Virus record (IMG/VR): IMGVR_UViG_3300042448_001193
Direction: 5' to 3' (one strand)
Origin: a virus
Lineage: Duplodnaviria; Heunggongvirae; Uroviricota; Caudoviricetes
DNA: 64,000 nt
Under the pieces are notes generated by a model. That model did not search any database. It saw only the letters and a list, made by a program, of their open reading frames with translations, and was not told the origin of the DNA. Both the position numbers and the translations under genes were made by a program. Shown piece after piece: positions 1-64,000 of this stretch (position 1 is its first letter; each line of letters starts with the position of its first letter).

Positions 1-2261
1 ATAAATGCATTCTTTAGTTTGCTTGCTGTGAAGCTACCAGAAATTTCCAGTTCACCATCATCGGCTTGCAGGTCAGCATCACCAGGAATAAAGAAAAACT
101 TATTGTAGCCATGATTGAAAGATTCCACAAACCGCTCTTCCTTCAAATCCTCGGTGAGTTTTTTAGCCAGTTCTTGGCGCTTGTGATAACCGCCATCACG
201 ATCAGGATATTTCTCATACAAGTTTTGACCTGTAGAGTCAGTGTAACGGCGAGACAAATTAGACCGTGCTGAGGCACCAGTACCTGCAATATAGAAACCA
301 ATGATTTTGGCTCCAGTTGCATTGCGATACCAATCAAAAACTACACTACGCAGGGCGGTGTCGTAATTGCCACTAGGAGCCAGCTTCTGAAACTTTGTTT
401 TAGTGTCAACCAAAACATAGTTCTTACTGTTGAAATAATTGTACATTGTGTTGGTACCACCATCCACGTAATGGTACGAAATTTCATCAGCATCACCATC
501 ATGAATCAACGCAAGGTTCACGATATCAAGATTGTTCACTTTGCGGAATTGCTCAGTCAGTGGCTTCAATGCAACCATTGCTTCCATCATAGGTGTTGCA
601 GACAATGGCTCACTCAAAGGAATACGAAAATTGCGCACATCACCATAATTCTTTTTAGAATATGCATCAGCCAATGTAACCATGTTACGAACACAGTTAT
701 TGAATTCAACATTACCCATACGTGAATTGAAATACTCACGCAAGAATACGTGGGAGAATGCCAACTCATTTTCGCCGCGGGTAAATGAATCTTTGGCAGT
801 ACGACCATGATCCATTTTGAAGCCGTCTGTTTCATTACCAAAACCATATACCACAAAAGGAATATTGACTTTACGGCAGAACATAACAAGAATCAAAATC
901 TGCTCAATGGCCGCTGCCATTTGACCCTTCATTGAACCAGAGCGATCCAACAGCAGAATCAAACCATGCGATTTACCTTTCGGCACACGGTTCATTTTCT
1001 TGAAAATGTTGTCGTCAATTTGGTATTTGTAGATGCGATTCACATCAATGTCACCAGTATTAGACACTTTAGTCTTTGAAAACTTTTCTGCGGCTTTGCG
1101 CATTTCAAATTCTTTGGCCAACAGGCTGATATATCGATCATTGTTGTTTTTGAAATCTTTGACCAATGCATCTTGCTCGGCGCGCAAATATGGGCTCCAA
1201 AACTCTTGCATTTGTTTATGCACAATGGATGCTGGTGTCAAAATTTCAGACATGATCGGTGTAGGAACATTCATGTAAGAATAGTCTTTAGACTTTTCGT
1301 CCAGAAGTTTATACTCATTTTCACGGTAAGCCTCATCCGTTTCACACGTTGGCTCAAAATCATCTTGACCAGCTACAGACTGAGTTGGTTTGAAACGATT
1401 GATTTGGTTGCCAGGTTTTGTGTCTTCGCTTTTTTCATCAGACTTTTGTGCATCAGCATTTGACTTTTTATTGCCAGGCTTTTGCTCACCATCTTCGGAT
1501 GATCCATTAGTTTCTTTACCTGAACCACTATCGGATGATCCATCAGTTTCTTTATCTGGACCATTACCAGTTGTTTCTTCCGAATCATCAGACTGGTCCG
1601 AATCATAATCAGACTCAGAGAATTCACCATCGTCCATTTCATCCATGTCCATACTAAATTGCATGGCAGGAAGTTTGTTTTGCTTTTGTTGATCTTGCTT
1701 AGAGTAATCAAAAATTGCGCCAGTGATTTCTACAACATCATCCCAAGTCTCAGCGGCTTCTACCTTGCGAACAAACTCAGACTCTTCATCCGTAAATTTG
1801 ACGCCAGTTGAAATACCACCTTTAGTGTATACGTTCAGGCGGTCAATGAATGGGAAGGTATTGATATCACGGTCACCGAGACCGAAAAAGTCACGGGACA
1901 ACAATTCGCCATATGCTTTGACGAATGAATTACGGAGACCAGGAAAGCGGCGCTTGATTTTCTTTTCGATGCGGGCATCTTCAACCACATTCAGAAAATG
2001 CTTGAAGTTGCGGCTGATCTTTTTGTCTTTGCTTGTTACGGCATTGTGCCAACCTTCTTCAGGTGTTTCCAATGCGTGACCAACTTCATGACCAAGCAAT
2101 AGATCATAAAGTTCACCAGACATATCAGTCCAGATAGGGCAGTAAAGTGTGCGATTCTTCAAGTCAAAAGCCGCAGTTTGCATCTTGCGGTGTTCAACTC
2201 GGATGTTTTCAGTAGCCATCAACTTGGCCAACTGCGACTTAGATTCTTGGGAAAAATTCAT
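1..2261 (-). CDS. Metallopeptidase (HEXXH) plus vWA/MIDAS domain protein, CobT-like, of T4-like phages; 3' end runs off the window
   Basis: Absent from the ORF track; translated by hand from ATG at 2261: MNFSQESKSQLAKLMATENIRVEH...LLGHEVGHAL (HEXXH), an acidic linker, then LAKEFEMRKAA...GKSHGLILLLDRSGSM (DxSxS MIDAS). Start, both motifs and the left-edge codons fall in one frame at the points checked. Confidence 0.8.
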   Translation of the reverse strand, partial: MNFSQESKSQLAKLMATENIRVEHRKMQTAAFDLKNRTLYCPIWTDMSGELYDLLLGHEVGHALETPEEGWHNAVTSKDKKISRNFKHFLNVVEDARIEKKIKRRFPGLRNSFVKAYGELLSRDFFGLGDRDINTFPFIDRLNVYTKGGISTGVKFTDEESEFVRKVEAAETWDDVVEITGAIFDYSKQDQQKQNKLPAMQFSMDMDEMDDGEFSESDYDSDQSDDSEETTGNGPDKETDGSSDSGSGKETNGSSEDGEQKPGNKKSNADAQKSDEKSEDTKPGNQINRFKPTQSVAGQDDFEPTCETDEAYRENEYKLLDEKSKDYSYMNVPTPIMSEILTPASIVHKQMQEFWSPYLRAEQDALVKDFKNNNDRYISLLAKEFEMRKAAEKFSKTKVSNTGDIDVNRIYKYQIDDNIFKKMNRVPKGKSHGLILLLDRSGSMKGQMAAAIEQILILVMFCRKVNIPFVVYGFGNETDGFKMDHGRTAKDSFTRGENELAFSHVFLREYFNSRMGNVEFNNCVRNMVTLADAYSKKNYGDVRNFRIPLSEPLSATPMMEAMVALKPLTEQFRKVNNLDIVNLALIHDGDADEISYHYVDGGTNTMYNYFNSKNYVLVDTKTKFQKLAPSGNYDTALRSVVFDWYRNATGAKIIGFYIAGTGASARSNLSRRYTDSTGQNLYEKYPDRDGGYHKRQELAKKLTEDLKEERFVESFNHGYNKFFFIPGDADLQADDGELEISGSFTASKLKNAF

Positions 2262-2286
2262 GACATTCTTTCTATCAACAGGATCA

Positions 2287-2314
2287 ATTATATCAGGTGC
2301 AGGAAGAATGTCAA
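2287..2314 (-). promoter_or_regulatory. Sigma70-type early promoter for the peptidase-vWA gene
   Basis: Minus strand reads TTGACA-16 nt-TATAAT, ending 25 nt upstream of the ATG at 2261. Confidence 0.8.
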
Positions 2315-2351
2315 GTACTAAAAAAGTATTAATTCACTAAAAAACAACAGT

Positions 2352-3257
2352 TCATGGCTTCCAATTGCGAGTCAGTTTCATTCCGTACTCATTATCACCT
2401 TCCGGAAGAACCACACCAGGCTTGAATCTCAGTTCATTCTTTTTGAATGGATTGTAGTCAACGTAATGGTGCCATCTACCATAGCGCCAAACAACTCTTG
2501 CAACGTCTGGATGCATTTCCTCAAGCATCTTAGATTTGTTGATTGTACCGCTACTATTATAGCCAGTCTTTTTGAAGTTTTCATCCTCATCAGCGAATTC
2601 TTTGTGGTAGAATTCTTCGGTGTTTCCACCCTTGACAGTTTGTGTAGCAGCCTTACCTTGTAAGAATGCATTGAATTGGATGGTACAATCACCATCTTTC
2701 AACACACGCAAGCAGATATCAGTGTCTTCATTGTAGCGGCCACGCCAACGGTGCTTGCAATCATTTGAAATCAACAAACAGGAATAGATTCGTGTGTTTG
2801 TGACGTATGGTGGATATTTAGAATTCGGTGCAATAAAGAAACGATATTGAAAGCCTGAGATTGGTACGTTTTCATAACGATCAACAAAGTCCTCAGCAGC
2901 TTTGAAGATAGCTCCAGACTCAACACGATATCGCTTGTTTTGTTGCAGACGGTAGAAGTCTGTGATGTTGTCATCAAGAACCCAATGCTTTTCGGCACCA
3001 ATCGAAATCGCATGATCCCAACACCAGTTTCTTGCACGACCTGGACCATCACCATGATTACTGAATGGTGCAATCAACAAGGTGACATATGGGCGAATAC
3101 CAAATGCATCAAGTGCTTTCTCATAATTTTCTTCATCTTGTGGCTCAATTGCAATGAAGTGTGGCACTTTCATTCTAGCCAAAGACCTAGAGGTCAGCAT
3201 GGATTCATGGCGACCTTTAGAGATAATGTAAACGGGATGTTTTGGGTTGATGATCAT
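2352..3257 (-). CDS. TET-associated (TAGT/GREB1-like) GT-A glycosyltransferase, probable DNA base hypermodification
   Basis: Motifs VYIISKGR, ARNWCWDHA, HWVLDDNI, YSCLLI, WRGRYNEDTD and KxxTQTVKGGN match the phage TAGT family. Start moved to MIINP (3257), which forms an ATGA overlap with the upstream stop. Confidence 0.7.
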   Translation of the reverse strand: MIINPKHPVYIISKGRHESMLTSRSLARMKVPHFIAIEPQDEENYEKALDAFGIRPYVTLLIAPFSNHGDGPGRARNWCWDHAISIGAEKHWVLDDNITDFYRLQQNKRYRVESGAIFKAAEDFVDRYENVPISGFQYRFFIAPNSKYPPYVTNTRIYSCLLISNDCKHRWRGRYNEDTDICLRVLKDGDCTIQFNAFLQGKAATQTVKGGNTEEFYHKEFADEDENFKKTGYNSSGTINKSKMLEEMHPDVARVVWRYGRWHHYVDYNPFKKNELRFKPGVVLPEGDNEYGMKLTRNWKP

Positions 3258-3616
3258 TCTACAATCCAACGAGTCAATGAGTTGTCTTCAATTTCAAGTT
3301 TAGGATACCAGATGCTTTTTGTTTTGTCAGTGAGTTTCTGGTCAACAAGTTTTGCAAATTCATTATAGTCTTCCTCACTGCGAAAGTTCAGATAGATTTG
3401 TCTCCAAGGAGGGTTATCATTCTGATCATATGTCGGCATGCCTTTCCAGTGCTTCTTCCAAATCTGATCACGAGTCAGCAGAGAGTCGTCTGGTTCAGCA
3501 ATCAAATTTTCTTGCACACCACCATCAATGAATTTGGTAACATCGATGTAATCTTCGGCTTGAAAGTCTAGGCAACTTTCATATTCAGTTGTTTCTTCAA
3601 CTTTTTTATCTGTCAT
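3254..3616 (-). CDS. Small partner protein typically encoded next to TAGT-family glycosyltransferases
   Basis: WKGMP..DQ.D.PP...LNFR.EEDY..FA.LV.QKLT.KTKSIWYP pattern; translationally coupled to the GT gene. Confidence 0.55.
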   Translation of the reverse strand: MTDKKVEETTEYESCLDFQAEDYIDVTKFIDGGVQENLIAEPDDSLLTRDQIWKKHWKGMPTYDQNDNPPWRQIYLNFRSEEDYNEFAKLVDQKLTDKTKSIWYPKLEIEDNSLTRWIVE

Positions 3617-4194
3617 TTGTTTCTCCGAACGTGTTTCTTGATTACCTTAGCTTGGCGCTTTCTTGCCATTTGTAGTGCTACAGGTTTAACATGCTGAGTA
3701 TACACTACACCGTTCATATGGTCAAGCTCATGCTGGTAAACTTGTGCTGTCAGACCTTCAAAATGTGTAGTAACTAAGTTTGCTTTTTCATCATAGTACT
3801 CAACATCAATACTACCATATCTAGGAACGTTTAAATTCAAGCCAGGAAATGATAGGCAACCTTCAGGTTTACGAATCTCTTCACCTTGCGTGGCAACAAT
3901 CTTTGGATTGAAACACACGATACCATCACCAATCACGAACACCCTAAAGCCGATGCCGACTTGATTCGCAGACAAACCAAGACCACTATATGCGGCTTGT
4001 GTCTTTTGCAGTTGGCGAATAAATTTTTGTATGCCTGGTTGCATGATTTGAGTGATATCAAAATCAGGCATGACCTGTGATAGCTTAGGATGTCCCTCAG
4101 CTAGTATGGGCAAAATTGAAACAACCTCTTCAACAACTTTTGTTGGTGAATTGGTATTAATTGTTATAACGTCATTGTCATTCATCGTGTCCAT
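3613..4194 (-). CDS. def: Peptide deformylase
   Basis: All three PDF motifs present: GLGLSANQVG, EGCLSFP, QHELDHMNG. The true start may be the second Met (4185). Confidence 0.95.
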   Translation of the reverse strand: MDTMNDNDVITINTNSPTKVVEEVVSILPILAEGHPKLSQVMPDFDITQIMQPGIQKFIRQLQKTQAAYSGLGLSANQVGIGFRVFVIGDGIVCFNPKIVATQGEEIRKPEGCLSFPGLNLNVPRYGSIDVEYYDEKANLVTTHFEGLTAQVYQHELDHMNGVVYTQHVKPVALQMARKRQAKVIKKHVRRNK

Positions 4195-4382
4195 CCTTCA
4201 GCGCATCCTTCGGCTTTTTCATATTTCATAAAATACTCAGCATGATTATAGTCAGTATCTGCATCATAATAAAGTACCATATACTTATGTTTTCCATTGA
4301 CTAAAAAAATCTGAGCAGACTTTGCTCCATTGCTATACTCACTAAGAGATTTCAGCACGGTGTAATCTCCTTCCATACTCAC
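4182..4382 (-). CDS. Hypothetical protein
   Basis: 66-aa ORF overlapping both neighbours in operon fashion. Confidence 0.6.
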   Translation of the reverse strand: MSMEGDYTVLKSLSEYSNGAKSAQIFLVNGKHKYMVLYYDADTDYNHAEYFMKYEKAEGCAEGWTR

Positions 4383-6091
4383 CTCGCAATCCTCGAAAAA
4401 TTATTGACCTTCTCAAACCTTATAAGATTTCTAAACTTATCTTGTAAAATATCACCCTTGTGGCTGATAACAAACAGATTGACATCCTCTAGCATCTGTA
4501 GAATCGTCATCAGATAATCTGTTCCGTTTGTATCTAGTGATGAATCAAACACTTCATCCAGAATCAGTAAGTTGGTGTTTGTTGAGTTCTTCAACTTAGC
4601 AACCGCTCTCCATGTCAACATAAGTGCCATGTCAATTCGTTGTTTCTCACCTTCACTGAAGGATGCGTAACTAAATTCATCACGGTGCCTAGACTTGATT
4701 GTTTCTTTGAATGACTCATCCAAATTGAAGTTGACAAAGAAGTCTAGTGAAGCCAGATACTTATTCACCAATTTGTTGATGATTGGTAGATATTGTTTGA
4801 TGATCTTAGTCTTGATACCAGTGTCTTTCAACAGAACGGATGCGGCATCAAGATATGTTTTTTCTTCAATCAATGCTTGCTTTTCATCAGTCAATGCAGA
4901 CAGCTTATTACGCAAGTCATTCAGTTTCAAGTTCTCTGCATCCAAATCATCCTTTGTTGAGGAGAGTGATGCAATCTCTTTTTGAAGTCGATTGATGTAT
5001 TTGTTTGTCTCAATGATTGTCGCATTGTTTGATGCGAGGCTTACTTGGCGAACACGAACCTCGTTAGACACACGAATGATTTCATTCAGTCTGTTTTGTT
5101 GCTCGGATATCTCAGTCGCAATTTTCTCAAGACCATCAGACATTTGCTTTGATGCACCAGATAGTGTGGATATTTGTTGCTCTTTGAAGTCTTGCTGAAT
5201 CTCTTGTCTGCAAGTTGGGCAACTATCACTATCATGGAAGAACTTCAAGTCTTTCTTATGCTTACTCAGATTGGTTTCAATCTTTGTTTCAAACTGGTGC
5301 AGCTTTTTTATCTTACCTTCAATAACATCACGGTCAACAATTCCAGCTTGCAAGTGTTGAACCTCAGCATTCAGAGTTTCAATGACAGATTGTACTGTCT
5401 CCATCTGCAAAAGAACTACACCAATTTCACGATTCTTTTCACTAATCATGTCATCATTGTTCTGTTTCAACTTTGAAATATGACTGTTCTGCATGTCATA
5501 TTTTGAAGTTGTCAGTTCAATGTTGTGCTTGTTGGAAGAAATAGAATCTTTGTTTGTGCTGATTTTGTCTTTCAGCACAGTGTTCATTGTGGAGAAGATT
5601 TGGATGTCCAGCAAGTCTTCAATGATTGCTCTACGATCAGCAGCAGACAACTGCATAAACGGCACAAAGGATGCTGATCCAAGAATGACAATCTGCGTGA
5701 ACGACTTGTAATTCAGTTTCAGAATCTGTTTCTCAAGTGTTTCCTGATAGTCTCTTGATGCTGCATCCTGATTCATCAGTTCGCCATTGACGAAAATCTG
5801 AAAGACTGTTGGCTTTATTCCACGTACAATCTTGTATTGCTTTGTGCCAATGGTGAATTCACACTCAACAACACAGTCTTTCATATTGATGGAGTTCACC
5901 AACTGTGGCTTATTGATGTTGCGGAATGCTTTACCAAACAACACATAGCACAATGCGTCCAGCATAGTGGATTTGCCAGCACCATTAGTGCCGACAACCA
6001 GTGTGTTTGGAGAATTGTCTAACTTGATTTCTGTCCAGTAATTGCCAGTTGACAGGAAGTTTTTAAATCTAATTGTTCTAAAGAAAATCAT
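4379..6091 (-). CDS. gp46: Recombination endonuclease ATPase subunit (Rad50/SbcC-like)
   Basis: FKNFLSTGN, Walker A GTNGAGKST, coiled coil with CPTC zinc hook, FSEGEKQR signature, LILDEVFD Walker B. Confidence 0.95.
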   Translation of the reverse strand: MIFFRTIRFKNFLSTGNYWTEIKLDNSPNTLVVGTNGAGKSTMLDALCYVLFGKAFRNINKPQLVNSINMKDCVVECEFTIGTKQYKIVRGIKPTVFQIFVNGELMNQDAASRDYQETLEKQILKLNYKSFTQIVILGSASFVPFMQLSAADRRAIIEDLLDIQIFSTMNTVLKDKISTNKDSISSNKHNIELTTSKYDMQNSHISKLKQNNDDMISEKNREIGVVLLQMETVQSVIETLNAEVQHLQAGIVDRDVIEGKIKKLHQFETKIETNLSKHKKDLKFFHDSDSCPTCRQEIQQDFKEQQISTLSGASKQMSDGLEKIATEISEQQNRLNEIIRVSNEVRVRQVSLASNNATIIETNKYINRLQKEIASLSSTKDDLDAENLKLNDLRNKLSALTDEKQALIEEKTYLDAASVLLKDTGIKTKIIKQYLPIINKLVNKYLASLDFFVNFNLDESFKETIKSRHRDEFSYASFSEGEKQRIDMALMLTWRAVAKLKNSTNTNLLILDEVFDSSLDTNGTDYLMTILQMLEDVNLFVISHKGDILQDKFRNLIRFEKVNNFSRIAR

Positions 6092-7155
6092 TCAATAATT
6101 TCAACGTTTAGTGACTCAACGTAGAGTTCACGCATAAGACCTTTTAGCTTTGTTGAGTCAACGTTTGTTGCTAATCCATCAATGTACTTTGATAGAATCG
6201 TCATAGTATCCTCAGCTTGATCAACCAAGTCGCCATCGTCAATGATTGTATCTGTGAAATCTTCAACGACAGCCACGTCTGCGACACCACCTTTATGAAG
6301 GTTGTCAATCACTGTATCAAACATGTATGCATTCTGTTTGTTAGCAACGATAACCTTCACGAAAGTGTTTGCGTATTGATCAAAATCATATGCGTTCCAA
6401 AAAGCAAAATCTTGCTGAGTGTCATCGTATATGATCTTGTGAAACATTTTATATGGATTCGCAACAAATGTCAAGTCTCTTGTGTTGGTATCAAAGATGT
6501 GGAATCCTCGTTGATCACCGTAATCAATCCAGGTGATCTCGTATTGATTTCCAAGGTAGGTAATGGTTCCATCTGTAGATTTATGATGGAAATGACCAGA
6601 TAGTACCATATCAAAACGATTAAAAGTCTTGCGATCCAAGCCTTCATGTGCAATGTTTCCTTTATCCATTTCAAAGCCAGCAATTTCAAAATGACCCATG
6701 ACGATTTCAGCTTTAGTATCTCGCAGAGACTCCATTGAATGATCATAGTTGCTAGAGTTAATCCATGGCACCAACAAGACGTTTAGACCATCATAGGTCA
6801 TGTCTTTAGCTGTTGTGAATACGTTGATGTTTGTATAGCGATCAAACAACTCATGCATCGCATTGATTTCATTTGTGTTCTTGTATGTCACATCATGGTT
6901 GCCCACGATCACGTCCATGGTGATGCCGTCACGCTCCAGAACGTCAAAGAATCTTTTGCGCCACTGATTCAGGATAACATAGTTGATGAACTTGCGGCGA
7001 TCAACAACATCACCTAGATGAATGATGTGTGTAATGCCATGTTGCTTCAGGTATGGAAAGAATGTGTTCTCCCAGAACTTGAAGAAGAATTCGTTGAACA
7101 GGAGACTGTCGCCTCTGGCTCCTGCATGAGTATCATTTATCAGTGCAATTTTCAT
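6088..7155 (-). CDS. gp47: Recombination endonuclease nuclease subunit (Mre11/SbcD-like)
   Basis: DTH, HLGDVVDRRK, VGNHD, GHFE, SGHFH metallophosphoesterase motifs; adjacent to gp46. Confidence 0.95.
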   Translation of the reverse strand: MKIALINDTHAGARGDSLLFNEFFFKFWENTFFPYLKQHGITHIIHLGDVVDRRKFINYVILNQWRKRFFDVLERDGITMDVIVGNHDVTYKNTNEINAMHELFDRYTNINVFTTAKDMTYDGLNVLLVPWINSSNYDHSMESLRDTKAEIVMGHFEIAGFEMDKGNIAHEGLDRKTFNRFDMVLSGHFHHKSTDGTITYLGNQYEITWIDYGDQRGFHIFDTNTRDLTFVANPYKMFHKIIYDDTQQDFAFWNAYDFDQYANTFVKVIVANKQNAYMFDTVIDNLHKGGVADVAVVEDFTDTIIDDGDLVDQAEDTMTILSKYIDGLATNVDSTKLKGLMRELYVESLNVEIIE

Positions 7156-7613
7156 GGGCGAACTTTACTCGCAACACGATTGCGCAACTCAGTCGTTGAA
7201 AAACTGTGCCTGCGTTGATTGTAGTAAATTTTGATATTGCGCTGTTCACAGATGCTCTTGCCTGTGAAATTCTTGTCAGCATACTCTTCACCAATGATGC
7301 GGATGCTGATCGGCAAGAACATCAACAAGTCTTCCAAATCTTTCTCTGTTTGGTACACGATGATTTCATCAACGTATTTGACTGCACTCAGTTGAACAAA
7401 TCTCTCAACGACAGATTGCACAGGTGAATTCTTGGTATCTGGGCGGTCGATGGATGGATCCAGTTGCAAACCTACGATGAGGTAATCACACACAGACTTA
7501 GCTTCGGCCAGCATAAGGATGTGACCGGAATGTAGTAGATCAAAGGTGGAACAGGTGAATCCGACTGGCTTTCCAGTCATGTCGTCAGGTAAAGATAGCA
7601 TATTGAACTCCAT
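7152..7613 (-). CDS. HxGH cytidylyltransferase (TagD/RfaE-II-like)
   Basis: GFTCSTFDLLHSGH, LIVGLQ, R...LSAVKYVDE, RRHSFSTTELR. Confidence 0.85.
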   Translation of the reverse strand: MEFNMLSLPDDMTGKPVGFTCSTFDLLHSGHILMLAEAKSVCDYLIVGLQLDPSIDRPDTKNSPVQSVVERFVQLSAVKYVDEIIVYQTEKDLEDLLMFLPISIRIIGEEYADKNFTGKSICEQRNIKIYYNQRRHSFSTTELRNRVASKVRP

Positions 7614-7616
7614 GAA

Positions 7617-8180
7617 TTATAATTCGTCAGGCAATGGGTCTTCTAGTATATCAGGTTCCATGAACTTTTCAAGACCTTTTGCTTTGGTTTTCTTCTTTTC
7701 CTTCTTCTTTTCCTCAAAAGTCTCAATGAATTCCGAAATGTTATCATACAACACGAACTGTTTCATGTTACCTTCCGAGTCTTCATACATCTCACCAGAG
7801 TCTAGGATACCAAACTGTTGAGTCGCTTTGTACTTCACATACAATTGCTTCTTTTCTTTTTGGATTCTGCGTAGGAACGCGAAGTAAATTACCTGTGTGA
7901 AGTATGCGAATGGATTGGAAGACTTTGTTGGGTCAAAGTTTCTGAAATACATGATGCAGTTTTCGATACCATCACAAATCATTTCCTCTCGGAAAGAGTA
8001 TGATATGAAGTTTGGCTTCCTGGATAGATGATTCGCAATCTTTAAAAAGCACTCACCGATATAGTTTGGAATAATCGGGTCTTCTTTACCTGCTTCTTTG
8101 GCTGCATCACATGCGGCTCTGTAACTGATCAGTGCGGCTAGAAAGTCCGCATTGTTTACGTAGTGTTTCACTTTTGTCAT
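7617..8180 (-). CDS. gp55: Late transcription sigma factor
   Basis: HYVNNADF, IPNYIGECFLKIANHLSRKPNFISY, EMICDGIENC, SNPFAYFTQ..YFAFLRRIQKEKKQ. Confidence 0.95.
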   Translation of the reverse strand: MTKVKHYVNNADFLAALISYRAACDAAKEAGKEDPIIPNYIGECFLKIANHLSRKPNFISYSFREEMICDGIENCIMYFRNFDPTKSSNPFAYFTQVIYFAFLRRIQKEKKQLYVKYKATQQFGILDSGEMYEDSEGNMKQFVLYDNISEFIETFEEKKKEKKKTKAKGLEKFMEPDILEDPLPDEL

Positions 8181-8201
8181 TATGTTTACCTAAAACATCA
8201 C

Positions 8202-8231
8202 TTGACATGCCATGGAGACTTGTCATATAAT
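8202..8231 (+). promoter_or_regulatory. Consensus sigma70 promoter oriented antisense to the phage genes
   Basis: Plus strand TTGACA(8202-8207)-18 nt-TATAAT(8226-8231) in the gap between gp55 and the upstream gene. Confidence 0.6.
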
Positions 8232-8252
8232 GGGGGTGTTGGGTGTTTAGAA

Positions 8253-8666
8253 TTAATGTATTGTTTGTTTATTAGTACTTGGTTCTTGAGGTAGTTCATC
8301 TGTATCATCTTCTAGATCAAGTTCTTCACCAGAATCAAATTCATCAAGTAATGAATTGTCAATCTGATCATTGAAGTTCGCAACGACTTCATTAGCTTCA
8401 ACGACTGCATTGTTATAGTATTCAATCAATGCTGATCTAGGCTCAACAATAGTAAGTACCTCACTCATAGAAATACATGCAGAGTTTGTTTGAATGAGTT
8501 CGATAGGTAACCATGGAGACATTAACAACATTGATTTACCAGCAGACATTCTCTTATAGAAGAGTGTCATTGGATCATACATCTCTATTATGCCATTGCT
8601 ATTCAGATGGTATGATGCGATGATATCTTCACCGTCTTTGAGCCTAATAATTTTAACATTATCCAT
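8253..8666 (-). CDS. Sm-like fold hypothetical protein conserved between uvsW and gp55
   Basis: VKIIRLKDGEDIIA and PW motifs, acidic tail, conserved position in aquatic T4-like phages. Confidence 0.55.
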   Translation of the reverse strand: MDNVKIIRLKDGEDIIASYHLNSNGIIEMYDPMTLFYKRMSAGKSMLLMSPWLPIELIQTNSACISMSEVLTIVEPRSALIEYYNNAVVEANEVVANFNDQIDNSLLDEFDSGEELDLEDDTDELPQEPSTNKQTIH

Positions 8667-10128
8667 TTTTTATATCTATCTTGTAAAATTTGTAAGAGAA
8701 TTTCTCCTCTTCATATATTTTAACACGTTCCACGAAATGTTTCAATGTAAAATTGGTATGTTTACCTATTCTAAAATCATCAGCAATATCATATAATGTC
8801 GCAGAGTCTTTGTTATCACCTTTACGCAAGACGCGACCTAGAGATTGTAGATTACGAATCCGAGACTTTGATGGTGATGCAAAGATCGCATTGTGTAGAT
8901 TCTTTATATTTATGCCTGTAGAAAAAGTGCCATATGAGGCGATGATGATAGCATCATTTTCTTTCTCTGTGATATGACGAATCTGTTCACGAGTTTCAAC
9001 ATCTGTACTACCATGCACAAAGAATACCTTACGATCTTTTTTCTCAGCGTCAATCAGTCGCATCAATTCTTTGCCATGCTTTTCAACTAGCTGAAACAAA
9101 ATCAGTGAGTTGCCTTTCAGAGACAACGCTAGATTTTTGATGAATGCATTTCGCTGTGGATTCTTTACCAAGTAATCTATCTCAGCTTGGTAGTCCCAAT
9201 CACGACTCAGTTTGCATACGGCATCTGAGTATTTCAGGGTCAGGCATTTGATTTTCAATGATGATACTTGGTCATTGTCCATCAATTCTTTTGTTGTAAT
9301 GACTTTCAGCACAGGACCAAATAGTCCTTCTAAGACTAACTTGTGTGTCTGTGTGCCATCCAAAGTGCCAGTACAACCGATGCGATACTCTGTGTTCTCC
9401 AGATTTGACATGATTGTTGTCAGTGACTTTGCTTTGAAGTCGTGCGCTTCATCACCTAGAACAAAATCAAACTGTTCAAAGTACTCTTTAGGTAAATTGT
9501 ATATTGATTGCCATGTGGTGATAGTCAAAAACTTATCTGTGCTTTTGTCTTTGCCTGCGTACTGTCTGTGGCAGTATTGATCTGAGTCATAACCATAGGA
9601 TTTGAAATCAGAAAACATCTGTTCAGCAAGAGAAGTTCTAGGAACAATTAGCAGACCCTTCTTGCAATTTTGCTGAATGTGGCGTATAATCAGATACAGA
9701 ATGAAAGACTTACCACTTGATGTTGGAGATAGTAAAAGTGCTCTCTTATTACGTATTGCATGAACAAACGCATCAATCTGATAATCACGCTGTTCTAGGT
9801 GCTTTGGGATGCCTAGAGTTTCGATGAAGTCTTTTGCCTCTTTGATTGAGAAGTTCTCTAATCCATCTATAGACTTATCGTACACGACGGTGTACTCTCT
9901 ATCATCACAGAATTTTTGAATGTATGGAATCAATCCATAGTAAATCTTGTTACTACGGACATCCATGAGTCTGATCTTGCCGTCCCAGAGTTTGTTCTTG
10001 AATGCTGGAACAAACTGATATCCTGGAACCAAAAAAGTAAAGTGATCTGATAGCTCTTGCGCTAGGCTTCGCTCACACTTTATATGCACATACGCACCAT
10101 TCACTTTACTAATAATTAGATCACTCAT
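8659..10128 (-). CDS. uvsW: SF2 DNA helicase UvsW
   Basis: RDYQ, SPTSSGKS, IVPRTSL, GDEAH, GCTGT, SYGTFSTGINIKNL, LQSLGRVLR. Confidence 0.95.
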   Translation of the reverse strand: MSDLIISKVNGAYVHIKCERSLAQELSDHFTFLVPGYQFVPAFKNKLWDGKIRLMDVRSNKIYYGLIPYIQKFCDDREYTVVYDKSIDGLENFSIKEAKDFIETLGIPKHLEQRDYQIDAFVHAIRNKRALLLSPTSSGKSFILYLIIRHIQQNCKKGLLIVPRTSLAEQMFSDFKSYGYDSDQYCHRQYAGKDKSTDKFLTITTWQSIYNLPKEYFEQFDFVLGDEAHDFKAKSLTTIMSNLENTEYRIGCTGTLDGTQTHKLVLEGLFGPVLKVITTKELMDNDQVSSLKIKCLTLKYSDAVCKLSRDWDYQAEIDYLVKNPQRNAFIKNLALSLKGNSLILFQLVEKHGKELMRLIDAEKKDRKVFFVHGSTDVETREQIRHITEKENDAIIIASYGTFSTGINIKNLHNAIFASPSKSRIRNLQSLGRVLRKGDNKDSATLYDIADDFRIGKHTNFTLKHFVERVKIYEEEKFSYKFYKIDIKNG

Positions 10129-10562
10129 TATACACCCTGTATGAATCGCTCCCAGTCAATTAAAGATTTTAGCTGGAACGTTCTACTATGTAGTTCTTTT
10201 AAAACAGACTCACAGTAACTAATGATCTGTTCATTCATACGTCTAGCAGCAAGATACTTGTTCATATCTTCGTCTGCATCCATGTAAGTTGCAATATCAG
10301 ATTTTAATACGAATGGAAATGGTTCCCATCCATGTTTCTTCAAGTCTTCATTACTCATCTTACCAGTATAGTATTCCCACTTGATTTTCTTCATGCGGTT
10401 GTACTTGAACTCCAAGTCCTGAAGTTGGTACTTGTGGTGTGATAAGATGTTTAGGTATTTTGCGTGGAGCTTAGGTATGTCTAACATTGCTTTGCCAGGC
10501 TCAGTCCTGTCAACGTTAGCATCTTTTATCCACTCATTCATAATTTCATCAAGTTTGCTCAT
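10128..10562 (-). CDS. uvsY: Recombination mediator UvsY
   Basis: IPKLHAKYL, WEYYTGK, PF...LKSD...YMDADED, RTFQLKSLIDW; next to uvsW. Confidence 0.85.
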   Translation of the reverse strand: MSKLDEIMNEWIKDANVDRTEPGKAMLDIPKLHAKYLNILSHHKYQLQDLEFKYNRMKKIKWEYYTGKMSNEDLKKHGWEPFPFVLKSDIATYMDADEDMNKYLAARRMNEQIISYCESVLKELHSRTFQLKSLIDWERFIQGV

Positions 10563-10591
10563 AATAATCTCCTAAGTGGAGTTTACACTAA

Positions 10592-11128
10592 TTAGGTCAG
10601 TTTTTCAATGTTATAATAGGTAAATCTGATTGAAGCATCAGCAGTCAATACATTGTCTGGTGTGTCTTGTGTGGACAGCACAAAGGATGATAGTGACGTT
10701 GGGAATGCATCAAAGAAATTGAATCTGACAAGAGGTGTAAACGATGATGAATACACAGTCAATGTTGCATCCGAAAACTGTGGCTGTATTTTGTTTGCGT
10801 ACTTACTTTGCTTGGATAAATTTTTATAATCCTCAAAGTTTTCTGGGAAAGTCATGCCTCTGATCCAATTATGAATCTCTAGCCAAGAGGACATCTTTTC
10901 ATCTATAGCAAAAGTCACGTTCATGATATCGTATATTGCTTTTTCACCAGGTGAATACATCTCCACAAATGGTGTTGCAATTGGAATCTCACCCAATGAA
11001 ATGCCAGGAACTGATACCGATTGACAAAAGAACTGTACGTTAGGAACCCTACTGAACGTCAAGTGAAACTTGTTCGGATGTAGAAAATTCTGATTGTCCG
11101 GTGTGTTTGATAGTGCTATACTTGTCAT
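10592..11128 (-). CDS. gp3: Tail tube terminator / tail completion protein
   Basis: NFLHPNKF, VQFFCQSVSVPGISLG, PGEK..Y..MNVTFAIDE, F.DAFPTSLS. Confidence 0.85.
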   Translation of the reverse strand: MTSIALSNTPDNQNFLHPNKFHLTFSRVPNVQFFCQSVSVPGISLGEIPIATPFVEMYSPGEKAIYDIMNVTFAIDEKMSSWLEIHNWIRGMTFPENFEDYKNLSKQSKYANKIQPQFSDATLTVYSSSFTPLVRFNFFDAFPTSLSSFVLSTQDTPDNVLTADASIRFTYYNIEKLT

Positions 11129-11133
11129 GATAC

Positions 11134-11141
11134 TATTTATA
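11134..11141 (-). promoter_or_regulatory. T4-type late promoter (TATAAATA) for gp3
   Basis: Exact TATAAATA on the minus strand 5 nt before the gp3 start. Confidence 0.85.
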
Positions 11142-11142
11142 C

Positions 11143-11172
11143 AAATAAAAAGAGGGAACCGAAGTTCCCTCT
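11143..11172 (-). terminator. Rho-independent terminator after gp23 with a cUUCGg tetraloop
   Basis: Minus strand AGAGGGAAC-TTCG-GTTCCCTCT followed by TTTTTATTT. Confidence 0.9.
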
Positions 11173-11215
11173 GGAGGTGTCTATCTTAACGTAGACTTGT
11201 TTTCTTACATAATGC

Positions 11216-12541
11216 TTACATTATATTCGTGATCTTAAATGCGCGATAGTAGTTGTTCTTACCAGCGTTCAATGCACCTGCGCCTTGCGCTGTACCTTCA
11301 GCGAATGGGTTAGCAACTAGACCGTAACGAGTCTTGAAGCCAATTTTTGGCTGGAAGGTGTTAGTGTCAACTGCGCGAACCATTTGCAAAGGAACGTATG
11401 GGCAGTAGAACATACCTGCGTCATATGCGTTAGAACCCTTGTAACCAACAACTGCGAACTCAGATGTGGATGCTGTTGGGAAGTATGGATCGATATAGAC
11501 CTTGATACGACCGAACAATGTACCAGCAAATGTGTTGCCTGTGTCGTCAACTTGCAAGCTAACTTGGCTAGCCAAAGCGGATTGATAATCCAATAGACCT
11601 GCCATTGCGAATGCGGAAGCCACATCAGAAGAGCAGATTAGGGTGTTACCCTTACCACGGCGTGTCAACTTAGCGATTTGGTTAGCTTCGCGTTCGATTT
11701 GGAATGCCAAACCTTTTACTTTTTCAACCATCCAACGACCGTTAGAGTCAGTATCCAAGTCAAAAGTACCAGCTGTTGTTGTACCAACCAATGCGCCTGG
11801 CTTAGCAACTGTGTAAACAGTACGCAGAACTTCACGGTTGATTTCAGCAAGAATTTCGCTAGAAAGAATGTTGCTCAATTCAGTTTCAGCGTCAAGACCA
11901 TGAACTGCTTTCAAGTCTTGTGCCAATTCCATTGAGTACTCAGCCTTCAATGCGCGAGTCTTAGCAGTAACGGTAACTTTCTCGATAGAGAAGCCCATTT
12001 CAACTGGTGTCAGACCTTCAGCAGTAGCTGTAGGCATTGCAGTTGCTGTGTTAGCGTTGAAAATCTGGAATGGACCGTCAGAAGTTGTGGACTTCATAGA
12101 CAATGTTTGGTGTGCGCCTTCACCGGAGAAGCTAGTGTTAGCTTCGTTGTAGAAAGCCTCAGTGCCAGTCGATGGAACACGATCAGTACCATACATAGAA
12201 CGCATTGCGAAAATCATGCCGGTAGGTCCAGTCATTGGCTGAACACCGCAGATATCGTAAGCGATCAAGTTAGGTAGCGAACGGCGAACCAAGCTGATCA
12301 AGATTGGATCGAAACCTGCTACTGGACCAGTAGTAGTTGCACCACCACCAAAACCACCTGTACCGGCAGAGTTAGTTGGAGCTGTTTCGTTTAGCATACC
12401 AGCGTCTTTTTGCATCGCTTGGATTTGGTTCTCAAGAACCACCGCAGTAACGGCGCGCTTGTATGGATCGGTGATCTTTGGAAGATCAGCGTGTTCTAGG
12501 ACCGGAGCCCATTTTTGTTGTAGTTGTTCGGAAAGAAACAT
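11216..12541 (-). CDS. gp23: Major capsid protein
   Basis: KWAPVL, FDPILISLVRR, GVQPMTGPTG, EYSMELAQDLKAVHGLDAE, FQPKIGFKTRYG; probable maturation site LNE at residue 52. Confidence 0.98.
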   Translation of the reverse strand: MFLSEQLQQKWAPVLEHADLPKITDPYKRAVTAVVLENQIQAMQKDAGMLNETAPTNSAGTGGFGGGATTTGPVAGFDPILISLVRRSLPNLIAYDICGVQPMTGPTGMIFAMRSMYGTDRVPSTGTEAFYNEANTSFSGEGAHQTLSMKSTTSDGPFQIFNANTATAMPTATAEGLTPVEMGFSIEKVTVTAKTRALKAEYSMELAQDLKAVHGLDAETELSNILSSEILAEINREVLRTVYTVAKPGALVGTTTAGTFDLDTDSNGRWMVEKVKGLAFQIEREANQIAKLTRRGKGNTLICSSDVASAFAMAGLLDYQSALASQVSLQVDDTGNTFAGTLFGRIKVYIDPYFPTASTSEFAVVGYKGSNAYDAGMFYCPYVPLQMVRAVDTNTFQPKIGFKTRYGLVANPFAEGTAQGAGALNAGKNNYYRAFKITNIM

Positions 12542-12563
12542 CTAATATCTCCTTGTTATATAA

Positions 12564-13556
12564 TTAGATTCGGGTTGTTTTTGAAATTGACTGAACGATA
12601 GAATTCATGAATGCATCAGAAACTACTTTCTTTTCTGCAACATCTTCTACTTGTTCGTGAAGTGCGGTGGCATCAGCCTTCTTTACACCGGAAGGGAAAT
12701 AGTTTTCACGGATAGTATCAAGTTTAGCTCTGTACTCTTCCTCTGTGGAATAGTCTACACTCTCTGCAAGTGCTTTGATCTTCTCAACTTGTGTCGCGGT
12801 CAAACCTTCACATACTTCGCGGGTCACTTCAGCTTTGTGAGCATCAAAGAGTGCATTACGGTACTCAATAGAACGCTCAACTTCTTCGTCCAACTTGCCG
12901 CTTAGTTCTTCAACTTTAGCTGCTAGTTCGTCAACGAGATCAACTTTTTCAGCAGGAACATCAATGTAGTGTTCTGCAAATAGATTCTTCAAACCATTGA
13001 TAAAGTCTTCGGCCAATTCGGAGCGAATACCATTGTCAATAGCGATTTGATTTTCTTCCATCCATTGCTCAACAACATATGAAAGGTAATCGTTTACTTT
13101 GTCTGTTAGTTCTTCTTTGACAGATTCAACAGCTTCTTCCAACATGGAAGCATAGTGTGTTTCGATCTGTTCTTCAATCTGAGCAACGCGGTCTAGGACG
13201 CGAGCTTCAAAGATTGTGGAAACTTTTGTTCTGAATTCTTCGGAGATGGTCGAGTCGTCAGCAAAGATTGCATTGATATCTTCCGATACAAAGCTGGTTT
13301 GCTCTTCTTCAACTTCTTCTTTCTTCAAAGAATCTACAACTTTACTGGATGCATCTGATCCTTTAGTTGTTGGTGCAGTTGCACTCTTAGATGTGAAACT
13401 CATCTTGTGTGAGTTGTCATCTGGTTTAGCGTTTTCTGGTGTTGGACCGCCGGCGTCAGTAGTCTCGCCTTCCAGCTTTTGTGGAGGCATTGCATTCTTT
13501 CCCTTGCCTGAAGCAAGGATTTCAGCAGCAGCCTCAAAAAGTTTATTAGTAGCCAT
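12564..13556 (-). CDS. gp22: Prohead core scaffold protein
   Basis: Acidic helical protein with F..KVSTIFEA, YVVEQWMEEN.IAI..GIRSE, LKNLF.EHYIDVP, KLDTIRENYF. Confidence 0.92.
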   Translation of the reverse strand: MATNKLFEAAAEILASGKGKNAMPPQKLEGETTDAGGPTPENAKPDDNSHKMSFTSKSATAPTTKGSDASSKVVDSLKKEEVEEEQTSFVSEDINAIFADDSTISEEFRTKVSTIFEARVLDRVAQIEEQIETHYASMLEEAVESVKEELTDKVNDYLSYVVEQWMEENQIAIDNGIRSELAEDFINGLKNLFAEHYIDVPAEKVDLVDELAAKVEELSGKLDEEVERSIEYRNALFDAHKAEVTREVCEGLTATQVEKIKALAESVDYSTEEEYRAKLDTIRENYFPSGVKKADATALHEQVEDVAEKKVVSDAFMNSIVQSISKTTRI

Positions 13557-13578
13557 TTAGGAATCTCCTTTGTTTGTT

Positions 13579-13586
13579 TATTTATA
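13579..13586 (-). promoter_or_regulatory. Late promoter for gp22-gp23
   Basis: Exact TATAAATA upstream of the GGAG RBS of gp22. Confidence 0.85.
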
Positions 13587-13590
13587 TAAT

Positions 13591-14244
13591 TTACAGTTTC
13601 GTTAGAAAATTTTCAAAGAGGCGAGCAGCCACTTTTTCAATGTCTTTTCTTGAGGCATTTCGAATTGCTTGTTTCGTTCTATCGATATCCATTTCAACGA
13701 AACGTCCTTCGACAAACAACCACTCTTTGTTTTCCATAATACCATCGACGAATGCGCCAGGTGCAGATGGATCAGCAACAACATCAGCAGCAGTAGCTAG
13801 CCTGAAGTCATCGGAAACAATATTGATACCGTCACGTCCTTGAACAAGTGAACCCATACCCCTTGAAGATACACCTAGACTTACGCCACAATCAATAAAG
13901 TTCTTCACTATATTGCCATATGGTGTATCTAAAACTCTAGCTTTGCCGATAAATCTATTCTGATCATCTTCTGTAAGTGATTCGATCTTGATACACACGC
14001 GCTCAAGGTTGATTGATGGTGTATCAGGATGTCCAAGTTCACCCAATGCGCGGTTTGTTGTGATGTACTCTTGTGTGTAACGTCCAACTTCTTCACGCAA
14101 TGTGCCGATCTTATACATTCTGCGATTACGGTTAGCTTGTTCACCAACCAGAAATACGCCTTGAATGTATAGATTCTTTTTGCCGTCTTCAGTACTTTCT
14201 GTTAAGTACTTTATGTCTTCAATTGTTTCTGTAATTAGTTTCAT
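13591..14244 (-). CDS. gp21: Prohead protease
   Basis: MKLITE, LYIQGVF, NRNRRMY, ALGELGHP, GVSSRGMGSL, DVVADPSAPGAFV. Confidence 0.95.
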   Translation of the reverse strand: MKLITETIEDIKYLTESTEDGKKNLYIQGVFLVGEQANRNRRMYKIGTLREEVGRYTQEYITTNRALGELGHPDTPSINLERVCIKIESLTEDDQNRFIGKARVLDTPYGNIVKNFIDCGVSLGVSSRGMGSLVQGRDGINIVSDDFRLATAADVVADPSAPGAFVDGIMENKEWLFVEGRFVEMDIDRTKQAIRNASRKDIEKVAARLFENFLTKL

Positions 14245-14603
14245 AGGTCTCTGCTATATGTTGCTGTTTTGCTCATGACCAAAAGTAGTGTGCCGACTGT
14301 GCCATCGTTTGTCACAAAAACGTTTGATGTTGCACCGTTAGCAATTGCTCCAATACCCATATCTTCTAAGTTGATCGTGTGGTTCTTATTCAACTCCAGA
14401 ACAAGTGTTCCTGTTGCATCATTACCACGATAAACTTTCCATGTGCCATCACTGCTTGATGAAACGTGTGCGATTGCTGCTGCTGATACGGTTTCAAGCT
14501 GTGTGTTAGATGACAATTGTGCCAACGTAACCAACGTGTTTGTATTTCCCGTTACACGGATCGTAGACTTCGATCTTAGTGTGTTAGTAATTTCTTGTGG
14601 CAT
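14241..14603 (-). CDS. Hypothetical beta-rich head-region protein
   Basis: 120-aa ORF coupled between the basic core protein gene and gp21. Confidence 0.6.
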   Translation of the reverse strand: MPQEITNTLRSKSTIRVTGNTNTLVTLAQLSSNTQLETVSAAAIAHVSSSSDGTWKVYRGNDATGTLVLELNKNHTINLEDMGIGAIANGATSNVFVTNDGTVGTLLLVMSKTATYSRDL

Positions 14604-15035
14604 TTATCGTATTCCCATTGATTTGCGGCGGCGCATTGACATTTTTCTTTTCAGCAATGTTCTATTCATTCTAGCGCGACCTTTTGTTTTCCAGTATCTC
14701 TTTAGCTTTCTAGCTTTTTGAATTCTTGCTGTTGCTGGTATTCTCTTAACAGTGTTGCCTGATATTCTAAAGCCTTTGATTGCAGAACGTCTAACGTTTC
14801 GTTGTACAACGATTCTTCCTTTAGCGTTTCTACGAATTCTTCTGCGAATCTTTTGGATTCTGCCCTGCTTTACAATATTAGCTTCCAATAAATCTTCAGC
14901 AACATCATATATATCTACCGCAATTGCCCGCTTTTCTTCCTCAAGCCTTTTTGCAACAACAGAGTTCATGTGAGCAAAGATAACATCTCTTGCTTCACTA
15001 AGTTTATTCTGTGATATGAGTTCTATGAAGTTCAT
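14604..15035 (-). CDS. Prohead core/internal protein with gp67-like N-terminus and very basic C-terminus (gp68 position)
   Basis: N-terminal helix aligns without gaps to 15736..15942; C-terminal about 90 aa is dominated by R/K. Confidence 0.6.
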   Translation of the reverse strand: MNFIELISQNKLSEARDVIFAHMNSVVAKRLEEEKRAIAVDIYDVAEDLLEANIVKQGRIQKIRRRIRRNAKGRIVVQRNVRRSAIKGFRISGNTVKRIPATARIQKARKLKRYWKTKGRARMNRTLLKRKMSMRRRKSMGIR

Positions 15036-15736
15036 TGTACTTTACTAAGTGCAAATTCTTTAGCTTGCTCAAATGTTTCTGGTGATGTATGAATCAAATC
15101 CACAAACTTTTGTTGATTCTCTTCCGTTAAACTATGATACACTGATTGAAATGCTTCTAGCGTTTGTTCATCAAGCTCAACAATATCACCAGTATCAAGT
15201 TCGATTTGCTCAGATTGAATCGGACCGGCATCATCTTGTGTGAATGGAATCGCAAAATCTTTACCTAATCTTTCGTTATGGTAAACAGCAACTTTCATGC
15301 CACCAGGAATCAATCTGATTGCTTTCCTTTTCAATATCAGGATGAAAGGAGGTTCTTTTGCCAAACTTTCGTCCAGCACAATCTCTTCTTTGACTTCTTT
15401 ATCAAATTCAATACGATGTGCTCGGACTTTTTTACCTGAAGCTGACAGTTTGAAATCACTGGTGTCAACAACAGATTCCTTTACAGACTTACGTACTTGA
15501 CGATGAATTTGTGGATTGTTTGTGATTAGATCAACCATCTTAACAAAAATATTTTGTATGATTGATCTATCAGCTTGGGTAAAAGTTGGTCGATCTTCTT
15601 CCATCTTTGCAAGAATCTGGTGCATACGTTGAATCTGTGCTTTGTTGCCTAGACCGGCACGAACCAAAGCATCGAACTTTGAAAAGTCCTGCTTTTCTTC
15701 CTCAACTACACTCTTGAATTCTTGCAACGACTTCAT
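15032..15736 (-). CDS. Probable internal head/core protein
   Basis: Between portal and protease; several (L/V)xE sites (VKES, VKEE, LDES) typical of gp21-processed proteins. Confidence 0.45.
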   Translation of the reverse strand: MKSLQEFKSVVEEEKQDFSKFDALVRAGLGNKAQIQRMHQILAKMEEDRPTFTQADRSIIQNIFVKMVDLITNNPQIHRQVRKSVKESVVDTSDFKLSASGKKVRAHRIEFDKEVKEEIVLDESLAKEPPFILILKRKAIRLIPGGMKVAVYHNERLGKDFAIPFTQDDAGPIQSEQIELDTGDIVELDEQTLEAFQSVYHSLTEENQQKFVDLIHTSPETFEQAKEFALSKVQ

Positions 15737-15942
15737 TATTCGCCTTGTGTTTCTTCAGCTTCAATTTGTTCTTCAGCTTCAGGTTGATCTTCGGTTCTGC
15801 CGTTAAACAATGTTGAAGCAACGTCTTGCTTTTTAGCTTCTAGTGCATCAAATGCTTTTGCAGATAGTAACTCTTCTAGAGCACTCTTAGCTTCTGAATT
15901 TTGACCTGCACCTAACATGTCAATTACTTGTCTTGCATCCAT
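15736..15942 (-). CDS. gp67: Prohead core protein, gp67-like
   Basis: 68 aa, directly after the portal gene, helical N-terminus and acidic tail. Confidence 0.6.
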   Translation of the reverse strand: MDARQVIDMLGAGQNSEAKSALEELLSAKAFDALEAKKQDVASTLFNGRTEDQPEAEEQIEAEETQGE

Positions 15943-15952
15943 AATTATCTCC

Positions 15953-17632
15953 TTATTTTCTATTTAGCACTCTACTGAATCTTGATACTACCGCATCATG
16001 TTCTGGTGTATCTGACTCGTTTGAACCACGATCTGATATATTGTCTTCGGGTGGAAAGTCTGCTGGATCCACTTGCTCTTGTTCCTGATCTTGTCCTTGA
16101 TCAGGTGGAAGTGGTCTTCCATCTGGTCCAAGTGGAGTTGGCTCAGGCTCTTTAGAGATTTGTTTATCCATCATTTTGATATCATCGTCAGTCAACTGCA
16201 AGATATTTTTCTTTACCCACTCTTGTGAGAAATATCTTCCTACATATGGATCAACCATACCCAACATTTGCAATCTATTTTGCCACAATTCAGCATCACG
16301 CAACTCAGTAAAGTTGTTGTCTTTCTTGTAGTCATAATAAATCTTATCCCTAAACTCGTCCCACTCTTCTGAAGTACAGATTCCTTTTAGAACCAACTGT
16401 GTCTTCAGTGCGTGATCGAAAATTTGTGAGAACTTGTTACGAATCTTTGTGATGAACTTGTTGAATTTTAATTCATCTCTGGTGACTTCAGTTGATCTAC
16501 CAAGACCAACCATACCACCGCTTTGTTGCTCCATACGTGAGTATGGTACGTTCATCGACTGTAGTAGTTTCTTTTGGAAATACTGTACGTCTTCCATCTG
16601 ACCTAAGTTTTGACCAGCAGGAAGTGTTGTGATTTCTGTACCTTTACCGCCTTCGCGTCTAGGCAACCAGAAGTCTTCAAGCATAGACATGTGCTTACGA
16701 TCATCGCGCAACTCACCTGTGTTTGCGTCATAGACCATTTTGTTCTTATACTTGACCATCACATCGCGCAGATACTGTTCAGCTTTACCTTTTGGCAAAT
16801 TACCAACGTCAATGTAGAAAATTCTACGTTCTGGTGCACGACTAATTCTGTAGATAACCACAGCATCTTCAATCATGCGCAACTGGTTCAGTGGCTTGAT
16901 TGCTTTGTGTAGGTGCGAAATAACAAATGTGTTCTTTGCATCCATCATGCCTGAGTTGACGTTGATGATGGATTCTGGTGCAATTCTCAGTCCAGCATTA
17001 GCTGCTGCTGTGAATGCTTGTGTGGTTGTACCACGATCATTGTAAAGATAGTATTCAGCAACAGACTTGATAATGTCTGCGCCAGTTTTCAGATCGCGCC
17101 CCTTCTGGACTTCACGAACTTTTCTAATTTTTCGTGGATCAACGTATCTCAGTTCCTGAATACCCTCTTTGGGGTTTTGTTCATTGACGATGACATGATA
17201 GTAAATTCTACCATCGATGTACCATCTGCGGAAAATATCGTCAGCAAGATTGGAAAAGTTCAACATCTTAACGATTGTTTCAAACTCTTCTGTGATTTTC
17301 TTCTTAATGGACTCTGGTTGTTTCAAATCATCTAGTATGATATCTACAACTCTACCATCTTTATCGTGTGTAATGGCTTCATCAACAATCTCAGTGATTG
17401 CTTGGTCACACTCAGGATGATTGGACATTTCACGATATCTTGTGATCAACTCTAGTTCATTACGAACTGAGCCTTCCAAGTCTACGTATGTGCCGTAGTG
17501 TGCGTTTTGTGTTATCGTTACTGCGCCATCATCCAACGCTTCTGTTGGAAGCGCAAACGAGGACTGCTTAGGGTCCTCTTTTTTGATGATATCTTTATCA
17601 CCTAGCGTGAAACCGAATAATTTTATTGCCAT
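15953..17632 (-). CDS. gp20: Portal protein
   Basis: LFGF, WYIDGR, LRYVDPRKIRKVRE, IYRISRAPERRIFYIDVGNLPK.KAEQY, EDFWLPRREGGKGTEITTLP. Confidence 0.98.
   Translation of the reverse strand: MAIKLFGFTLGDKDIIKKEDPKQSSFALPTEALDDGAVTITQNAHYGTYVDLEGSVRNELELITRYREMSNHPECDQAITEIVDEAITHDKDGRVVDIILDDLKQPESIKKKITEEFETIVKMLNFSNLADDIFRRWYIDGRIYYHVIVNEQNPKEGIQELRYVDPRKIRKVREVQKGRDLKTGADIIKSVAEYYLYNDRGTTTQAFTAAANAGLRIAPESIINVNSGMMDAKNTFVISHLHKAIKPLNQLRMIEDAVVIYRISRAPERRIFYIDVGNLPKGKAEQYLRDVMVKYKNKMVYDANTGELRDDRKHMSMLEDFWLPRREGGKGTEITTLPAGQNLGQMEDVQYFQKKLLQSMNVPYSRMEQQSGGMVGLGRSTEVTRDELKFNKFITKIRNKFSQIFDHALKTQLVLKGICTSEEWDEFRDKIYYDYKKDNNFTELRDAELWQNRLQMLGMVDPYVGRYFSQEWVKKNILQLTDDDIKMMDKQISKEPEPTPLGPDGRPLPPDQGQDQEQEQVDPADFPPEDNISDRGSNESDTPEHDAVVSRFSRVLNRK
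15961..15968 (-). promoter_or_regulatory. Late promoter variant (GCTAAATA) for prohead core genes
   Basis: CTAAATA inside the last codons of gp20, upstream of a GGAG RBS. Confidence 0.5.
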
Positions 17633-17653
17633 CCGTACTTTCTTTCCATTATG

Positions 17654-17682
17654 AAAAGGAGGGGAGAATTTCTCCCCGTCCT
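17654..17682 (-). terminator. Rho-independent terminator after gp19
   Basis: GGGGAGA/TCTCCCC stem with AGGA/TCCT extension followed by TTTT on the minus strand. Confidence 0.75.
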
Positions 17683-17683
17683 A

Positions 17684-18229
17684 TTAAGCCACCAAATCTT
17701 CGGCGGATTCCCACCATTGATACGACAAGTTTACAGTAAACTCTTCAATTGTGTCGTTGGAACCCCAATCAACATCAATTGGTGCAACATCAGTTGGGAA
17801 TAGACCAATGAATTTGTATTTCTTCAGGATGTCACCAGTTTTACCATACTGTCTAACTTCACCATCAACGGTGTAGCTAGATGGTGTAGTAGCTGCTGGA
17901 TTACGCAAGTTCAATGAGTGGCTGTTCATGCCATTCATCCAACGTTCGAACGCATTACGAATGATGAAATCTTCATCGTTAATAACGGTAATTGTCCAGT
18001 CTGCGAAAGTTCTGTTTCCTGCAAATTTAAGCTCACGTCCAAAGTACTGTACAGGTACTGTGTTCACTGTGGAACCTGGTAGCTGTGCGGTTTTGCACAT
18101 GAAGCTCAATTTTGTCAGTGCTGTTCCTGGCAAAGCAAAAGCTGGAAATGGTAGTGTCACCTCAAATAAATTTGGGCGGGCACCATCTCCCTGCATTTGA
18201 GAGCGGAATTCGTTAATATTGAATGCCAT
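17684..18229 (-). CDS. gp19: Tail tube protein
   Basis: GARPNLFEV, FMCKTAQLPGS, YFGRELKFAGNRTFADWTITVINDEDF, DWGSNDTIEEF.V...YQWW. Confidence 0.95.
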   Translation of the reverse strand: MAFNINEFRSQMQGDGARPNLFEVTLPFPAFALPGTALTKLSFMCKTAQLPGSTVNTVPVQYFGRELKFAGNRTFADWTITVINDEDFIIRNAFERWMNGMNSHSLNLRNPAATTPSSYTVDGEVRQYGKTGDILKKYKFIGLFPTDVAPIDVDWGSNDTIEEFTVNLSYQWWESAEDLVA

Positions 18230-18251
18230 TTAGTATTCTCCTATTCTCTCT

Positions 18252-18259
18252 TATTTATT
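18252..18259 (-). promoter_or_regulatory. Late promoter variant (AATAAATA) for gp19
   Basis: ATAAATA overlapping the gp18 stop codon. Confidence 0.65.
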
Positions 18260-19928
18260 ACGCTTGGCTACCAACAATTTCGTAGAAGTTCACACCAGTG
18301 CGAACCGCAACAAAGTTAAGTTGGATGTAGTTGATGGAACGAGCAGGCTTAATGTAGATATCACCAACGAATTGATTTTGATCAATTACTTCACCTGTGT
18401 TGTTGGTAGAATCACACACAACACGGAAGTCGTAAATACCACGGCGACCTTGAACGTTACGTAGGTATGGCTCAACCAAGTTTACAAACGCAGCGCGAGT
18501 AAATTCATCATTGAATTCAAATAGAGATGAACGTGCAGCTTTTGCAATAGATTTTTCTAGAACGATGAACAAGCGGCGAACGTTAATACGATCAAAAGCA
18601 CTTGGACGATTCAGTAGAGTCTTATCGCCATACAGAATAGTTCCTTCACCTGGGAAAGTAACAACAGAGTTTACACCCTTCTTGTAGATTGCATCACGCT
18701 CGGCTTGTGTTGGATTCCATGCTAGACGAACTACGTTTTTGATCACACCGCGATTTAGACCGGCTGGTGAGAACCATGGATCTCTCTCGTTGTCTGTACG
18801 AACACATAGACCGGCGATATCACCGTTCAATGGTACCCAACGGTATACATCGTTGTACTTGTCATATTGATATTTCCATCCAGAATCCATAACAGCGAAA
18901 CTAGATTTTGTGTATGAATCTGCTGTTGCTGCAATATCAGTAGCTTCGCTTCCCGAGTTGTCAACCACATCAGCAAACTCTGGTGATACAAAGACTAAAC
19001 AGTCTTTACGTGTTTCAGCGATAGAAATTAGATGGTTTGGAATTGTTGTTCCTGTTGTTTCACCTGCCATGATCAGTGAAATGTCAACTGAATCTGCATT
19101 TGCAAACAAATCATATGATGAATTGATGTTTCCTGCAGTTGCAACATGATCTACACCACCAGATAGTGTTGCAGTAAGTGCAGTAGCCATTGAAGTATAT
19201 GCAACTGCTCCGGTTGCCGCTGTACCCCAATTAGCTGCTAGGTGACCGCCCCACCACAAGTACTTCGAACGTGTGTTGATTGCTTCTTTATAGTAGTTGC
19301 TTGAACCGTCTGAGTTTTTAGCATCTGATGCTTTGGAAACAAATGGATATTTCTCCAAAATTGTTCCTGCGACACCACTAATTGCTCCATTACTGTCTAG
19401 AACAATAACGTGCAACTCATCATTGCTTGAGTTTCTGTCTGATGCCCACTCAGATGTTGCTGGTGCAGAATCAAATTCACCTGCATATGTCCAACTTGTG
19501 AATGTGTTTGAGTCTGCAACCGATACTCTGATTGAGTTGCCTAAAGCACCTGCATATTTTGCATTGAATGCGGATGATGTATTTGAGCTATGAGATTGCT
19601 CATAATCAATTCTGTTTTCTATCAAAACTGTTGTTGCGTTAGCGTTTGCTGTAGCATTTTTTGCATTAGCGCCAACAGAACGAACAACTCTCAAGTCACT
19701 TCCATATGCCAAGAAGTTTGCTGCTGTGTAAAATGTTGCGTAAGTATTTGCATCAGGTTTGCCGAATCTATCAACCAATTGTATTTCATTGTTGACGATA
19801 GTGATTTCGTTAGCTGGTCCCCAAGCAAAATTGCCTGCGACTGCGCCAATGGTAGTGGCAACTGATGGAACAACTGTTGTTAAATCTACTTCTGAGATAT
19901 TAACACCAGGTGATAATTGAAAAGCCAT
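18258..19928 (-). CDS. gp18: Tail sheath protein
   Basis: SPGVNISEVDLT, FAWGP, YQYDKYNDVYRWVPLNGDIAGLC, WFSPAGLNRG, FDRINVRRLF, KPARSINYIQLNFVA. Confidence 0.97.
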   Translation of the reverse strand: MAFQLSPGVNISEVDLTTVVPSVATTIGAVAGNFAWGPANEITIVNNEIQLVDRFGKPDANTYATFYTAANFLAYGSDLRVVRSVGANAKNATANANATTVLIENRIDYEQSHSSNTSSAFNAKYAGALGNSIRVSVADSNTFTSWTYAGEFDSAPATSEWASDRNSSNDELHVIVLDSNGAISGVAGTILEKYPFVSKASDAKNSDGSSNYYKEAINTRSKYLWWGGHLAANWGTAATGAVAYTSMATALTATLSGGVDHVATAGNINSSYDLFANADSVDISLIMAGETTGTTIPNHLISIAETRKDCLVFVSPEFADVVDNSGSEATDIAATADSYTKSSFAVMDSGWKYQYDKYNDVYRWVPLNGDIAGLCVRTDNERDPWFSPAGLNRGVIKNVVRLAWNPTQAERDAIYKKGVNSVVTFPGEGTILYGDKTLLNRPSAFDRINVRRLFIVLEKSIAKAARSSLFEFNDEFTRAAFVNLVEPYLRNVQGRRGIYDFRVVCDSTNNTGEVIDQNQFVGDIYIKPARSINYIQLNFVAVRTGVNFYEIVGSQA

Positions 19929-19973
19929 ATTTTGTTCTCCTTATTATTTTTATAGAACTGAATCGTATTATTC

Positions 19974-19981
19974 TATTTATC
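19974..19981 (-). promoter_or_regulatory. Late promoter variant (GATAAATA) for gp18
   Basis: ATAAATA between the gp17 stop and the gp18 RBS. Confidence 0.65.
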
Positions 19982-19984
19982 ATT

Positions 19985-21622
19985 TTATAAACTTGAGGCC
20001 ATGTAGCCTCGCTGACCTAGGTTTGTCCACAGATCGGTGCCATCAAACTCTTTTTGTTCTTGTAGACCATCATCAAGCTCACCCACAGGCAACATCTCAT
20101 CATCCATCTGTAGGCTTCTTTCGTCCAACAATCTCTGTCTAACGTCAGAATCTGTGATTTCCTTGAAGTATGACTGTGCTGTCAGCCAAGAAAACAACAC
20201 CAGAGTCATCACAATGTCGTCATTATTACCTTCTTCAGCTTCATAAGACTCCTTTACTCTGACAAATGTGTTCAGTTCTGCGATAGCATCAAAGTCATTT
20301 GTTATGAGTTTGTCTGTTTCAATCAGAGTTTTCAAGTTAGCACAACCAATTTTTTTGACTGTTTTGGATGTTTTTACACCATATGCAGCACCTTTTTTGA
20401 AGCCTGATGATATATGCTGGCCCTTTATCTCATGATGCTCGATCCTGAATATGTTCTCATACTCAAGATCGTAGTGTAGGATGTCCACAACTTGTTGACC
20501 AACGCTGTTCGTTTCAACCAGAACCCAAGCTCTGTTATATCTATTAGCTAAGTTATAAACATATGTTGGAAATAACATAGGAGACAGTTTGTTGTCTCTG
20601 AATTTAGCCACATGTTTGTACGGTAACTCAGTAACATCAATAACTGAGCATACTGAATAGTCTAGACCAACGCCTTCGGCACAATCAACCACAGCAATGT
20701 ATGTGTGACCCGCTTTGGGTGCCTCGAAAATTTGTAGATACTCTTCTGTGGATATTGGATAGTTGAATGTCAGTGTCTTTAATTTTGATCCTGGAATCAA
20801 CGTTGCAGATGACCCTAAGAATTCACATTCAAATTCCTGCCTGAACTGCTCTTCACTTGTGTTTCGTATCGTTTCATCTCGCCACTTAGCATCTCTACCT
20901 GGCACCATAGACCAGTGAACTTCAAACGGAACATACAGAGAACGCTTTTCAACCGCATCTGTCCACATCTTGTAGAACATGTTCAGTCCATGTGGCGTTG
21001 AAACGATGATAACTTTGGTAGTTTTACCAGAAGAGATAACTGGATAGGTCGAGGTAAAGAACTCAACAGCCATATTCTGTGGAACGAAAGCGAATTCGTC
21101 CAAGAATACTAAGTTGTATGATCCACCACGAACACCAGCCGCACTTGTTGCATATGCTGATATTTCTGATCCGTTTTCAAGAACAATGTTTCCTTTGTTC
21201 CATTCAACAATGCCTTGTTGCATCCAAAGTGGAAGATATTCAAACGCATATTTGATTCTACCGAGAATGTCTCTTGCTAGATCACCCTTGTTGGCTAGAA
21301 TGGCGATCTTATAGTCATCCGTAAACAGTACACACCACAACATGTAGCCTGCGGCTGTGGTTGTCTTACCGACCTGTCGTGGCATTTTTGCGATGGAGAA
21401 TCTATTCGCATGAAAGCCTTTGACCATTTCCTCCTGGAAAGGCCACATGTTAAATGGCATTAAGCCATGATCAACGTTAACAATCTTGACGTACTTCTTA
21501 ATGAAGTATACAGGATCCTTAATGCATTTGGTAATCTCAATTAGCTGATCGTGGGTGTATTCAATTTCAACACCGGCACGTTTCAGACTTGAGTTACCGT
21601 TATATCCACCAGCATATGCCAT
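19985..21622 (-). CDS. gp17: Terminase large subunit
   Basis: Y.GNSSLKR, PRQVGKTT, FLDEFAF, STPHGLNMFY, FRQEFECEFLGS, NDDIVM. Confidence 0.97.
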   Translation of the reverse strand: MAYAGGYNGNSSLKRAGVEIEYTHDQLIEITKCIKDPVYFIKKYVKIVNVDHGLMPFNMWPFQEEMVKGFHANRFSIAKMPRQVGKTTTAAGYMLWCVLFTDDYKIAILANKGDLARDILGRIKYAFEYLPLWMQQGIVEWNKGNIVLENGSEISAYATSAAGVRGGSYNLVFLDEFAFVPQNMAVEFFTSTYPVISSGKTTKVIIVSTPHGLNMFYKMWTDAVEKRSLYVPFEVHWSMVPGRDAKWRDETIRNTSEEQFRQEFECEFLGSSATLIPGSKLKTLTFNYPISTEEYLQIFEAPKAGHTYIAVVDCAEGVGLDYSVCSVIDVTELPYKHVAKFRDNKLSPMLFPTYVYNLANRYNRAWVLVETNSVGQQVVDILHYDLEYENIFRIEHHEIKGQHISSGFKKGAAYGVKTSKTVKKIGCANLKTLIETDKLITNDFDAIAELNTFVRVKESYEAEEGNNDDIVMTLVLFSWLTAQSYFKEITDSDVRQRLLDERSLQMDDEMLPVGELDDGLQEQKEFDGTDLWTNLGQRGYMASSL

Positions 21623-22005
21623 TAGTTAATCTGCTTTATTTGTTTGATCAAGTCTGAAGTTGAACCAACAAACACAGCTTTATCCACTGTAATTTGTGGC
21701 TGGTCTTTTTGTGGCGTCAGATCACGCTTCTTCTTTTGCAACTCAATCAAGTCTTTGTTGATATCGGCCATACTCTTTAATAAGTTTGCTGCGACCTCAT
21801 ATGCTCTTGGGTGATCAGTTGCTGATGCAACTTGTAGTATGTTATCTACTGCAACTTTGCCCTTCTCAGCGAGTTCACGAATATTTTTTCTAGCAAACTC
21901 AAAATCAGAATCAATATCACTCTGAACAATAATGGGTGCAGGAAGGCTTTGTGTTCCTATAGGATTAATATCAAAGATATCTGCTAATGATTTATCTGTT
22001 TTCAT
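21622..22005 (-). CDS. gp16: Terminase small subunit
   Basis: DFEFARKN, HPRAYEVAA, AVFVGSTSDL. Confidence 0.92.
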   Translation of the reverse strand: MKTDKSLADIFDINPIGTQSLPAPIIVQSDIDSDFEFARKNIRELAEKGKVAVDNILQVASATDHPRAYEVAANLLKSMADINKDLIELQKKKRDLTPQKDQPQITVDKAVFVGSTSDLIKQIKQIN

Positions 22006-23009
22006 AATGTGTTTGGAAATTCAGTTATTGTTGTTGTGAAACCATAATCATCGTCTGCATTGGCTGTTGGTGGATTTGGTTTTACCACAATTGAAACTGT
22101 CTTGATAGGATTCAAATCTACAGTGTCGATTGTGTACGTTGCATTTGAGTAGTCTCCAACAACGGTATCATTTTCTTGCAGGGGTGTAGACATGTCAGAT
22201 ACAACCAATGTGCCTAAACTATTGTTTGCAAAGTATGCGACTGATCCTGTTTTACCTGATCCGACTGTGCGAATTGTTTCACCTGTTGTGTAGACACCAT
22301 TACCTGATGCCATGTCAACATAAACTCTCTGTGGATCACTCGATAATCTGCTGTCAACAAAGATGTTTGTATTTGCTTGTCGAATTAGCCCACCAATAAT
22401 TGATGTTGCTGGAAATATATAGCCCTTAACTGTGAACGTTAAGTTCCAAATGATCAAACGAGTTGTGGACATGTCTCCTTCATAGTCTATCTGTGGTGTC
22501 ACAGAATTCAACATGATAGGAATATCATATTTTCTACCTAGGGTTGGTATTAAGTCTACTGTAATCGTGAAGTCTGGAGTAAATAGTGGTAAAATCTGCT
22601 CAAGAATTTGTGTGCCATCCTCTTGATTTCTGACATAGATGTTCAGATCAAATTCGAAATTGTATGGCACTGGTGCATGTTGTGCAGAGTATTTACCTGT
22701 GGCAGAATCAACAGCAAAGTTTCTATTCAGTGTGTTAACTTTTCTGCTGGAATCATAGGTCAATCCTACCAAATCAAAAGATATCCTAGGCACATATGTA
22801 TTGATCGACTTTGTTAGATTTGGATCGCTTGTCAGTCGTGTTAGATATTTCTCTTTAGCTCCGAATGACAGTGGTACTCTCATTCGCTCAAACTCCTGGT
22901 CACCCGATGTACTGTATCTAACGAGTATGAGGTCATTGAAAAGTGTGCCGAATGCGACAACCATCTTTCTTATTGTTCTATTGTAGAAGTGATCGTTCTT
23001 TAGCATCAA
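22002..23009 (-). CDS. gp15: Tail sheath stabilizer/terminator with an extra inserted domain
   Basis: FYNRTIRK.VVAFGTLFN, VPLSFG.KEKYL, PRISF, PVPYN..F.L, QILEQILP.F.P, YEGD....R.IIWNL.FT.KGY. Confidence 0.92.
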   Translation of the reverse strand: MMLKNDHFYNRTIRKMVVAFGTLFNDLILVRYSTSGDQEFERMRVPLSFGAKEKYLTRLTSDPNLTKSINTYVPRISFDLVGLTYDSSRKVNTLNRNFAVDSATGKYSAQHAPVPYNFEFDLNIYVRNQEDGTQILEQILPLFTPDFTITVDLIPTLGRKYDIPIMLNSVTPQIDYEGDMSTTRLIIWNLTFTVKGYIFPATSIIGGLIRQANTNIFVDSRLSSDPQRVYVDMASGNGVYTTGETIRTVGSGKTGSVAYFANNSLGTLVVSDMSTPLQENDTVVGDYSNATYTIDTVDLNPIKTVSIVVKPNPPTANADDDYGFTTTITEFPNTL

Positions 23010-23911
23010 AATTCACCAAATGGGTTACGTTCTGTGAAGTCAATAATACCGTCTGCTTCAGACTGTATCCTCAAGTTATCGTTTATATCCTCGAAAACAT
23101 TATTTCCGACTTGAGTATCTGTGTTTGTCGCAATAGCACTTCTATTTGCGTTACTGGTTTCACCACGTACTGTTCCTGAACCAAATGTTCCCTGCACACG
23201 AATGACAGTAATTGTTGAGTGTGGTGTGTAAGAGTAAACGACAGCTTGCGCATTAGCAGTTGCAACTGAACTGCCTTGGTATATGACTTCGCCAGGAACA
23301 AAAGAACCTGAACCAGCTGGATAAACAGTGGTGTTGGCCAACGCAATATCTGTTCTCTTATATTCTGCAAATGCTTGGGTGTCAATCTCTTCTACGCCTG
23401 TAGATATGATTTCTTCACTGAACACAAATTGTTTCATCTTCAGTGCATACACGTATACGTTTCCGCCACGCCCTCTACCTAGTGTATAGAACATAGCTTG
23501 ATCGTTTTCGTTCTCAACGAACGTAATTTCAAAGAAGTTCTGCACCAGAGGAATATAGATCAGGTCGCCTTCTCGCGCTCTAGGTAAGTTTGCAGTCATT
23601 GCAAATCTACGTCTTGAAACTAATAGAGTTACCTCATCACGAATCTCAAGTCCAAATTTAGAAATGAAGTCGCCTTCGCCATCCATACCGGTGACGTTTT
23701 CCATGTACATTTCAATAGCATGTGCGGTGCGATATTGTTTCAGGGTGTCTTCACCATAAAGCATATCAACTTCATCACGGCTTGTGCGAGGAAGATAGTA
23801 TACATCCATGCCATTGATTTGCATGGCCTCAATCACCAAATCTTCTACAAGTAATTGCTCACTTGTTATTTGGTGCTGAGGAAAATTGTTGAAATAGAAA
23901 TTCGTGGACAT
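23006..23911 (-). CDS. gp14: Neck protein
   Basis: EQLLVEDLVIEAMQINGMDVYYLPR, GEGDFISKFGLEIRDE, REGDLIY.P, FEI.FVE, IIDFTERNPFGE. Confidence 0.95.
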   Translation of the reverse strand: MSTNFYFNNFPQHQITSEQLLVEDLVIEAMQINGMDVYYLPRTSRDEVDMLYGEDTLKQYRTAHAIEMYMENVTGMDGEGDFISKFGLEIRDEVTLLVSRRRFAMTANLPRAREGDLIYIPLVQNFFEITFVENENDQAMFYTLGRGRGGNVYVYALKMKQFVFSEEIISTGVEEIDTQAFAEYKRTDIALANTTVYPAGSGSFVPGEVIYQGSSVATANAQAVVYSYTPHSTITVIRVQGTFGSGTVRGETSNANRSAIATNTDTQVGNNVFEDINDNLRIQSEADGIIDFTERNPFGEF

Positions 23912-23916
23912 CTATT

Positions 23917-24870
23917 TTAGCCCATCATTATCTCGCCAGGAAGTACGTTTGTGCTTATCAAACCATCTTCTAATTCTTTCATCTCTTCAGCCGCCTCTTG
24001 CATTATTCTGACACCATCAAGTGTAACACCACCGGGCATTTGAATACCTGCGAATTTACTGAGATTGCTTCCCCACTGATATTTGATCTTTGCTGTTGCG
24101 TATTGCTTCAGGAATCTATCGTTCCATACGTCTGAGAAACCTGGGCGTGTCAGTGTGGCACCTGTTGTTGTAGATGCAAACTGCGGAGTCACGTTTAGTG
24201 ATGCTGGTCCTGCAATCGAGACAATTTTCTTGAATTCACCATTGATGATAATTTCATCATCGACAGACAACTCACTATTGAAAGATGTGCCTGTTCCAAT
24301 TACGGTGTTGGATGTGGCAGTAACGGATACTGTGCCTGTGGATATTCTGGAATCTGGTTCTATTCTGCGATAGCACTCAACGATGACCCAGCTTCCAACA
24401 GAAACATCTCTTGTCCAATCAATATCAAGATACAATCTATTCATCTTCCTATTGAATCTGACTTGTGGTGTTCCTGAGAACAACAGATTCAATGTTCGGA
24501 TGTGTTGCATCGTTATTTCATATGAAACATACGATACCGATGTGAAGTCATAAAGGTCATGCAATCTCAGTTGGTATCTCAAGTCAAACATGTTGACTGA
24601 GGAGTTTGACTGGTCAAATGGTAAAATGCCAGTAACAAAATTGACTGCATCAGGACAGAATATGTATCTCCTGTCCATATCTTCCTGAGTGATTTGATAT
24701 TTCAAATACATCTGTTCCATACCATCATAATGATAGTCATGGTAGAATGCCAATGCATCATCAACACGATCATCCAGCTGATCTTCATCTACGTTTATTT
24801 GAATGACCGGATGTCCAAGTCTGCGTAAGCAGTATTCTTTGAATTCTGATCTTGTTCTAGGAGTTGCCAT
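23917..24870 (-). CDS. gp13: Neck protein
   Basis: EYCLRRLG.PVIQINVD..Q..DR..DAL, FDLRYQLRL.DLY, WNDRFLKQYATA.IK.QWG.NL.KF.GIQMPGGVTL.G. Confidence 0.95.
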   Translation of the reverse strand: MATPRTRSEFKEYCLRRLGHPVIQINVDEDQLDDRVDDALAFYHDYHYDGMEQMYLKYQITQEDMDRRYIFCPDAVNFVTGILPFDQSNSSVNMFDLRYQLRLHDLYDFTSVSYVSYEITMQHIRTLNLLFSGTPQVRFNRKMNRLYLDIDWTRDVSVGSWVIVECYRRIEPDSRISTGTVSVTATSNTVIGTGTSFNSELSVDDEIIINGEFKKIVSIAGPASLNVTPQFASTTTGATLTRPGFSDVWNDRFLKQYATAKIKYQWGSNLSKFAGIQMPGGVTLDGVRIMQEAAEEMKELEDGLISTNVLPGEIMMG

Positions 24871-24894
24871 GTGTTTTATCCAATCGTTATTACC

Positions 24895-24902
24895 TATTTA
24901 TA
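24895..24902 (-). promoter_or_regulatory. Late promoter for gp13-gp17
   Basis: Exact TATAAATA 24 nt upstream of the gp13 ATG. Confidence 0.85.
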
Positions 24903-24906
24903 AAGG

Positions 24907-24930
24907 TAAAACGCCCCATTAAAGGGGCGT
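24907..24930 (-). terminator. Rho-independent terminator after the lipoprotein gene
   Basis: ACGCCCC/GGGGCGT stem with a 6-nt loop followed by TTTT on the minus strand. Confidence 0.8.
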
Positions 24931-24952
24931 GATATTGTCAATTGAAGTTAAA

Positions 24953-25672
24953 TTATACGCAACTGCCAGCGACAAGCGTTTGGCCAGCAGGACATGAATA
25001 AGACGTATTGTTTGAGTTTGTGGTTGTCACATTAGGCTGAATGTTTTCCATGGCATCGGCAATAGCTTTGATAGAATCACTCGCATCTTTTGAAATACTA
25101 GCTGAAGCTGCACTTCCTTGACCACTGACTGTTGTGGTTGCGGTTAAACCAGCTTTAGCAACATCAACTGTGGCTGCCAGCCCAGCACCTGCTGTTGTAG
25201 TAACTGCTGTTAGACCAGCACCTGCAATGTTTGCAAACGTGTTGTTTGTGTTAGTGGTTGTAGCCACTTGGTTATCACTCTGTTTGATACCCAATGCAGT
25301 TGCGTTATTGCTTTGTGTGATAGCAACTTGACGGTTCGCATTGATTGAATAGAACTGTGTCAAGTTAGGCAACAGCAATGAAGTCCATTGCAGTGCAATA
25401 TCACCAGCAGATTTTGGTGGCAAGATTTGTTGTTGTTGATTGCGGGTGTTGTTTGAGGCAGCAAAGTTGATGCTCATAACAGCCGCTACCTTAGCTGTAG
25501 CATCACCTGTTCTTGCAATCTCAGCAAGAGCCGCATATTTTGCACTTTCTGCGGTTGCATTTGCTGATGCAATGGCTCTTTGGGCGTCTGCGTACATCTT
25601 ATAATCTTGGCTAGCACATCCAGTAAGAAGTGCTACAGACAATAAAGCCGCTATGGATAAAAATCGTTTCAT
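24953..25672 (-). CDS. Lipoprotein of unknown function
   Basis: Start moved to MKRFLSIAALLSVALLTG-C (GGAG RBS upstream): basic N-region, hydrophobic core and lipobox LTGC; Ala/Thr-rich helical body and C-terminal CPAGQTLVAGSC. Confidence 0.8.
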   Translation of the reverse strand: MKRFLSIAALLSVALLTGCASQDYKMYADAQRAIASANATAESAKYAALAEIARTGDATAKVAAVMSINFAASNNTRNQQQQILPPKSAGDIALQWTSLLLPNLTQFYSINANRQVAITQSNNATALGIKQSDNQVATTTNTNNTFANIAGAGLTAVTTTAGAGLAATVDVAKAGLTATTTVSGQGSAASASISKDASDSIKAIADAMENIQPNVTTTNSNNTSYSCPAGQTLVAGSCV

Positions 25673-25697
25673 TTTAAGCTCCTGGTAAGGGTATATG

Positions 25698-25705
25698 TAC
25701 TTATA
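25698..25705 (-). promoter_or_regulatory. Probable late promoter variant (TATAAGTA) for the lipoprotein
   Basis: One mismatch to TATAAATA, 25 nt upstream of the ATG. Confidence 0.5.
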
Positions 25706-25729
25706 TATCAAAAATCAACCGCTAGGATA

Positions 25730-26524
25730 TCACTTGATTCCCATAGACTTTCTGATCTTTGTAGCACTTATTGCATGTGTCGCGTCATCAAATACTTCCT
25801 GCTCAATCTTATATCCAACATCTCGCCCATAGGTAATGTTCACGATGTTAGGAACAACCTGAATTTCATATTGTCCTTGATATAGAGTGTCAAGATCGCG
25901 TTTAATATAGCTTTTGACTTGTTCAATGGCAAATGGATTTGATCCTTGCCAGCCTTGACAGTCTCGGATTTGTATGACAACCTGGCCAGTCTTGCTGATA
26001 GCTCTCTCAAACAAAGCTCTGTGACCTTGGTGCCATGGCTGCCATCTTCCTAGCATCTGAACAGTCTCTTTTTGCCAATCAAATGTGGGTCTGCGTCTAT
26101 TATCCAGAATATGAGCCGCAATAAACTCACCCCATTTTTCACCATGCTGTTCGGTAATCCTGAAGTCGTAAACTTCTGGTGGAGTGAAAATCTTATTGGT
26201 GTCTTCAAAGCGACCTTTATCAATGGTATCTACCCATACTGTCCAGTCTGCTTTGAAGTTATTTCGCATTTCCTGAAGAGGAGCAACGAAATCACAAATT
26301 ACAAAATCCATGTCACCATATTGAGTCTCAGCAAGTTCTGCCATTCGTTTACTTTGGCGAATACGACCCTCATGACTAAAGTCCCAATCGTTGAACTTTT
26401 TTCGTACATCATCCGCATTCAACCAGCCAACACGTTTTCTATCAGCTTGTAAATGATCCAAAATGTGTTGAGCTAGATAAGTCTTCCCGGCACCTGGTAG
26501 ACCCATAATAAGAATTTTCTGCAT
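25730..26524 (-). CDS. Fusion of a CysC (APS kinase)-like P-loop kinase and an HxGH nucleotidyltransferase
   Basis: Start MQKILIMG (CGGAG RBS); GLPGAGKT, NADDVRK..NDWDFS.EGR.RQ, DFVAP; C-terminal GRWQPWHQGH and ISATKIR. Confidence 0.75.
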   Translation of the reverse strand: MQKILIMGLPGAGKTYLAQHILDHLQADRKRVGWLNADDVRKKFNDWDFSHEGRIRQSKRMAELAETQYGDMDFVICDFVAPLQEMRNNFKADWTVWVDTIDKGRFEDTNKIFTPPEVYDFRITEQHGEKWGEFIAAHILDNRRRPTFDWQKETVQMLGRWQPWHQGHRALFERAISKTGQVVIQIRDCQGWQGSNPFAIEQVKSYIKRDLDTLYQGQYEIQVVPNIVNITYGRDVGYKIEQEVFDDATHAISATKIRKSMGIK

Positions 26525-26540
26525 AATATACTCCGTTAGA

Positions 26541-26711
26541 TTACTCTGCGGCTTGTTCTGTTTGTTCTGCTGGCTGTTCTGGCACTTGTGGTTGAACTTG
26601 TTCATGGATCAAGCTGACCAATTGCGCTGCACCTGTTTTAACTGGTAGTTCACCCAATGCATAGATGATACCGTTGACTTGTTCTAATGATAGTTTCAAT
26701 GTAATTTCCAT
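26541..26711 (-). CDS. Small hypothetical protein (56 aa) missing from the ORF track
   Basis: Hand translation MEITLKLSLEQVNGIIYALGELPVKTGAAQLVSLIHEQVQPQVPEQPAEQTEQAAE, with a GGAG RBS; fills the intergenic gap. Confidence 0.75.
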   Translation of the reverse strand: MEITLKLSLEQVNGIIYALGELPVKTGAAQLVSLIHEQVQPQVPEQPAEQTEQAAE

Positions 26712-26712
26712 T

Positions 26713-26994
26713 TTATTCTCCTTGTGTTATCCAAATGTTTTCGGCTAGTTTTGCTTCGCCTGTTGTAATAGCTGCTAGTAGATCCGTGATATCTTCTCCT
26801 GAATCAACAATTGCTTGATCAGAAACAACAATTTTCAGATGCGCAACGTTGCGTTCAATATTGCCTTTTCTTTCATTGTTTGCCTGTGATCCAGCAGCCA
26901 ATTTTGCAATCTCATCACCAATAACCCACACACTGTCCCGTGCAGCTTTGATGGTTCCCTTGATATCGTCTAATGTTCTTACTCGTTCTTCCAT
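26713..26994 (-). CDS. Small helical hypothetical protein
   Basis: 93-aa ORF with a GGAG RBS, in operon with the sulfotransferase. Confidence 0.7.
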   Translation of the reverse strand: MEERVRTLDDIKGTIKAARDSVWVIGDEIAKLAAGSQANNERKGNIERNVAHLKIVVSDQAIVDSGEDITDLLAAITTGEAKLAENIWITQGE

Positions 26995-27006
26995 GATAGA
27001 ATCTCC

Positions 27007-27924
27007 TTAAATAAATCTTGTGTCTTCTTGGTCTATTACTTCGCCAAAGAAGCTAGTCTTCTTTTCTGGCTTATCATCAACCGTTTCGTTTGTTAATGGC
27101 ACATCATCAAGTTCTCGCCAAAACTCCGCACCAACAACTGCATCCAAAATAACTTTTGGTAATACATCTTCGGGCATTTGAGCAGTTGACTTCAATTCTT
27201 TGCGGACCTCGTGCATGTCAGTGAATCCATAAATTTTAGCATCATCTTCTTGATGCTGGTTTATCAGGTTCTTAAAATCATGATTGTATTCTGATTCTCC
27301 TAGAAACTTATATATCTGTCTCATAGTTTCTTTTGGATTACTTACAAGATCCTTGTACTCAACAAAGTGAATACTTGTTCTATATCCCTCAGAAAGAGCT
27401 TTCTTTAGTCCATCAAACGATTGACCAAGAATGCCTGGACCAGCAATAGCGCGGCAACGATTTTCATCAGTCAATGGAATGCCTTGCTGCACAAGCGATT
27501 GGTCGATGAAGTTTAACCTGTCGTTGACGATGTGTGGGTTGCGTTTAATCATTGAGATGAATGATGCTAGAATCTCAGCTACATCACGCACCGGATAGAT
27601 GATCTTTGGATGTTCAATACCAAAGTATCCTTGAATATAATCCATTCTGTTTACCCAACTGCGATTCTTTTCAAATACCACTGGCTTGTCTGTATCTGCA
27701 TAGTATTGATCAATGACTGATGTAACTAGATTCTTACCAAATTCCATCTTTGGATATGCAAGAAACAGTTCATCTTGGCTCAGTGATTGTTCCAAAGTTA
27801 ACATGGTAGAAACCACCGGCGAACTAGGACCAGAGTAGAATCTTGGATTTTGGTTTAGGATAGCCGATAGCATTGTGCTGCCGCTACGTGGCAAACCTGC
27901 CATAAAATAGTATTTTTTCTTCAT
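27007..27924 (-). CDS. PAPS-dependent sulfotransferase
   Basis: 5'-PSB loop AGLPRSGSTMLSAILNQNP, FEKNRSW, 3'-PB motif RDVAEILASF, VEYKDLVSNP.ETM..IY.FL. Confidence 0.85.
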   Translation of the reverse strand: MKKKYYFMAGLPRSGSTMLSAILNQNPRFYSGPSSPVVSTMLTLEQSLSQDELFLAYPKMEFGKNLVTSVIDQYYADTDKPVVFEKNRSWVNRMDYIQGYFGIEHPKIIYPVRDVAEILASFISMIKRNPHIVNDRLNFIDQSLVQQGIPLTDENRCRAIAGPGILGQSFDGLKKALSEGYRTSIHFVEYKDLVSNPKETMRQIYKFLGESEYNHDFKNLINQHQEDDAKIYGFTDMHEVRKELKSTAQMPEDVLPKVILDAVVGAEFWRELDDVPLTNETVDDKPEKKTSFFGEVIDQEDTRFI

Positions 27925-27933
27925 AATAAATCC

Positions 27934-28833
27934 TTACTGTTTGTCCACTGATGCAATGATATCATCAATATTGAAAAGCTCCTGATCGTCCGTGAATGGA
28001 TATTCAACCTCGTTGCCATTGAAATCAAAGTCAAACAGATAACTTCCCGGCAACTTGAAATCGTATGGAATCTTTGTCGTTATATTAGTATGTATGTCAT
28101 ATCCAAACACAGTCGGGCTGGTGCCATTCCACAAAACCGTTGATGGTTTGTTTGTTGCAGCGGCCGCGTGTTGAAGTGAGGAATCAATAAGAATACGCTT
28201 ATCGCTGTGCAATAAGATACTGAAAAATTCCATCAATGATAGAGTTTGTTGCTGACTTGCAAAGATGTGATTTGCGCCCTTGAGCTTGATTGAATTTATC
28301 TTTGTTATCTGATAGATTGTGTAATCTTTTTTGTAATGATCTACCAAATCTTGAGCTAGTTTCTCGGGCATGTCGCGGGTCCATGCGTATGGCTTTGCAT
28401 CAGTTGTCATCATTCCACCATTGGTATGAATGACCATGATTGGCTTGCTGCCCTTTACCCAAAACTTTCTAGATAAATCGTATTGCAACTTGTTGAACTT
28501 AATCACAGGTTGTTCATTGTTATACTCCAATCCATATAACTTACACCAGTTCTGAATTAGTGGTAATTTTTTATGAATGTGATCTGTAGTGTAATACGGC
28601 TCATGGTGAAAGATGATTGAATCTTTTCCTTGAATGTAATTCTGGTAAAAGTATGATGTTGTCCCAATGGTGTATACACGATCAACAAAACTCAAATTGT
28701 TGAAAATTTCTGCGTATGCACAGACAACAATAAGTTTGCGGTCTGGATGGTTGTTCTTGATGGCTTGTGCAACTGCTGTTGCTGCGACATGTTTACCAAT
28801 GCCACCCTGAACGTGGAAAATACTATATTTCAT
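27934..28833 (-). CDS. GT-B glycosyltransferase, GT9 (heptosyltransferase)-like
   Basis: QGGIGKHVAAT, AIK..HP..KLIV, IDSSLQHAAAA..KPSTVLW..T.P..FGY. Confidence 0.7.
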   Translation of the reverse strand: MKYSIFHVQGGIGKHVAATAVAQAIKNNHPDRKLIVVCAYAEIFNNLSFVDRVYTIGTTSYFYQNYIQGKDSIIFHHEPYYTTDHIHKKLPLIQNWCKLYGLEYNNEQPVIKFNKLQYDLSRKFWVKGSKPIMVIHTNGGMMTTDAKPYAWTRDMPEKLAQDLVDHYKKDYTIYQITKINSIKLKGANHIFASQQQTLSLMEFFSILLHSDKRILIDSSLQHAAAATNKPSTVLWNGTSPTVFGYDIHTNITTKIPYDFKLPGSYLFDFDFNGNEVEYPFTDDQELFNIDDIIASVDKQ

Positions 28834-28862
28834 ATGTGTCTCATGATATGTTTCGGATGTAC

Positions 28863-28870
28863 TATTTATA
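28863..28870 (-). promoter_or_regulatory. Late promoter for the GT9-like/sulfotransferase/kinase operon
   Basis: Exact TATAAATA containing the TAA stop of the upstream gene. Confidence 0.8.
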
Positions 28871-30134
28871 CTCGTTCCAGAATAGTAAAACCATTGTTGT
28901 TCGTTTTGTGTGTCTTAAATTTCCAGTGTGGATTTTGTATCATAAACTCAATGATTGCTGTCATGAGTCCTTTTCTGTCATTGCCAACTTCACCCGTTAA
29001 TCCAAATGTGTATGTATCATGGAAAGCTAGATATTTCTTGGCTTTGTTGCCATGTAATTTTAACTCTTTTGATAGTTGACTGTAAGTATGTAGTGTGTCA
29101 ATAAACAGTAAGTCTGTTTCAGCAATCTCAATATTCAGTACATCTGCTTTTATATATTGGGCATTTTTGCCTTCCATTCTAGCCATTTCAAATAATGTAG
29201 CAACTTCTTTGTCTAAGGAGATATCATAAGAAATTAGTTTGGTGTTGGTGTTCAGAAATGCCCGTGTGCTTACGCCAGTTCTAACACCCATTTCCACTAC
29301 AGTTTCACATTGTTGGGCTAACTCATATAGCAGATGGACGTTCTCGTTGATATCGCTAAGTGTTTTTGTTGCTCGTTCATATTCTAATTGAAATGTGTTC
29401 TTCACAGCTTGTTCTTTACTAATCATCTGGTATGGTATATCCCAATTCTTTCCATCTTCAAAGTGACCAAAGCTAATGAAGTTCTTTGAATCTAATTGAA
29501 TTCGTTTAGATATCTCACTATTTGGATCATTAAAGTGCTTCAATGTTTCTGATATTTTGCCTTTGATTTTGTTTGAATTTATAGCATACACATTCTTAGC
29601 TCGTTGTGCAAGATAGTCATCGCCATACCAAACCTGATACAAACTAGGAATCTTGTTATATGATGCTCTTGTCATAAACATACAGATACCAAATGCCCAT
29701 GCTTGACCACCAATTGGTTTTGTTTTGTTGTAGTTGAGATTAACAATTTCCTCTTTGGTATTGATGTGATCGTCTATCTTATAGTTATTCTGATATCCTC
29801 GGAGATTGACCCCTATCAAATCACCATGTTTCAAATCAAAGTTGAAAACCATATCAAAAACATCATGTGACACTTTGATATCATCGTTGATGATTGCAAT
29901 GATATCTGATGTTGTGCGTTTGTGACCTTCGTTCCATGCAGGATTTACATAGATGTTTCTACCGTAACTAATCAACTCAACCTTGTTGTGTCTCAATATA
30001 GTTGCGTTAGGTCTTTTGCTCTTGTTGTTATCAACAATGATAACCTTTTTGACATTTGGATGTGAAACATAAGATTCAATACATGATTCTATACCCTGTG
30101 CCATCCACATTGTGGGAATAATGATATCAATCAT
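28866..30134 (-). CDS. GT2-like glycosyltransferase fused to a class I SAM methyltransferase (Methyltransf_24-like)
   Basis: N-terminal IIIPT, IIVDN, NIYVNPAWN.G, IAIINDDI, WYGDDYL; C-terminal VVEMGVRTGVST, DLLFIDTLHTY, AFHDT. Confidence 0.75.
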   Translation of the reverse strand: MIDIIIPTMWMAQGIESCIESYVSHPNVKKVIIVDNNKSKRPNATILRHNKVELISYGRNIYVNPAWNEGHKRTTSDIIAIINDDIKVSHDVFDMVFNFDLKHGDLIGVNLRGYQNNYKIDDHINTKEEIVNLNYNKTKPIGGQAWAFGICMFMTRASYNKIPSLYQVWYGDDYLAQRAKNVYAINSNKIKGKISETLKHFNDPNSEISKRIQLDSKNFISFGHFEDGKNWDIPYQMISKEQAVKNTFQLEYERATKTLSDINENVHLLYELAQQCETVVEMGVRTGVSTRAFLNTNTKLISYDISLDKEVATLFEMARMEGKNAQYIKADVLNIEIAETDLLFIDTLHTYSQLSKELKLHGNKAKKYLAFHDTYTFGLTGEVGNDRKGLMTAIIEFMIQNPHWKFKTHKTNNNGFTILERV

Positions 30135-30775
30135 AATTTATTGGCTTGCTTGAAATCACCTTTGTACATCTTGTTTCCAATGTGGGAAACTGTATGGTGT
30201 GGATTGCACCAGATTGTATAACCTAGTTCGGTAATCTTGTTGGACAAAGTGATATCTTCACCAACAAAGTCACCATTTTCGTAGGTGTATTCACAGATGT
30301 TTTTCAGCTTCTTATTTCTGAATACCAACTCAGTGTTTGAATCCCATAGGTCAACAATTACTTTGCGAGATAGCTTTAGAAATCCTGTGCCACTCTTTTG
30401 CACATTAATATAACCATCAGTTTCGTCAGTGACTGAATTCTTTGGAATCCATATGTTGAATGATATATTTTTATCACCTTTGTTAACCACAGGAATAGTG
30501 ATCACATCTTTTTCTGATTGAATTATATCTATCAGTGCCTGAGCATCCCAATATTCATCATCGTCAATGAATACCATAATTTCATAATCTTCTAGATAAG
30601 CAAGCGCAAAAAGCTCATTCCGAGCCATGGGCAGGATACTTTCATTCGCAAGGAACACACACTTAATATCAATGTTATTCTTGATACCTAGTTTAGTGGA
30701 TTCACACAGACTATGTACAAAATATGCATCAACCTTCTGGTCAAGGCATGGGGTAGCAATCAAAACTTTTTTCAT
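30131..30775 (-). CDS. GT-A fold glycosyltransferase
   Basis: Start moved to MKKVLIATP; LPMARNEL, VFIDDD (DxD), GTGFLKLSR, GED..L, IW....TVSHIG. Confidence 0.75.
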   Translation of the reverse strand: MKKVLIATPCLDQKVDAYFVHSLCESTKLGIKNNIDIKCVFLANESILPMARNELFALAYLEDYEIMVFIDDDEYWDAQALIDIIQSEKDVITIPVVNKGDKNISFNIWIPKNSVTDETDGYINVQKSGTGFLKLSRKVIVDLWDSNTELVFRNKKLKNICEYTYENGDFVGEDITLSNKITELGYTIWCNPHHTVSHIGNKMYKGDFKQANKL

Positions 30776-30834
30776 AAAAAACTCAAAATAAGTGAACAGA
30801 CATAGTATATATGCCTGTTCCAATCACCTGAAAA

Positions 30835-33800
30835 TTATTTTGCTTCCAGTGATGATAATCTAGCCTTCAACTCATCAACTTCCCTTGATAGTTCGTTCAC
30901 AGCATTGACTAAAATTGGTATTAAGTGATCCGTTGTTAGTTGTAGCTTTTCAGAATCATCAACAGATACTACAACAGGATGATCTCCTTCAGCTTCAAGG
31001 AAGTTCTGAGCAGTGAAACCATACCTGCGTTTACCCTCTATGTCAGTGATGCAACCAGTTTCTCTATCTTTGAATGCAAATTCAACAGGTTCAATGTTCT
31101 GCAAGAATCCGCGACCATGCGGCACACTACCAAAGATAAACTTATCACGACAATCAGAAACCGTAGTCCAACCAATCTGAATCTGGGCACATGTGTGAGT
31201 TGCATTACCCATAACAATGCGGTTAGATTCTGTTGTAAGATTTACCAAACCACCCGGAGTAAACCCGGTGGTACCAGCTCTAATACCAAACAATAAGTTG
31301 TTGCAACCTGTTGTGACTGCTACGCCGGTGCCGAAGCCTAAGAATAAGTTATTACATCCAAATGTGTTGTTGAAACCAGCATATGATCCAATGAATATGT
31401 TGCAGTTACCTGTTGTGTTTTTCTGACCTGTGCAATTACCGGAAAAGAAATTATTATTACCGAATGTGTTATAACGACCGGCTTGGTTGCCGATAAAGTT
31501 GTTGTGGTTGCCTGTGGTGTTAAAGCGACCAGCATAAAAACCGAAGAAGTTGTTGTAACTACCTGTTGTGTTGGGACGACCCGCCTGATTACCCATAAAG
31601 GTGTTATGATTGCCTGTTGTATTGCTGCGCCCAGCATAAAAACCAAAAAAGTTGTTACTGCTGCCTGTTGTAGTGTAACGACCAGCATCTCGTCCAAAAA
31701 AGTTGTTGTGACATGCGGTTGAGTTAGTACATCCAGTATATAACCCAACAAAGAAGTTATGACAGCCAAATGTGTTGAGGCGCCCAGAGGATTGACCGAT
31801 AAATGTGTTGTAACAACCTGTTGTGTTGAAGCATCCAGCTCGTAGGCCAATAAAGGTGTTGCTGCATCCAAATGTGTTGCAACTACCAGCATTGCAACCA
31901 ATAAATGTATTGAAGCCGCCGGTTGTGTTTGAGCGACCAGCATAAGCACCAAAGAAGTTGTTATTGCAGCCTGTTGTATTGTAACGACCAGCATCTCGTC
32001 CAAAAATGTTGTTGTTGCACCCGGTTGTGGTATTAAAACCAGCACTTCGGCCAATGAATGTATTGAAGCAACTGGTTGTGTTACAATACCCGGCACAACG
32101 ACCAGCAAAGAAGTTGTCACAACCGAATGTGTTACGCTGCCCAGCATTAAACCCAATAAATGTGTTGAAGCTACCTGTTGTGTTGTAACGACCAGCGTTA
32201 GTGCCAAAGAAGTTATTATAACAACCAAATGTGTTAAATTGGCCAGCACTAGAGCCAATGAAGTTGTTGAAACTTCCTGTGGTATTGCAGAGACCAACAG
32301 AGGTGCCCATGAAGTTGTTACTGTTACCCTCCGTGTTCTTGCGACCAGCGCCATTACCAAAGAAGTTGTTGGCGCTGCCAGTTGTGTTGCAGCATCCAGC
32401 ATAATAACCAAAGAAGTTGTTGCAGCTACCTGTTGTGCTGTATCGACCCGCACGAAAGCCGAAGAAATTATTATATTGACCAGTTGTGTTGCTGCACCCA
32501 GTATAATTACCAAAAAAGTTGTTGTCTCTGCCTGTTGTGTTTGAGCGACCAGTTTGATTACCAAAGAATGTGTTGTTGCTGCCAGTGGTGTTGCAGTAAC
32601 CAGCACATTGACCAGCAAAGAAATTGTTGCTGCCAAATGTGTTGCAACGCCCAGCATAATAACCAATGAATGTGTTGAAGCTACCTGTTGTGTTATTGTA
32701 ACCAGCACAACGACCAGCAAAGAAGTTGTCACATCCGAATGTGTTACTGCGACCAGCATAAGAACCAATGAAGGTGTTGAAGCTACCAGTTGTGTTATTG
32801 CGACCAGCACATGCTCCAAAGAAGTTGTTGTTACTACCAGTAGTATTAAACCTTCCGCTTGCAAAACCAAAGAAGTTGTTGCAATTGCCTGTGGTGTTGT
32901 TTCCGCCAGCATAACTACCAATAAAATTGTTGTTGGTGCCGGTAGTGTTATATCGACCAGCACTAGATCCAACAAAGATGTTATTACAACCTATTGTATT
33001 ACAGTAGCCAGCTTGTCGACCAAAGAAGTTGTTGTTGAAGCCAGTAGTGTTTCTCCATCCGGCACATTGACCAAAGAAGTTGTTGTAGCTGCCAGTGGTG
33101 TTACAAGAACCAGCAAAGACACCAAAGAAGGTGTTGTTGGTGCCAGTGGTGTTATTTAAGCCAGCATTTGATCCAATGAATGTGTTGAAGCTGCCGGTTG
33201 TGTTACAATATCCTCCACAGTGACCAGCAAAGAAGTTATTGCATCCAAATGTGTTACTGCGCCCAGCATTTAATCCAATGAATGTGTTGAAGCTGCCAGT
33301 CGTGTTGAGGCAACCAGTATTGTAACCAGCGAAGAAGTTGTTGCAGCCTGTTGAGTTGCGTTCCCCAGCAGAGCGACCAAAGAAGTTGTTGTAATTACCT
33401 GTTGTGGTACAAAGTCCGGCAAATGCTCCAATGAAGTTGTTGGCACGACTAATGGTGCTCTGGGAGCCTGCACGGATTCCAGCAAAAAAGTTGTATTTGC
33501 CAGTCGTGTTGCATAGTCCGGCGCACCGACCAATGAATGTGTTGTAGCTGCCCGCGCCGAATGTGCCCCCCACGTTACTAAAACCCGCACATAAGCCAAT
33601 GAATGTGTTGTAGCTGCCACCGCCGTATGCGCCTCCTATGTTGTTATACCCCGCACAACGCCCAGCAAAGAAGTTGTTGCATCCAAATGTGTTACTGAAG
33701 CCAGCGCCGTTACCAATAAATGTGTTGAAGTTACCTGTCGTGTTGCAAAAGCCAGCACAACGACCAGCAAAGAAGTTGTCGCATCCGAATGTGTTACTGC

Positions 33801-35517
33801 GCCCAGCATTTGATCCAATGAAGGTGTTGAAGCTACCTGTTGTGTTGCACAAACCAGCACAGAAACCAGCGAAGAAGTTATAGGTGCCAGTACCGCCTGT
33901 GCCACCAATGCAACTTACAATGTTTGTCGTGTTACAAACATTGAATGCACTTGGTGCGCTAAATGGTGAACCATTGATACTTAAACCAGTAGCATCAACT
34001 TTTAATCTTTCACATGTGCCTGCGGCTAATATAACTGTATCACATAAGCCAGCAGAGCCAACTATCGAACCGATGATTAAGTTATTAGAACCAGTTGTCA
34101 CTGCACATCCTGCATTGCATCCAAAGAATGTGTTGTTGCTGCCGGTTGTGTTTAACCGACCAGCACAACGACCAGCAAAGAAGTTGTCGCCTCCAAATGT
34201 GTTGCAATAACCTGCTCTTGTTCCAATGAATGTGTTATAACTGCCTGTTGTGTTGAGTATACCAGCACATCTGCCAAAGAAGTTGTTGTAGCCACCTGTT
34301 GTGTTGTAAGCTCCGGCACATTGACCTATAAAGTTGTTGTGGTTAGCTGTTGTGTTGTAAGCTCCGGCACATCTGCCAAAGAAGTTGTTGTAGTTGCCTG
34401 TGGTATTGCAAAAGCCGGCGCGCAACCCCATGAATATGTTGTAGCTACCTGTTGTGTTTTTGCACCCAGCGCCTGGGCCAAAGAAATTATTGCTGCAGCC
34501 AGTTGAGTTGTGGAAACCAGCCGAAGCACCAAAGAAATTATTATTATTGCCAATTGTGTTGTTGAAACCTGCAGTGTAACCAAAGAAGTTATTATAGTTA
34601 CCTGTGTCTCCATACATGAAGACATAACCTCCTATATTGTTGTAACCAGCATATTTTCCAAAGAAGTTGTTGTGGTTACCTGCTGTATTGCAAAAGCCGG
34701 CGCGGTCGCCAATGAACGTATTATTATTGCCGTATAAGTTGCTGGTACCAGCACACTGGCCAGCGAAGAAGTTGAAACTACCCGTTGTGTTACAAAGTCC
34801 AGCGCAACTACCCGCAAAGAAGTTGTTGGTACCAGTACCACCAGTACCGCTAATACAACTTACAATGTTTGTCGTGTTGCAAACGTTGAATGCCGAAGAT
34901 GTGGCTACCAGATCCCAACTTGGAGCAGCAGCACCATTTGACTTCAAGAAATAACCACAAGTTCCTGCCGCTAAAAATGCCGTAGTATTTGCATCAGACT
35001 GATATGGAATTGTGCCTGCACTACCGCCCAGTATATTCGTTGCTGATGCAGCAGTGCCTGTTGTATTTTGATTTAGTGTTGGAACATCAGCAGCTTGAAT
35101 TGCTGCCATCACAACGTTGGTGCCATTGCCGCGAAGGAAATAACCGGAAGTATTAGCACCAGCAAACGCATTCATTGCTGTCTGTGCTGTTGTTTGTCCT
35201 GAACCACCGTTAGCAATTGCTACAGTGCCCGTCACGTTTGCAGCACTACCTAAAATATTACCACTGACCTGAGAACCAGGCAAACTCAAAGAACTTAGTG
35301 TGGTGAGTGTTGAGTTTGTATTTGCTGTAATGTTTGCAGCAGTGCCTGTCGTATTCTGATTGAACGTTGGCCATGTTTGACCAGCAGCAAAAGTTACGTT
35401 ACCAGTTAGTGTTCCGCCGCCGATGGGTAAAGCACCAACTTCGGTTGCTGTTATCGTGCCGTCACCAAGCAAACCTGTGTCTGAAACTAATCCGCCCAAT
35501 ATTCTTGTTTTTGTCAT
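30835..35517 (-). CDS. Tail fibre/adhesin with about 64 Cys-rich 17-aa repeats and a C-terminal S74 intramolecular chaperone
   Basis: Repeat N-T-(T/F)-G-x-x-N-x-F-x-G-x-x-A-G-x-x; C-terminal TVSDCRDK, YGFTAQ, LIPILVNAVNEL coiled coil. Confidence 0.8.
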   Translation of the reverse strand: MTKTRILGGLVSDTGLLGDGTITATEVGALPIGGGTLTGNVTFAAGQTWPTFNQNTTGTAANITANTNSTLTTLSSLSLPGSQVSGNILGSAANVTGTVAIANGGSGQTTAQTAMNAFAGANTSGYFLRGNGTNVVMAAIQAADVPTLNQNTTGTAASATNILGGSAGTIPYQSDANTTAFLAAGTCGYFLKSNGAAAPSWDLVATSSAFNVCNTTNIVSCISGTGGTGTNNFFAGSCAGLCNTTGSFNFFAGQCAGTSNLYGNNNTFIGDRAGFCNTAGNHNNFFGKYAGYNNIGGYVFMYGDTGNYNNFFGYTAGFNNTIGNNNNFFGASAGFHNSTGCSNNFFGPGAGCKNTTGSYNIFMGLRAGFCNTTGNYNNFFGRCAGAYNTTANHNNFIGQCAGAYNTTGGYNNFFGRCAGILNTTGSYNTFIGTRAGYCNTFGGDNFFAGRCAGRLNTTGSNNTFFGCNAGCAVTTGSNNLIIGSIVGSAGLCDTVILAAGTCERLKVDATGLSINGSPFSAPSAFNVCNTTNIVSCIGGTGGTGTYNFFAGFCAGLCNTTGSFNTFIGSNAGRSNTFGCDNFFAGRCAGFCNTTGNFNTFIGNGAGFSNTFGCNNFFAGRCAGYNNIGGAYGGGSYNTFIGLCAGFSNVGGTFGAGSYNTFIGRCAGLCNTTGKYNFFAGIRAGSQSTISRANNFIGAFAGLCTTTGNYNNFFGRSAGERNSTGCNNFFAGYNTGCLNTTGSFNTFIGLNAGRSNTFGCNNFFAGHCGGYCNTTGSFNTFIGSNAGLNNTTGTNNTFFGVFAGSCNTTGSYNNFFGQCAGWRNTTGFNNNFFGRQAGYCNTIGCNNIFVGSSAGRYNTTGTNNNFIGSYAGGNNTTGNCNNFFGFASGRFNTTGSNNNFFGACAGRNNTTGSFNTFIGSYAGRSNTFGCDNFFAGRCAGYNNTTGSFNTFIGYYAGRCNTFGSNNFFAGQCAGYCNTTGSNNTFFGNQTGRSNTTGRDNNFFGNYTGCSNTTGQYNNFFGFRAGRYSTTGSCNNFFGYYAGCCNTTGSANNFFGNGAGRKNTEGNSNNFMGTSVGLCNTTGSFNNFIGSSAGQFNTFGCYNNFFGTNAGRYNTTGSFNTFIGFNAGQRNTFGCDNFFAGRCAGYCNTTSCFNTFIGRSAGFNTTTGCNNNIFGRDAGRYNTTGCNNNFFGAYAGRSNTTGGFNTFIGCNAGSCNTFGCSNTFIGLRAGCFNTTGCYNTFIGQSSGRLNTFGCHNFFVGLYTGCTNSTACHNNFFGRDAGRYTTTGSSNNFFGFYAGRSNTTGNHNTFMGNQAGRPNTTGSYNNFFGFYAGRFNTTGNHNNFIGNQAGRYNTFGNNNFFSGNCTGQKNTTGNCNIFIGSYAGFNNTFGCNNLFLGFGTGVAVTTGCNNLLFGIRAGTTGFTPGGLVNLTTESNRIVMGNATHTCAQIQIGWTTVSDCRDKFIFGSVPHGRGFLQNIEPVEFAFKDRETGCITDIEGKRRYGFTAQNFLEAEGDHPVVVSVDDSEKLQLTTDHLIPILVNAVNELSREVDELKARLSSLEAK
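31280..34830 (-). repeat. Coding tandem repeat, 51-nt (17-aa) period, two blocks of about 14 and about 50 units
   Basis: Units counted by hand from the translation; boundaries approximate. Confidence 0.9.
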
Positions 35518-35552
35518 GGTATTTTTGCTTACCTATTATTCGTTATACTTGG

Positions 35553-35560
35553 TATTTATG
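35553..35560 (-). promoter_or_regulatory. Late promoter variant (CATAAATA) for the Cys-rich fibre
   Basis: ATAAATA 35 nt upstream of the ATG at 35517. Confidence 0.6.
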
Positions 35561-35590
35561 TCGTGGTACAGACGGCAATGGCAAGTAGTT

Positions 35591-35791
35591 TCATGGTTGC
35601 TCCTGTGGTGGTTCGATGTACTCCGCAATTTCGTTTACTGGAAACGCCTGTACAGCCTCCCAGATAATTGACGTGCCATTGTAAGGCGTCCCAATATCTT
35701 GGTTATTGCCAGTGTCGGTGTCTGCAACCAAACCTACAAAAGTATGGTCCGGTGTTGCCCAGCGCATTGAGTGAATTTTCTTGATTTCCAT
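35591..35791 (-). CDS. Small tail-fibre-associated protein
   Basis: 66 aa with RWATPD, acidic tail; follows an adhesin gene, as fibre-assembly-type genes do. Confidence 0.5.
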   Translation of the reverse strand: MEIKKIHSMRWATPDHTFVGLVADTDTGNNQDIGTPYNGTSIIWEAVQAFPVNEIAEYIEPPQEQP

Positions 35792-35812
35792 TTTGATTTC
35801 CTGTGTTAAAAA

Positions 35813-36961
35813 TTAAGGGGATGTGGCTATTTTTCCAGTTCCTGCCATTGAACCCACCAACAATTTTGATCCCGACCAAGCAAGGTTGTTTAGGAATATA
35901 GGCGCTCCGCCCCAGTCTGGCAAATTTCTAAGGTTTGATTGGTACGTCCATGTGACGCCATCGTATGATGTGGCCACTGCCCCGCCACCTACGCCTCCAC
36001 CCAAAGTTCCTACTACTATATTTGATCCTGTCCATACGGCAGAATGCACTGCCGAACCAGAAAGTACTGTGCTCATGCCCGATTGAATCGTCCAAGTAAC
36101 TCCATCAGGAGATGTGGCTGCGGAGGTTCCAAACACAGCAAACTGCGTCCCAGTCCACACACTGGCATACGGCGCGCCTGTTCCCCAACTGGTTGCTTGG
36201 AGGCCTGCTTGGTACGTCCATGTGACGCCATCAGGAGATGTGGCTACTCGACCGTTGTTTCCAGCCACAAAGAATCGCGTTCCTGACCACGAGGCCGTTT
36301 GGACGTTTGCAGTACCCCATGATGGTAAAGCACTGATGCCTGCTCGGTACGTCCATGTAATACCGTCAGGAGATGTGGCTGCTTTACCAGAGATACCAAC
36401 CAGTAAAATCTGTGTTCCTGTCCACACACCGCCAAACGGTATGCCTGTACCCCAAGCGGTCGCACTGAGGCCTGCTTGGTACGTCCATGTAATACCGTCA
36501 GGAGATGTAGCTACGCTACCGCCGCTACCGACTAGGACAATCTGTGTTCCTGTCCATAACGCAAAAAATCCAGTATTTGTGCCCCATCCAGTTGAAGCAA
36601 GGTTCGACTGATATGTCCATGTAATACCGTCAGGAGATGTGGCTGCTTTACCAGAGTTTCCGAATACAGCAAACCGTGTTCCCGCCCACACAACTGCGCG
36701 TGTTTGTGCGTTAGTTGTTCCCCAACTGGTTGCTTGGAGGCCTGCTCGGTAAGTCCAAGTCTGTCCGGGGGTTTTCTGTGTCCCGTAAAAGTTGAACGCG
36801 CTAATTGTGCCCGAACTCGGCACTACACCATTGGTGCCAGATGTTCCTGATGGCACAAATTCTCCGCCTGCGTAGTATTCATTTAAGTCGATGGGGTTTG
36901 TTCCACCAAACTCGGTTTGAATTTGGTTAAGCGAAAGTGTTCCTGAAGTTGGCAGTGGCAT
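35813..36961 (-). CDS. Fibre tip adhesin with Asp-box (BNR-like) beta-propeller
   Basis: N-terminal LPTSGTLSLNQIQTEFGG docking motif; six ATS(P/Y)DG(I/V)TWT repeats at about 44-aa spacing plus a split seventh. Confidence 0.7.
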   Translation of the reverse strand: MPLPTSGTLSLNQIQTEFGGTNPIDLNEYYAGGEFVPSGTSGTNGVVPSSGTISAFNFYGTQKTPGQTWTYRAGLQATSWGTTNAQTRAVVWAGTRFAVFGNSGKAATSPDGITWTYQSNLASTGWGTNTGFFALWTGTQIVLVGSGGSVATSPDGITWTYQAGLSATAWGTGIPFGGVWTGTQILLVGISGKAATSPDGITWTYRAGISALPSWGTANVQTASWSGTRFFVAGNNGRVATSPDGVTWTYQAGLQATSWGTGAPYASVWTGTQFAVFGTSAATSPDGVTWTIQSGMSTVLSGSAVHSAVWTGSNIVVGTLGGGVGGGAVATSYDGVTWTYQSNLRNLPDWGGAPIFLNNLAWSGSKLLVGSMAGTGKIATSP

Positions 36962-36965
36962 TTGC

Positions 36966-37079
36966 TTATCCTTTCGCCTCTAGTGCGACATTATTTAAAG
37001 AAATACTTGCTGTGCCTGATTTATCAAGTTCTACGTTAACTTGGTTCAGTGAAATTGCACCACTTGCTGGCATTACCAT
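36966..37079 (-). pseudogene. 37-aa chimeric stub: N-terminus of an adhesin gene joined to a fibre-gene-like end
   Basis: MVMPASGAISLNQVNVELDKSGTASISLNN-VALEAKG*; the start resembles the next gene's N-terminus and LEAK echoes the end of 30835..35517. Confidence 0.6.
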
Positions 37080-37082
37080 GTA

Positions 37083-37253
37083 TTAGCCTTCAGAATTTCC
37101 AAAATCTAGATCAACCCGACTTGGTTCAATGACCGCTGCTCCTGTACCAACAATCCATAAGTTTACAGTCAATCCAGCATCTCTTGCTTCAGTTATCGCA
37201 AGATTAAGTGCTTCTTTAGCTTCCAGTACTTGTGTTTTTAATTGTTCGTTCAT
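37083..37253 (-). CDS. Small hypothetical protein (56 aa) missing from the ORF track
   Basis: MNEQLKTQVLEAKEALNLAITEARDAGLTVNLWIVGTGAAVIEPSRVDLDFGNSEG; ATGA overlap with the upstream fibre stop. Confidence 0.7.
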   Translation of the reverse strand: MNEQLKTQVLEAKEALNLAITEARDAGLTVNLWIVGTGAAVIEPSRVDLDFGNSEG

Positions 37254-39934
37254 TGCTGTGCCTTCATGAGTTGTTGTACCAGTTCTTTGAGTTCGTTGAC
37301 TTGTGATTTCAAATCTTTTATTTCTTGTGTGTGTATATTGACACCTTCCACCAACAGTGGAGTAATACGATCATAGTTGATAGTTAAATAGTCGAAACCA
37401 CTATCACCAATTTTGGCACCGGCCTTATTAACTACAACTGCATCAGGTAGGGCGGCCTGCACTTGTTGTGCAATAAGACCTATTTCCTCTTTACCTACCG
37501 GTATTGTGCTACCAATCTCCGCAACTTTGGCATTCCAATTAAAACGATATGCAGTAAACGCGCTAAGGATATCTAACGACTCATGTTTAATTTCGCGTAA
37601 ATTTTCTTTTAGTCGGGCATCTGACCAGTACGCCGTCACGTTGCCGGGGAAGTATCCATTACCACCAGAAACATAAAATTTCCATGTACCGCTAGTATTT
37701 CTGTGAAAGCCGTAAGCATCATCATTCATCATTAGGCTAGTACCTGTACCAAACTCGATACCTGCCCAGCCGTTTCGGCTGCCATCAATCTTCCACGAAC
37801 CATAGCTTCCGTTATTAGGATAAAAATGTGCACCGTTGGTGCCTGCGTAAAGACCATAATGTCCGTTTAAATGTACCCAAGTGTTGAACTGTCCGTAATT
37901 ACTTCCACCCTGCTGAATTTCAAAGCCATTATTTAGTCCAAGTGTCGCAAATGAAGCAAGCCCAGCGGCAGTTACACGACCCACTTGTCCAGCAGCACCA
38001 TTTCCAAAATATACTCCCGGCGTACTAGTAGCATACCAGTTTAAATATATTCCACTACTTGCCGCACCATCAAGATGTAAATTTCCGTTAGTTGTAACTA
38101 CACTTGCTCTTCCTGTTCCACCGTGACCGTTGCCACCAACACGTAATGTTGCGCTCCAGCTAGTGTTCGGACCAAAATCTATTGATCCATTTCCTGCGAT
38201 AGTGCCTCCACTTGCTGGTAATGCATATGAACTAAAATTGCTGCTATGTAGAGATTGACGAATGTTTGCTGATAGTGCTACTTCTTTAGTTGATGTTGGT
38301 TTAGCTGTGCTAGTAATACTTGTTACCCTATTAACTGCGTATGTGGCATAAGCTGTGTAAGCCCGTACATTAAATCCATTCCAATAAGATTGTCTTGGCC
38401 ACCAAAAACAAAGATTACCACCAACATTTATCGCAACAAGACCTGTAATATTTGTTCCGTTCGAATATCCGCCGTGGTTAATAATCGTATCTGAGTAAAT
38501 ATAACCCTGATATTGAACATCGTATGGAACAGCATCACCGTAAGAATTGCCACGAATTTCTAGGATAAATGGATCACCCGAAGAAACTGCGTAATTGATA
38601 TCGGTTGTTACAAGCGTTCCCGCAGCAAAATCTCTGTCTGAGTGAAACCACTCTGTAGCTTTAATATTTGCTGAACCACTGAAACTGGTACCATTGATTG
38701 TTCGTGCAGTCTGTAATGTTGTGGCAGTTGCTGCGTTGCCAGTTGTGCTTTGATTGAATGTAGGCCATGTTTGACCAGCAGCGAAACTAATTGCACCAGT
38801 CATGGTACCACCACTCAACGGTAATGCATAACTGTTATAATTGCCTGCGTGTAATACTTGATTGCCACCCTGCTGAAGTGCAACAAGTGAGTTTACGGCA
38901 GCTTCATCTGCCGTAAGGCTAGTTACCCAAGAAATACCAGTACCAGTAGCGGCGGTTCTGAACTCATGGCGACCGTTGCCGAGATGCTGGATATATGCAA
39001 ACTTCTTTTTGGTAGAGTCATCTTCAACCCAGCTACCGTTCCAGAGTGCGTTTGTTGTAAAGTTTAGTCCGTTGCTGTCTGAGCCTTGGCGCGCCTTGGC
39101 AGTCACACCGGTCGTTTCGAGAATCCACTTTTGCCAGGTCGCAACACTGACTGTTGATGCGCCAGTCAATGTACCACCAGCTAATGGTAGTTTAGTACTA
39201 TCAGCAACTGTAATATTTCCACTTCCATCAAAACTTACGCCATTGATTGTTCGTGCAGTGGCTAGTGTAGTTGCTGTATTAGCATTACCGAACAATGCAC
39301 CTCGGAAGTTTGTAGCTTGAATATCGCCTAGTGTGCCACTGAATACTTCACTAGTATTAGTAGCATCTGGTATAAACATCATGTAACCAGTGCTGTCATC
39401 AAAGCCGAAGAAACCTGTCTTAGCAGCACTGCCGTTATGCCAACGGAACTCAATACCACGATCTTTACTGTCATCCGAAGATGGAGCAGTGTCACCACCC
39501 AAAGTGATAACAGGATCATCAACTGTGGTTACTGTACTGTTGACTGTTGTGGTTGTGCCATTGATAGTTAGGTTGCCCGTAACGGACAGATTACCACCAA
39601 CACTAAAGTTGCCACTTGAACTTGTGTGATTATGGCTGTCATCAGCAACTGCGACTGTTAGTGTTGCATCTGCGCTACCATCTATACTTACGTTACCTGT
39701 TGCATCACCAGCGAGTGATAGTGTGCGGGCCGTAGTCCAATTGTTTGCTGTTGCTGCATTACCTGTGGTATTCTGATTAAACGTTGGCCATGTTTGGGTA
39801 TTAGCAAAGGTGATGGCACCATTCATTGTGCCACCATCAGTATGCAAAGCACTAATTTTGGTAGGCGTTATTGCGCCATCAGCCAAAATTCCACCGGTAC
39901 TAACTAAATTGGCAAGAACATCTGCTTTTGACAT
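37250..39934 (-). CDS. Tail fibre protein with C-terminal S74 intramolecular chaperone
   Basis: TARTING.SF.GS.NI and QTWPTFNQ.TTG repeats; YWSDARLK, IGLIAQQV, INYDRITPLLVEG. Confidence 0.8.
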   Translation of the reverse strand: MSKADVLANLVSTGGILADGAITPTKISALHTDGGTMNGAITFANTQTWPTFNQNTTGNAATANNWTTARTLSLAGDATGNVSIDGSADATLTVAVADDSHNHTSSSGNFSVGGNLSVTGNLTINGTTTTVNSTVTTVDDPVITLGGDTAPSSDDSKDRGIEFRWHNGSAAKTGFFGFDDSTGYMMFIPDATNTSEVFSGTLGDIQATNFRGALFGNANTATTLATARTINGVSFDGSGNITVADSTKLPLAGGTLTGASTVSVATWQKWILETTGVTAKARQGSDSNGLNFTTNALWNGSWVEDDSTKKKFAYIQHLGNGRHEFRTAATGTGISWVTSLTADEAAVNSLVALQQGGNQVLHAGNYNSYALPLSGGTMTGAISFAAGQTWPTFNQSTTGNAATATTLQTARTINGTSFSGSANIKATEWFHSDRDFAAGTLVTTDINYAVSSGDPFILEIRGNSYGDAVPYDVQYQGYIYSDTIINHGGYSNGTNITGLVAINVGGNLCFWWPRQSYWNGFNVRAYTAYATYAVNRVTSITSTAKPTSTKEVALSANIRQSLHSSNFSSYALPASGGTIAGNGSIDFGPNTSWSATLRVGGNGHGGTGRASVVTTNGNLHLDGAASSGIYLNWYATSTPGVYFGNGAAGQVGRVTAAGLASFATLGLNNGFEIQQGGSNYGQFNTWVHLNGHYGLYAGTNGAHFYPNNGSYGSWKIDGSRNGWAGIEFGTGTSLMMNDDAYGFHRNTSGTWKFYVSGGNGYFPGNVTAYWSDARLKENLREIKHESLDILSAFTAYRFNWNAKVAEIGSTIPVGKEEIGLIAQQVQAALPDAVVVNKAGAKIGDSGFDYLTINYDRITPLLVEGVNIHTQEIKDLKSQVNELKELVQQLMKAQQ

Positions 39935-39954
39935 TTAAATTTCTTTTCTACTTA

Positions 39955-40290
39955 TTATTCTGTTGATGGAGTAGTTTCTGCATCATCGCGTTTTTGTGCA
40001 AGATGTATGTACAGACTATGTAACATGTTATAAAGATCATCATAATTTGCTGTACCAACAACATCACCGGTTTCTGGATCTAATAATGAAAATTCTGTGC
40101 TTGCTCCAGTCTCAGTGAATTCGTCCAAAACTTCACTCACACGGCCAGACTTTACTCCATTATCAAGAACTGTTACTTTTTCTTCTTGGAAATTTATCTG
40201 TTTTAATCCTGTTTGTGGATTACTAATGCTGAAATGGTAAGCTCGGATCCATGATTCACCGGTTACAGAAGTTTGTTTGTAATTATTCAT
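39955..40290 (-). CDS. Small tail-fibre-associated hypothetical protein
   Basis: 111-aa ORF between two fibre genes. Confidence 0.6.
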   Translation of the reverse strand: MNNYKQTSVTGESWIRAYHFSISNPQTGLKQINFQEEKVTVLDNGVKSGRVSEVLDEFTETGASTEFSLLDPETGDVVGTANYDDLYNMLHSLYIHLAQKRDDAETTPSTE

Positions 40291-40303
40291 TTTAATTCTT
40301 TCG

Positions 40304-43300
40304 TTATGCCGTTGGTGGTGTTTGGCCAGACGATAATGTTAACGTATTGTCATAAAATGCATATCGGCCTCCAGTCATTTTAAACGATTGTTTTGTCCAT
40401 CCCGCAGTATTGTTGCCCATATTTGCATAATAACTTCCTGTGGTACCTGTGCCCTGGTCACTAAATGGGAATGTTGCATGGACGGTAGTCTCCGCGCTCC
40501 ATGAATCCAAAACCTGAAGTCGATAAGCGAAAGGCTCACTGGCATTGTGTGGAAAACGTATATCAATATGACTGGCACTATTGGTTCCCAGATCAACTAG
40601 TCTCCAATCAAATGGATAGTAGTTCCAGTAAGCATAAGACCCAAGTTGTTCAACCTCAAGCACACCGCCACCTGCAAATCCACCCGCCGTACTCTTACTG
40701 AACTTTACTTTCATTATTAAATGTACGCCAGGATTAGTGAGCAAAAATTCAACATATTGTGTTTGATTGGTAGCAGGAAGGGTACATATACGCCACCACT
40801 TTGTGCTGGTTGGTGTAATCGATCCTGTCTGATAGTATCTTGTGAGATACTGGCCGCCCGCTGATGATAAGTTACCCACGGAGTCGATACGCATTCTTTC
40901 AGAGCCGCCGATGCCGAAAACTGTGGCAGTTGCAGAATTTGTGTCGTTGTTGTTAATCGCAAGAGTACCGTTTTTGTATTTAACAATATCAGCAGATGTT
41001 GTAGATGATGAAGCAACCTGCTGAGTAATAAGGCGAGTGATTGCATAAGCACCGGAACTTGAACCTGTGTTGTAAATGTCAAAAAATCTGCCTGCAGTAT
41101 CAGCAGCAGACGCATCTCCCATTCGAATATTTCCGATGGAGTCGATACGCATACGTTCATTTCCCGCACTCGCGTTAGCTGTATCTGGACTTATGCCCGG
41201 AAAACCCGTCAAGAACGCAAGACCTGTTGGCATACTAGATGAAGAACTAAATGTTCCTTCGGAATAACCAGTGATTGATGCTGAGTACAGGATGTTGCTG
41301 GCGCTGTTGCTAGTGTGGTTTCCACCAAACAAAATACCACCAATGCTAATTCCGGACGTTATTGCAGCATCTGTTCTGTGTCTGGCCAACAACGCTTTGC
41401 CTGAAAAGCTGACGCTGCCGTTGCCATCACTGCGCTGTCCAATGACTTCAAGCGCAGGTGCAGCTTGACTAGCATCTGTGTCTTGAATGCGAATGCCACC
41501 TGTAGCAAACGATCCCGCTACTGTGAGTTTTGCTGCCGGCGCATTTGTTCCGATGCCCACGTTACCTGCGGATGTGATACGCATACGTTCAGCAACAGTC
41601 TCAGCGTTTCGTGTGGAAAATCTCAAGTTGCCGTCAGCAAAAGTGCCGGATGTTTGTTGACCACCGACTATCTGAGCAAATCTAACGCCGTGTGCGTTGA
41701 ATCCAATTCCAGAACTTGCAGCATCAGTGCCAGAAATTGAGTTTGAAAGCACCAACGGAAAGGTGTCTGCGGCGTCTTGGTTATTGACATCTAGTTTTGC
41801 TGTTGGAGAACTTGTGTTGATACCTATGTTACCTGCGGCGTTAATACGCATACGTTCAGCATCGGACGTCCAGAATGAAATAGGCTTAAATGCTCCAGTT
41901 GAAACAAAAGATGCAAAAATTCTACTTGTATCTGAAGTCGCATCATATCCCATACCAATGAATGTGTCATTAGCTGAGTTGATGGATGCAATCCCAAGTG
42001 ATGCAGTGCTGGTGTTACCTGATTGCTTTACTGATAAACGATATGTGGGAGAAATTGATCCGATACCCACGTTACCAGCCGTATCAATCCGAACACGCTC
42101 ACCGCCTCCGGTGTAAAAGGTCATAGGGAGATATGTGCCGGTGCCGCGAATGCCTGATTGCAAACGATTTTCGGCACCTGCGGTGTTTGATAGAATTTGA
42201 AATGAGACTCCGTTTGCTTGTGAAGCATCAGACTCAAGATTTAGTTGAGAAGCAGAACCTGTTCCATTAGGAATGACGGTTAATGCTGTGAGGCTGTTTG
42301 CCGTGGTTGTTTGAAATGCCAGTCGGCTAGTTAATGTTCCATTGCTGAAGTCGCCAAGAATACGATTACCTGTGCCTGTGAATGTCAAGTTGCCAGAGTA
42401 CGATGGCAAGTCACTATATGACAATGTGTTGCCTGTAGTCACACGACCCTTAGCATCAACAGTGACTTTAGTGTAAGTGCCTGCGGTAACTCCAGTATTT
42501 GCAAGAGTTGATGTGCCTGTTACGTTAGCAGTACCATTGAAACTGTTACTTGTCCATGTCACATCACCAGTCATTCCAATGGTACGACCGGTTGTAAGTT
42601 GATCTGCTGTGACTTCTGTGACTGTGTAACTACTGTAACCAACGATCTCAATCAAGTCGTCAAGTGCTGCACCTGCAGTTAGTATAATCTCTGTGCCATT
42701 ATTTGCAATATAGTTGGCTGTGGGTGATAGACGAACACCGTTCTTGAATACGTCAACATATGGTGCAACATATATTGCAGCAAATGTCGTCTGTGCTGCG
42801 TTAGCTGTGTAGTTGTAACGATGTTGGATTGCATCAGGTAGTGTAGTGGATACTGTGACATATCCAATAATTTCTACACTGTCGTTTGCAACTGCGCCTT
42901 CACTCAATGTAATTGTTGTGCCGTTCGTTGCAGTGAAGTCTGTGCCAGGTGTTAGTTTCACACCGTTTATGAATGTGTCAACGTAACCTGGAATGTATGT
43001 TGCAGCAAATGAAGTTTGTCCACTGTTTGCTGTGTATGAACTGCGGTACTGTAGTGCATTATTGCCACTACCACTACCCGCGGTCAACAGATTTGTGCCA
43101 ACGTTAGCCGCAGCTTCAGTTAGGTCGATATAAGCACCGCGATTGGTGCCACCCTGCTCAAAAAATCTTATCTTATTCTGGAATGCATCAATCGTTATGC
43201 CAAGACCATCCAGTATAGTATTTGCTGCTGGTTTAGCCAACAACACCTCACCACCAGAATCACCGATGGAGTTGTTTGATATGAGTTTACTTGCTGTGAC

Positions 43301-43600
43301 GTTACCAACAACCTGAGCATTCGCAGAGACATAAATTCTGGATGTAGAAAGTAGTCCTGTTGTCTTATTGAATGATAGATTTGCACTTGAGCCAAAGCTG
43401 CCCAAGTCATTGAATTGGATTTCTTTATCCAATCCACTTGGTTGCGTAGTTAGGATTGAACCTACTGTATCGCTGTCCGTTCTATAATAGATGATGCCGT
43501 CTGCATAGTTTAATGCAAACTCACCATAAGCTAAACTAAGGGCATTAGGTACATTGCCCGTAGCACCCGAAGAACGGAGTGCAATAGTTGTATTTGACAT
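40304..43600 (-). CDS. Long tail-fibre-like structural protein
   Basis: IALRSSGATGNVP..L.YGEFALNYADG N-terminus, two YTANxxQTxF...Y.D.F.NGV.L Ig-like units, GVTAGTYTKVTVDAKGRVT, repeated ERMRI...GN.GIG. Confidence 0.8.
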   Translation of the reverse strand: MSNTTIALRSSGATGNVPNALSLAYGEFALNYADGIIYYRTDSDTVGSILTTQPSGLDKEIQFNDLGSFGSSANLSFNKTTGLLSTSRIYVSANAQVVGNVTASKLISNNSIGDSGGEVLLAKPAANTILDGLGITIDAFQNKIRFFEQGGTNRGAYIDLTEAAANVGTNLLTAGSGSGNNALQYRSSYTANSGQTSFAATYIPGYVDTFINGVKLTPGTDFTATNGTTITLSEGAVANDSVEIIGYVTVSTTLPDAIQHRYNYTANAAQTTFAAIYVAPYVDVFKNGVRLSPTANYIANNGTEIILTAGAALDDLIEIVGYSSYTVTEVTADQLTTGRTIGMTGDVTWTSNSFNGTANVTGTSTLANTGVTAGTYTKVTVDAKGRVTTGNTLSYSDLPSYSGNLTFTGTGNRILGDFSNGTLTSRLAFQTTTANSLTALTVIPNGTGSASQLNLESDASQANGVSFQILSNTAGAENRLQSGIRGTGTYLPMTFYTGGGERVRIDTAGNVGIGSISPTYRLSVKQSGNTSTASLGIASINSANDTFIGMGYDATSDTSRIFASFVSTGAFKPISFWTSDAERMRINAAGNIGINTSSPTAKLDVNNQDAADTFPLVLSNSISGTDAASSGIGFNAHGVRFAQIVGGQQTSGTFADGNLRFSTRNAETVAERMRITSAGNVGIGTNAPAAKLTVAGSFATGGIRIQDTDASQAAPALEVIGQRSDGNGSVSFSGKALLARHRTDAAITSGISIGGILFGGNHTSNSASNILYSASITGYSEGTFSSSSSMPTGLAFLTGFPGISPDTANASAGNERMRIDSIGNIRMGDASAADTAGRFFDIYNTGSSSGAYAITRLITQQVASSSTTSADIVKYKNGTLAINNNDTNSATATVFGIGGSERMRIDSVGNLSSAGGQYLTRYYQTGSITPTSTKWWRICTLPATNQTQYVEFLLTNPGVHLIMKVKFSKSTAGGFAGGGVLEVEQLGSYAYWNYYPFDWRLVDLGTNSASHIDIRFPHNASEPFAYRLQVLDSWSAETTVHATFPFSDQGTGTTGSYYANMGNNTAGWTKQSFKMTGGRYAFYDNTLTLSSGQTPPTA

Positions 43601-44109
43601 TAAAAGTTTCCACCAGCAGATTCTACTTTCACCACATCATTGGAAAGTACTTGGACTTCCTCTGAGCCGTCCACTGTCGTGACTTTGTGCTCTATTACGT
43701 CAATACCCAATTTTTTCTTTTTGGAGTTAGGCAACATTTCTTCCAATTGTTTTATGTACTCAACTTGTTTGGAAAGGTCTTCCTCTAGTTTAGTAGCTTT
43801 TTCAATTGCACCAGAAAGTTCTTTTGACTGTTTATTTAGTGCGGTTTGTAGACGGTGACGCTCACTGTCTGTATTCGAACTGTTTTGTATGATTGTGTTT
43901 TTATTATTCAATTCATTACGGAGAGAGTTATTCTCCTCAATGAGCCTCGAAACATCCGACTTGATAGTCTCATAGTCTTTGTGTACTTTAACGTCTTCCT
44001 CTAATACTGCGATCTGTGTTTGAAATAATAAATTTTGTTTTAGAACTGCACTAAAATTTTCTTGAAGTACTTCATTGTATTTTTGTATAAATCGAATATC
44101 TGTAGCCAT
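43600..44109 (-). CDS. Coiled-coil hypothetical protein
   Basis: Heptad-rich 169-aa ORF within the fibre cluster. Confidence 0.65.
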   Translation of the reverse strand: MATDIRFIQKYNEVLQENFSAVLKQNLLFQTQIAVLEEDVKVHKDYETIKSDVSRLIEENNSLRNELNNKNTIIQNSSNTDSERHRLQTALNKQSKELSGAIEKATKLEEDLSKQVEYIKQLEEMLPNSKKKKLGIDVIEHKVTTVDGSEEVQVLSNDVVKVESAGGNF

Positions 44110-44127
44110 AATATAGCCCTTCCATAA

Positions 44128-45744
44128 TTAGAAACTTCCACCATTCAGCATTGAGAAAGTTGGTATACCTGAAGAATTGATTTGCAAGATGTGACCTTCA
44201 GTTGAAGATGCCACAGATTGCAGTGGTGATGTTGATGTTGTTCCACCAAAAATAACACCGTTCGCGGTATATGAACTGATACCAGTGCCGCCTCTTACCA
44301 CACCTAGTGTGCCAGTGGTGATTGCACTTGTATCTATGTTGATTGCAGTATTGCTTACACCAGAAACGCGACCATAAGCATCTGTCGTAATGATAGGCAC
44401 ACTGCTTACGCTACCGTATGTTCCTGCTGTGCCAGTATTGGCTAGAGTCGTGATTGCTGTGCCATCATAATAGATGGCTGCGCCTGTTGTGTACGTATCG
44501 TTGTTAGTACCGCCTTGTGCGATAGCCAACTTACCAGAAACAACGTTTGTTGCATTAATTTGGATTGCGCTGTTTGTAATACCTGAAACACGACCATATG
44601 CATCAGTTGTGATAATCTGTGTGTTGGAAGCTGAACCGTATGTTCCTGCTGTTCCAGTGTTAGCTAATACAGATAGAGCACCTGTTGAATTACCAACAAG
44701 AATTGAACCTGATGTGAACGATGTTTGGCCTGTACCACCATCAGTTACAGCAATAGCAGAGAACAACGCTGAAACGTTACCGCCTGTAATGTTAGCTTCC
44801 AATGTTGCACGATTTTCTGCACCATAAGAAACTACGTTTGATGTTGGGTCAGATGTTTCACCAACGAACAACTTGAAGATGCCATCGGTCGCATCACGCA
44901 CCAAACCAGCATACTTTGTACCGCCGTTTGTGTATTCACCATAGAAACCAATATCAAGTGCATCTGCTACGTTATTGTTCGCCAGCTTGATCAACGAATC
45001 TTCTGTAGTGATAGTGGTTACGTTTTGTGTAACTGTTTCACCCAAGATTACCAGATTACCAGTAATAGCCAAATCACCACCAATGGTTTGTGATCCTGTG
45101 CCATTTGTTCTTACAACGGTGTTATCAACGTTAATTTCAACTGTGTTGGTTGCGCTAAGAACTGCTGTAGTGATACCATCACCACCAGTAAAGGTAAGTG
45201 TCTGAGTCAATAAATCTATTGAGTCTGTTCCTGTGTCTGCTGCAATACCTAGTGTTGTTGCAACTGATACGTTTGCAGCAGAAGTAATTCTACCGTCAGC
45301 ATCAACTGTAAATGTTGGTATCTGTGTTTGACCACCATAAACGCCCGCGGTTACACCTGTGTTAGTTAACTCTAGCGTAATATCGGCGTTCGCTGTTCCA
45401 TCAAAAACTACGTTTTGAGAATCAACGTCACCGGATACGCGAATGAATCTAGGTGTTTGCAGTGCTGTCGCAGTATTTGCATTACCATACAATGCTGCTT
45501 GAACATACGTTGCATCAAAACCACCAATGTTGTTACGCTTAACGATTGTTGAGAACGTATTAGCAGACGTTGCAGCATCTACGATATCGGTGTAATATTT
45601 ACCACCAACGGCTATAACTGAATTGTCTGACAAACCTATGAATAGTTTGCCGGATGTGTTTGAGTAAGCTGGTTCAGCTACGTTTAACGATGGTGGTGTA
45701 GAAGTTACTTCCGACCATTTTAATTGAATGACTGTATTAGACAT
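44128..45744 (-). CDS. Tail-fibre-like structural protein
   Basis: VIQLKWS N-terminus, (A/T)AG.YG......TD..GR fibre repeats, DSLIKLA..N...DIGFYG.Y motif, C-terminal NGGSF. Confidence 0.75.
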   Translation of the reverse strand: MSNTVIQLKWSEVTSTPPSLNVAEPAYSNTSGKLFIGLSDNSVIAVGGKYYTDIVDAATSANTFSTIVKRNNIGGFDATYVQAALYGNANTATALQTPRFIRVSGDVDSQNVVFDGTANADITLELTNTGVTAGVYGGQTQIPTFTVDADGRITSAANVSVATTLGIAADTGTDSIDLLTQTLTFTGGDGITTAVLSATNTVEINVDNTVVRTNGTGSQTIGGDLAITGNLVILGETVTQNVTTITTEDSLIKLANNNVADALDIGFYGEYTNGGTKYAGLVRDATDGIFKLFVGETSDPTSNVVSYGAENRATLEANITGGNVSALFSAIAVTDGGTGQTSFTSGSILVGNSTGALSVLANTGTAGTYGSASNTQIITTDAYGRVSGITNSAIQINATNVVSGKLAIAQGGTNNDTYTTGAAIYYDGTAITTLANTGTAGTYGSVSSVPIITTDAYGRVSGVSNTAINIDTSAITTGTLGVVRGGTGISSYTANGVIFGGTTSTSPLQSVASSTEGHILQINSSGIPTFSMLNGGSF

Positions 45745-45765
45745 TTATTTCCTTTTATTATTCTT

Positions 45766-46023
45766 TTAGAATGCGCCGCCATTGATGTTTGTTATATCAA
45801 TTTGTGCTTGTGTTAGTGGTGATGACACATAATCATCATTTATAACATCATAAACCAAAACATCTCCCTCTTGGCGGGTTGTCAAGCTCACATCATTCAA
45901 ATCAAAAATTGACACATCAAGATCGGGTTTAAATCTAGGATCAGCAATAGTCGTGCGATTGCTTGATCGGACTGACACTTTACCTATAGTGCCGGGTGAA
46001 CTGAGTCTAGCTGTTATTGCCAT
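45766..46023 (-). CDS. Small virion structural protein
   Basis: DLNDV....RQEGDVLVYD motif and a C-terminal NGGAF like the neighbouring gene. Confidence 0.6.
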   Translation of the reverse strand: MAITARLSSPGTIGKVSVRSSNRTTIADPRFKPDLDVSIFDLNDVSLTTRQEGDVLVYDVINDDYVSSPLTQAQIDITNINGGAF

Positions 46024-46025
46024 AA

Positions 46026-46358
46026 TTACCTCGTAACGGATGGCAGTACTGTAACTATTCCTTCAACAACTCTTGTCACAACACTCGCTGGTGATGTGAT
46101 GACTACATCATAAACATATCTTCCAGGAGTTAACACGGATGTGTTTGCCGCAGTGACAGATAGTGTGATTTCACCATTGGCTGTTCCTGTGACATTTGAG
46201 TTTATTCTGTACGATGTTGATGAGTAATAAGACTTCCTCATCATGGAGTTGGCTGAATATGAGTGTAGATTAATCGCATTCCCATAGTTATCCTCAACGT
46301 TCAATATTGTACTGAATGTTGCTCCTTGCTCTATGACTATTTCTGAAAATGCTGCCAA
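46026..46358 (-). CDS. Conserved beta-sandwich virion structural protein
   Basis: IEQGATF, MRKSYYS, GEITLS, GRYVYDV, RVVEGIVTV.PSVTR. Confidence 0.7.
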   Translation of the reverse strand: MAAFSEIVIEQGATFSTILNVEDNYGNAINLHSYSANSMMRKSYYSSTSYRINSNVTGTANGEITLSVTAANTSVLTPGRYVYDVVITSPASVVTRVVEGIVTVLPSVTR

Positions 46359-46380
46359 AACTTAAACTCCGAGTTATTTC

Positions 46381-46647
46381 TTATTTAGTATTTGTTGGCT
46401 CTGCTGTTGCTGGACCATCATTCTCAATGAAAACAATATTCAAAATTTCAGCAGTTTTTTCTTTACTGAGAATTTCTTCTTTATAGCAATACATGATAAA
46501 ATCAAAATTTTCTTTTACGGATAAATCAATATCACCATCATATAAATTGAAAGTTTCTATGTAATCTTGGACGTATGCATCATTGGATGTTTTGAAGCCT
46601 GCCCAAACATTTTTATCAAATAAATTTTTAAATTGTACTCTATTCAT
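46381..46647 (-). CDS. Hypothetical protein
   Basis: 88-aa ORF coupled to the glycine-rich gene. Confidence 0.6.
   Translation of the reverse strand: MNRVQFKNLFDKNVWAGFKTSNDAYVQDYIETFNLYDGDIDLSVKENFDFIMYCYKEEILSKEKTAEILNIVFIENDGPATAEPTNTK
46382..46389 (-). promoter_or_regulatory. Late promoter variant (ACTAAATA)
   Basis: CTAAATA overlapping the stop of 46381..46647, 23 nt before the next ATG. Confidence 0.55.
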
Positions 46648-47255
46648 CCTATTGCTCCAAATTCTTCAATGATGATAATTCCCACAACTCCTGCATTGCC
46701 TGGATTGCCCGCGCCAGATGCGATGGCGCCACCTGAGCCCACACCTGTTCCATAATACGATAATTGTCCACTAGCACTAGCACCAGGACTAATATTTGTT
46801 GTTCCTGAGCTTCCTGCACTTCCTGATGACCAGTATGCGTCTGGTGGATCCACCACGTACTGTGAGCCGACACCACCACCACCACCGGCCAAAGAAATGC
46901 CACCAAATGTAGTTGCGCCACCCGCACCTCCATTTCCACCATATGGATAACCAGTCACAGTATTAAATCCATTCCAATAACTTTGAAAAACGGCAGCGGC
47001 GGCGGCCGTGCCCGCAGCACCAACTGAATATGCGTATGTGCCACTAAGTCTCAACCAAAGAATTCCTGTGGCACCGCCACCGCCAGCGAGACCAATGGCT
47101 CCACCAGACGCTGATGCGCTGCCTCCACCACCTCCAACTAAAGTCACCCTACAAAAAGAATTTGATTCTAGTGTGGAAAAATTTCCTGATCCTGATGTGT
47201 ATGTTACTACACGTTTTGGTATTCCATAACCCAAAAATGAACTTGCTCTTGACAT
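46644..47255 (-). CDS. Glycine-rich fibre-tip protein
   Basis: YTSGSG, VTLVGGGGG, GGGGA, Y.YSVGAAG, GG.TTFG, G..GIIIIEE pattern of phage glycine-rich domains. Confidence 0.7.
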   Translation of the reverse strand: MSRASSFLGYGIPKRVVTYTSGSGNFSTLESNSFCRVTLVGGGGGSASASGGAIGLAGGGGATGILWLRLSGTYAYSVGAAGTAAAAAVFQSYWNGFNTVTGYPYGGNGGAGGATTFGGISLAGGGGGVGSQYVVDPPDAYWSSGSAGSSGTTNISPGASASGQLSYYGTGVGSGGAIASGAGNPGNAGVVGIIIIEEFGAIG

Positions 47256-47269
47256 TCAATACTCCAAAG

Positions 47270-48088
47270 TTAATTTGCTACAACCCAGCCGCGAGTTGCG
47301 TCAGCATAGGTTAATGTTAGACTCATATAATTAAAGTCTATTGTCATATCTTCCGCAATACCCATAATATTTTGACCATTCCTCGCAACAACTGAAGTGT
47401 ATGTTCCTGATAAATTAGTAACTCGGATTGTGTCACCAGCTGTTGGTGATCCAGGCAACGTCAGTGTTAATGATGCAGTAAGTATGTATGTTGTTCCTGC
47501 TACTGCGCTGGTGTTTGAGCCAATGACCGAAGTTGCTCTTCTAACTGATCCGGTAACTAAGCCAGAGTGTGTGCCTGTAGATGGACCGGAATGTGTGCCT
47601 GTAGTTGTTGCGCTTGCCGTAATGAATGCTGCACCGTTCGTCAACTGATTGGTGTTTGTGACGTTTGTTGCACCAGCAGCGATACCATCCAACTTAGCTG
47701 CAAATGTACTGGACATTATACCATTTTGACTAGATGTAGCAAGCGTTGTTCTTAATGTGTTTAGTGCATTAGGTGTGGCTGCTGTTGTTGTACTTGTGCT
47801 TGAAGTTGAGTCTGTAAGCTGAACAATACCAGTTTGTCCTGTTGTGGCTGTCCTAATCGCAGTGTTTGTGACTGTAGTTACCTGTCCCAAGGCATTCACA
47901 CTAAACGCAGGAATATTCACACTGTCACCAAAACTGCCTGCTGTTATCACTCCGCTAGTTACGTTGGCCGCAGATGTTAATCTACCCTGCTTATCTACCG
48001 TGAATACAGCGTGAGCTTGTGCTCCACCGTATGTACCCACAGTAACTGCTGTATTAGCTAATACTGATCCAGTTACCCTTGTAGTCAT
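47270..48088 (-). CDS. Short tail-fibre-like protein
   Basis: GTYGG....VFTVDKQGRLT and ATTGQTGIVQL.......TTAATPNAL fibre repeats; KLDGIAAGA; TLTLP.SPTAGD.I C-terminal domain. Confidence 0.75.
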   Translation of the reverse strand: MTTRVTGSVLANTAVTVGTYGGAQAHAVFTVDKQGRLTSAANVTSGVITAGSFGDSVNIPAFSVNALGQVTTVTNTAIRTATTGQTGIVQLTDSTSSTSTTTAATPNALNTLRTTLATSSQNGIMSSTFAAKLDGIAAGATNVTNTNQLTNGAAFITASATTTGTHSGPSTGTHSGLVTGSVRRATSVIGSNTSAVAGTTYILTASLTLTLPGSPTAGDTIRVTNLSGTYTSVVARNGQNIMGIAEDMTIDFNYMSLTLTYADATRGWVVAN

Positions 48089-50757
48089 TTATTTTTTCCT
48101 TTTAATACTTCAACTTCAGCGGACAATTCTTTTATCGCTTCAATCAACAAAGGCACAAGTTTTTCATAAGCCACAGCCAAATAACCATTATCTCTCACTG
48201 AGATAATTTCAGGAAGAACCTTTTGTACTTGTTGCGCAATAACACCAGCTTCACGTTTTTCTGTGTCTTTATTTTCAGCTAGGCTATTCCAATTGAATGT
48301 TACACCATCGATTGATTTTAATTTTTGTAGGGCATCCGGTATGATTTGGATTTCAGTTTTCAGTCTGCTGTCAGAAGAATAGTGTGCGATAATATCACTT
48401 GATGCACGAATCTCGCCTGTGCCAGCACCACTCGCTGATCCTACATTTAGACCAGTAAATGTTGGCGTACCACCAAGTCTCGCTACTGCAAGTGTGCCTG
48501 AAGTAATTGCGCCTGTATCTATACTGATAGAAGTATTTGATACGGAGGTTATTCTACCCTTATCATCAACAACAATTGTTGGAACAACAGTGGCTGTTCC
48601 ATATGTTCTTGCTGTTACACCAGATGCTTCAAGTCTTGCTGCTGCAAGTGTGCCTGATGATATATTGCTTGCGTTTGATGTGTCTGTTGTTGCTGATGCA
48701 GCAAGACCAGTAATTTTTGCATTTGCTAGAGAAGTGATAAACGATGGATTCGCATATGATCCATTAGTGTAAACACCGTTGGTCACCGTTCCTGCATTAC
48801 CACTGACACTCATCGTGAACGTGTTACCTGAGTTTACAACATCTTTAACAAATTGCGTTGTCGCAAAAGCTGTATTACTCGTTATATGTGGTACAGTAAT
48901 ACCTGTAGCTATGCCAGTAAATTGTGCGCCAACTAATGCTGCTTTTCTACTCTCAAGACTATCTATAGCCAATTGAATTGTGTTTGCACTTGCTGAAATA
49001 TCACCAGTCACTGGTCCGTAAGTGATGTTGTTTGCGTAATATGGATTTACAATGTATCCATCAACTTCAAGTAAAATTGTGTCTGTACTTTGTGGTGGCT
49101 CAGAGAAACTGATTGTTGAGTTTGCAACGTTAGCTGAATACTCAGATTCAAATTGTCTAACACCGTTAATGTATGCTCTCAGTTGAGTGGCCGCATTGAA
49201 TGTTGGTGTTGTAAATCTCGTGTTTGCACCGTTGCCTGTATATGACAATCTTGTTGAGTTGATTGTTGTGCCTGGTACAGCACCACCTCCACCTCCTGTG
49301 CCACCAGCAGCCCAATAAAAGTTACCTGGTCCACCTGTAGTTAAAACGTAACCTGCAGTTGTTCCAGTTGGTAACAGTGCAGTAAGTGCCGCCGAAGCCG
49401 AAGTTGCTCCTGTTCCGCCATGTTGGATGGCCAACTGACCACCTGTGCCAAGAGTTAATCCTGCAAATGTCGGTGTCGCAGTTATTCTCAAATCTTGTGG
49501 TGTACTGATAGCAATCGTGTTTGCTGTTCCGTGTATAGCGATTCCATTGTTGCTGGAATATGTTATGACACCTTTATCTGGAATCGCTGTTCCCGATGTG
49601 CCAACAAATGTGTTGGCTGCGATTGCAAACAATGCATCTGAATAAGATTTCAGATTTGTGTTGGCATTGTCAACATAGTTTTTAGTTAGCCACGAACTTG
49701 CGAAAGTTGAATTACTTACAGTCGCTGTGCTTGTTGTGATTAGATTAGCCGTTAATACTTTCGAAAAACTTGTGCCCAAATCTGAGTTGTCAACATCACG
49801 AAGTTGCCACTCTTTTGCTGTTCCTGCCCAACGAATATATGCGTTCGCATTCACTGTTCCTAGAGTGGATTGTGTGTTGCCCCGATACACACCGAAGTAT
49901 GCATTGCCTGAAGTTATAGGAGTTGTTGCACCGATAATAAAAGTATCAGTATCAATAATTGTCTGGCCAGCTAACGTGAAGTTTCCTGTAACACCCAAGT
50001 TACCTATAATTGTGGCATCTCCACCCACCAAAAGATCGTCACCTAGCGATGCTGCACCGTTCGCTTGTAATGTTCCGCCTATAGAAACATTACCCACTGC
50101 TTGCAGTGTTCCACCAAAATAACCATTGCCTGTGACGGTGGAGTTTGTGCCAACATTCAATGATGTAGCTGTTGCTAAACTTCCAGTGATGCCCAAATTA
50201 CCAACAACGTTAGCTGAGCCAGTTACACTAAAATTGCCACCGACACTTAAACCTTGAGTCACCGATATATTACCACCGACTGATGCGTTTGCTATGACAG
50301 TCAAATTGTTTCCTATGGATACAGATTGACCGAAAACACCAGTGTTTGCTACTCCCAAGAATCCTACGTTCGCTGTCCCTACGACAACCACATTTGAGTT
50401 TGCTGTAATGTTGTTGGCAATTATTGTATTTCTAACAATAACTGTACCATTACTTACAACGTTGTTTGCAACGAATAATGCTGTTCCTGGACCATAGATG
50501 GAAACAACTCCACCGACACCCAAATTTCCAGTTGCAGTTCCCTGAACACCCAAAGTAATATCTCTACCAACAGTTATGTCGGTTGAAAATAGTGCAGTAT
50601 TTGAAACTTGTAAAGATGCATTAGCTCCGATGGCCAATGTACCTGTTGTTTTAGTGTACGTACCAGTTTCTAATGTGTTTAGTGTGTTAGCAGACTGATT
50701 GGTCTGTATTCTCCACTCATCAACTGTATTATTTCTTGTGATATTTGGAATTGCCAT
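48085..50757 (-). CDS. Fibre protein with C-terminal S74 intramolecular chaperone
   Basis: NTVDEWR..TN N-terminus, GN.(S/T)V beta-helix-like repeats, HYSSDSRLK, AGVIAQQV, VAYEKLVPLLIEAIKEL. Confidence 0.8.
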   Translation of the reverse strand: MAIPNITRNNTVDEWRIQTNQSANTLNTLETGTYTKTTGTLAIGANASLQVSNTALFSTDITVGRDITLGVQGTATGNLGVGGVVSIYGPGTALFVANNVVSNGTVIVRNTIIANNITANSNVVVVGTANVGFLGVANTGVFGQSVSIGNNLTVIANASVGGNISVTQGLSVGGNFSVTGSANVVGNLGITGSLATATSLNVGTNSTVTGNGYFGGTLQAVGNVSIGGTLQANGAASLGDDLLVGGDATIIGNLGVTGNFTLAGQTIIDTDTFIIGATTPITSGNAYFGVYRGNTQSTLGTVNANAYIRWAGTAKEWQLRDVDNSDLGTSFSKVLTANLITTSTATVSNSTFASSWLTKNYVDNANTNLKSYSDALFAIAANTFVGTSGTAIPDKGVITYSSNNGIAIHGTANTIAISTPQDLRITATPTFAGLTLGTGGQLAIQHGGTGATSASAALTALLPTGTTAGYVLTTGGPGNFYWAAGGTGGGGGAVPGTTINSTRLSYTGNGANTRFTTPTFNAATQLRAYINGVRQFESEYSANVANSTISFSEPPQSTDTILLEVDGYIVNPYYANNITYGPVTGDISASANTIQLAIDSLESRKAALVGAQFTGIATGITVPHITSNTAFATTQFVKDVVNSGNTFTMSVSGNAGTVTNGVYTNGSYANPSFITSLANAKITGLAASATTDTSNASNISSGTLAAARLEASGVTARTYGTATVVPTIVVDDKGRITSVSNTSISIDTGAITSGTLAVARLGGTPTFTGLNVGSASGAGTGEIRASSDIIAHYSSDSRLKTEIQIIPDALQKLKSIDGVTFNWNSLAENKDTEKREAGVIAQQVQKVLPEIISVRDNGYLAVAYEKLVPLLIEAIKELSAEVEVLKGKNK

Positions 50758-50759
50758 TG

Positions 50760-50996
50760 TTATTTACTCTGTTGCAACAGTGAAGCTAATAGTGATTTTA
50801 TCTCCTGTATATCAGAAGACAGGTCTTGAACTTGCACTTTTAGGTTATTTATATCATCGTTTTTACCATTGATCCTATCAGCCAATCTTTTTCTAGCTTC
50901 ATTTTCTGTTAGACCTGCACGCCCTGTCATTAGCAGGGCGTTTGTGCCGGTGTCTTTTACAAAATTTGTTCCTTCTACTTTTATGTGCATGGTCAT
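50760..50996 (-). CDS. Small coiled-coil protein conserved after the VrlC-like gene
   Basis: IKVEG..FVKD..TNAL, C-terminal L...IQEIKSLL. Confidence 0.65.
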   Translation of the reverse strand: MTMHIKVEGTNFVKDTGTNALLMTGRAGLTENEARKRLADRINGKNDDINNLKVQVQDLSSDIQEIKSLLASLLQQSK

Positions 50997-53900
50997 TCTG
51001 CCGGAGTTGCAATAATACGCAAATCTTTAACTGTAGGAACAACTGCTGGATCACTGGATGTCAAAACAATCTTGATTGCGAATGTTTTGAATGTGTCGTG
51101 TGTTACACCATTTTCACCAACATATGATACTGCATTGACTGTCGCTGATGGGCGATATTCATATTCGCGGAATGATGCATCAAGTGATGGTGTTGTAGTT
51201 GGATTGATACACACCATTTTCTGATAGCCACGATCTTTGAATGTCGTATTGTCGTTGCCGGAAAGAATCTTGTAGTAAACAGAAACTTCTGAGCTACCTG
51301 GTTTATTTGCACCCAAGAAAACTCTCAAGTCGCCCGCATCATAGCCATCAGCAAGTGTGATTGGCTTTGTGATGTAGCGAGCTAGACATGGACCACCAGA
51401 TGAATCGTGCTCACTGTTCAAAACAATGTTTGCGTTAGCTGTTACCGTTCCTGAACCGACCAATGGATATGAGATTGTGAAGTCGTCAAGATAACCGGAG
51501 CCACCAGCGGAAACATAGATTCCAACAACATTACCGTTAGCATCAACGCTCAAGTTGGCTGTTGCACCAGTTCCTGTTGAACTTGTGATTGTGATGTTGT
51601 TTGAGTTGCTGTAACCAGAACCTGGAGAAACGATTGTGAAATCTTCAGCATCAATTACAGCATTATCCAAGAAGTTTTCCCACACGTTGATAGCAGCACT
51701 TTCCAGTGATATCACAGGAGAGATTGCATCGTTTGTTGTGGACATAGCAACTCTCATAGTGAAACTATTTTGAGTGCCGATAGACTTTCTACGGAAACCC
51801 ACTGCATACAATTCATCTGACGCAAAACTATAGATTTGTCCAGGTGAAATTGCTCTTGGTGTGCTTTCTTTTGTGCCACCCAATGGTGTTGTCAAAATTG
51901 TGCGTTCAACATTTACCAATGTATCTGATGGCACGATTGCTGTTTCAAGCAAACGAATCTTATCCATGTTGATTGGTGTTGTCAATCCTTCGTTCTGTAG
52001 AACGTGAACTGCTGATGTTGTTGAGAACACGCAACGGTTGATTTTGAACATCAAGTCTTCATTGATGAACGGTGAGAATTCTCTAGCGTTCTGTGACTTA
52101 TACAATGTTCCTGAATATGGTTGTTTGTCAACATATTCGTTGTTTCTTGTTGTGCCACCCTTTTCAGCTTCCCACACACTGTATTGTGGAGAATCTGTCA
52201 ACAGAACCATCGCATATAAACCAGGCTTCAAGAACACAGGAATGTCAAATTTGAAGTTTGTGTTGGTCGCATCCAAAATAGATGGTGACTCAGAAACAAC
52301 AATTTCCGATGGATACTTTGTCACAACAGATTCTGGATACCAGAAGTCTGAAGATGGGAATCCATTGACTGTTGGGCGAATCTGCACAGTAACAGGCAAC
52401 TGATTGTCGTCTTTTGCACGGAAGAACAAATCAATGCTATCCAAGAATAGACCCTGTGGATACAATTCAGCATCAACAAAGAATGTTTGAGCCAGTGGAT
52501 CAACCGCCCAGCTACTCAACACCTGTGATCCAACTGTAACAGAGTTTACAAGTTTGTCGCTTGTTTGTGTGCCAGTGATCTTGAAATCAACATCAACGTT
52601 CAACACAGATTCAATCAATTCAGTCTTGTTCGCAATCAATCCAGATGCAGTATATGTCTTATCTGCAAAAGAGATCGAATCGGCATCATATGTGTTATTG
52701 AACGACTCGGTTACACGGAAGGTTCTTTGACCTGAACGGAAAGTTGCTTTTGGCATATAGAATGCACCACCAACTTGTCCGAGCTTATTGGTCTTATTGT
52801 TACCCATTGAATAGATAACTTGTCCTGTCGTTGCAATTGTACCACTTACGTTAGCAACTTTGGTTGTTCCATTGTATGCTGTAATTGTGTGTTGTTGTCC
52901 TAGGCCATCATTGGAATTAGCTGCACGAACAATCGTAACAGTATTTCCGGTGTAGTATCCATTGGCAGAAGACGCACCAGCATCAAGTGTAATTGTGGTG
53001 GTGGTTGTATTACCTAAGCCTGAACGATGCTCATTGATTGTGGATATGGTATAATATCTTCCTGTATCCAAACCATAAACAAATTTTCCTGCTAGAGTTT
53101 TACCTGTTTCATTGATGATGGAAACGTTAGCAGATCCTCTTTCACTCACAACAACAAATGCTGGATCATAAGATGTGCCGCCCGCAATCAAACTTGACAA
53201 ATTGGCAGCCAAGTCAGCAATAGTGTTTGCGATAAGCACAGATTCACCAGCTCTTAGTGTCTGTGATGCAGTATTCAATGTTACTTGGTTAGGAACAACG
53301 ATATACTTGTTGACATCCGTGTCATCAAAGAACGAATACATTACAGTTTTAGGGCGAACACCTTCAGAAGTAAACAGAATCTGCTTAGACTTCATGTATG
53401 GCTGAATTGCCAAATCTGTAACGAATGAACCTAAATTGACTTGAGAAGAAGATGTGGATATTTGCTTCTGCTTCAGTTCAGCGCCAGCGGTCAGATATGT
53501 GTTATCATTTACTGGTGCAACCCAGCCCCATGTGTTTCCACCCAGACTTTGGACTGTTGCTTTATTTCTATCAACTTCACGTACTGTCTTGTACCACTGA
53601 CTGTCTGCGATTGTTGCAAAAGGACTATCTTTGTCATTTTGCCAAGTCGGAGTTTTGTCAGAAATGTATTTGAATGCGTCATTGATAAAATTGAACGCAT
53701 TTGAAATTCCCTGATTGGAGTTCAGTGTAACTTTTGCGGTGCTGCCGGTATCAACATCACCACTGAATTCGGGGAATAGCTTTGTCTTACCTTTGAAGTT
53801 AGCAAAAACTGCATCTGCAACTGTCATAGACTTTGTTGCATAAGGCTGCTTTGCAAATTCACGGGCTGTGTAAGAAAGCATCATAGCTTTCTTGGTGCCT

Positions 53901-56900
53901 GTTCCTGCGATGAATGCTGAACCAACGTTGTCGCCAGTTCTAGGAATCAACTTGACCGTGCGCATCAGAGATGCAGGTTGGAGTGTACCATTCTCAATCA
54001 AGTTTCTGTTGTCAAAATTGACTTCATCGCGTGTTGCTTGATTGTCTTTACTTGTGAAGTTATCTACCAAGATGCCATACTTTGAACGCTCTAGACCGTT
54101 TGCGTCCAGAACTTTAGTTGCTGCTGCATCTTTCTCCAATGTGCTTAGGGAAACATAGTACTCAAGACCACTGATTCTCTCTTCAAAATTCTGCAAATCA
54201 CCCATTGTATAGCGGCGATGATTTTTGAAATCTGCACGAACATCATTCACAGAATCTGTATATGCTGGAACATACAGTGTGTAAATCAACATGTCTTTGT
54301 TGTTGACTGGAGGTGCAATTGGATTGATCGCAGACTTACCTTTGATAACAGCAAATTCTCTGGAAGATTTCACAACCACTTGGTCGATTCGACTCAAGTA
54401 GTAATCGTAGTCCATTGTAATTTGTTCAAGTGGCTCAGGATTCAGTGCACCAGATAGTGTTGTACTAGCAACTGCTCTTGTTGGACGGAAATCAAACGAT
54501 GATCTCAATGGCACAAGTTTCTGATCTTCGTTGTTAGCAAATACTGAAATGTCACCGTAAGACATATTTGAACCTGCTTGTAGGTACGAATCCACGGTGA
54601 ATAGACCAGCACCACCAGTCGCAGGAGATGCAATGTGTTTCAGGTATCTGTACTGCACATAAACTGTGCCTGTCGGAGCACTATAACCACGCTTCAATTT
54701 GATGGTAGCATGGTCATAGTAATTTTTCTTCTGACCGTTATCAAACTCATAACTGTCTGTGATATCGTTGGTGGCTGTCGTCAACATTGCTGTTGATACG
54801 TTTGCTGTAGGACTCTTAGAGTCATATACTCCAACAATCTCATACACATCAGCAACTTGTAGGCTAACTGGTTTACCTGGAGTACGTAGATCAGTTAGAA
54901 TAGCGTTGCCTGTGAAGTTGGTTGCACCAACTGAAGTAAACACATAACCACCACTGAATGTAGTGACTTCACCTGAAGTGTTTGCAGCATTCAGTGTGTT
55001 TGCGCCACCAAGTTCACTAGGAACTTTTGCATGTAAGTCTGCACCACTAGTTAGTGGTATCATCTGTTTGCCGCGAGTTGAACCTGTAGAAGCATTCTCT
55101 GCATCATTGACTTTTGTTGTAATCAAAAAGTCCACCGAAACACCAGGCACAACCAAGTTGACTGTAAACTGTGTTGGAGATACTGCGGTAACAGTAAAGT
55201 TATTATTTGCAAGACTCAATACACTGTTAGCTGTGATGCCATACTGTGTGTTGGACGATACGCCGCTACGAACTGTACAAATGATGTTGTTCAGAATCAG
55301 AGAATCTGAAATAACGCCTGGACTTCCAGCAAATGCAAATGAGTCTGTACCACCTGCGTTGATTGTTATGGATCCGCCCGCATCACTTGTTCTGTTTAGA
55401 TATGCTTTTCTGGCATACAAATCCATATTGTCGATAGTTCCGTCTTTGATTGCATCATAAGGAACATTGAACAATAAGCTGGAACGTTTTGGTTCATTAA
55501 TATATGCAAAGCCAGTCAGTGAATTCTTAGAATCACTGTTGATGTTTCCAGAGAATGTGATGGATGTGCCATCAGTTATTACCAGGGACTCAGCTTGTTT
55601 GAAGTCGGATTCAATTGAGAATGAATCACCATTGGCTGTGCTTGGTATTTTAGACAGTGAAGTTGATAGTGTGATGTAAGTTGCGTTCGATGAAACGATT
55701 GGCAATGGACCATCGTCCGCTAGATCACCACTAACAATTCGGAACAACATGTTTGCATACACGTTTGCACCAGCTGTGGCGGAAAATGTTGTCGGCAACT
55801 TAATTGTTGTTGTGGATGAACCTGCAGGCACTGTTCCGGTTATCGCTGAGCCAACTGCATCGAAAACGTTAACTGTGAAAGAGTGTGTATCACCAATAGT
55901 ACTGGTTGTCGAGTCATTATAACGCATCATATTCGCACGGGTAGTACCTATTTTTGTGCTGTTATATGCTGCTGTTGTTGTCAGGTTGATTGAGTTTGTT
56001 GGTACAATGTGAATATCTAACTGTGGATATGTTGTGATATTCAATGTACCACGAATGCTGTCCAATACTACAGATGACTCATAATTGGTAGGTAAATCGT
56101 AGCTTGATACATTAGACACATCGCGCCCACGTGCTAACTCGATTGTTGTTGGCGCAATCGTTTGGAATTCATATCCATTGACATACGCTTTGCCTGGATC
56201 CAATACGACATTGAACATACCATTAGCAGAATCACCCTCATCAATAGAGATGACAAATGGATCAACAGTGTAGTTGCCAGATTCATCAAAGGTTCTTCTG
56301 GCCAACAATGCTTCAATTTCACTGTATATTGGATATTGAATCTCTTTTGTCCTAACGCCAGCTACCAGACGAATCACTTCAAAGAAGGATGAAACGTCAG
56401 CGGAATCTAATGTTCTCTTAGCGAGTGCTGTTTGAATTTGGAATCTATTTGCACCCGGTGCTTGATAGTTGAATGCACCCTGCGCTGGATCCAACAGGGA
56501 AGTGTCATCAATTTCATCAACCAACACTTCAGTAAATTCTATACCGACTTTGTATGATGGCTGTGAGTTGATGGTTGATGATGATCCTAGCCTGTAGAAT
56601 AGTTCAACGATTAGATATTGTGGAACAACTTTAACAAATTGACCCTTAAAGTAATAAACACCCTCTTGCAGATATGCAACATATGAACCGCCAGTCGCTG
56701 CGGTTGTAGCCAATGTTCCGAATATGTTTTGACCATATACACGAAGATCATCGCTTTCAGCGAAACGTTCTCCGCTCAAATATTTCAGAACGAGGATAGG
56801 ATTAGATGTTGTACTTTCAACAGCGATAACTTTGGCGCGAACGTCTTTTGTTGAACCGTAAGATACAACAATTTTATCTAAGAAATCTGTAACAACGATA

Positions 56901-57154
56901 TCTTCATTGCCATATTGTGGCTGCAAAATGACATAATTTGCTTTGTCGTCTAATGAGACTTTGCCCCCAACGATTGGGCTGCCGCTTTTGAAAATGTGAT
57001 TACCAAATTTCTCAATTTGGTTAGACAATATTGTTTGTAGCTGTGTCAGTTCTCTTGCTTGGACTGAATAGCCTGGGCGGAAAAGCACTCGCATGAAGTT
57101 TTTATCTTCATCGAAGTCGTCATAATATGGATCGTAATTGAATAGAGTTGTCAT
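50993..57154 (-). CDS. Large baseplate/virion structural protein, VrlC/DUF4815-like
   Basis: DPYYDDF..KNF.RVLFRPGY.VQARELTQLQ, YQAPGA.R, RRTFDESGNY.V.PF, YL.RID, GILVDNF, VDPLAQTF, RYITKPITL. Confidence 0.8.
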   Translation of the reverse strand: MTTLFNYDPYYDDFDEDKNFMRVLFRPGYSVQARELTQLQTILSNQIEKFGNHIFKSGSPIVGGKVSLDDKANYVILQPQYGNEDIVVTDFLDKIVVSYGSTKDVRAKVIAVESTTSNPILVLKYLSGERFAESDDLRVYGQNIFGTLATTAATGGSYVAYLQEGVYYFKGQFVKVVPQYLIVELFYRLGSSSTINSQPSYKVGIEFTEVLVDEIDDTSLLDPAQGAFNYQAPGANRFQIQTALAKRTLDSADVSSFFEVIRLVAGVRTKEIQYPIYSEIEALLARRTFDESGNYTVDPFVISIDEGDSANGMFNVVLDPGKAYVNGYEFQTIAPTTIELARGRDVSNVSSYDLPTNYESSVVLDSIRGTLNITTYPQLDIHIVPTNSINLTTTAAYNSTKIGTTRANMMRYNDSTTSTIGDTHSFTVNVFDAVGSAITGTVPAGSSTTTIKLPTTFSATAGANVYANMLFRIVSGDLADDGPLPIVSSNATYITLSTSLSKIPSTANGDSFSIESDFKQAESLVITDGTSITFSGNINSDSKNSLTGFAYINEPKRSSLLFNVPYDAIKDGTIDNMDLYARKAYLNRTSDAGGSITINAGGTDSFAFAGSPGVISDSLILNNIICTVRSGVSSNTQYGITANSVLSLANNNFTVTAVSPTQFTVNLVVPGVSVDFLITTKVNDAENASTGSTRGKQMIPLTSGADLHAKVPSELGGANTLNAANTSGEVTTFSGGYVFTSVGATNFTGNAILTDLRTPGKPVSLQVADVYEIVGVYDSKSPTANVSTAMLTTATNDITDSYEFDNGQKKNYYDHATIKLKRGYSAPTGTVYVQYRYLKHIASPATGGAGLFTVDSYLQAGSNMSYGDISVFANNEDQKLVPLRSSFDFRPTRAVASTTLSGALNPEPLEQITMDYDYYLSRIDQVVVKSSREFAVIKGKSAINPIAPPVNNKDMLIYTLYVPAYTDSVNDVRADFKNHRRYTMGDLQNFEERISGLEYYVSLSTLEKDAAATKVLDANGLERSKYGILVDNFTSKDNQATRDEVNFDNRNLIENGTLQPASLMRTVKLIPRTGDNVGSAFIAGTGTKKAMMLSYTAREFAKQPYATKSMTVADAVFANFKGKTKLFPEFSGDVDTGSTAKVTLNSNQGISNAFNFINDAFKYISDKTPTWQNDKDSPFATIADSQWYKTVREVDRNKATVQSLGGNTWGWVAPVNDNTYLTAGAELKQKQISTSSSQVNLGSFVTDLAIQPYMKSKQILFTSEGVRPKTVMYSFFDDTDVNKYIVVPNQVTLNTASQTLRAGESVLIANTIADLAANLSSLIAGGTSYDPAFVVVSERGSANVSIINETGKTLAGKFVYGLDTGRYYTISTINEHRSGLGNTTTTTITLDAGASSANGYYTGNTVTIVRAANSNDGLGQQHTITAYNGTTKVANVSGTIATTGQVIYSMGNNKTNKLGQVGGAFYMPKATFRSGQRTFRVTESFNNTYDADSISFADKTYTASGLIANKTELIESVLNVDVDFKITGTQTSDKLVNSVTVGSQVLSSWAVDPLAQTFFVDAELYPQGLFLDSIDLFFRAKDDNQLPVTVQIRPTVNGFPSSDFWYPESVVTKYPSEIVVSESPSILDATNTNFKFDIPVFLKPGLYAMVLLTDSPQYSVWEAEKGGTTRNNEYVDKQPYSGTLYKSQNAREFSPFINEDLMFKINRCVFSTTSAVHVLQNEGLTTPINMDKIRLLETAIVPSDTLVNVERTILTTPLGGTKESTPRAISPGQIYSFASDELYAVGFRRKSIGTQNSFTMRVAMSTTNDAISPVISLESAAINVWENFLDNAVIDAEDFTIVSPGSGYSNSNNITITSSTGTGATANLSVDANGNVVGIYVSAGGSGYLDDFTISYPLVGSGTVTANANIVLNSEHDSSGGPCLARYITKPITLADGYDAGDLRVFLGANKPGSSEVSVYYKILSGNDNTTFKDRGYQKMVCINPTTTPSLDASFREYEYRPSATVNAVSYVGENGVTHDTFKTFAIKIVLTSSDPAVVPTVKDLRIIATPAE

Positions 57155-57165
57155 TTATTCCTCGT

Positions 57166-58494
57166 TTAGAAACTCAGGATAAAACGGATTCTTTCCGTTT
57201 GTGAGGGATCGCGTGTGATCGGCAGTTTATCTGATATGTATAAAATCTTGCCGGTATATAAATCTAATGTGGGCGCTTTGATTGAGTTAACAACACGAAT
57301 TGAGCCTGAAGATAGACCTTTGATGGTCTGATTTTGTTGCAGTGTTCCACGAACGTCATTGATGTATAGGTAATTTTGTACTTCATCGAATGAAATTACA
57401 TTTGCTGTAAATGTCGCATCTCCAAAAGTTGCGCCTTGATATACAATTTCGTCTGTATTGAAATCTCCAACACCAGGAGAAGTTTTGATTCGTGTGTATA
57501 ATGTATATGAACTGCCTGCGGCCAGTACTTGACCGCCAGACTCATTAGGATTATGCAACAATACTATTTCACGGAAATCATTTTCTGTCGGTAAAGTGTC
57601 ATTTTCATCACCATCAAATTCAACGTTGAACATGATGGTTGACGCATTCAATTCATAAACAGGATCAAAACCGTGTCCTGAATGCGGTGCAATAGAAACA
57701 ACTGCTGCGCCACCTGATCCGATACCACCAGCAACATCCTGAATCGTTATTGCGGCGTATGTATAATCTGAACCCCTATTCTGGATAATTACATCCTGAA
57801 TTTGTCCACCAGCAACGTTGGCCTTCAATATCGCACCAGTTCCATCACCCTCAATAGAGATGATCGATTGGGTTGAACCATTTGTGTAATTGTTTCCACT
57901 ATTTGTAATTGTCACCACATCAATGGAGCCCGGTGCTGCGGCCGCCCTTACGAATTTGTTGAACGTAACAGGCATCCATTCATCACCCAAAAATTTCTGT
58001 TTTTGCGTTGATGTTAATGTGTAAAGATATTTCCATTTGTAACCATCAGCGGTTTCAATGTATGGTTCTTCAAGTGAGGTTGTTGATAGTGTGAGTTCAG
58101 GCTGTGATGTTGATGCCAAATTTGACCTGACATTTGATAGACACTTGAAAACTTGATCACTGGTATTCAACACATAAAAATTTGTATTTGATGTGTATGT
58201 GGAATAAACTGTGTTCGCCTGCCAGTTTATTCTTGGAACGACAAGGGTAGCATTCTCCAAGGAAATCTGTTTTGCCAGAATTCCTCTTCTGTAATACTCA
58301 TTAATTGCGTTATCGGAGTCTATAGGAGCCGGTGGAATTTCTGTGCCGGAATTCCACGGCAGTGCTTTTCCTATGAATGTGTAGACATAGGACTTCCTAG
58401 CTTCTGGCAAATATGCGTTTGAGCCAATATCAAGCAAATTCAGAATTTGCTTGGCCATAAGGATTTTGAAATTTTTTGTTAATAACGATGACAT
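57166..58494 (-). CDS. gp8: Baseplate wedge protein
   Basis: Y.FIGK..PW, VVPRINW, FYVLN....VFKCL.N, DGYKWKYLYT, WMPV, P..GHG.DP..EL, ERIRFILSF. Confidence 0.9.
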   Translation of the reverse strand: MSSLLTKNFKILMAKQILNLLDIGSNAYLPEARKSYVYTFIGKALPWNSGTEIPPAPIDSDNAINEYYRRGILAKQISLENATLVVPRINWQANTVYSTYTSNTNFYVLNTSDQVFKCLSNVRSNLASTSQPELTLSTTSLEEPYIETADGYKWKYLYTLTSTQKQKFLGDEWMPVTFNKFVRAAAAPGSIDVVTITNSGNNYTNGSTQSIISIEGDGTGAILKANVAGGQIQDVIIQNRGSDYTYAAITIQDVAGGIGSGGAAVVSIAPHSGHGFDPVYELNASTIMFNVEFDGDENDTLPTENDFREIVLLHNPNESGGQVLAAGSSYTLYTRIKTSPGVGDFNTDEIVYQGATFGDATFTANVISFDEVQNYLYINDVRGTLQQNQTIKGLSSGSIRVVNSIKAPTLDLYTGKILYISDKLPITRDPSQTERIRFILSF

Positions 58495-58498
58495 GGTT

Positions 58499-58506
58499 TA
58501 TTTATC
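58499..58506 (-). promoter_or_regulatory. Late promoter variant (GATAAATA) for gp8
   Basis: ATAAATA overlapping the gp7 stop, just before the gp8 ATG. Confidence 0.6.
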
Positions 58507-61291
58507 TGTGTTTCTGTACGTTGGCTGTCAAGAATGAACCATTATGTCTATAATTTGTTGTAACAGTGATTGTGTTGGCCGTAACTGCTGAGACTTTCTT
58601 AATTTCCGCATATATCACGTTCGCTGTTACTGAAGCTGATGTGACACCAATTATTGTATCAACTGTGGCATATGTCGAGTTTGACACCTCTGTAATCGTG
58701 ACTGTGTTTCCTGTTGATAGGTTAAGAACATCACCTTCTAACAAATCATTGATAAAGTTGACACTGTTTGCAGCACCAAAAATAACATTTGATCCAGAAA
58801 CAACATTCATTGTATTCTGGATTGGCTTGTTAATACTGTTTATAATTATGTAGTCACCAACATTCACTGTCGATCTCAAATTGGATGAAACATTCGTAGA
58901 AGTTACAATATTTGAATTGCTTGAAATATTATAACTGTCGTTCAATGTTGTGATCAACAGAGTTTGTGAATTTGAACCATAAGGCACAGTTTCTTGATTA
59001 TCGTCAATCCTAGTTACAAAGATTTTTGTTCCCACTGGATGAGATATATCATACAATGGATTCTTAAATTTAGAATAATCAGTTCTGGATTTAATGATGT
59101 ATGAGAAATTGTGATACTTTTCACCATCTTGCAAACGCTTATCAGAACTAACTTGGCCATCCGTATTCAGATAGAGTCCTGGATATCTAATCAGACCATT
59201 CTCAAAATCTGCTGTAGCCTTAGCACGACCATCACCATAGAATGAGGATGAAATAACGTCAGCATTGACTGTTCCATCATCGCTGTTTATCTTGATATTT
59301 GTATCAACTGTGCCGCGATAATCAAAAACACGTAGAATGCCTGTTGCAGGATTGTAACTATCAACAGTCGCCTTGAATGTTGTAGCAACATTAGACGCTC
59401 CCTGATAAACACTGGTGTTGGAAACAAAAAGCTGTCCTTCCGTCGTGTTGCTAACCACCAAATCTGCATTTCTCAAAGAAATCTTTGGAGTCTCAACATA
59501 ATCATAACCATAGCTGGTAATTCTCAGTGACGATATTGAGCCAATTCTAGATGTGGTCAAATCTAGTGATTCACCATCACCTGTAACCTCACTCACATGC
59601 AGGACCGCATTTGCACCATTAGCTGATTGGACAGATAATGACGGCAAAGAATCTCTAGCATATCCTTCACCACCTATGACATATGCGCCAGATGAATGAT
59701 TGTTAATGGTGACAGTTTTGATTCCATTATTGCCAGCGAACACCTCAGAGACATATGCGTTAGCACCATATCCTGAGCCACCTGTGAATGTTATGATATC
59801 GTTTAGTTGATATCCAGTGCCACCTGACGTTACAACAATTCTTCCTAGTGATCCTAGTTTATACAAATCGTTACGATTCACCTTAAACACTGAAACACCA
59901 CTAATGTCATTTGGAAAAACATTAGCAAAACCTATTGTGTTAGTGGTTACTGAATCCACAACCAACACTTCTTCATAGCGATTATTTAAGAACAGGCGAA
60001 CATAGTCACCTGGTTCAAATGAATTTGCCAGGTTCTGTGTGTTGTCTGTTATTATTCTTGTTCCTTTGATGATACTTGCAGACGATATAACAAGAGAATC
60101 ATCATAAATTTCATTATACAGACTAAATGTTTCTAAGCTGGGCTTTGATCTGTATCCGCCACCAGAGCCTGATAGAGACACAAACGACATTGAGTATACG
60201 TTGAACGAATCAAATCCTGTAATAGAACTGATTGTGTTTGACTCTATTGATGCGATATTGATATGTGCGGAATTCAGTGTGCTTACACTTGTGGTTGCAA
60301 CGTTAATTGTCCGACTGCTGTTTCCATCAACCAATGACAATTCAGCTTTAGCTTCTGTGCCGAATATGGATCCATCAAACCCACCAACAAAATCAAATAT
60401 GATTGTATCCGGATCATCATCTTGGTTTCTAAATCCAAAGCCACCATTCGTGATGGCAATATCTGTGATACTACCTTTAGTTGTTTGTCCCACGTGAGCT
60501 ATCGCGCCAACTGGTGATGAAGCTAGTGGATTTAAACCTCCAACAATAGTTACTGGATCACCTGGATAACCAGTTGTTTCATCATAGCCATTATACAATA
60601 AGCCACGATTTCTAGGATCAATGCTAATTTCAGACAAAGCGCCAACCAAACGACCAGAGACACTTATGTCTTGTGTGCCGTTGTTATATACCGCGCTGAC
60701 TATTTCACCTGTTGTAAACTGCCTGCTGACGTTTGAAACATACACTTCGATGTATGTGATGCCTAACTGTCGATCAACTGAGCGAATAACTTTTTCAACA
60801 ACCGCAGTTGCTTTTGATGTTTGGCCAGTTAGTAAAGTTTTCTCGATATTGAGAATGTTGGAATCATTTGTATCTATCCTGAGTGCCAATGGCAACACCC
60901 ATTTTCCGTCTGATGCTATTAGAATGTCATCTTTAGGATAATAGATATCAATATTTTCATTGTATAGTGCTCTGAAAAGGAATTTGATAGAGTTCTGTGT
61001 TCCATTTGTGCGATAGAAAGCACCGATCAATTTCAGGAACAAACGCTTGTCTGCCATTATTTCGCTAGGAAAATATGGTAGAAGATCCTGTCTCAGTTGT
61101 TCCAGGTAGAAATTGTTGGATGCATCAATGTCAAAGGAATTTTTTAGATTGTGTAACTCTTCAGAAACTTGCTGTGTCGTTTCCAACCACTCATAGTATT
61201 TCTCGAGGAATAATATGAACGTAGGATATTCGTCCCGAACAAATCCCGGGACGTGGTTTTTCACCAAACTTGAGAGTAGTGTTTTTTCCAT
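58502..61291 (-). CDS. gp7: Baseplate wedge initiator
   Basis: VPGFVRDEYP.FI.FLE.YYEWL, FYRTNGT.NS..FLFR.LY, YYPKD.IL..SDGKW, LQDG..YHNFSY.IKS, HPVGTK.F. Confidence 0.88.
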   Translation of the reverse strand: MEKTLLSSLVKNHVPGFVRDEYPTFILFLEKYYEWLETTQQVSEELHNLKNSFDIDASNNFYLEQLRQDLLPYFPSEIMADKRLFLKLIGAFYRTNGTQNSIKFLFRALYNENIDIYYPKDDILIASDGKWVLPLALRIDTNDSNILNIEKTLLTGQTSKATAVVEKVIRSVDRQLGITYIEVYVSNVSRQFTTGEIVSAVYNNGTQDISVSGRLVGALSEISIDPRNRGLLYNGYDETTGYPGDPVTIVGGLNPLASSPVGAIAHVGQTTKGSITDIAITNGGFGFRNQDDDPDTIIFDFVGGFDGSIFGTEAKAELSLVDGNSSRTINVATTSVSTLNSAHINIASIESNTISSITGFDSFNVYSMSFVSLSGSGGGYRSKPSLETFSLYNEIYDDSLVISSASIIKGTRIITDNTQNLANSFEPGDYVRLFLNNRYEEVLVVDSVTTNTIGFANVFPNDISGVSVFKVNRNDLYKLGSLGRIVVTSGGTGYQLNDIITFTGGSGYGANAYVSEVFAGNNGIKTVTINNHSSGAYVIGGEGYARDSLPSLSVQSANGANAVLHVSEVTGDGESLDLTTSRIGSISSLRITSYGYDYVETPKISLRNADLVVSNTTEGQLFVSNTSVYQGASNVATTFKATVDSYNPATGILRVFDYRGTVDTNIKINSDDGTVNADVISSSFYGDGRAKATADFENGLIRYPGLYLNTDGQVSSDKRLQDGEKYHNFSYIIKSRTDYSKFKNPLYDISHPVGTKIFVTRIDDNQETVPYGSNSQTLLITTLNDSYNISSNSNIVTSTNVSSNLRSTVNVGDYIIINSINKPIQNTMNVVSGSNVIFGAANSVNFINDLLEGDVLNLSTGNTVTITEVSNSTYATVDTIIGVTSASVTANVIYAEIKKVSAVTANTITVTTNYRHNGSFLTANVQKHR

Positions 61292-63363
61292 TAAATTTGA
61301 ACTGTCTTAATGACAATACTCGTTGTATCGTCCGCATCCAATACAAGCATCTTGTTCAGCTTGGATTGTATGATATTTATAGCGGGTTTCATGTGTAATG
61401 TTATGTCACCGAAGAAGTTATTGACAGCACTTGGCATGAACTCATTCAGTGTAATTTTGCCTAGCACATAGTCAATTTCACCCATAATACCACCATTTCT
61501 GTTGGTGTTAATAATTACTTTCGTACTTTGGCTGCTGACCTCATCTTGTTTGAAATAAGCAATTCTGATTTTGCCGTAACGTCCTTCAAGCACCGCGCTT
61601 GCTGATGCAATACTTCCACCTCCGCCAGTGATTCTAATTGCGGCTGTTGTGTAACCAATGCCTGGATTAGTTACATTAACACGATATAGTTTTCCGTTAA
61701 CAATCTCTGCAACAGCTTTTGCACCCGAACCATCACCCACAATTTCCACAGTTGGTGTTGATGTGTATCCGAAGCCCGGATTTATTACAGTAACAGATTC
61801 TAGGCCCGTGAAAGATGATGGTATCTCTTCAAAGAAACATTGGCGACTAATTCCAAACTCATCTTGCATGGTGAAGTCTGGAGAAGAATAGAAAGTATCA
61901 TTTGTTGAACCCCTCTTCAATTCTACTCCAAAGTCCAAAATATAACTATCTGATCTATTCAGCACAGGTCTAAACTTTTTACCTATAAACAAATCCACTT
62001 CGTTTGATGTAATCGACCTGTCATAGTTGTCTATTGCGGTCTTCAACCCAGAGTATTTAAAGTATGAGTTGAACTGGTTTAAGTTTTCGTCACAGTAATT
62101 TTGGATGGTGGTCGCCAATCCCGTTTTGACTTCACCATCAGATTGTGTAGTCTTTGTTTTGTCATAGAAAACTGTCGCCTGAATCTTCAGATAGTTGTAG
62201 TCGATATCAACGACTTCTGGTGTAACTGTCAGAATACTGATAGGTTTTAATATTTCATTCTTGACGAATTCTTTTTCTGTGTCAGTAACTTCGAAACCTA
62301 GCCTTGGCTTACCAGCAATAAAGACTTTACCATAAACTGGTGGAGTGTTCTCTTCGCCGCCCCATACGTTAACAGCTTCCCATGAAGGATATCTCTGTTG
62401 TATTAGACGAATATAGTCATTTTTCGTAACAGCTCTGTTCTGAGACAGCAAGTTCAGTGGAGCTCCGAATTTTATCTGATCAATAGTTTCGCGTTGTGAT
62501 CCACCTGATGCCGCATTTATGGTGGTAACTGTAATATTTGAGAATGCACCTATGGTTGAATTCACCTTGAATAAGCTGGCCTGATTTGTTACTTCGGCGT
62601 TGGTTGTCAAGTATGATAGAGTTATGACTGCGCCATCCGATAACTTTTTACCCAAAATTCCATCGCCAAAATACACCTCATAATTTCCATTCAATGCTTC
62701 TTGGAGGAAATATACTTCAGATGTTGTTGTTAGATCCAGTGCCTCAGTATTCAATGAATACAGGGTAGTATCCGTGTTTGCGGCTGATGCTCTAACAGAA
62801 ACAGTTATTGTTGATGTGTCGATATTGGATTCGGGAAGCTCAAATATTTGTCTTGGATTAGACAGTTCGGTGTGAGTGTATGAATAGGTAAATATTTTAC
62901 CCTCATAGATGGGTATATTATTGAAAATGAATTTTGTGCCTACCTTAGCAACACTATAAGATTCCAATGTCACAAATGTGTATGCTCTATCGTCAATTTG
63001 ATCCGATATGAATATGAACCCTTTAGGAAGAACCAAAGTACCTGCAGCAGATGATCCTGTTTCCACTTCAACACGAACGATTGCACGTGGTGCTGTTGGT
63101 GATCTTGGTGTATATCCAAATGCTTTTGCATGTGATACCACAGAACTCCTAAGCATTGCTGATTCCATGAATGACTCATTGGCAATCATGTTCAGATAGT
63201 ATGCGTTGTAATGTGTGTTGTATGCTAAAACATCCAATAAAATGTTTAGTCCTGAGCCTTCAAAATCATAATCAGCAAACTCAGTCTGCTGTCTCATGAA
63301 ATTTTTCAAATTGGTTTTGATCTGATCAAAATCTAATTCGGTTACCTGTAAGCGATCTGCCAT
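61291..63363 (-). CDS. gp6: Baseplate wedge subunit
   Basis: ELDFDQIK.NL, DYDFEGSGL..LLD.LAYNTHYNA, ESAMLRSSVVSHAK..GYTP, QNRAVT.NDY, WGGEEN.PP.YGKVFI. Confidence 0.95.
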   Translation of the reverse strand: MADRLQVTELDFDQIKTNLKNFMRQQTEFADYDFEGSGLNILLDVLAYNTHYNAYYLNMIANESFMESAMLRSSVVSHAKAFGYTPRSPTAPRAIVRVEVETGSSAAGTLVLPKGFIFISDQIDDRAYTFVTLESYSVAKVGTKFIFNNIPIYEGKIFTYSYTHTELSNPRQIFELPESNIDTSTITVSVRASAANTDTTLYSLNTEALDLTTTSEVYFLQEALNGNYEVYFGDGILGKKLSDGAVITLSYLTTNAEVTNQASLFKVNSTIGAFSNITVTTINAASGGSQRETIDQIKFGAPLNLLSQNRAVTKNDYIRLIQQRYPSWEAVNVWGGEENTPPVYGKVFIAGKPRLGFEVTDTEKEFVKNEILKPISILTVTPEVVDIDYNYLKIQATVFYDKTKTTQSDGEVKTGLATTIQNYCDENLNQFNSYFKYSGLKTAIDNYDRSITSNEVDLFIGKKFRPVLNRSDSYILDFGVELKRGSTNDTFYSSPDFTMQDEFGISRQCFFEEIPSSFTGLESVTVINPGFGYTSTPTVEIVGDGSGAKAVAEIVNGKLYRVNVTNPGIGYTTAAIRITGGGGSIASASAVLEGRYGKIRIAYFKQDEVSSQSTKVIINTNRNGGIMGEIDYVLGKITLNEFMPSAVNNFFGDITLHMKPAINIIQSKLNKMLVLDADDTTSIVIKTVQI

Positions 63364-63388
63364 TTTAAGTCACTTGCTTTCTGTTATT

Positions 63389-63793
63389 TTATCTACTACG
63401 CTGTAGGAAGAACTGTATTGAGATGGGTTCAGTTTTATTGATGATTCTAAATTCCATAGAAACATTGTATGAATTATTATCAAAGTCCGGCAAAATATTC
63501 ATATACGTTATCTGTGCCCTTGGCTCAAAGTTTCGTAGAGTGTCTGTTATCTGACGCTCCAGTGCCGATGCTGTTATTTGATCCATGTTATCAAATAACA
63601 ATTTGCGAACATTTGAACCCAAATCAGGCTGAAACGGACGCTCATAGTGATTCGTCAATAGCAAGTTTTTGATGGAATTGATTACGGCCATCTCATCCAC
63701 AACCTTAGTCACGTCCTTTTTGATAGGATGACTATTGAAGTTCAGATCCAGATCAATGAATCTTTTCGTAATATTAGCGTTTAATGTTGCCAT
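63389..63793 (-). CDS. gp25: Baseplate wedge subunit (sheath initiation)
   Basis: DLDLNF..HP..KDV, INSIKNL.LT...ERPFQP.LGS, FEPRA. Confidence 0.92.
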   Translation of the reverse strand: MATLNANITKRFIDLDLNFNSHPIKKDVTKVVDEMAVINSIKNLLLTNHYERPFQPDLGSNVRKLLFDNMDQITASALERQITDTLRNFEPRAQITYMNILPDFDNNSYNVSMEFRIINKTEPISIQFFLQRSR

Positions 63794-63797
63794 TTAT

Positions 63798-63805
63798 TAT
63801 TTATT
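63798..63805 (-). promoter_or_regulatory. Late promoter variant (AATAAATA) for gp25-gp6
   Basis: ATAAATA immediately before the gp25 ATG. Confidence 0.6.
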
Positions 63806-64000
63806 CAACTGGGTATTGAATTTGCTGCGTTGGCCATATTGTCTATCAATAAATCTGTACCGATTAGATTGTTGACCATGGATTTTTGTGAATTTCCCAT
63901 TGAAGAGAACTTGCTTAGAAAAACTGTGTCCATCACCAATTCTTGAGACTTTTCAAAGAAATTCCAATCATGATTTCTGCGTGTTGCGATCAGAGTATTC
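63805..64000 (-). CDS. 3' end of an unidentified gene entering from the right edge
   Basis: Open frame NTLIATRRNHDWNFFEKSQEL...ANSIPS* ending at TGA 63805-63807. Confidence 0.55.
   Translation of the reverse strand, partial: NTLIATRRNHDWNFFEKSQELVMDTVFLSKFSSMGNSQKSMVNNLIGTDLLIDNMANAANSIPS

What the first reader, a model, noticed from the sequence alone, without database searches (positions are those of the whole stretch)
25730..30775. Late-expressed glycosylation/methylation/sulfation operon behind the fibre genes: candidate virion-decoration pathway
Seen: directly downstream of the Cys-rich fibre are a GT-A enzyme, a GT2-methyltransferase fusion, an exact late promoter (28863-28870), a GT9-like enzyme, a sulfotransferase, two small proteins and a kinase-nucleotidyltransferase fusion. 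Known: sulfotransferases use PAPS, which is made by an adenylyltransferase plus APS kinase, so donor supply and transfer both appear encoded here. Inference: late timing and position among structural genes fit building a methylated, sulfated glycan on the virion (fibres or capsid), or remodelling the host surface late in infection, better than a generic sulfur-metabolism AMG. A complete phage pathway of this kind acting on virion proteins is poorly described.
Basis: partly seen in the sequence, partly recalled or inferred. Interest (0 to 1): 0.8.

Follow-up and report, generated by a model that had tools for sequence, protein, structure and literature searches.

The report
Phage glycosylation-sulfation cassette beside fibre gene
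An uncultured T4-like aquatic phage carries, right behind a repeat-rich tail-fibre gene, a late-transcribed set of sugar-adding, methylating and sulfating enzymes plus what looks like its own compact maker of the sulfate donor PAPS, which suggests, without proving, that the phage decorates its fibres with sulfated sugars.

Summary
On the minus strand between a 1560-aa repeat fibre and neck gene gp13 lie seven genes. They are a GT-A-like protein, a GT2-methyltransferase fusion, a GT9-fold enzyme, a PAPS-type sulfotransferase (ST), two small conserved proteins and a 264-aa kinase-nucleotidyltransferase fusion (kinNT). An exact T4 late promoter sits inside the cluster, and the window encodes the late sigma factor gp55.

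New evidence supports the donor-supply idea.
- The kinNT N-domain is an APS-kinase fold.
- 23 of 80 kinNT loci in viral contigs carry a divergent ST just upstream.
- One relative keeps only the kinase next to the ST.
- The same nucleotidyltransferase domain occurs fused to a canonical CysC.

By sequence, however, the C-domain is an NMN-adenylyltransferase relative, not a known ATP sulfurylase. kinNT also occurs widely without an ST, in SAR11, SAR86 and Xylella phages.

The link to the fibre is non-random. Eight of nine contexts with a window-type ST hold the same repeat fibre within about 11 kb. A fibre-ST-small-protein trio also travels together into a non-structural region.

The acceptor is still inferred. 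I put a virion fibre at about 45% and a host envelope glycan at about 25%. This is a new variant of known virus-encoded glycan-decoration pathways.

The parts
30835..35517 (-). 1560-aa fibre built of about 17-residue N-T-T-G..N.F.G..AG repeats, with an S74-like C-terminal chaperone region; candidate acceptor
   Evidence: PHROG virion structural protein and tail spike families. Composition G 17%, N 15%, T 13%, F 11%, C 4.8%. 40 perfect 17-aa units and 65 N-X-S/T sequons. The S74-like call for the C-terminus is my reading of the printed sequence; Pfam found no family in this protein. Homologues lie directly upstream of the cassette in L010/L011, L013, L014 and L072.
35553..35560 (-). CATAAATA, a one-mismatch late-promoter-like element 36 nt upstream of the fibre start
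30794..30820 (-). Hairpin (11 pairs, 4 G-C) between the fibre stop and the GT-A start; possibly a leaky terminator or RNA-stability element
30131..30775 (-). GT-A-like protein, 214 aa, with a DDD (DxD-like) motif; family assignment is only a lead
   Evidence: No Pfam hit. phrog_1574, unknown function. Atlas neighbours carry Anp1 or GT2 in 12-71% of members. 72-81% identical homologues in the same position in L010-L015 and L072.
28866..30134 (-). GT2 glycosyltransferase (residues 4-140) fused to a class-I methyltransferase-like domain (280-364)
   Evidence: Pfam
28863..28870 (-). Exact T4-type late promoter TATAAATA, overlapping the GT2-MT stop codon, 30 nt before the GT9-like ATG
   Evidence: gp55 present
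27934..28833 (-). GT-B glycosyltransferase with a GT9 (heptosyltransferase-like) fold
   Evidence: AF2 model pLDDT 79.7. Foldseek PDB and AFDB matches. 59% identical partner next to the ST in Marine virus AG-345-L05.
27007..27924 (-). PAPS-dependent sulfotransferase (Sulfotransfer_3/1) with a PRSGST 5'-PSB loop and an R-x7-S 3'-PB motif
   Evidence: Pfam, phrog_27463, motifs read. PDB sequence hits to TPST1/2 rest mainly on the PAPS-loop region, plus a weak second stretch at 177-217.
26713..26994 (-). 93-aa acidic protein that always follows the window-type ST
   Evidence: 59-71% identical in L010, L013, L014, L015 and L072. Weakly alignable 83-85-aa proteins follow the ST in L016 and L019.
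26541..26711 (-). 56-aa protein, conserved in at least one relative
   Evidence: 51% identity over 35 residues in L013. A likeness to L012's 74-aa ORF is my reading by eye of the rows printed.
25730..26524 (-). kinNT: APS-kinase-like P-loop kinase (1-144) fused to a trimmed NadM/NMNAT-like nucleotidyltransferase (146-264); candidate compact PAPS synthase
24911..25705 (-). End of the transcription unit: TATAAGTA (25698-25705), a lipoprotein gene (24953-25672, lipobox LLTGC) and a strong terminator hairpin (24911-24930)

Best explanation
This is a late-transcribed, horizontally mobile cassette of a T4-like aquatic myovirus. It builds and tailors a glycan and sulfates a macromolecular acceptor in the infected cell's cytoplasm.

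The proposed steps are as follows.
- Three soluble glycosyltransferases (GT-A-like, GT2 and GT9-fold) add sugars.
- The fused methyltransferase methylates the product.
- The Sulfotransfer_3 enzyme transfers sulfate from PAPS.
- The kinase-nucleotidyltransferase fusion (kinNT) supplies the PAPS locally.

In kinNT, the APS-kinase-like domain would convert APS to PAPS. The trimmed NMNAT-like domain most likely makes APS from ATP and sulfate. This gives the same kinase-then-adenylyltransferase order as animal PAPS synthase.

The most likely acceptor is the adjacent N-T-T-G repeat fibre, a receptor-binding virion protein. It would be modified either through a glycan or directly.

Shown here: gene content, folds, late-promoter motifs and conserved synteny. 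Inferred: all enzyme activities, the PAPS-synthase role and the identity of the acceptor.
For: 1. Domain calls come from Pfam and from predicted structure.

2. Late timing. Six of six exact TATAAATA copies lie on the coding strand just upstream of starts. gp55 is encoded in the window. A terminator follows the unit.

3. No enzyme has a transmembrane or signal segment. The highest Kyte-Doolittle 19-residue average is 1.42, against 1.75 for the neighbouring lipoprotein.

4. PAPS supply.
- The kinase domain's top 50 Foldseek hits are all APS kinases. VIA-align gives Z 18.4 to CysC, and both domains align to human PAPSS1 at Z 16.7.
- The residues aligned to the APS-kinase motifs (D38, R41, F49, R54, R87) are invariant or nearly so in the family.
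- 23 of 80 kinNT loci in IMG/VR carry an ST that is only 25-35% identical to the window's ST. It lies upstream on the same strand, in at least 12 different arrangements, and often abuts or overlaps kinNT.
- By contrast, only 10 of 50,697 phage records have any ST of this kind.
- In L015 a kinase-only gene follows the ST.
- P0340 fuses the same nucleotidyltransferase domain to a full canonical CysC (211.9 bits).
- A Bradyrhizobium MAG has the gene order TPR-GT9, kinNT, TPR-Sulfotransfer_3.
- A relative genome rated 100% complete has no canonical ATP sulfurylase.

5. Link to the fibre.
- A homologous repeat fibre lies directly upstream in the window, L010/L011, L013, L014 and L072. It lies 8-16 kb upstream in the record that holds L015.
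- L016-L020 keep only the trio of repeat protein, ST and an ~85-aa protein. In L016 this trio sits between an SbcC-like gene and a peptidase, outside any structural module.
- Other ST types sit behind other adhesin-like genes: three RCC1-repeat proteins in L029 and an Lcl_C + fn3 protein in L032.

6. Precedent. The GT9-fold enzyme TibC heptosylates a repeat adhesin in the cytoplasm; the fold match is and its function is established knowledge. PMC2938197 predicted that bacterial operons with an ST and a PAPS synthetase sulfate tail-collar-like proteins.
Against: - No experiment or proteomic datum bears on the acceptor.
- Soluble glycosyltransferases also act on lipid-linked intermediates at the inner membrane, and GT9 enzymes classically build the LPS core.
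- In L012 the same cassette lies next to ribonucleotide reductase genes with no fibre within 8 kb. In S-SKS1 the ST is in a non-structural region.
- The slot before gp13 is variable, so position alone is weak evidence.
- By sequence the nucleotidyltransferase domain is an NMNAT relative (1f9a, E 4.9e-12). It matches no ATP sulfurylase at E <= 10. It lacks the QxRN motif.
- kinNT scores far below NCBIfam cut-offs for both CysC and NMNAT.
- kinNT occurs without an ST in 57 of 80 viral loci and in the complete Xylella phage Sano genome. It also occurs as a split gene pair in SAR11 and SAR86 chromosomes, where only 2 of 120 loci had an ST-like neighbour.
- One relative fuses the phage-type kinase domain to a sugar-phosphate NTP_transferase (P0391). 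This hints at nucleotide-sugar synthesis instead.
- L010/L011 and L016-L020 have the ST but no kinNT nearby.
Confidence: 0.45

Rival explanations
1. The cassette remodels a host envelope glycan (LPS core or O-antigen, capsule or exopolysaccharide) late in infection. This could mask receptors so that progeny are not lost on cell debris, or exclude superinfecting phages. The enzymes would act on lipid-linked intermediates at the cytoplasmic face of the inner membrane.
For: The best solved matches of the GT9-fold enzyme are the LPS heptosyltransferases WaaC and WaaF. GT2 enzymes and methyl, sulfate or carbamoyl tailoring are typical of polysaccharide and Nod-factor pathways: the ST hits NoeE weakly, and a NolO-like carbamoyltransferase sits next to the ST/GT9 pair in AG-345-L05. 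An outer-membrane-type lipoprotein is co-transcribed downstream. In L012 and S-SKS1 the genes are not next to structural genes. From my own knowledge, cyanomyoviruses such as P-SSM2 carry LPS-type gene clusters.
Against: The cassette has no flippase, polymerase, initiating phosphoglycosyltransferase or any membrane protein. Late expression shortly before lysis leaves little time for export. The window-type ST tracks one fibre family across otherwise different gene neighbourhoods.
Confidence: 0.25
2. kinNT is not a PAPS synthase. It would be a two-step small-molecule activating enzyme of another kind. One option is a kinase plus adenylyl- or cytidylyl-transferase that makes a nucleotide-activated sugar for the GT9-fold enzyme, by analogy with HldE. 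Another is an NAD- or CoA-type nucleotide enzyme. Its place next to the ST would reflect a conserved slot upstream of gp13.
For: The C-domain profile matches NadM-type NMNATs and nothing sulfate-related. P0391 joins the phage-type kinase to a PF00483 sugar-phosphate nucleotidyltransferase. Most kinNT genes have no ST nearby, including the SAR11 and SAR86 chromosomal pairs and Xylella phage Sano. In Xylella phage Bacata the neighbouring gene is annotated COG3236/GTP cyclohydrolase II. kinNT abuts gp13 in 12 loci. In Bradyrhizobium a GT9-like gene is also adjacent.
Against: The kinase domain is closest to APS kinases by 3-4 Z units over gluconate kinase and Kti12, and it passes Pfam's APS_kinase threshold. 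STs, not GT9-like genes, are the recurrent neighbour: 23 of 80 loci against 1 of 80. The kinase-only form next to an ST and the fusion of the nucleotidyltransferase domain to canonical CysC are hard to explain otherwise. The segment aligned to the NMN-binding region of archaeal NMNAT is missing.
Confidence: 0.3
3. The genes are an accidental collection of unrelated accessory genes in a hypervariable island and share no pathway or acceptor.
For: The region between the fibre genes and gp13 differs between close relatives. L080 shares gp17 at 85% identity but carries a different ST and no detectable homologues of the window's GT genes. Individual members occur alone elsewhere.
Against: The order GT-A, GT2-MT, GT9-like, ST, 93-aa protein is kept at 58-85% protein identity in seven separate contig contexts, including one away from structural genes. 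ST + kinNT and ST + GT9-like pairs recur in unrelated backgrounds.
Confidence: 0.07

Closest known systems
Animal bifunctional PAPS synthase (PAPSS1/2)
   Same: N-terminal APS kinase followed by a C-terminal HxxH-type adenylyltransferase on one chain. Both kinNT domains align to 1x6v (Z 16.7, 250 residues).
   Different: kinNT has 264 residues against about 620. The kinase lid is shortened: only positions 5-94 of the 152-position Pfam profile match. The C-domain is NadM/NMNAT-like, lacks the ATP-sulfurylase QxRN motif and matches no sulfurylase by sequence. Activity is untested.
Rhizobial Nod-factor sulfation (NodH/NoeE with dedicated NodPQ) and Xanthomonas RaxST with RaxPQ
   Same: A PAPS-dependent ST is encoded together with its own sulfate-activation genes and with glycan-tailoring enzymes (methyl, carbamoyl). 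This rests on established knowledge. The ST hits NoeE weakly and TPST mainly in the PAPS loop.
   Different: NodPQ and RaxPQ are CysDN/CysC-type enzymes. Here the activating enzyme is of a different, compact type, and the setting is a lytic phage late operon.
Bacterial autotransporter heptosyltransferases (TibC, Aah)
   Same: A GT9 fold and a soluble cytoplasmic enzyme encoded next to a long repeat-rich, probably beta-helical, adhesin that it modifies.
   Different: TM-scores are about 0.55, no better than for LPS heptosyltransferases. The phage protein is shorter (299 against about 400 aa). No ADP-heptose pathway is encoded nearby. By eye, the N-terminal GD catalytic motif of WaaC reads GGIGKH here.
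Virus-encoded virion glycosylation (mycobacteriophage capsid and tail glycosylation; chlorovirus PBCV-1 A064R, a GT-GT-methyltransferase protein)
   Same: Virus-encoded glycosyltransferases, in one case fused to a methyltransferase, lie near structural genes and decorate virion proteins (Freeman et al. 2023, as cited in PMC12582341; PBCV-1 from my own knowledge).
   Different: Neither system is known to me to include a sulfotransferase or a PAPS supply. Here virion modification is only inferred.
Predicted bacterial operons: 2OG-Fe(II) hydroxylases + sulfotransferase + PAPS synthetase + tail-collar or collagen-like proteins (Iyer et al. 2010, PMC2938197)
   Same: An ST and a PAPS-making enzyme are co-encoded with a phage-fibre-like protein proposed as the substrate. 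Relatives of this cassette carry 2OG-Fe(II) oxygenases next to the ST (L012, AG-345-L05).
   Different: Those operons are cellular and use canonical PAPS synthetases. The window has no oxygenase but has three glycosyltransferases.

Membership tests
APS kinase (CysC, PF01583) | Profile match above the curated threshold | tested here: met
   Pfam APS_kinase 46.9 bits against a cut-off of 21.1, but only profile positions 5-94 of 152.
APS kinase (CysC, PF01583) | Equivalog-level match (NCBIfam TIGR00455 and related models) | tested here: not met
   35.5 bits against 138.7, and 44.9 against 127.
APS kinase (CysC, PF01583) | APS-kinase fold | tested here: met
   Top 50 Foldseek PDB hits are all APS kinases. 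VIA-align Z 18.4 to 4rfv, rmsd 1.8 over 129 residues.
APS kinase (CysC, PF01583) | Motifs: Walker A; L-D-G-D-x-x-R; F-S-x-E-D-R..N..RR; S-F-I-S-P; lid K-G-L-Y..FTG..PYE | tested here: inconclusive
   Walker A is present. LNADDVR keeps the second Asp and the Arg. DFSHEGRIRQ keeps the Phe and Arg. DFVAP keeps the Pro. The lid is shortened and its motifs are absent.
APS kinase (CysC, PF01583) | Phosphorylation of APS to PAPS | not testable with these tools
   Needs an enzyme assay.
ATP sulfurylase (Sat, PF01747) | Sequence or profile similarity to the family | tested here: not met
   No Pfam hit. No sulfurylase among 56 PDB matches of the C-domain profile at E <= 10.
ATP sulfurylase (Sat, PF01747) | HxxH, QxRN and GRD(H)AG motifs | tested here: inconclusive
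   HxGH is present (HQGH). QxRN is absent (GRWQP). An invariant Y-G-R-x-V-G-Y lies where GRD would be expected, but no structural superposition was possible.
NadM-type NMN adenylyltransferase | GRFQPFHxGH and S-x-T-x-x-R motifs; profile similarity | tested here: met
   Family consensus GRFQPFHxGH ... ISATxIR. 1f9a at E 4.9e-12 and 2qjt at 5.8e-10.
NadM-type NMN adenylyltransferase | Full-length equivalog match including the NMN-binding segment | tested here: not met
   TIGR01527 scores 25.2 bits against 181.2. The HMMER alignment stops at 1f9a residue 75 and resumes at 109. The phage domain has about 119 residues against 168.
PAPS-dependent sulfotransferase (PF13469/PF00685) | Profile match above threshold and PAPS-binding motifs (5'-PSB, 3'-PB) | tested here: met
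   61.2 and 52.8 bits, above cut-offs of 27 and 22. PRSGST and R-x7-S read.
Protein-tyrosine sulfotransferase (TPST/RaxST type) | Similarity beyond the PAPS-binding loop; acidic Tyr-containing substrate | tested here: inconclusive
   PDB hits to TPST1/2 (E 3.7e-5) rest mainly on residues 6-51, with a weak second stretch at 177-217. The fibre has 54 Tyr but only 2.6% Asp + Glu.
Glycosyltransferase family 9 | Sequence profile match | tested here: not met
   No Pfam hit. TIGR02193 scores 16.5 bits against 185.3.
Glycosyltransferase family 9 | GT-B fold closest to GT9 structures | tested here: met
   3tov at E 1e-9 and TM 0.62; WaaF, WaaC and TibC follow. AFDB clusters named heptosyltransferase.
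Glycosyltransferase family 2 / class-I methyltransferase fusion | Pfam matches for both domains | tested here: inconclusive
   GT2 is met (36.3 against 23.3). Methyltransf_24 scores 26.1 against 26.3, just below its cut-off.
T4-type late transcription unit | TATAAATA at about -10 upstream of genes, and a gp55 late sigma factor in the genome | tested here: met
   Actual timing of expression was not tested.
Virus-encoded virion glycosylation system | Glycan demonstrated on virion proteins and dependent on the viral enzymes | not testable with these tools
   Needs virion or co-expression mass spectrometry.

The most novel reading that the evidence does not exclude
kinNT is a previously unrecognised compact PAPS synthase. 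In it, a trimmed NadM/NMNAT-type nucleotidyltransferase has been recruited as an ATP sulfurylase, which would be a further independent route to sulfate activation. It is widespread in aquatic phages and, as a split gene pair, in SAR11 and SAR86. T4-like phages would pair it with sulfotransferases to sulfate their receptor-binding fibres, giving the first sulfated phage virions.
Probability: 0.25. Interest if true: 0.85.

Novelty: new variant of a known kind. Interest (0 to 1): 0.65.

Why it matters
Phage sulfotransferases are listed in surveys as auxiliary genes whose function is called unclear (PMC10580990). This work places them in a recurring operon with a candidate PAPS-making enzyme and next to receptor-binding fibre genes. 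That gives a concrete and cheap experiment.

If fibres carry sulfated, methylated glycans, host recognition in abundant aquatic T4-like phages would depend on a layer that protein sequence does not show.

If the kinase-nucleotidyltransferase fusion makes PAPS, it is a new minimal enzyme for sulfate activation. It would also touch the sulfur metabolism of SAR11 and SAR86, which carry close homologues.

Tried and rejected
- Megablast of the cluster against 50,697 phage records found nothing. The phage is only distantly related to isolates; its TerL is about 55% identical to cyanomyovirus TerL.
- No whole genome is held for the window.
- I looked for a canonical ATP sulfurylase (PF01747) in five related viral records, one of them complete. 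None was found.
- I looked for psbA to test for cyanophage identity. None was found in the same five records. The host is therefore probably not a cyanobacterium, but this is weak evidence.
- The search for related loci on genome contigs with alignments A3 and A1 failed for lack of a conserved stretch. A degenerate DNA pattern over PNI....YGR.VGY worked instead.
- tblastn with phage ST queries missed the TPR-ST of Bradyrhizobium. A custom HMM then found ST-like neighbours in only 2 of 120 cellular loci.
- Sequence matches of the ST to TPST and NoeE rest mainly on the PAPS loop, so I rejected them as evidence about the substrate.
- Longer fused forms of the ST are about 590-aa proteins, one of them with a TPR domain. 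There are no fibre or glycosyltransferase fusions.
- I did not run complex prediction, because enzyme-substrate pairs are poor cases for it.
- The Freeman et al. 2023 paper is not held, so it is cited second-hand.

Full report
**Setting.** All long ORFs of the 64-kb window lie on the minus strand. PHROG profiles identify a T4-like structural module:
- baseplate and several fibre genes at 57-30.8 kb;
- gp13, gp14, gp15, gp16 and gp17;
- sheath, tube, portal, protease, scaffold and major capsid protein.

The large terminase is about 55% identical to those of cyanomyoviruses, and no isolate phage matches at the DNA level. No whole genome is held for the window. Related viral records, one rated 100% complete, have no psbA. 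This is therefore an uncultured T4-like aquatic myovirus of uncertain host.

**The observation.** The following genes lie between the 1560-aa fibre (30835-35517) and gp13 (23917-24870).
- A 214-aa GT-A-like protein (30131-30775). It has no Pfam hit and matches phrog_1574, which has no known function. The ESM Atlas gives a lead to Anp1/GT2.
- A GT2 domain fused to a Methyltransf_24-like domain (28866-30134). GT2 is clearly above its threshold. The methyltransferase domain is 0.2 bits below.
- A 299-aa protein without a Pfam hit (27934-28833). Its AF2 model (pLDDT 79.7) matches GT9 structures best: 3tov at E 1e-9 and TM 0.62, then WaaF, WaaC and TibC. AlphaFold clusters named heptosyltransferase also match.
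- A sulfotransferase (27007-27924). Sulfotransfer_3 and Sulfotransfer_1 are both above threshold. A PRSGST loop and an R-x7-S motif are readable.
- Two small proteins of 93 and 56 aa.
- A kinase-nucleotidyltransferase fusion (kinNT). Its homologues are 264 aa long, so the real start is at 26524.

None of the enzymes has a hydrophobic segment, so I take them to be cytoplasmic.

**Transcription signals.** TATAAATA at 28863-28870 is exact. It overlaps the stop codon of the GT2-MT gene and lies 30 nt before the next ATG. The window has six exact copies. All are on the coding strand, none on the other strand, and each lies within 89 nt upstream of a start codon, including those of gp13 and the scaffold gene. 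Shuffles give 2.3 copies on average.

CATAAATA lies 36 nt before the fibre start and TATAAGTA 26 nt before the downstream lipoprotein gene. A strong terminator follows that gene, and a weaker hairpin separates the fibre from the GT-A-like gene. The late sigma factor gp55 is encoded at 7617-8180. The motif evidence therefore fits late expression. Timing itself was not measured.

**Is the cassette a unit?** In contigs that carry 72-85% identical GT9-like genes, the order GT-A, GT2-MT, GT9-like, ST, 93-aa protein is kept. This holds for L010/L011, L012, L013, L014, L015 and L072. There are local insertions: a sugar epimerase/dehydratase and a giant GT1-GT2-GT2 protein in L010/L011.

In L012 the cassette lies beside ribonucleotide reductase genes and not beside fibre genes, so it moves as a block. 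In Marine virus AG-345-L05 a 44% identical ST and a 59% identical GT9-like protein are neighbours. They sit with a 2OG-Fe(II) oxygenase, a NolO-like carbamoyltransferase and a 916-aa virion structural protein. In Synechococcus phage S-SRM01 the ST sits with a glycosyltransferase and a nucleotide-sugar epimerase downstream of a tail-fibre gene. These partners are typical glycan-tailoring enzymes.

**The donor-supply question.** The AF2 model of kinNT is confident (pLDDT 95).

Residues 1-144 have an APS-kinase fold.
- All of the top 50 Foldseek PDB hits and the top 30 Swiss-Prot model hits are APS kinases.
- VIA-align gives Z 18.4 to M. tuberculosis CysC. Gluconate kinase follows at 14.7 and Kti12 at 13.8.
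- HMMER aligns the family's conserved D38, R41, F49, R54 and R87 with the D-x-x-R, F-S-x-E-D-R and S-P..R motifs of APS kinases.
- The lid is shortened, however, and NCBIfam equivalog cut-offs are far from met.

Residues 146-264 are, by profile, relatives of archaeal/NadM NMN adenylyltransferases.
- 1f9a matches at E 4.9e-12, and no ATP sulfurylase appears at E <= 10.
- The segment that aligns with NMNAT residues 76-108 is missing. In its place is the motif Y-G-R-x-V-G-Y with invariant G, R and G.
- I read this as loss of the NMN pocket and gain of a site for a small anion. That is an inference.

**Context evidence for PAPS.**
- I fetched the 80 best kinNT loci from IMG/VR. In 22 by tblastn, and 23 by a custom HMM, a Sulfotransfer_3 gene lies upstream on the same strand. 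It is only 25-35% identical to the window's ST. Spacings fall into at least a dozen arrangements, and several genes abut or overlap kinNT.
- For comparison, only 10 of 50,697 phage records contain any ST detectable with the window's protein.
- In L015 the gene after the ST encodes only the kinase domain.
- Among distant relatives, P0340 joins the same nucleotidyltransferase domain (GRWQPWHKGH ... YGRDVGY ... ISATEVR) to a full-length canonical CysC at 211.9 bits. Because a canonical CysC is, to my knowledge, specific for APS, the simplest reading is that this nucleotidyltransferase makes APS.
- A Bradyrhizobium MAG has the gene order TPR-GT9-like, kinNT, TPR-Sulfotransfer_3.
- A complete related phage genome has an ST and kinNT but no canonical ATP sulfurylase.

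**Context evidence against PAPS.**
- 57 of the 80 viral loci show no ST, although many are cut short. L004-L009 carry an 85% identical kinNT among clamp-loader, PhoH, DnaJ and ClpB genes and share nothing else with the window.
- Xylella, Stenotrophomonas and Xanthomonas siphoviruses carry kinNT. The complete Sano genome has no Sulfotransfer_3.
- A pattern scan of prokaryotic genomes returned 120 loci, all true homologues. Most are from Pelagibacteraceae and SAR86, where the kinase (136 aa) and the nucleotidyltransferase (124 aa) are separate overlapping genes.
- In a SAR11 isolate genome they sit with a dimethylglycine-dehydrogenase-like gene, a methyltransferase, an M24 peptidase and a HalD-like oxygenase.
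- Only 2 of the 120 loci have an ST-like neighbour.
- P0391 fuses the phage-type kinase to a sugar-phosphate NTP_transferase. This keeps a nucleotide-sugar role alive, by analogy with HldE.

I put kinNT as a source of PAPS at about 60%, and its C-domain as an ATP sulfurylase at about 45%.

**The acceptor.** The fibre is made of about 17-residue units N-T-T-G-x-x-N-x-F-x-G-x-x-A-G-x-x. There are 40 perfect units and 65 N-X-S/T sequons. Cysteine makes up 4.8% of residues, and the C-terminus resembles an S74-type chaperone (PHROG tail spike). Pfam itself found no family in this protein, so the chaperone call is my reading of the sequence.

- Homologous repeat fibres lie directly upstream of the cassette in the window, L010/L011, L013, L014 and L072.
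- The record holding L015 has two such fibre ORFs 8-16 kb upstream, with other fibre and fibre-assembly genes in between.
- In the more distant L016-L020, where the ST is 56-59% identical, there are no glycosyltransferases. A 419-469-aa protein of the same repeat type is followed directly by the ST and an 83-85-aa protein.
- In L016 this trio sits between an SbcC/gp46-like gene and a peptidase, outside any structural module.

So eight of nine window-type ST contexts hold the repeat fibre in cis; L012 is the exception within the 8 kb seen. The trio also moves together. Phages with other ST types have other adhesin-like genes in front: three RCC1-repeat proteins in L029 and an Lcl_C + fn3 protein in L032. 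The complete genome behind L029 has no N-T-T-G fibre.

These contigs are related, so the counts are not independent events.

Two analogies point the same way. TibC and Aah are GT9-fold enzymes that heptosylate repeat adhesins in the cytoplasm. Iyer et al. predicted that bacterial operons with an ST and a PAPS synthetase sulfate co-encoded tail-collar or collagen-like proteins (PMC2938197).

Nothing excludes a lipid-linked host glycan as the acceptor. GT9 enzymes classically build the LPS core, and a lipoprotein is co-transcribed. I therefore give the fibre about 45% and the host envelope about 25%.

The ST's sequence hits to TPST and to NoeE rest mainly on the PAPS loop. They say nothing about whether the sulfate goes on a sugar or on the protein. 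The L016-type trio, which has no glycosyltransferases, leaves direct protein sulfation open.

**What is known.** Virus-encoded virion glycosylation exists in mycobacteriophages (Freeman et al. 2023, cited in PMC12582341; see also PMC11256854). From my own knowledge it also exists in chloroviruses, where PBCV-1 A064R joins two glycosyltransferase domains to a methyltransferase.

Dedicated PAPS supply next to an ST is textbook for NodPQ-NodH and RaxPQ-RaxST. Phage STs have been noted, but their function is called unclear (PMC10580990). Searches for phage + sulfotransferase + adenylylsulfate kinase or PAPS found no description of this operon.

**Verdict.** I class the finding as a new variant of a known kind. 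I tested the first in several ways and the second only by counting.

The most valuable single item is the kinNT family. It has a confident two-domain model and a strong but not universal association with sulfotransferases. Its function can be settled with one enzyme assay.

Noticed in passing
window 24953-25672 (-), promoter-like 25698-25705, terminator 24911-24930: A 239-aa lipoprotein (signal peptide with lipobox LLTGC; Ala-, Thr- and Asn-rich; C-terminal CPAGQTLVAGSC) ends the transcription unit. It has its own near-consensus late element and a strong terminator. It could be a receptor-masking or exclusion protein, or a periplasmic target of the cassette.
   Followed up: partly
L184 1523-2304 (Ca. 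Pelagibacter HIMB1495), L176 2231-3008 (SAR86 chromosome), and about 100 further loci L105-L224: SAR11 and SAR86 genomes carry about 50% identical homologues of kinNT, split into two overlapping genes (kinase 136 aa, nucleotidyltransferase 124 aa). In SAR11 they lie in an operon with a dimethylglycine-dehydrogenase-like gene, a methyltransferase, an M24 peptidase and a HalD-like oxygenase. In SAR86 they lie next to a PF03601 (Cons_hypoth698) membrane protein. Function unknown.
   Followed up: partly
L143 1949-6865 (Bradyrhizobium MAG): The gene order TPR-GT9-like, fused kinNT, TPR-Sulfotransfer_3 is a cellular counterpart of the phage trio. The TPR domains hint at protein substrates.
   Followed up: partly
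P0340 (311 aa, metagenomic): A natural fusion of the phage-type nucleotidyltransferase domain to a full canonical CysC APS kinase, in reversed domain order. P0316 shows the same reversed order with the phage-type kinase.
   Followed up: partly
L118 (contig NYUU01000002.1, labelled Synechococcus sp. CPC35 MAG): The contig carries kinNT followed by gp13, gp14, gp15 and gp17 homologues. It is a T4-like phage contig binned into a bacterial MAG.
   Followed up: no
L002 8528-15875 (Marine virus AG-345-L05): A virion structural protein, a 2OG-Fe(II) oxygenase, an ST, a 111-aa protein, a GT9-like protein and a NolO-like carbamoyltransferase lie in a row. This is another tailoring set built around the same ST/GT9-like pair.
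   Followed up: partly
L029 2291-10381 (complete 177-kb relative): Three tandem RCC1-repeat proteins, a methyltransferase, a CxxCxxCC protein, an ST, an extra 297-aa P-loop protein and kinNT precede gp13. This is a different sulfation set in the same slot.
   Followed up: partly
L004-L009: An 85% identical kinNT lies among clamp-loader, PhoH, TctC, DnaJ and ClpB genes in phages that share no other detectable gene with the window over 20 kb. This points to recent horizontal transfer or to very strong conservation of this one gene.
   Followed up: partly
window 37250-39934 (-): An 894-aa fibre with a Peptidase_S74 intramolecular chaperone domain (Pfam E 1e-13). Several further fibre genes lie upstream, so the phage has an unusually large set of fibre genes.
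   Followed up: no
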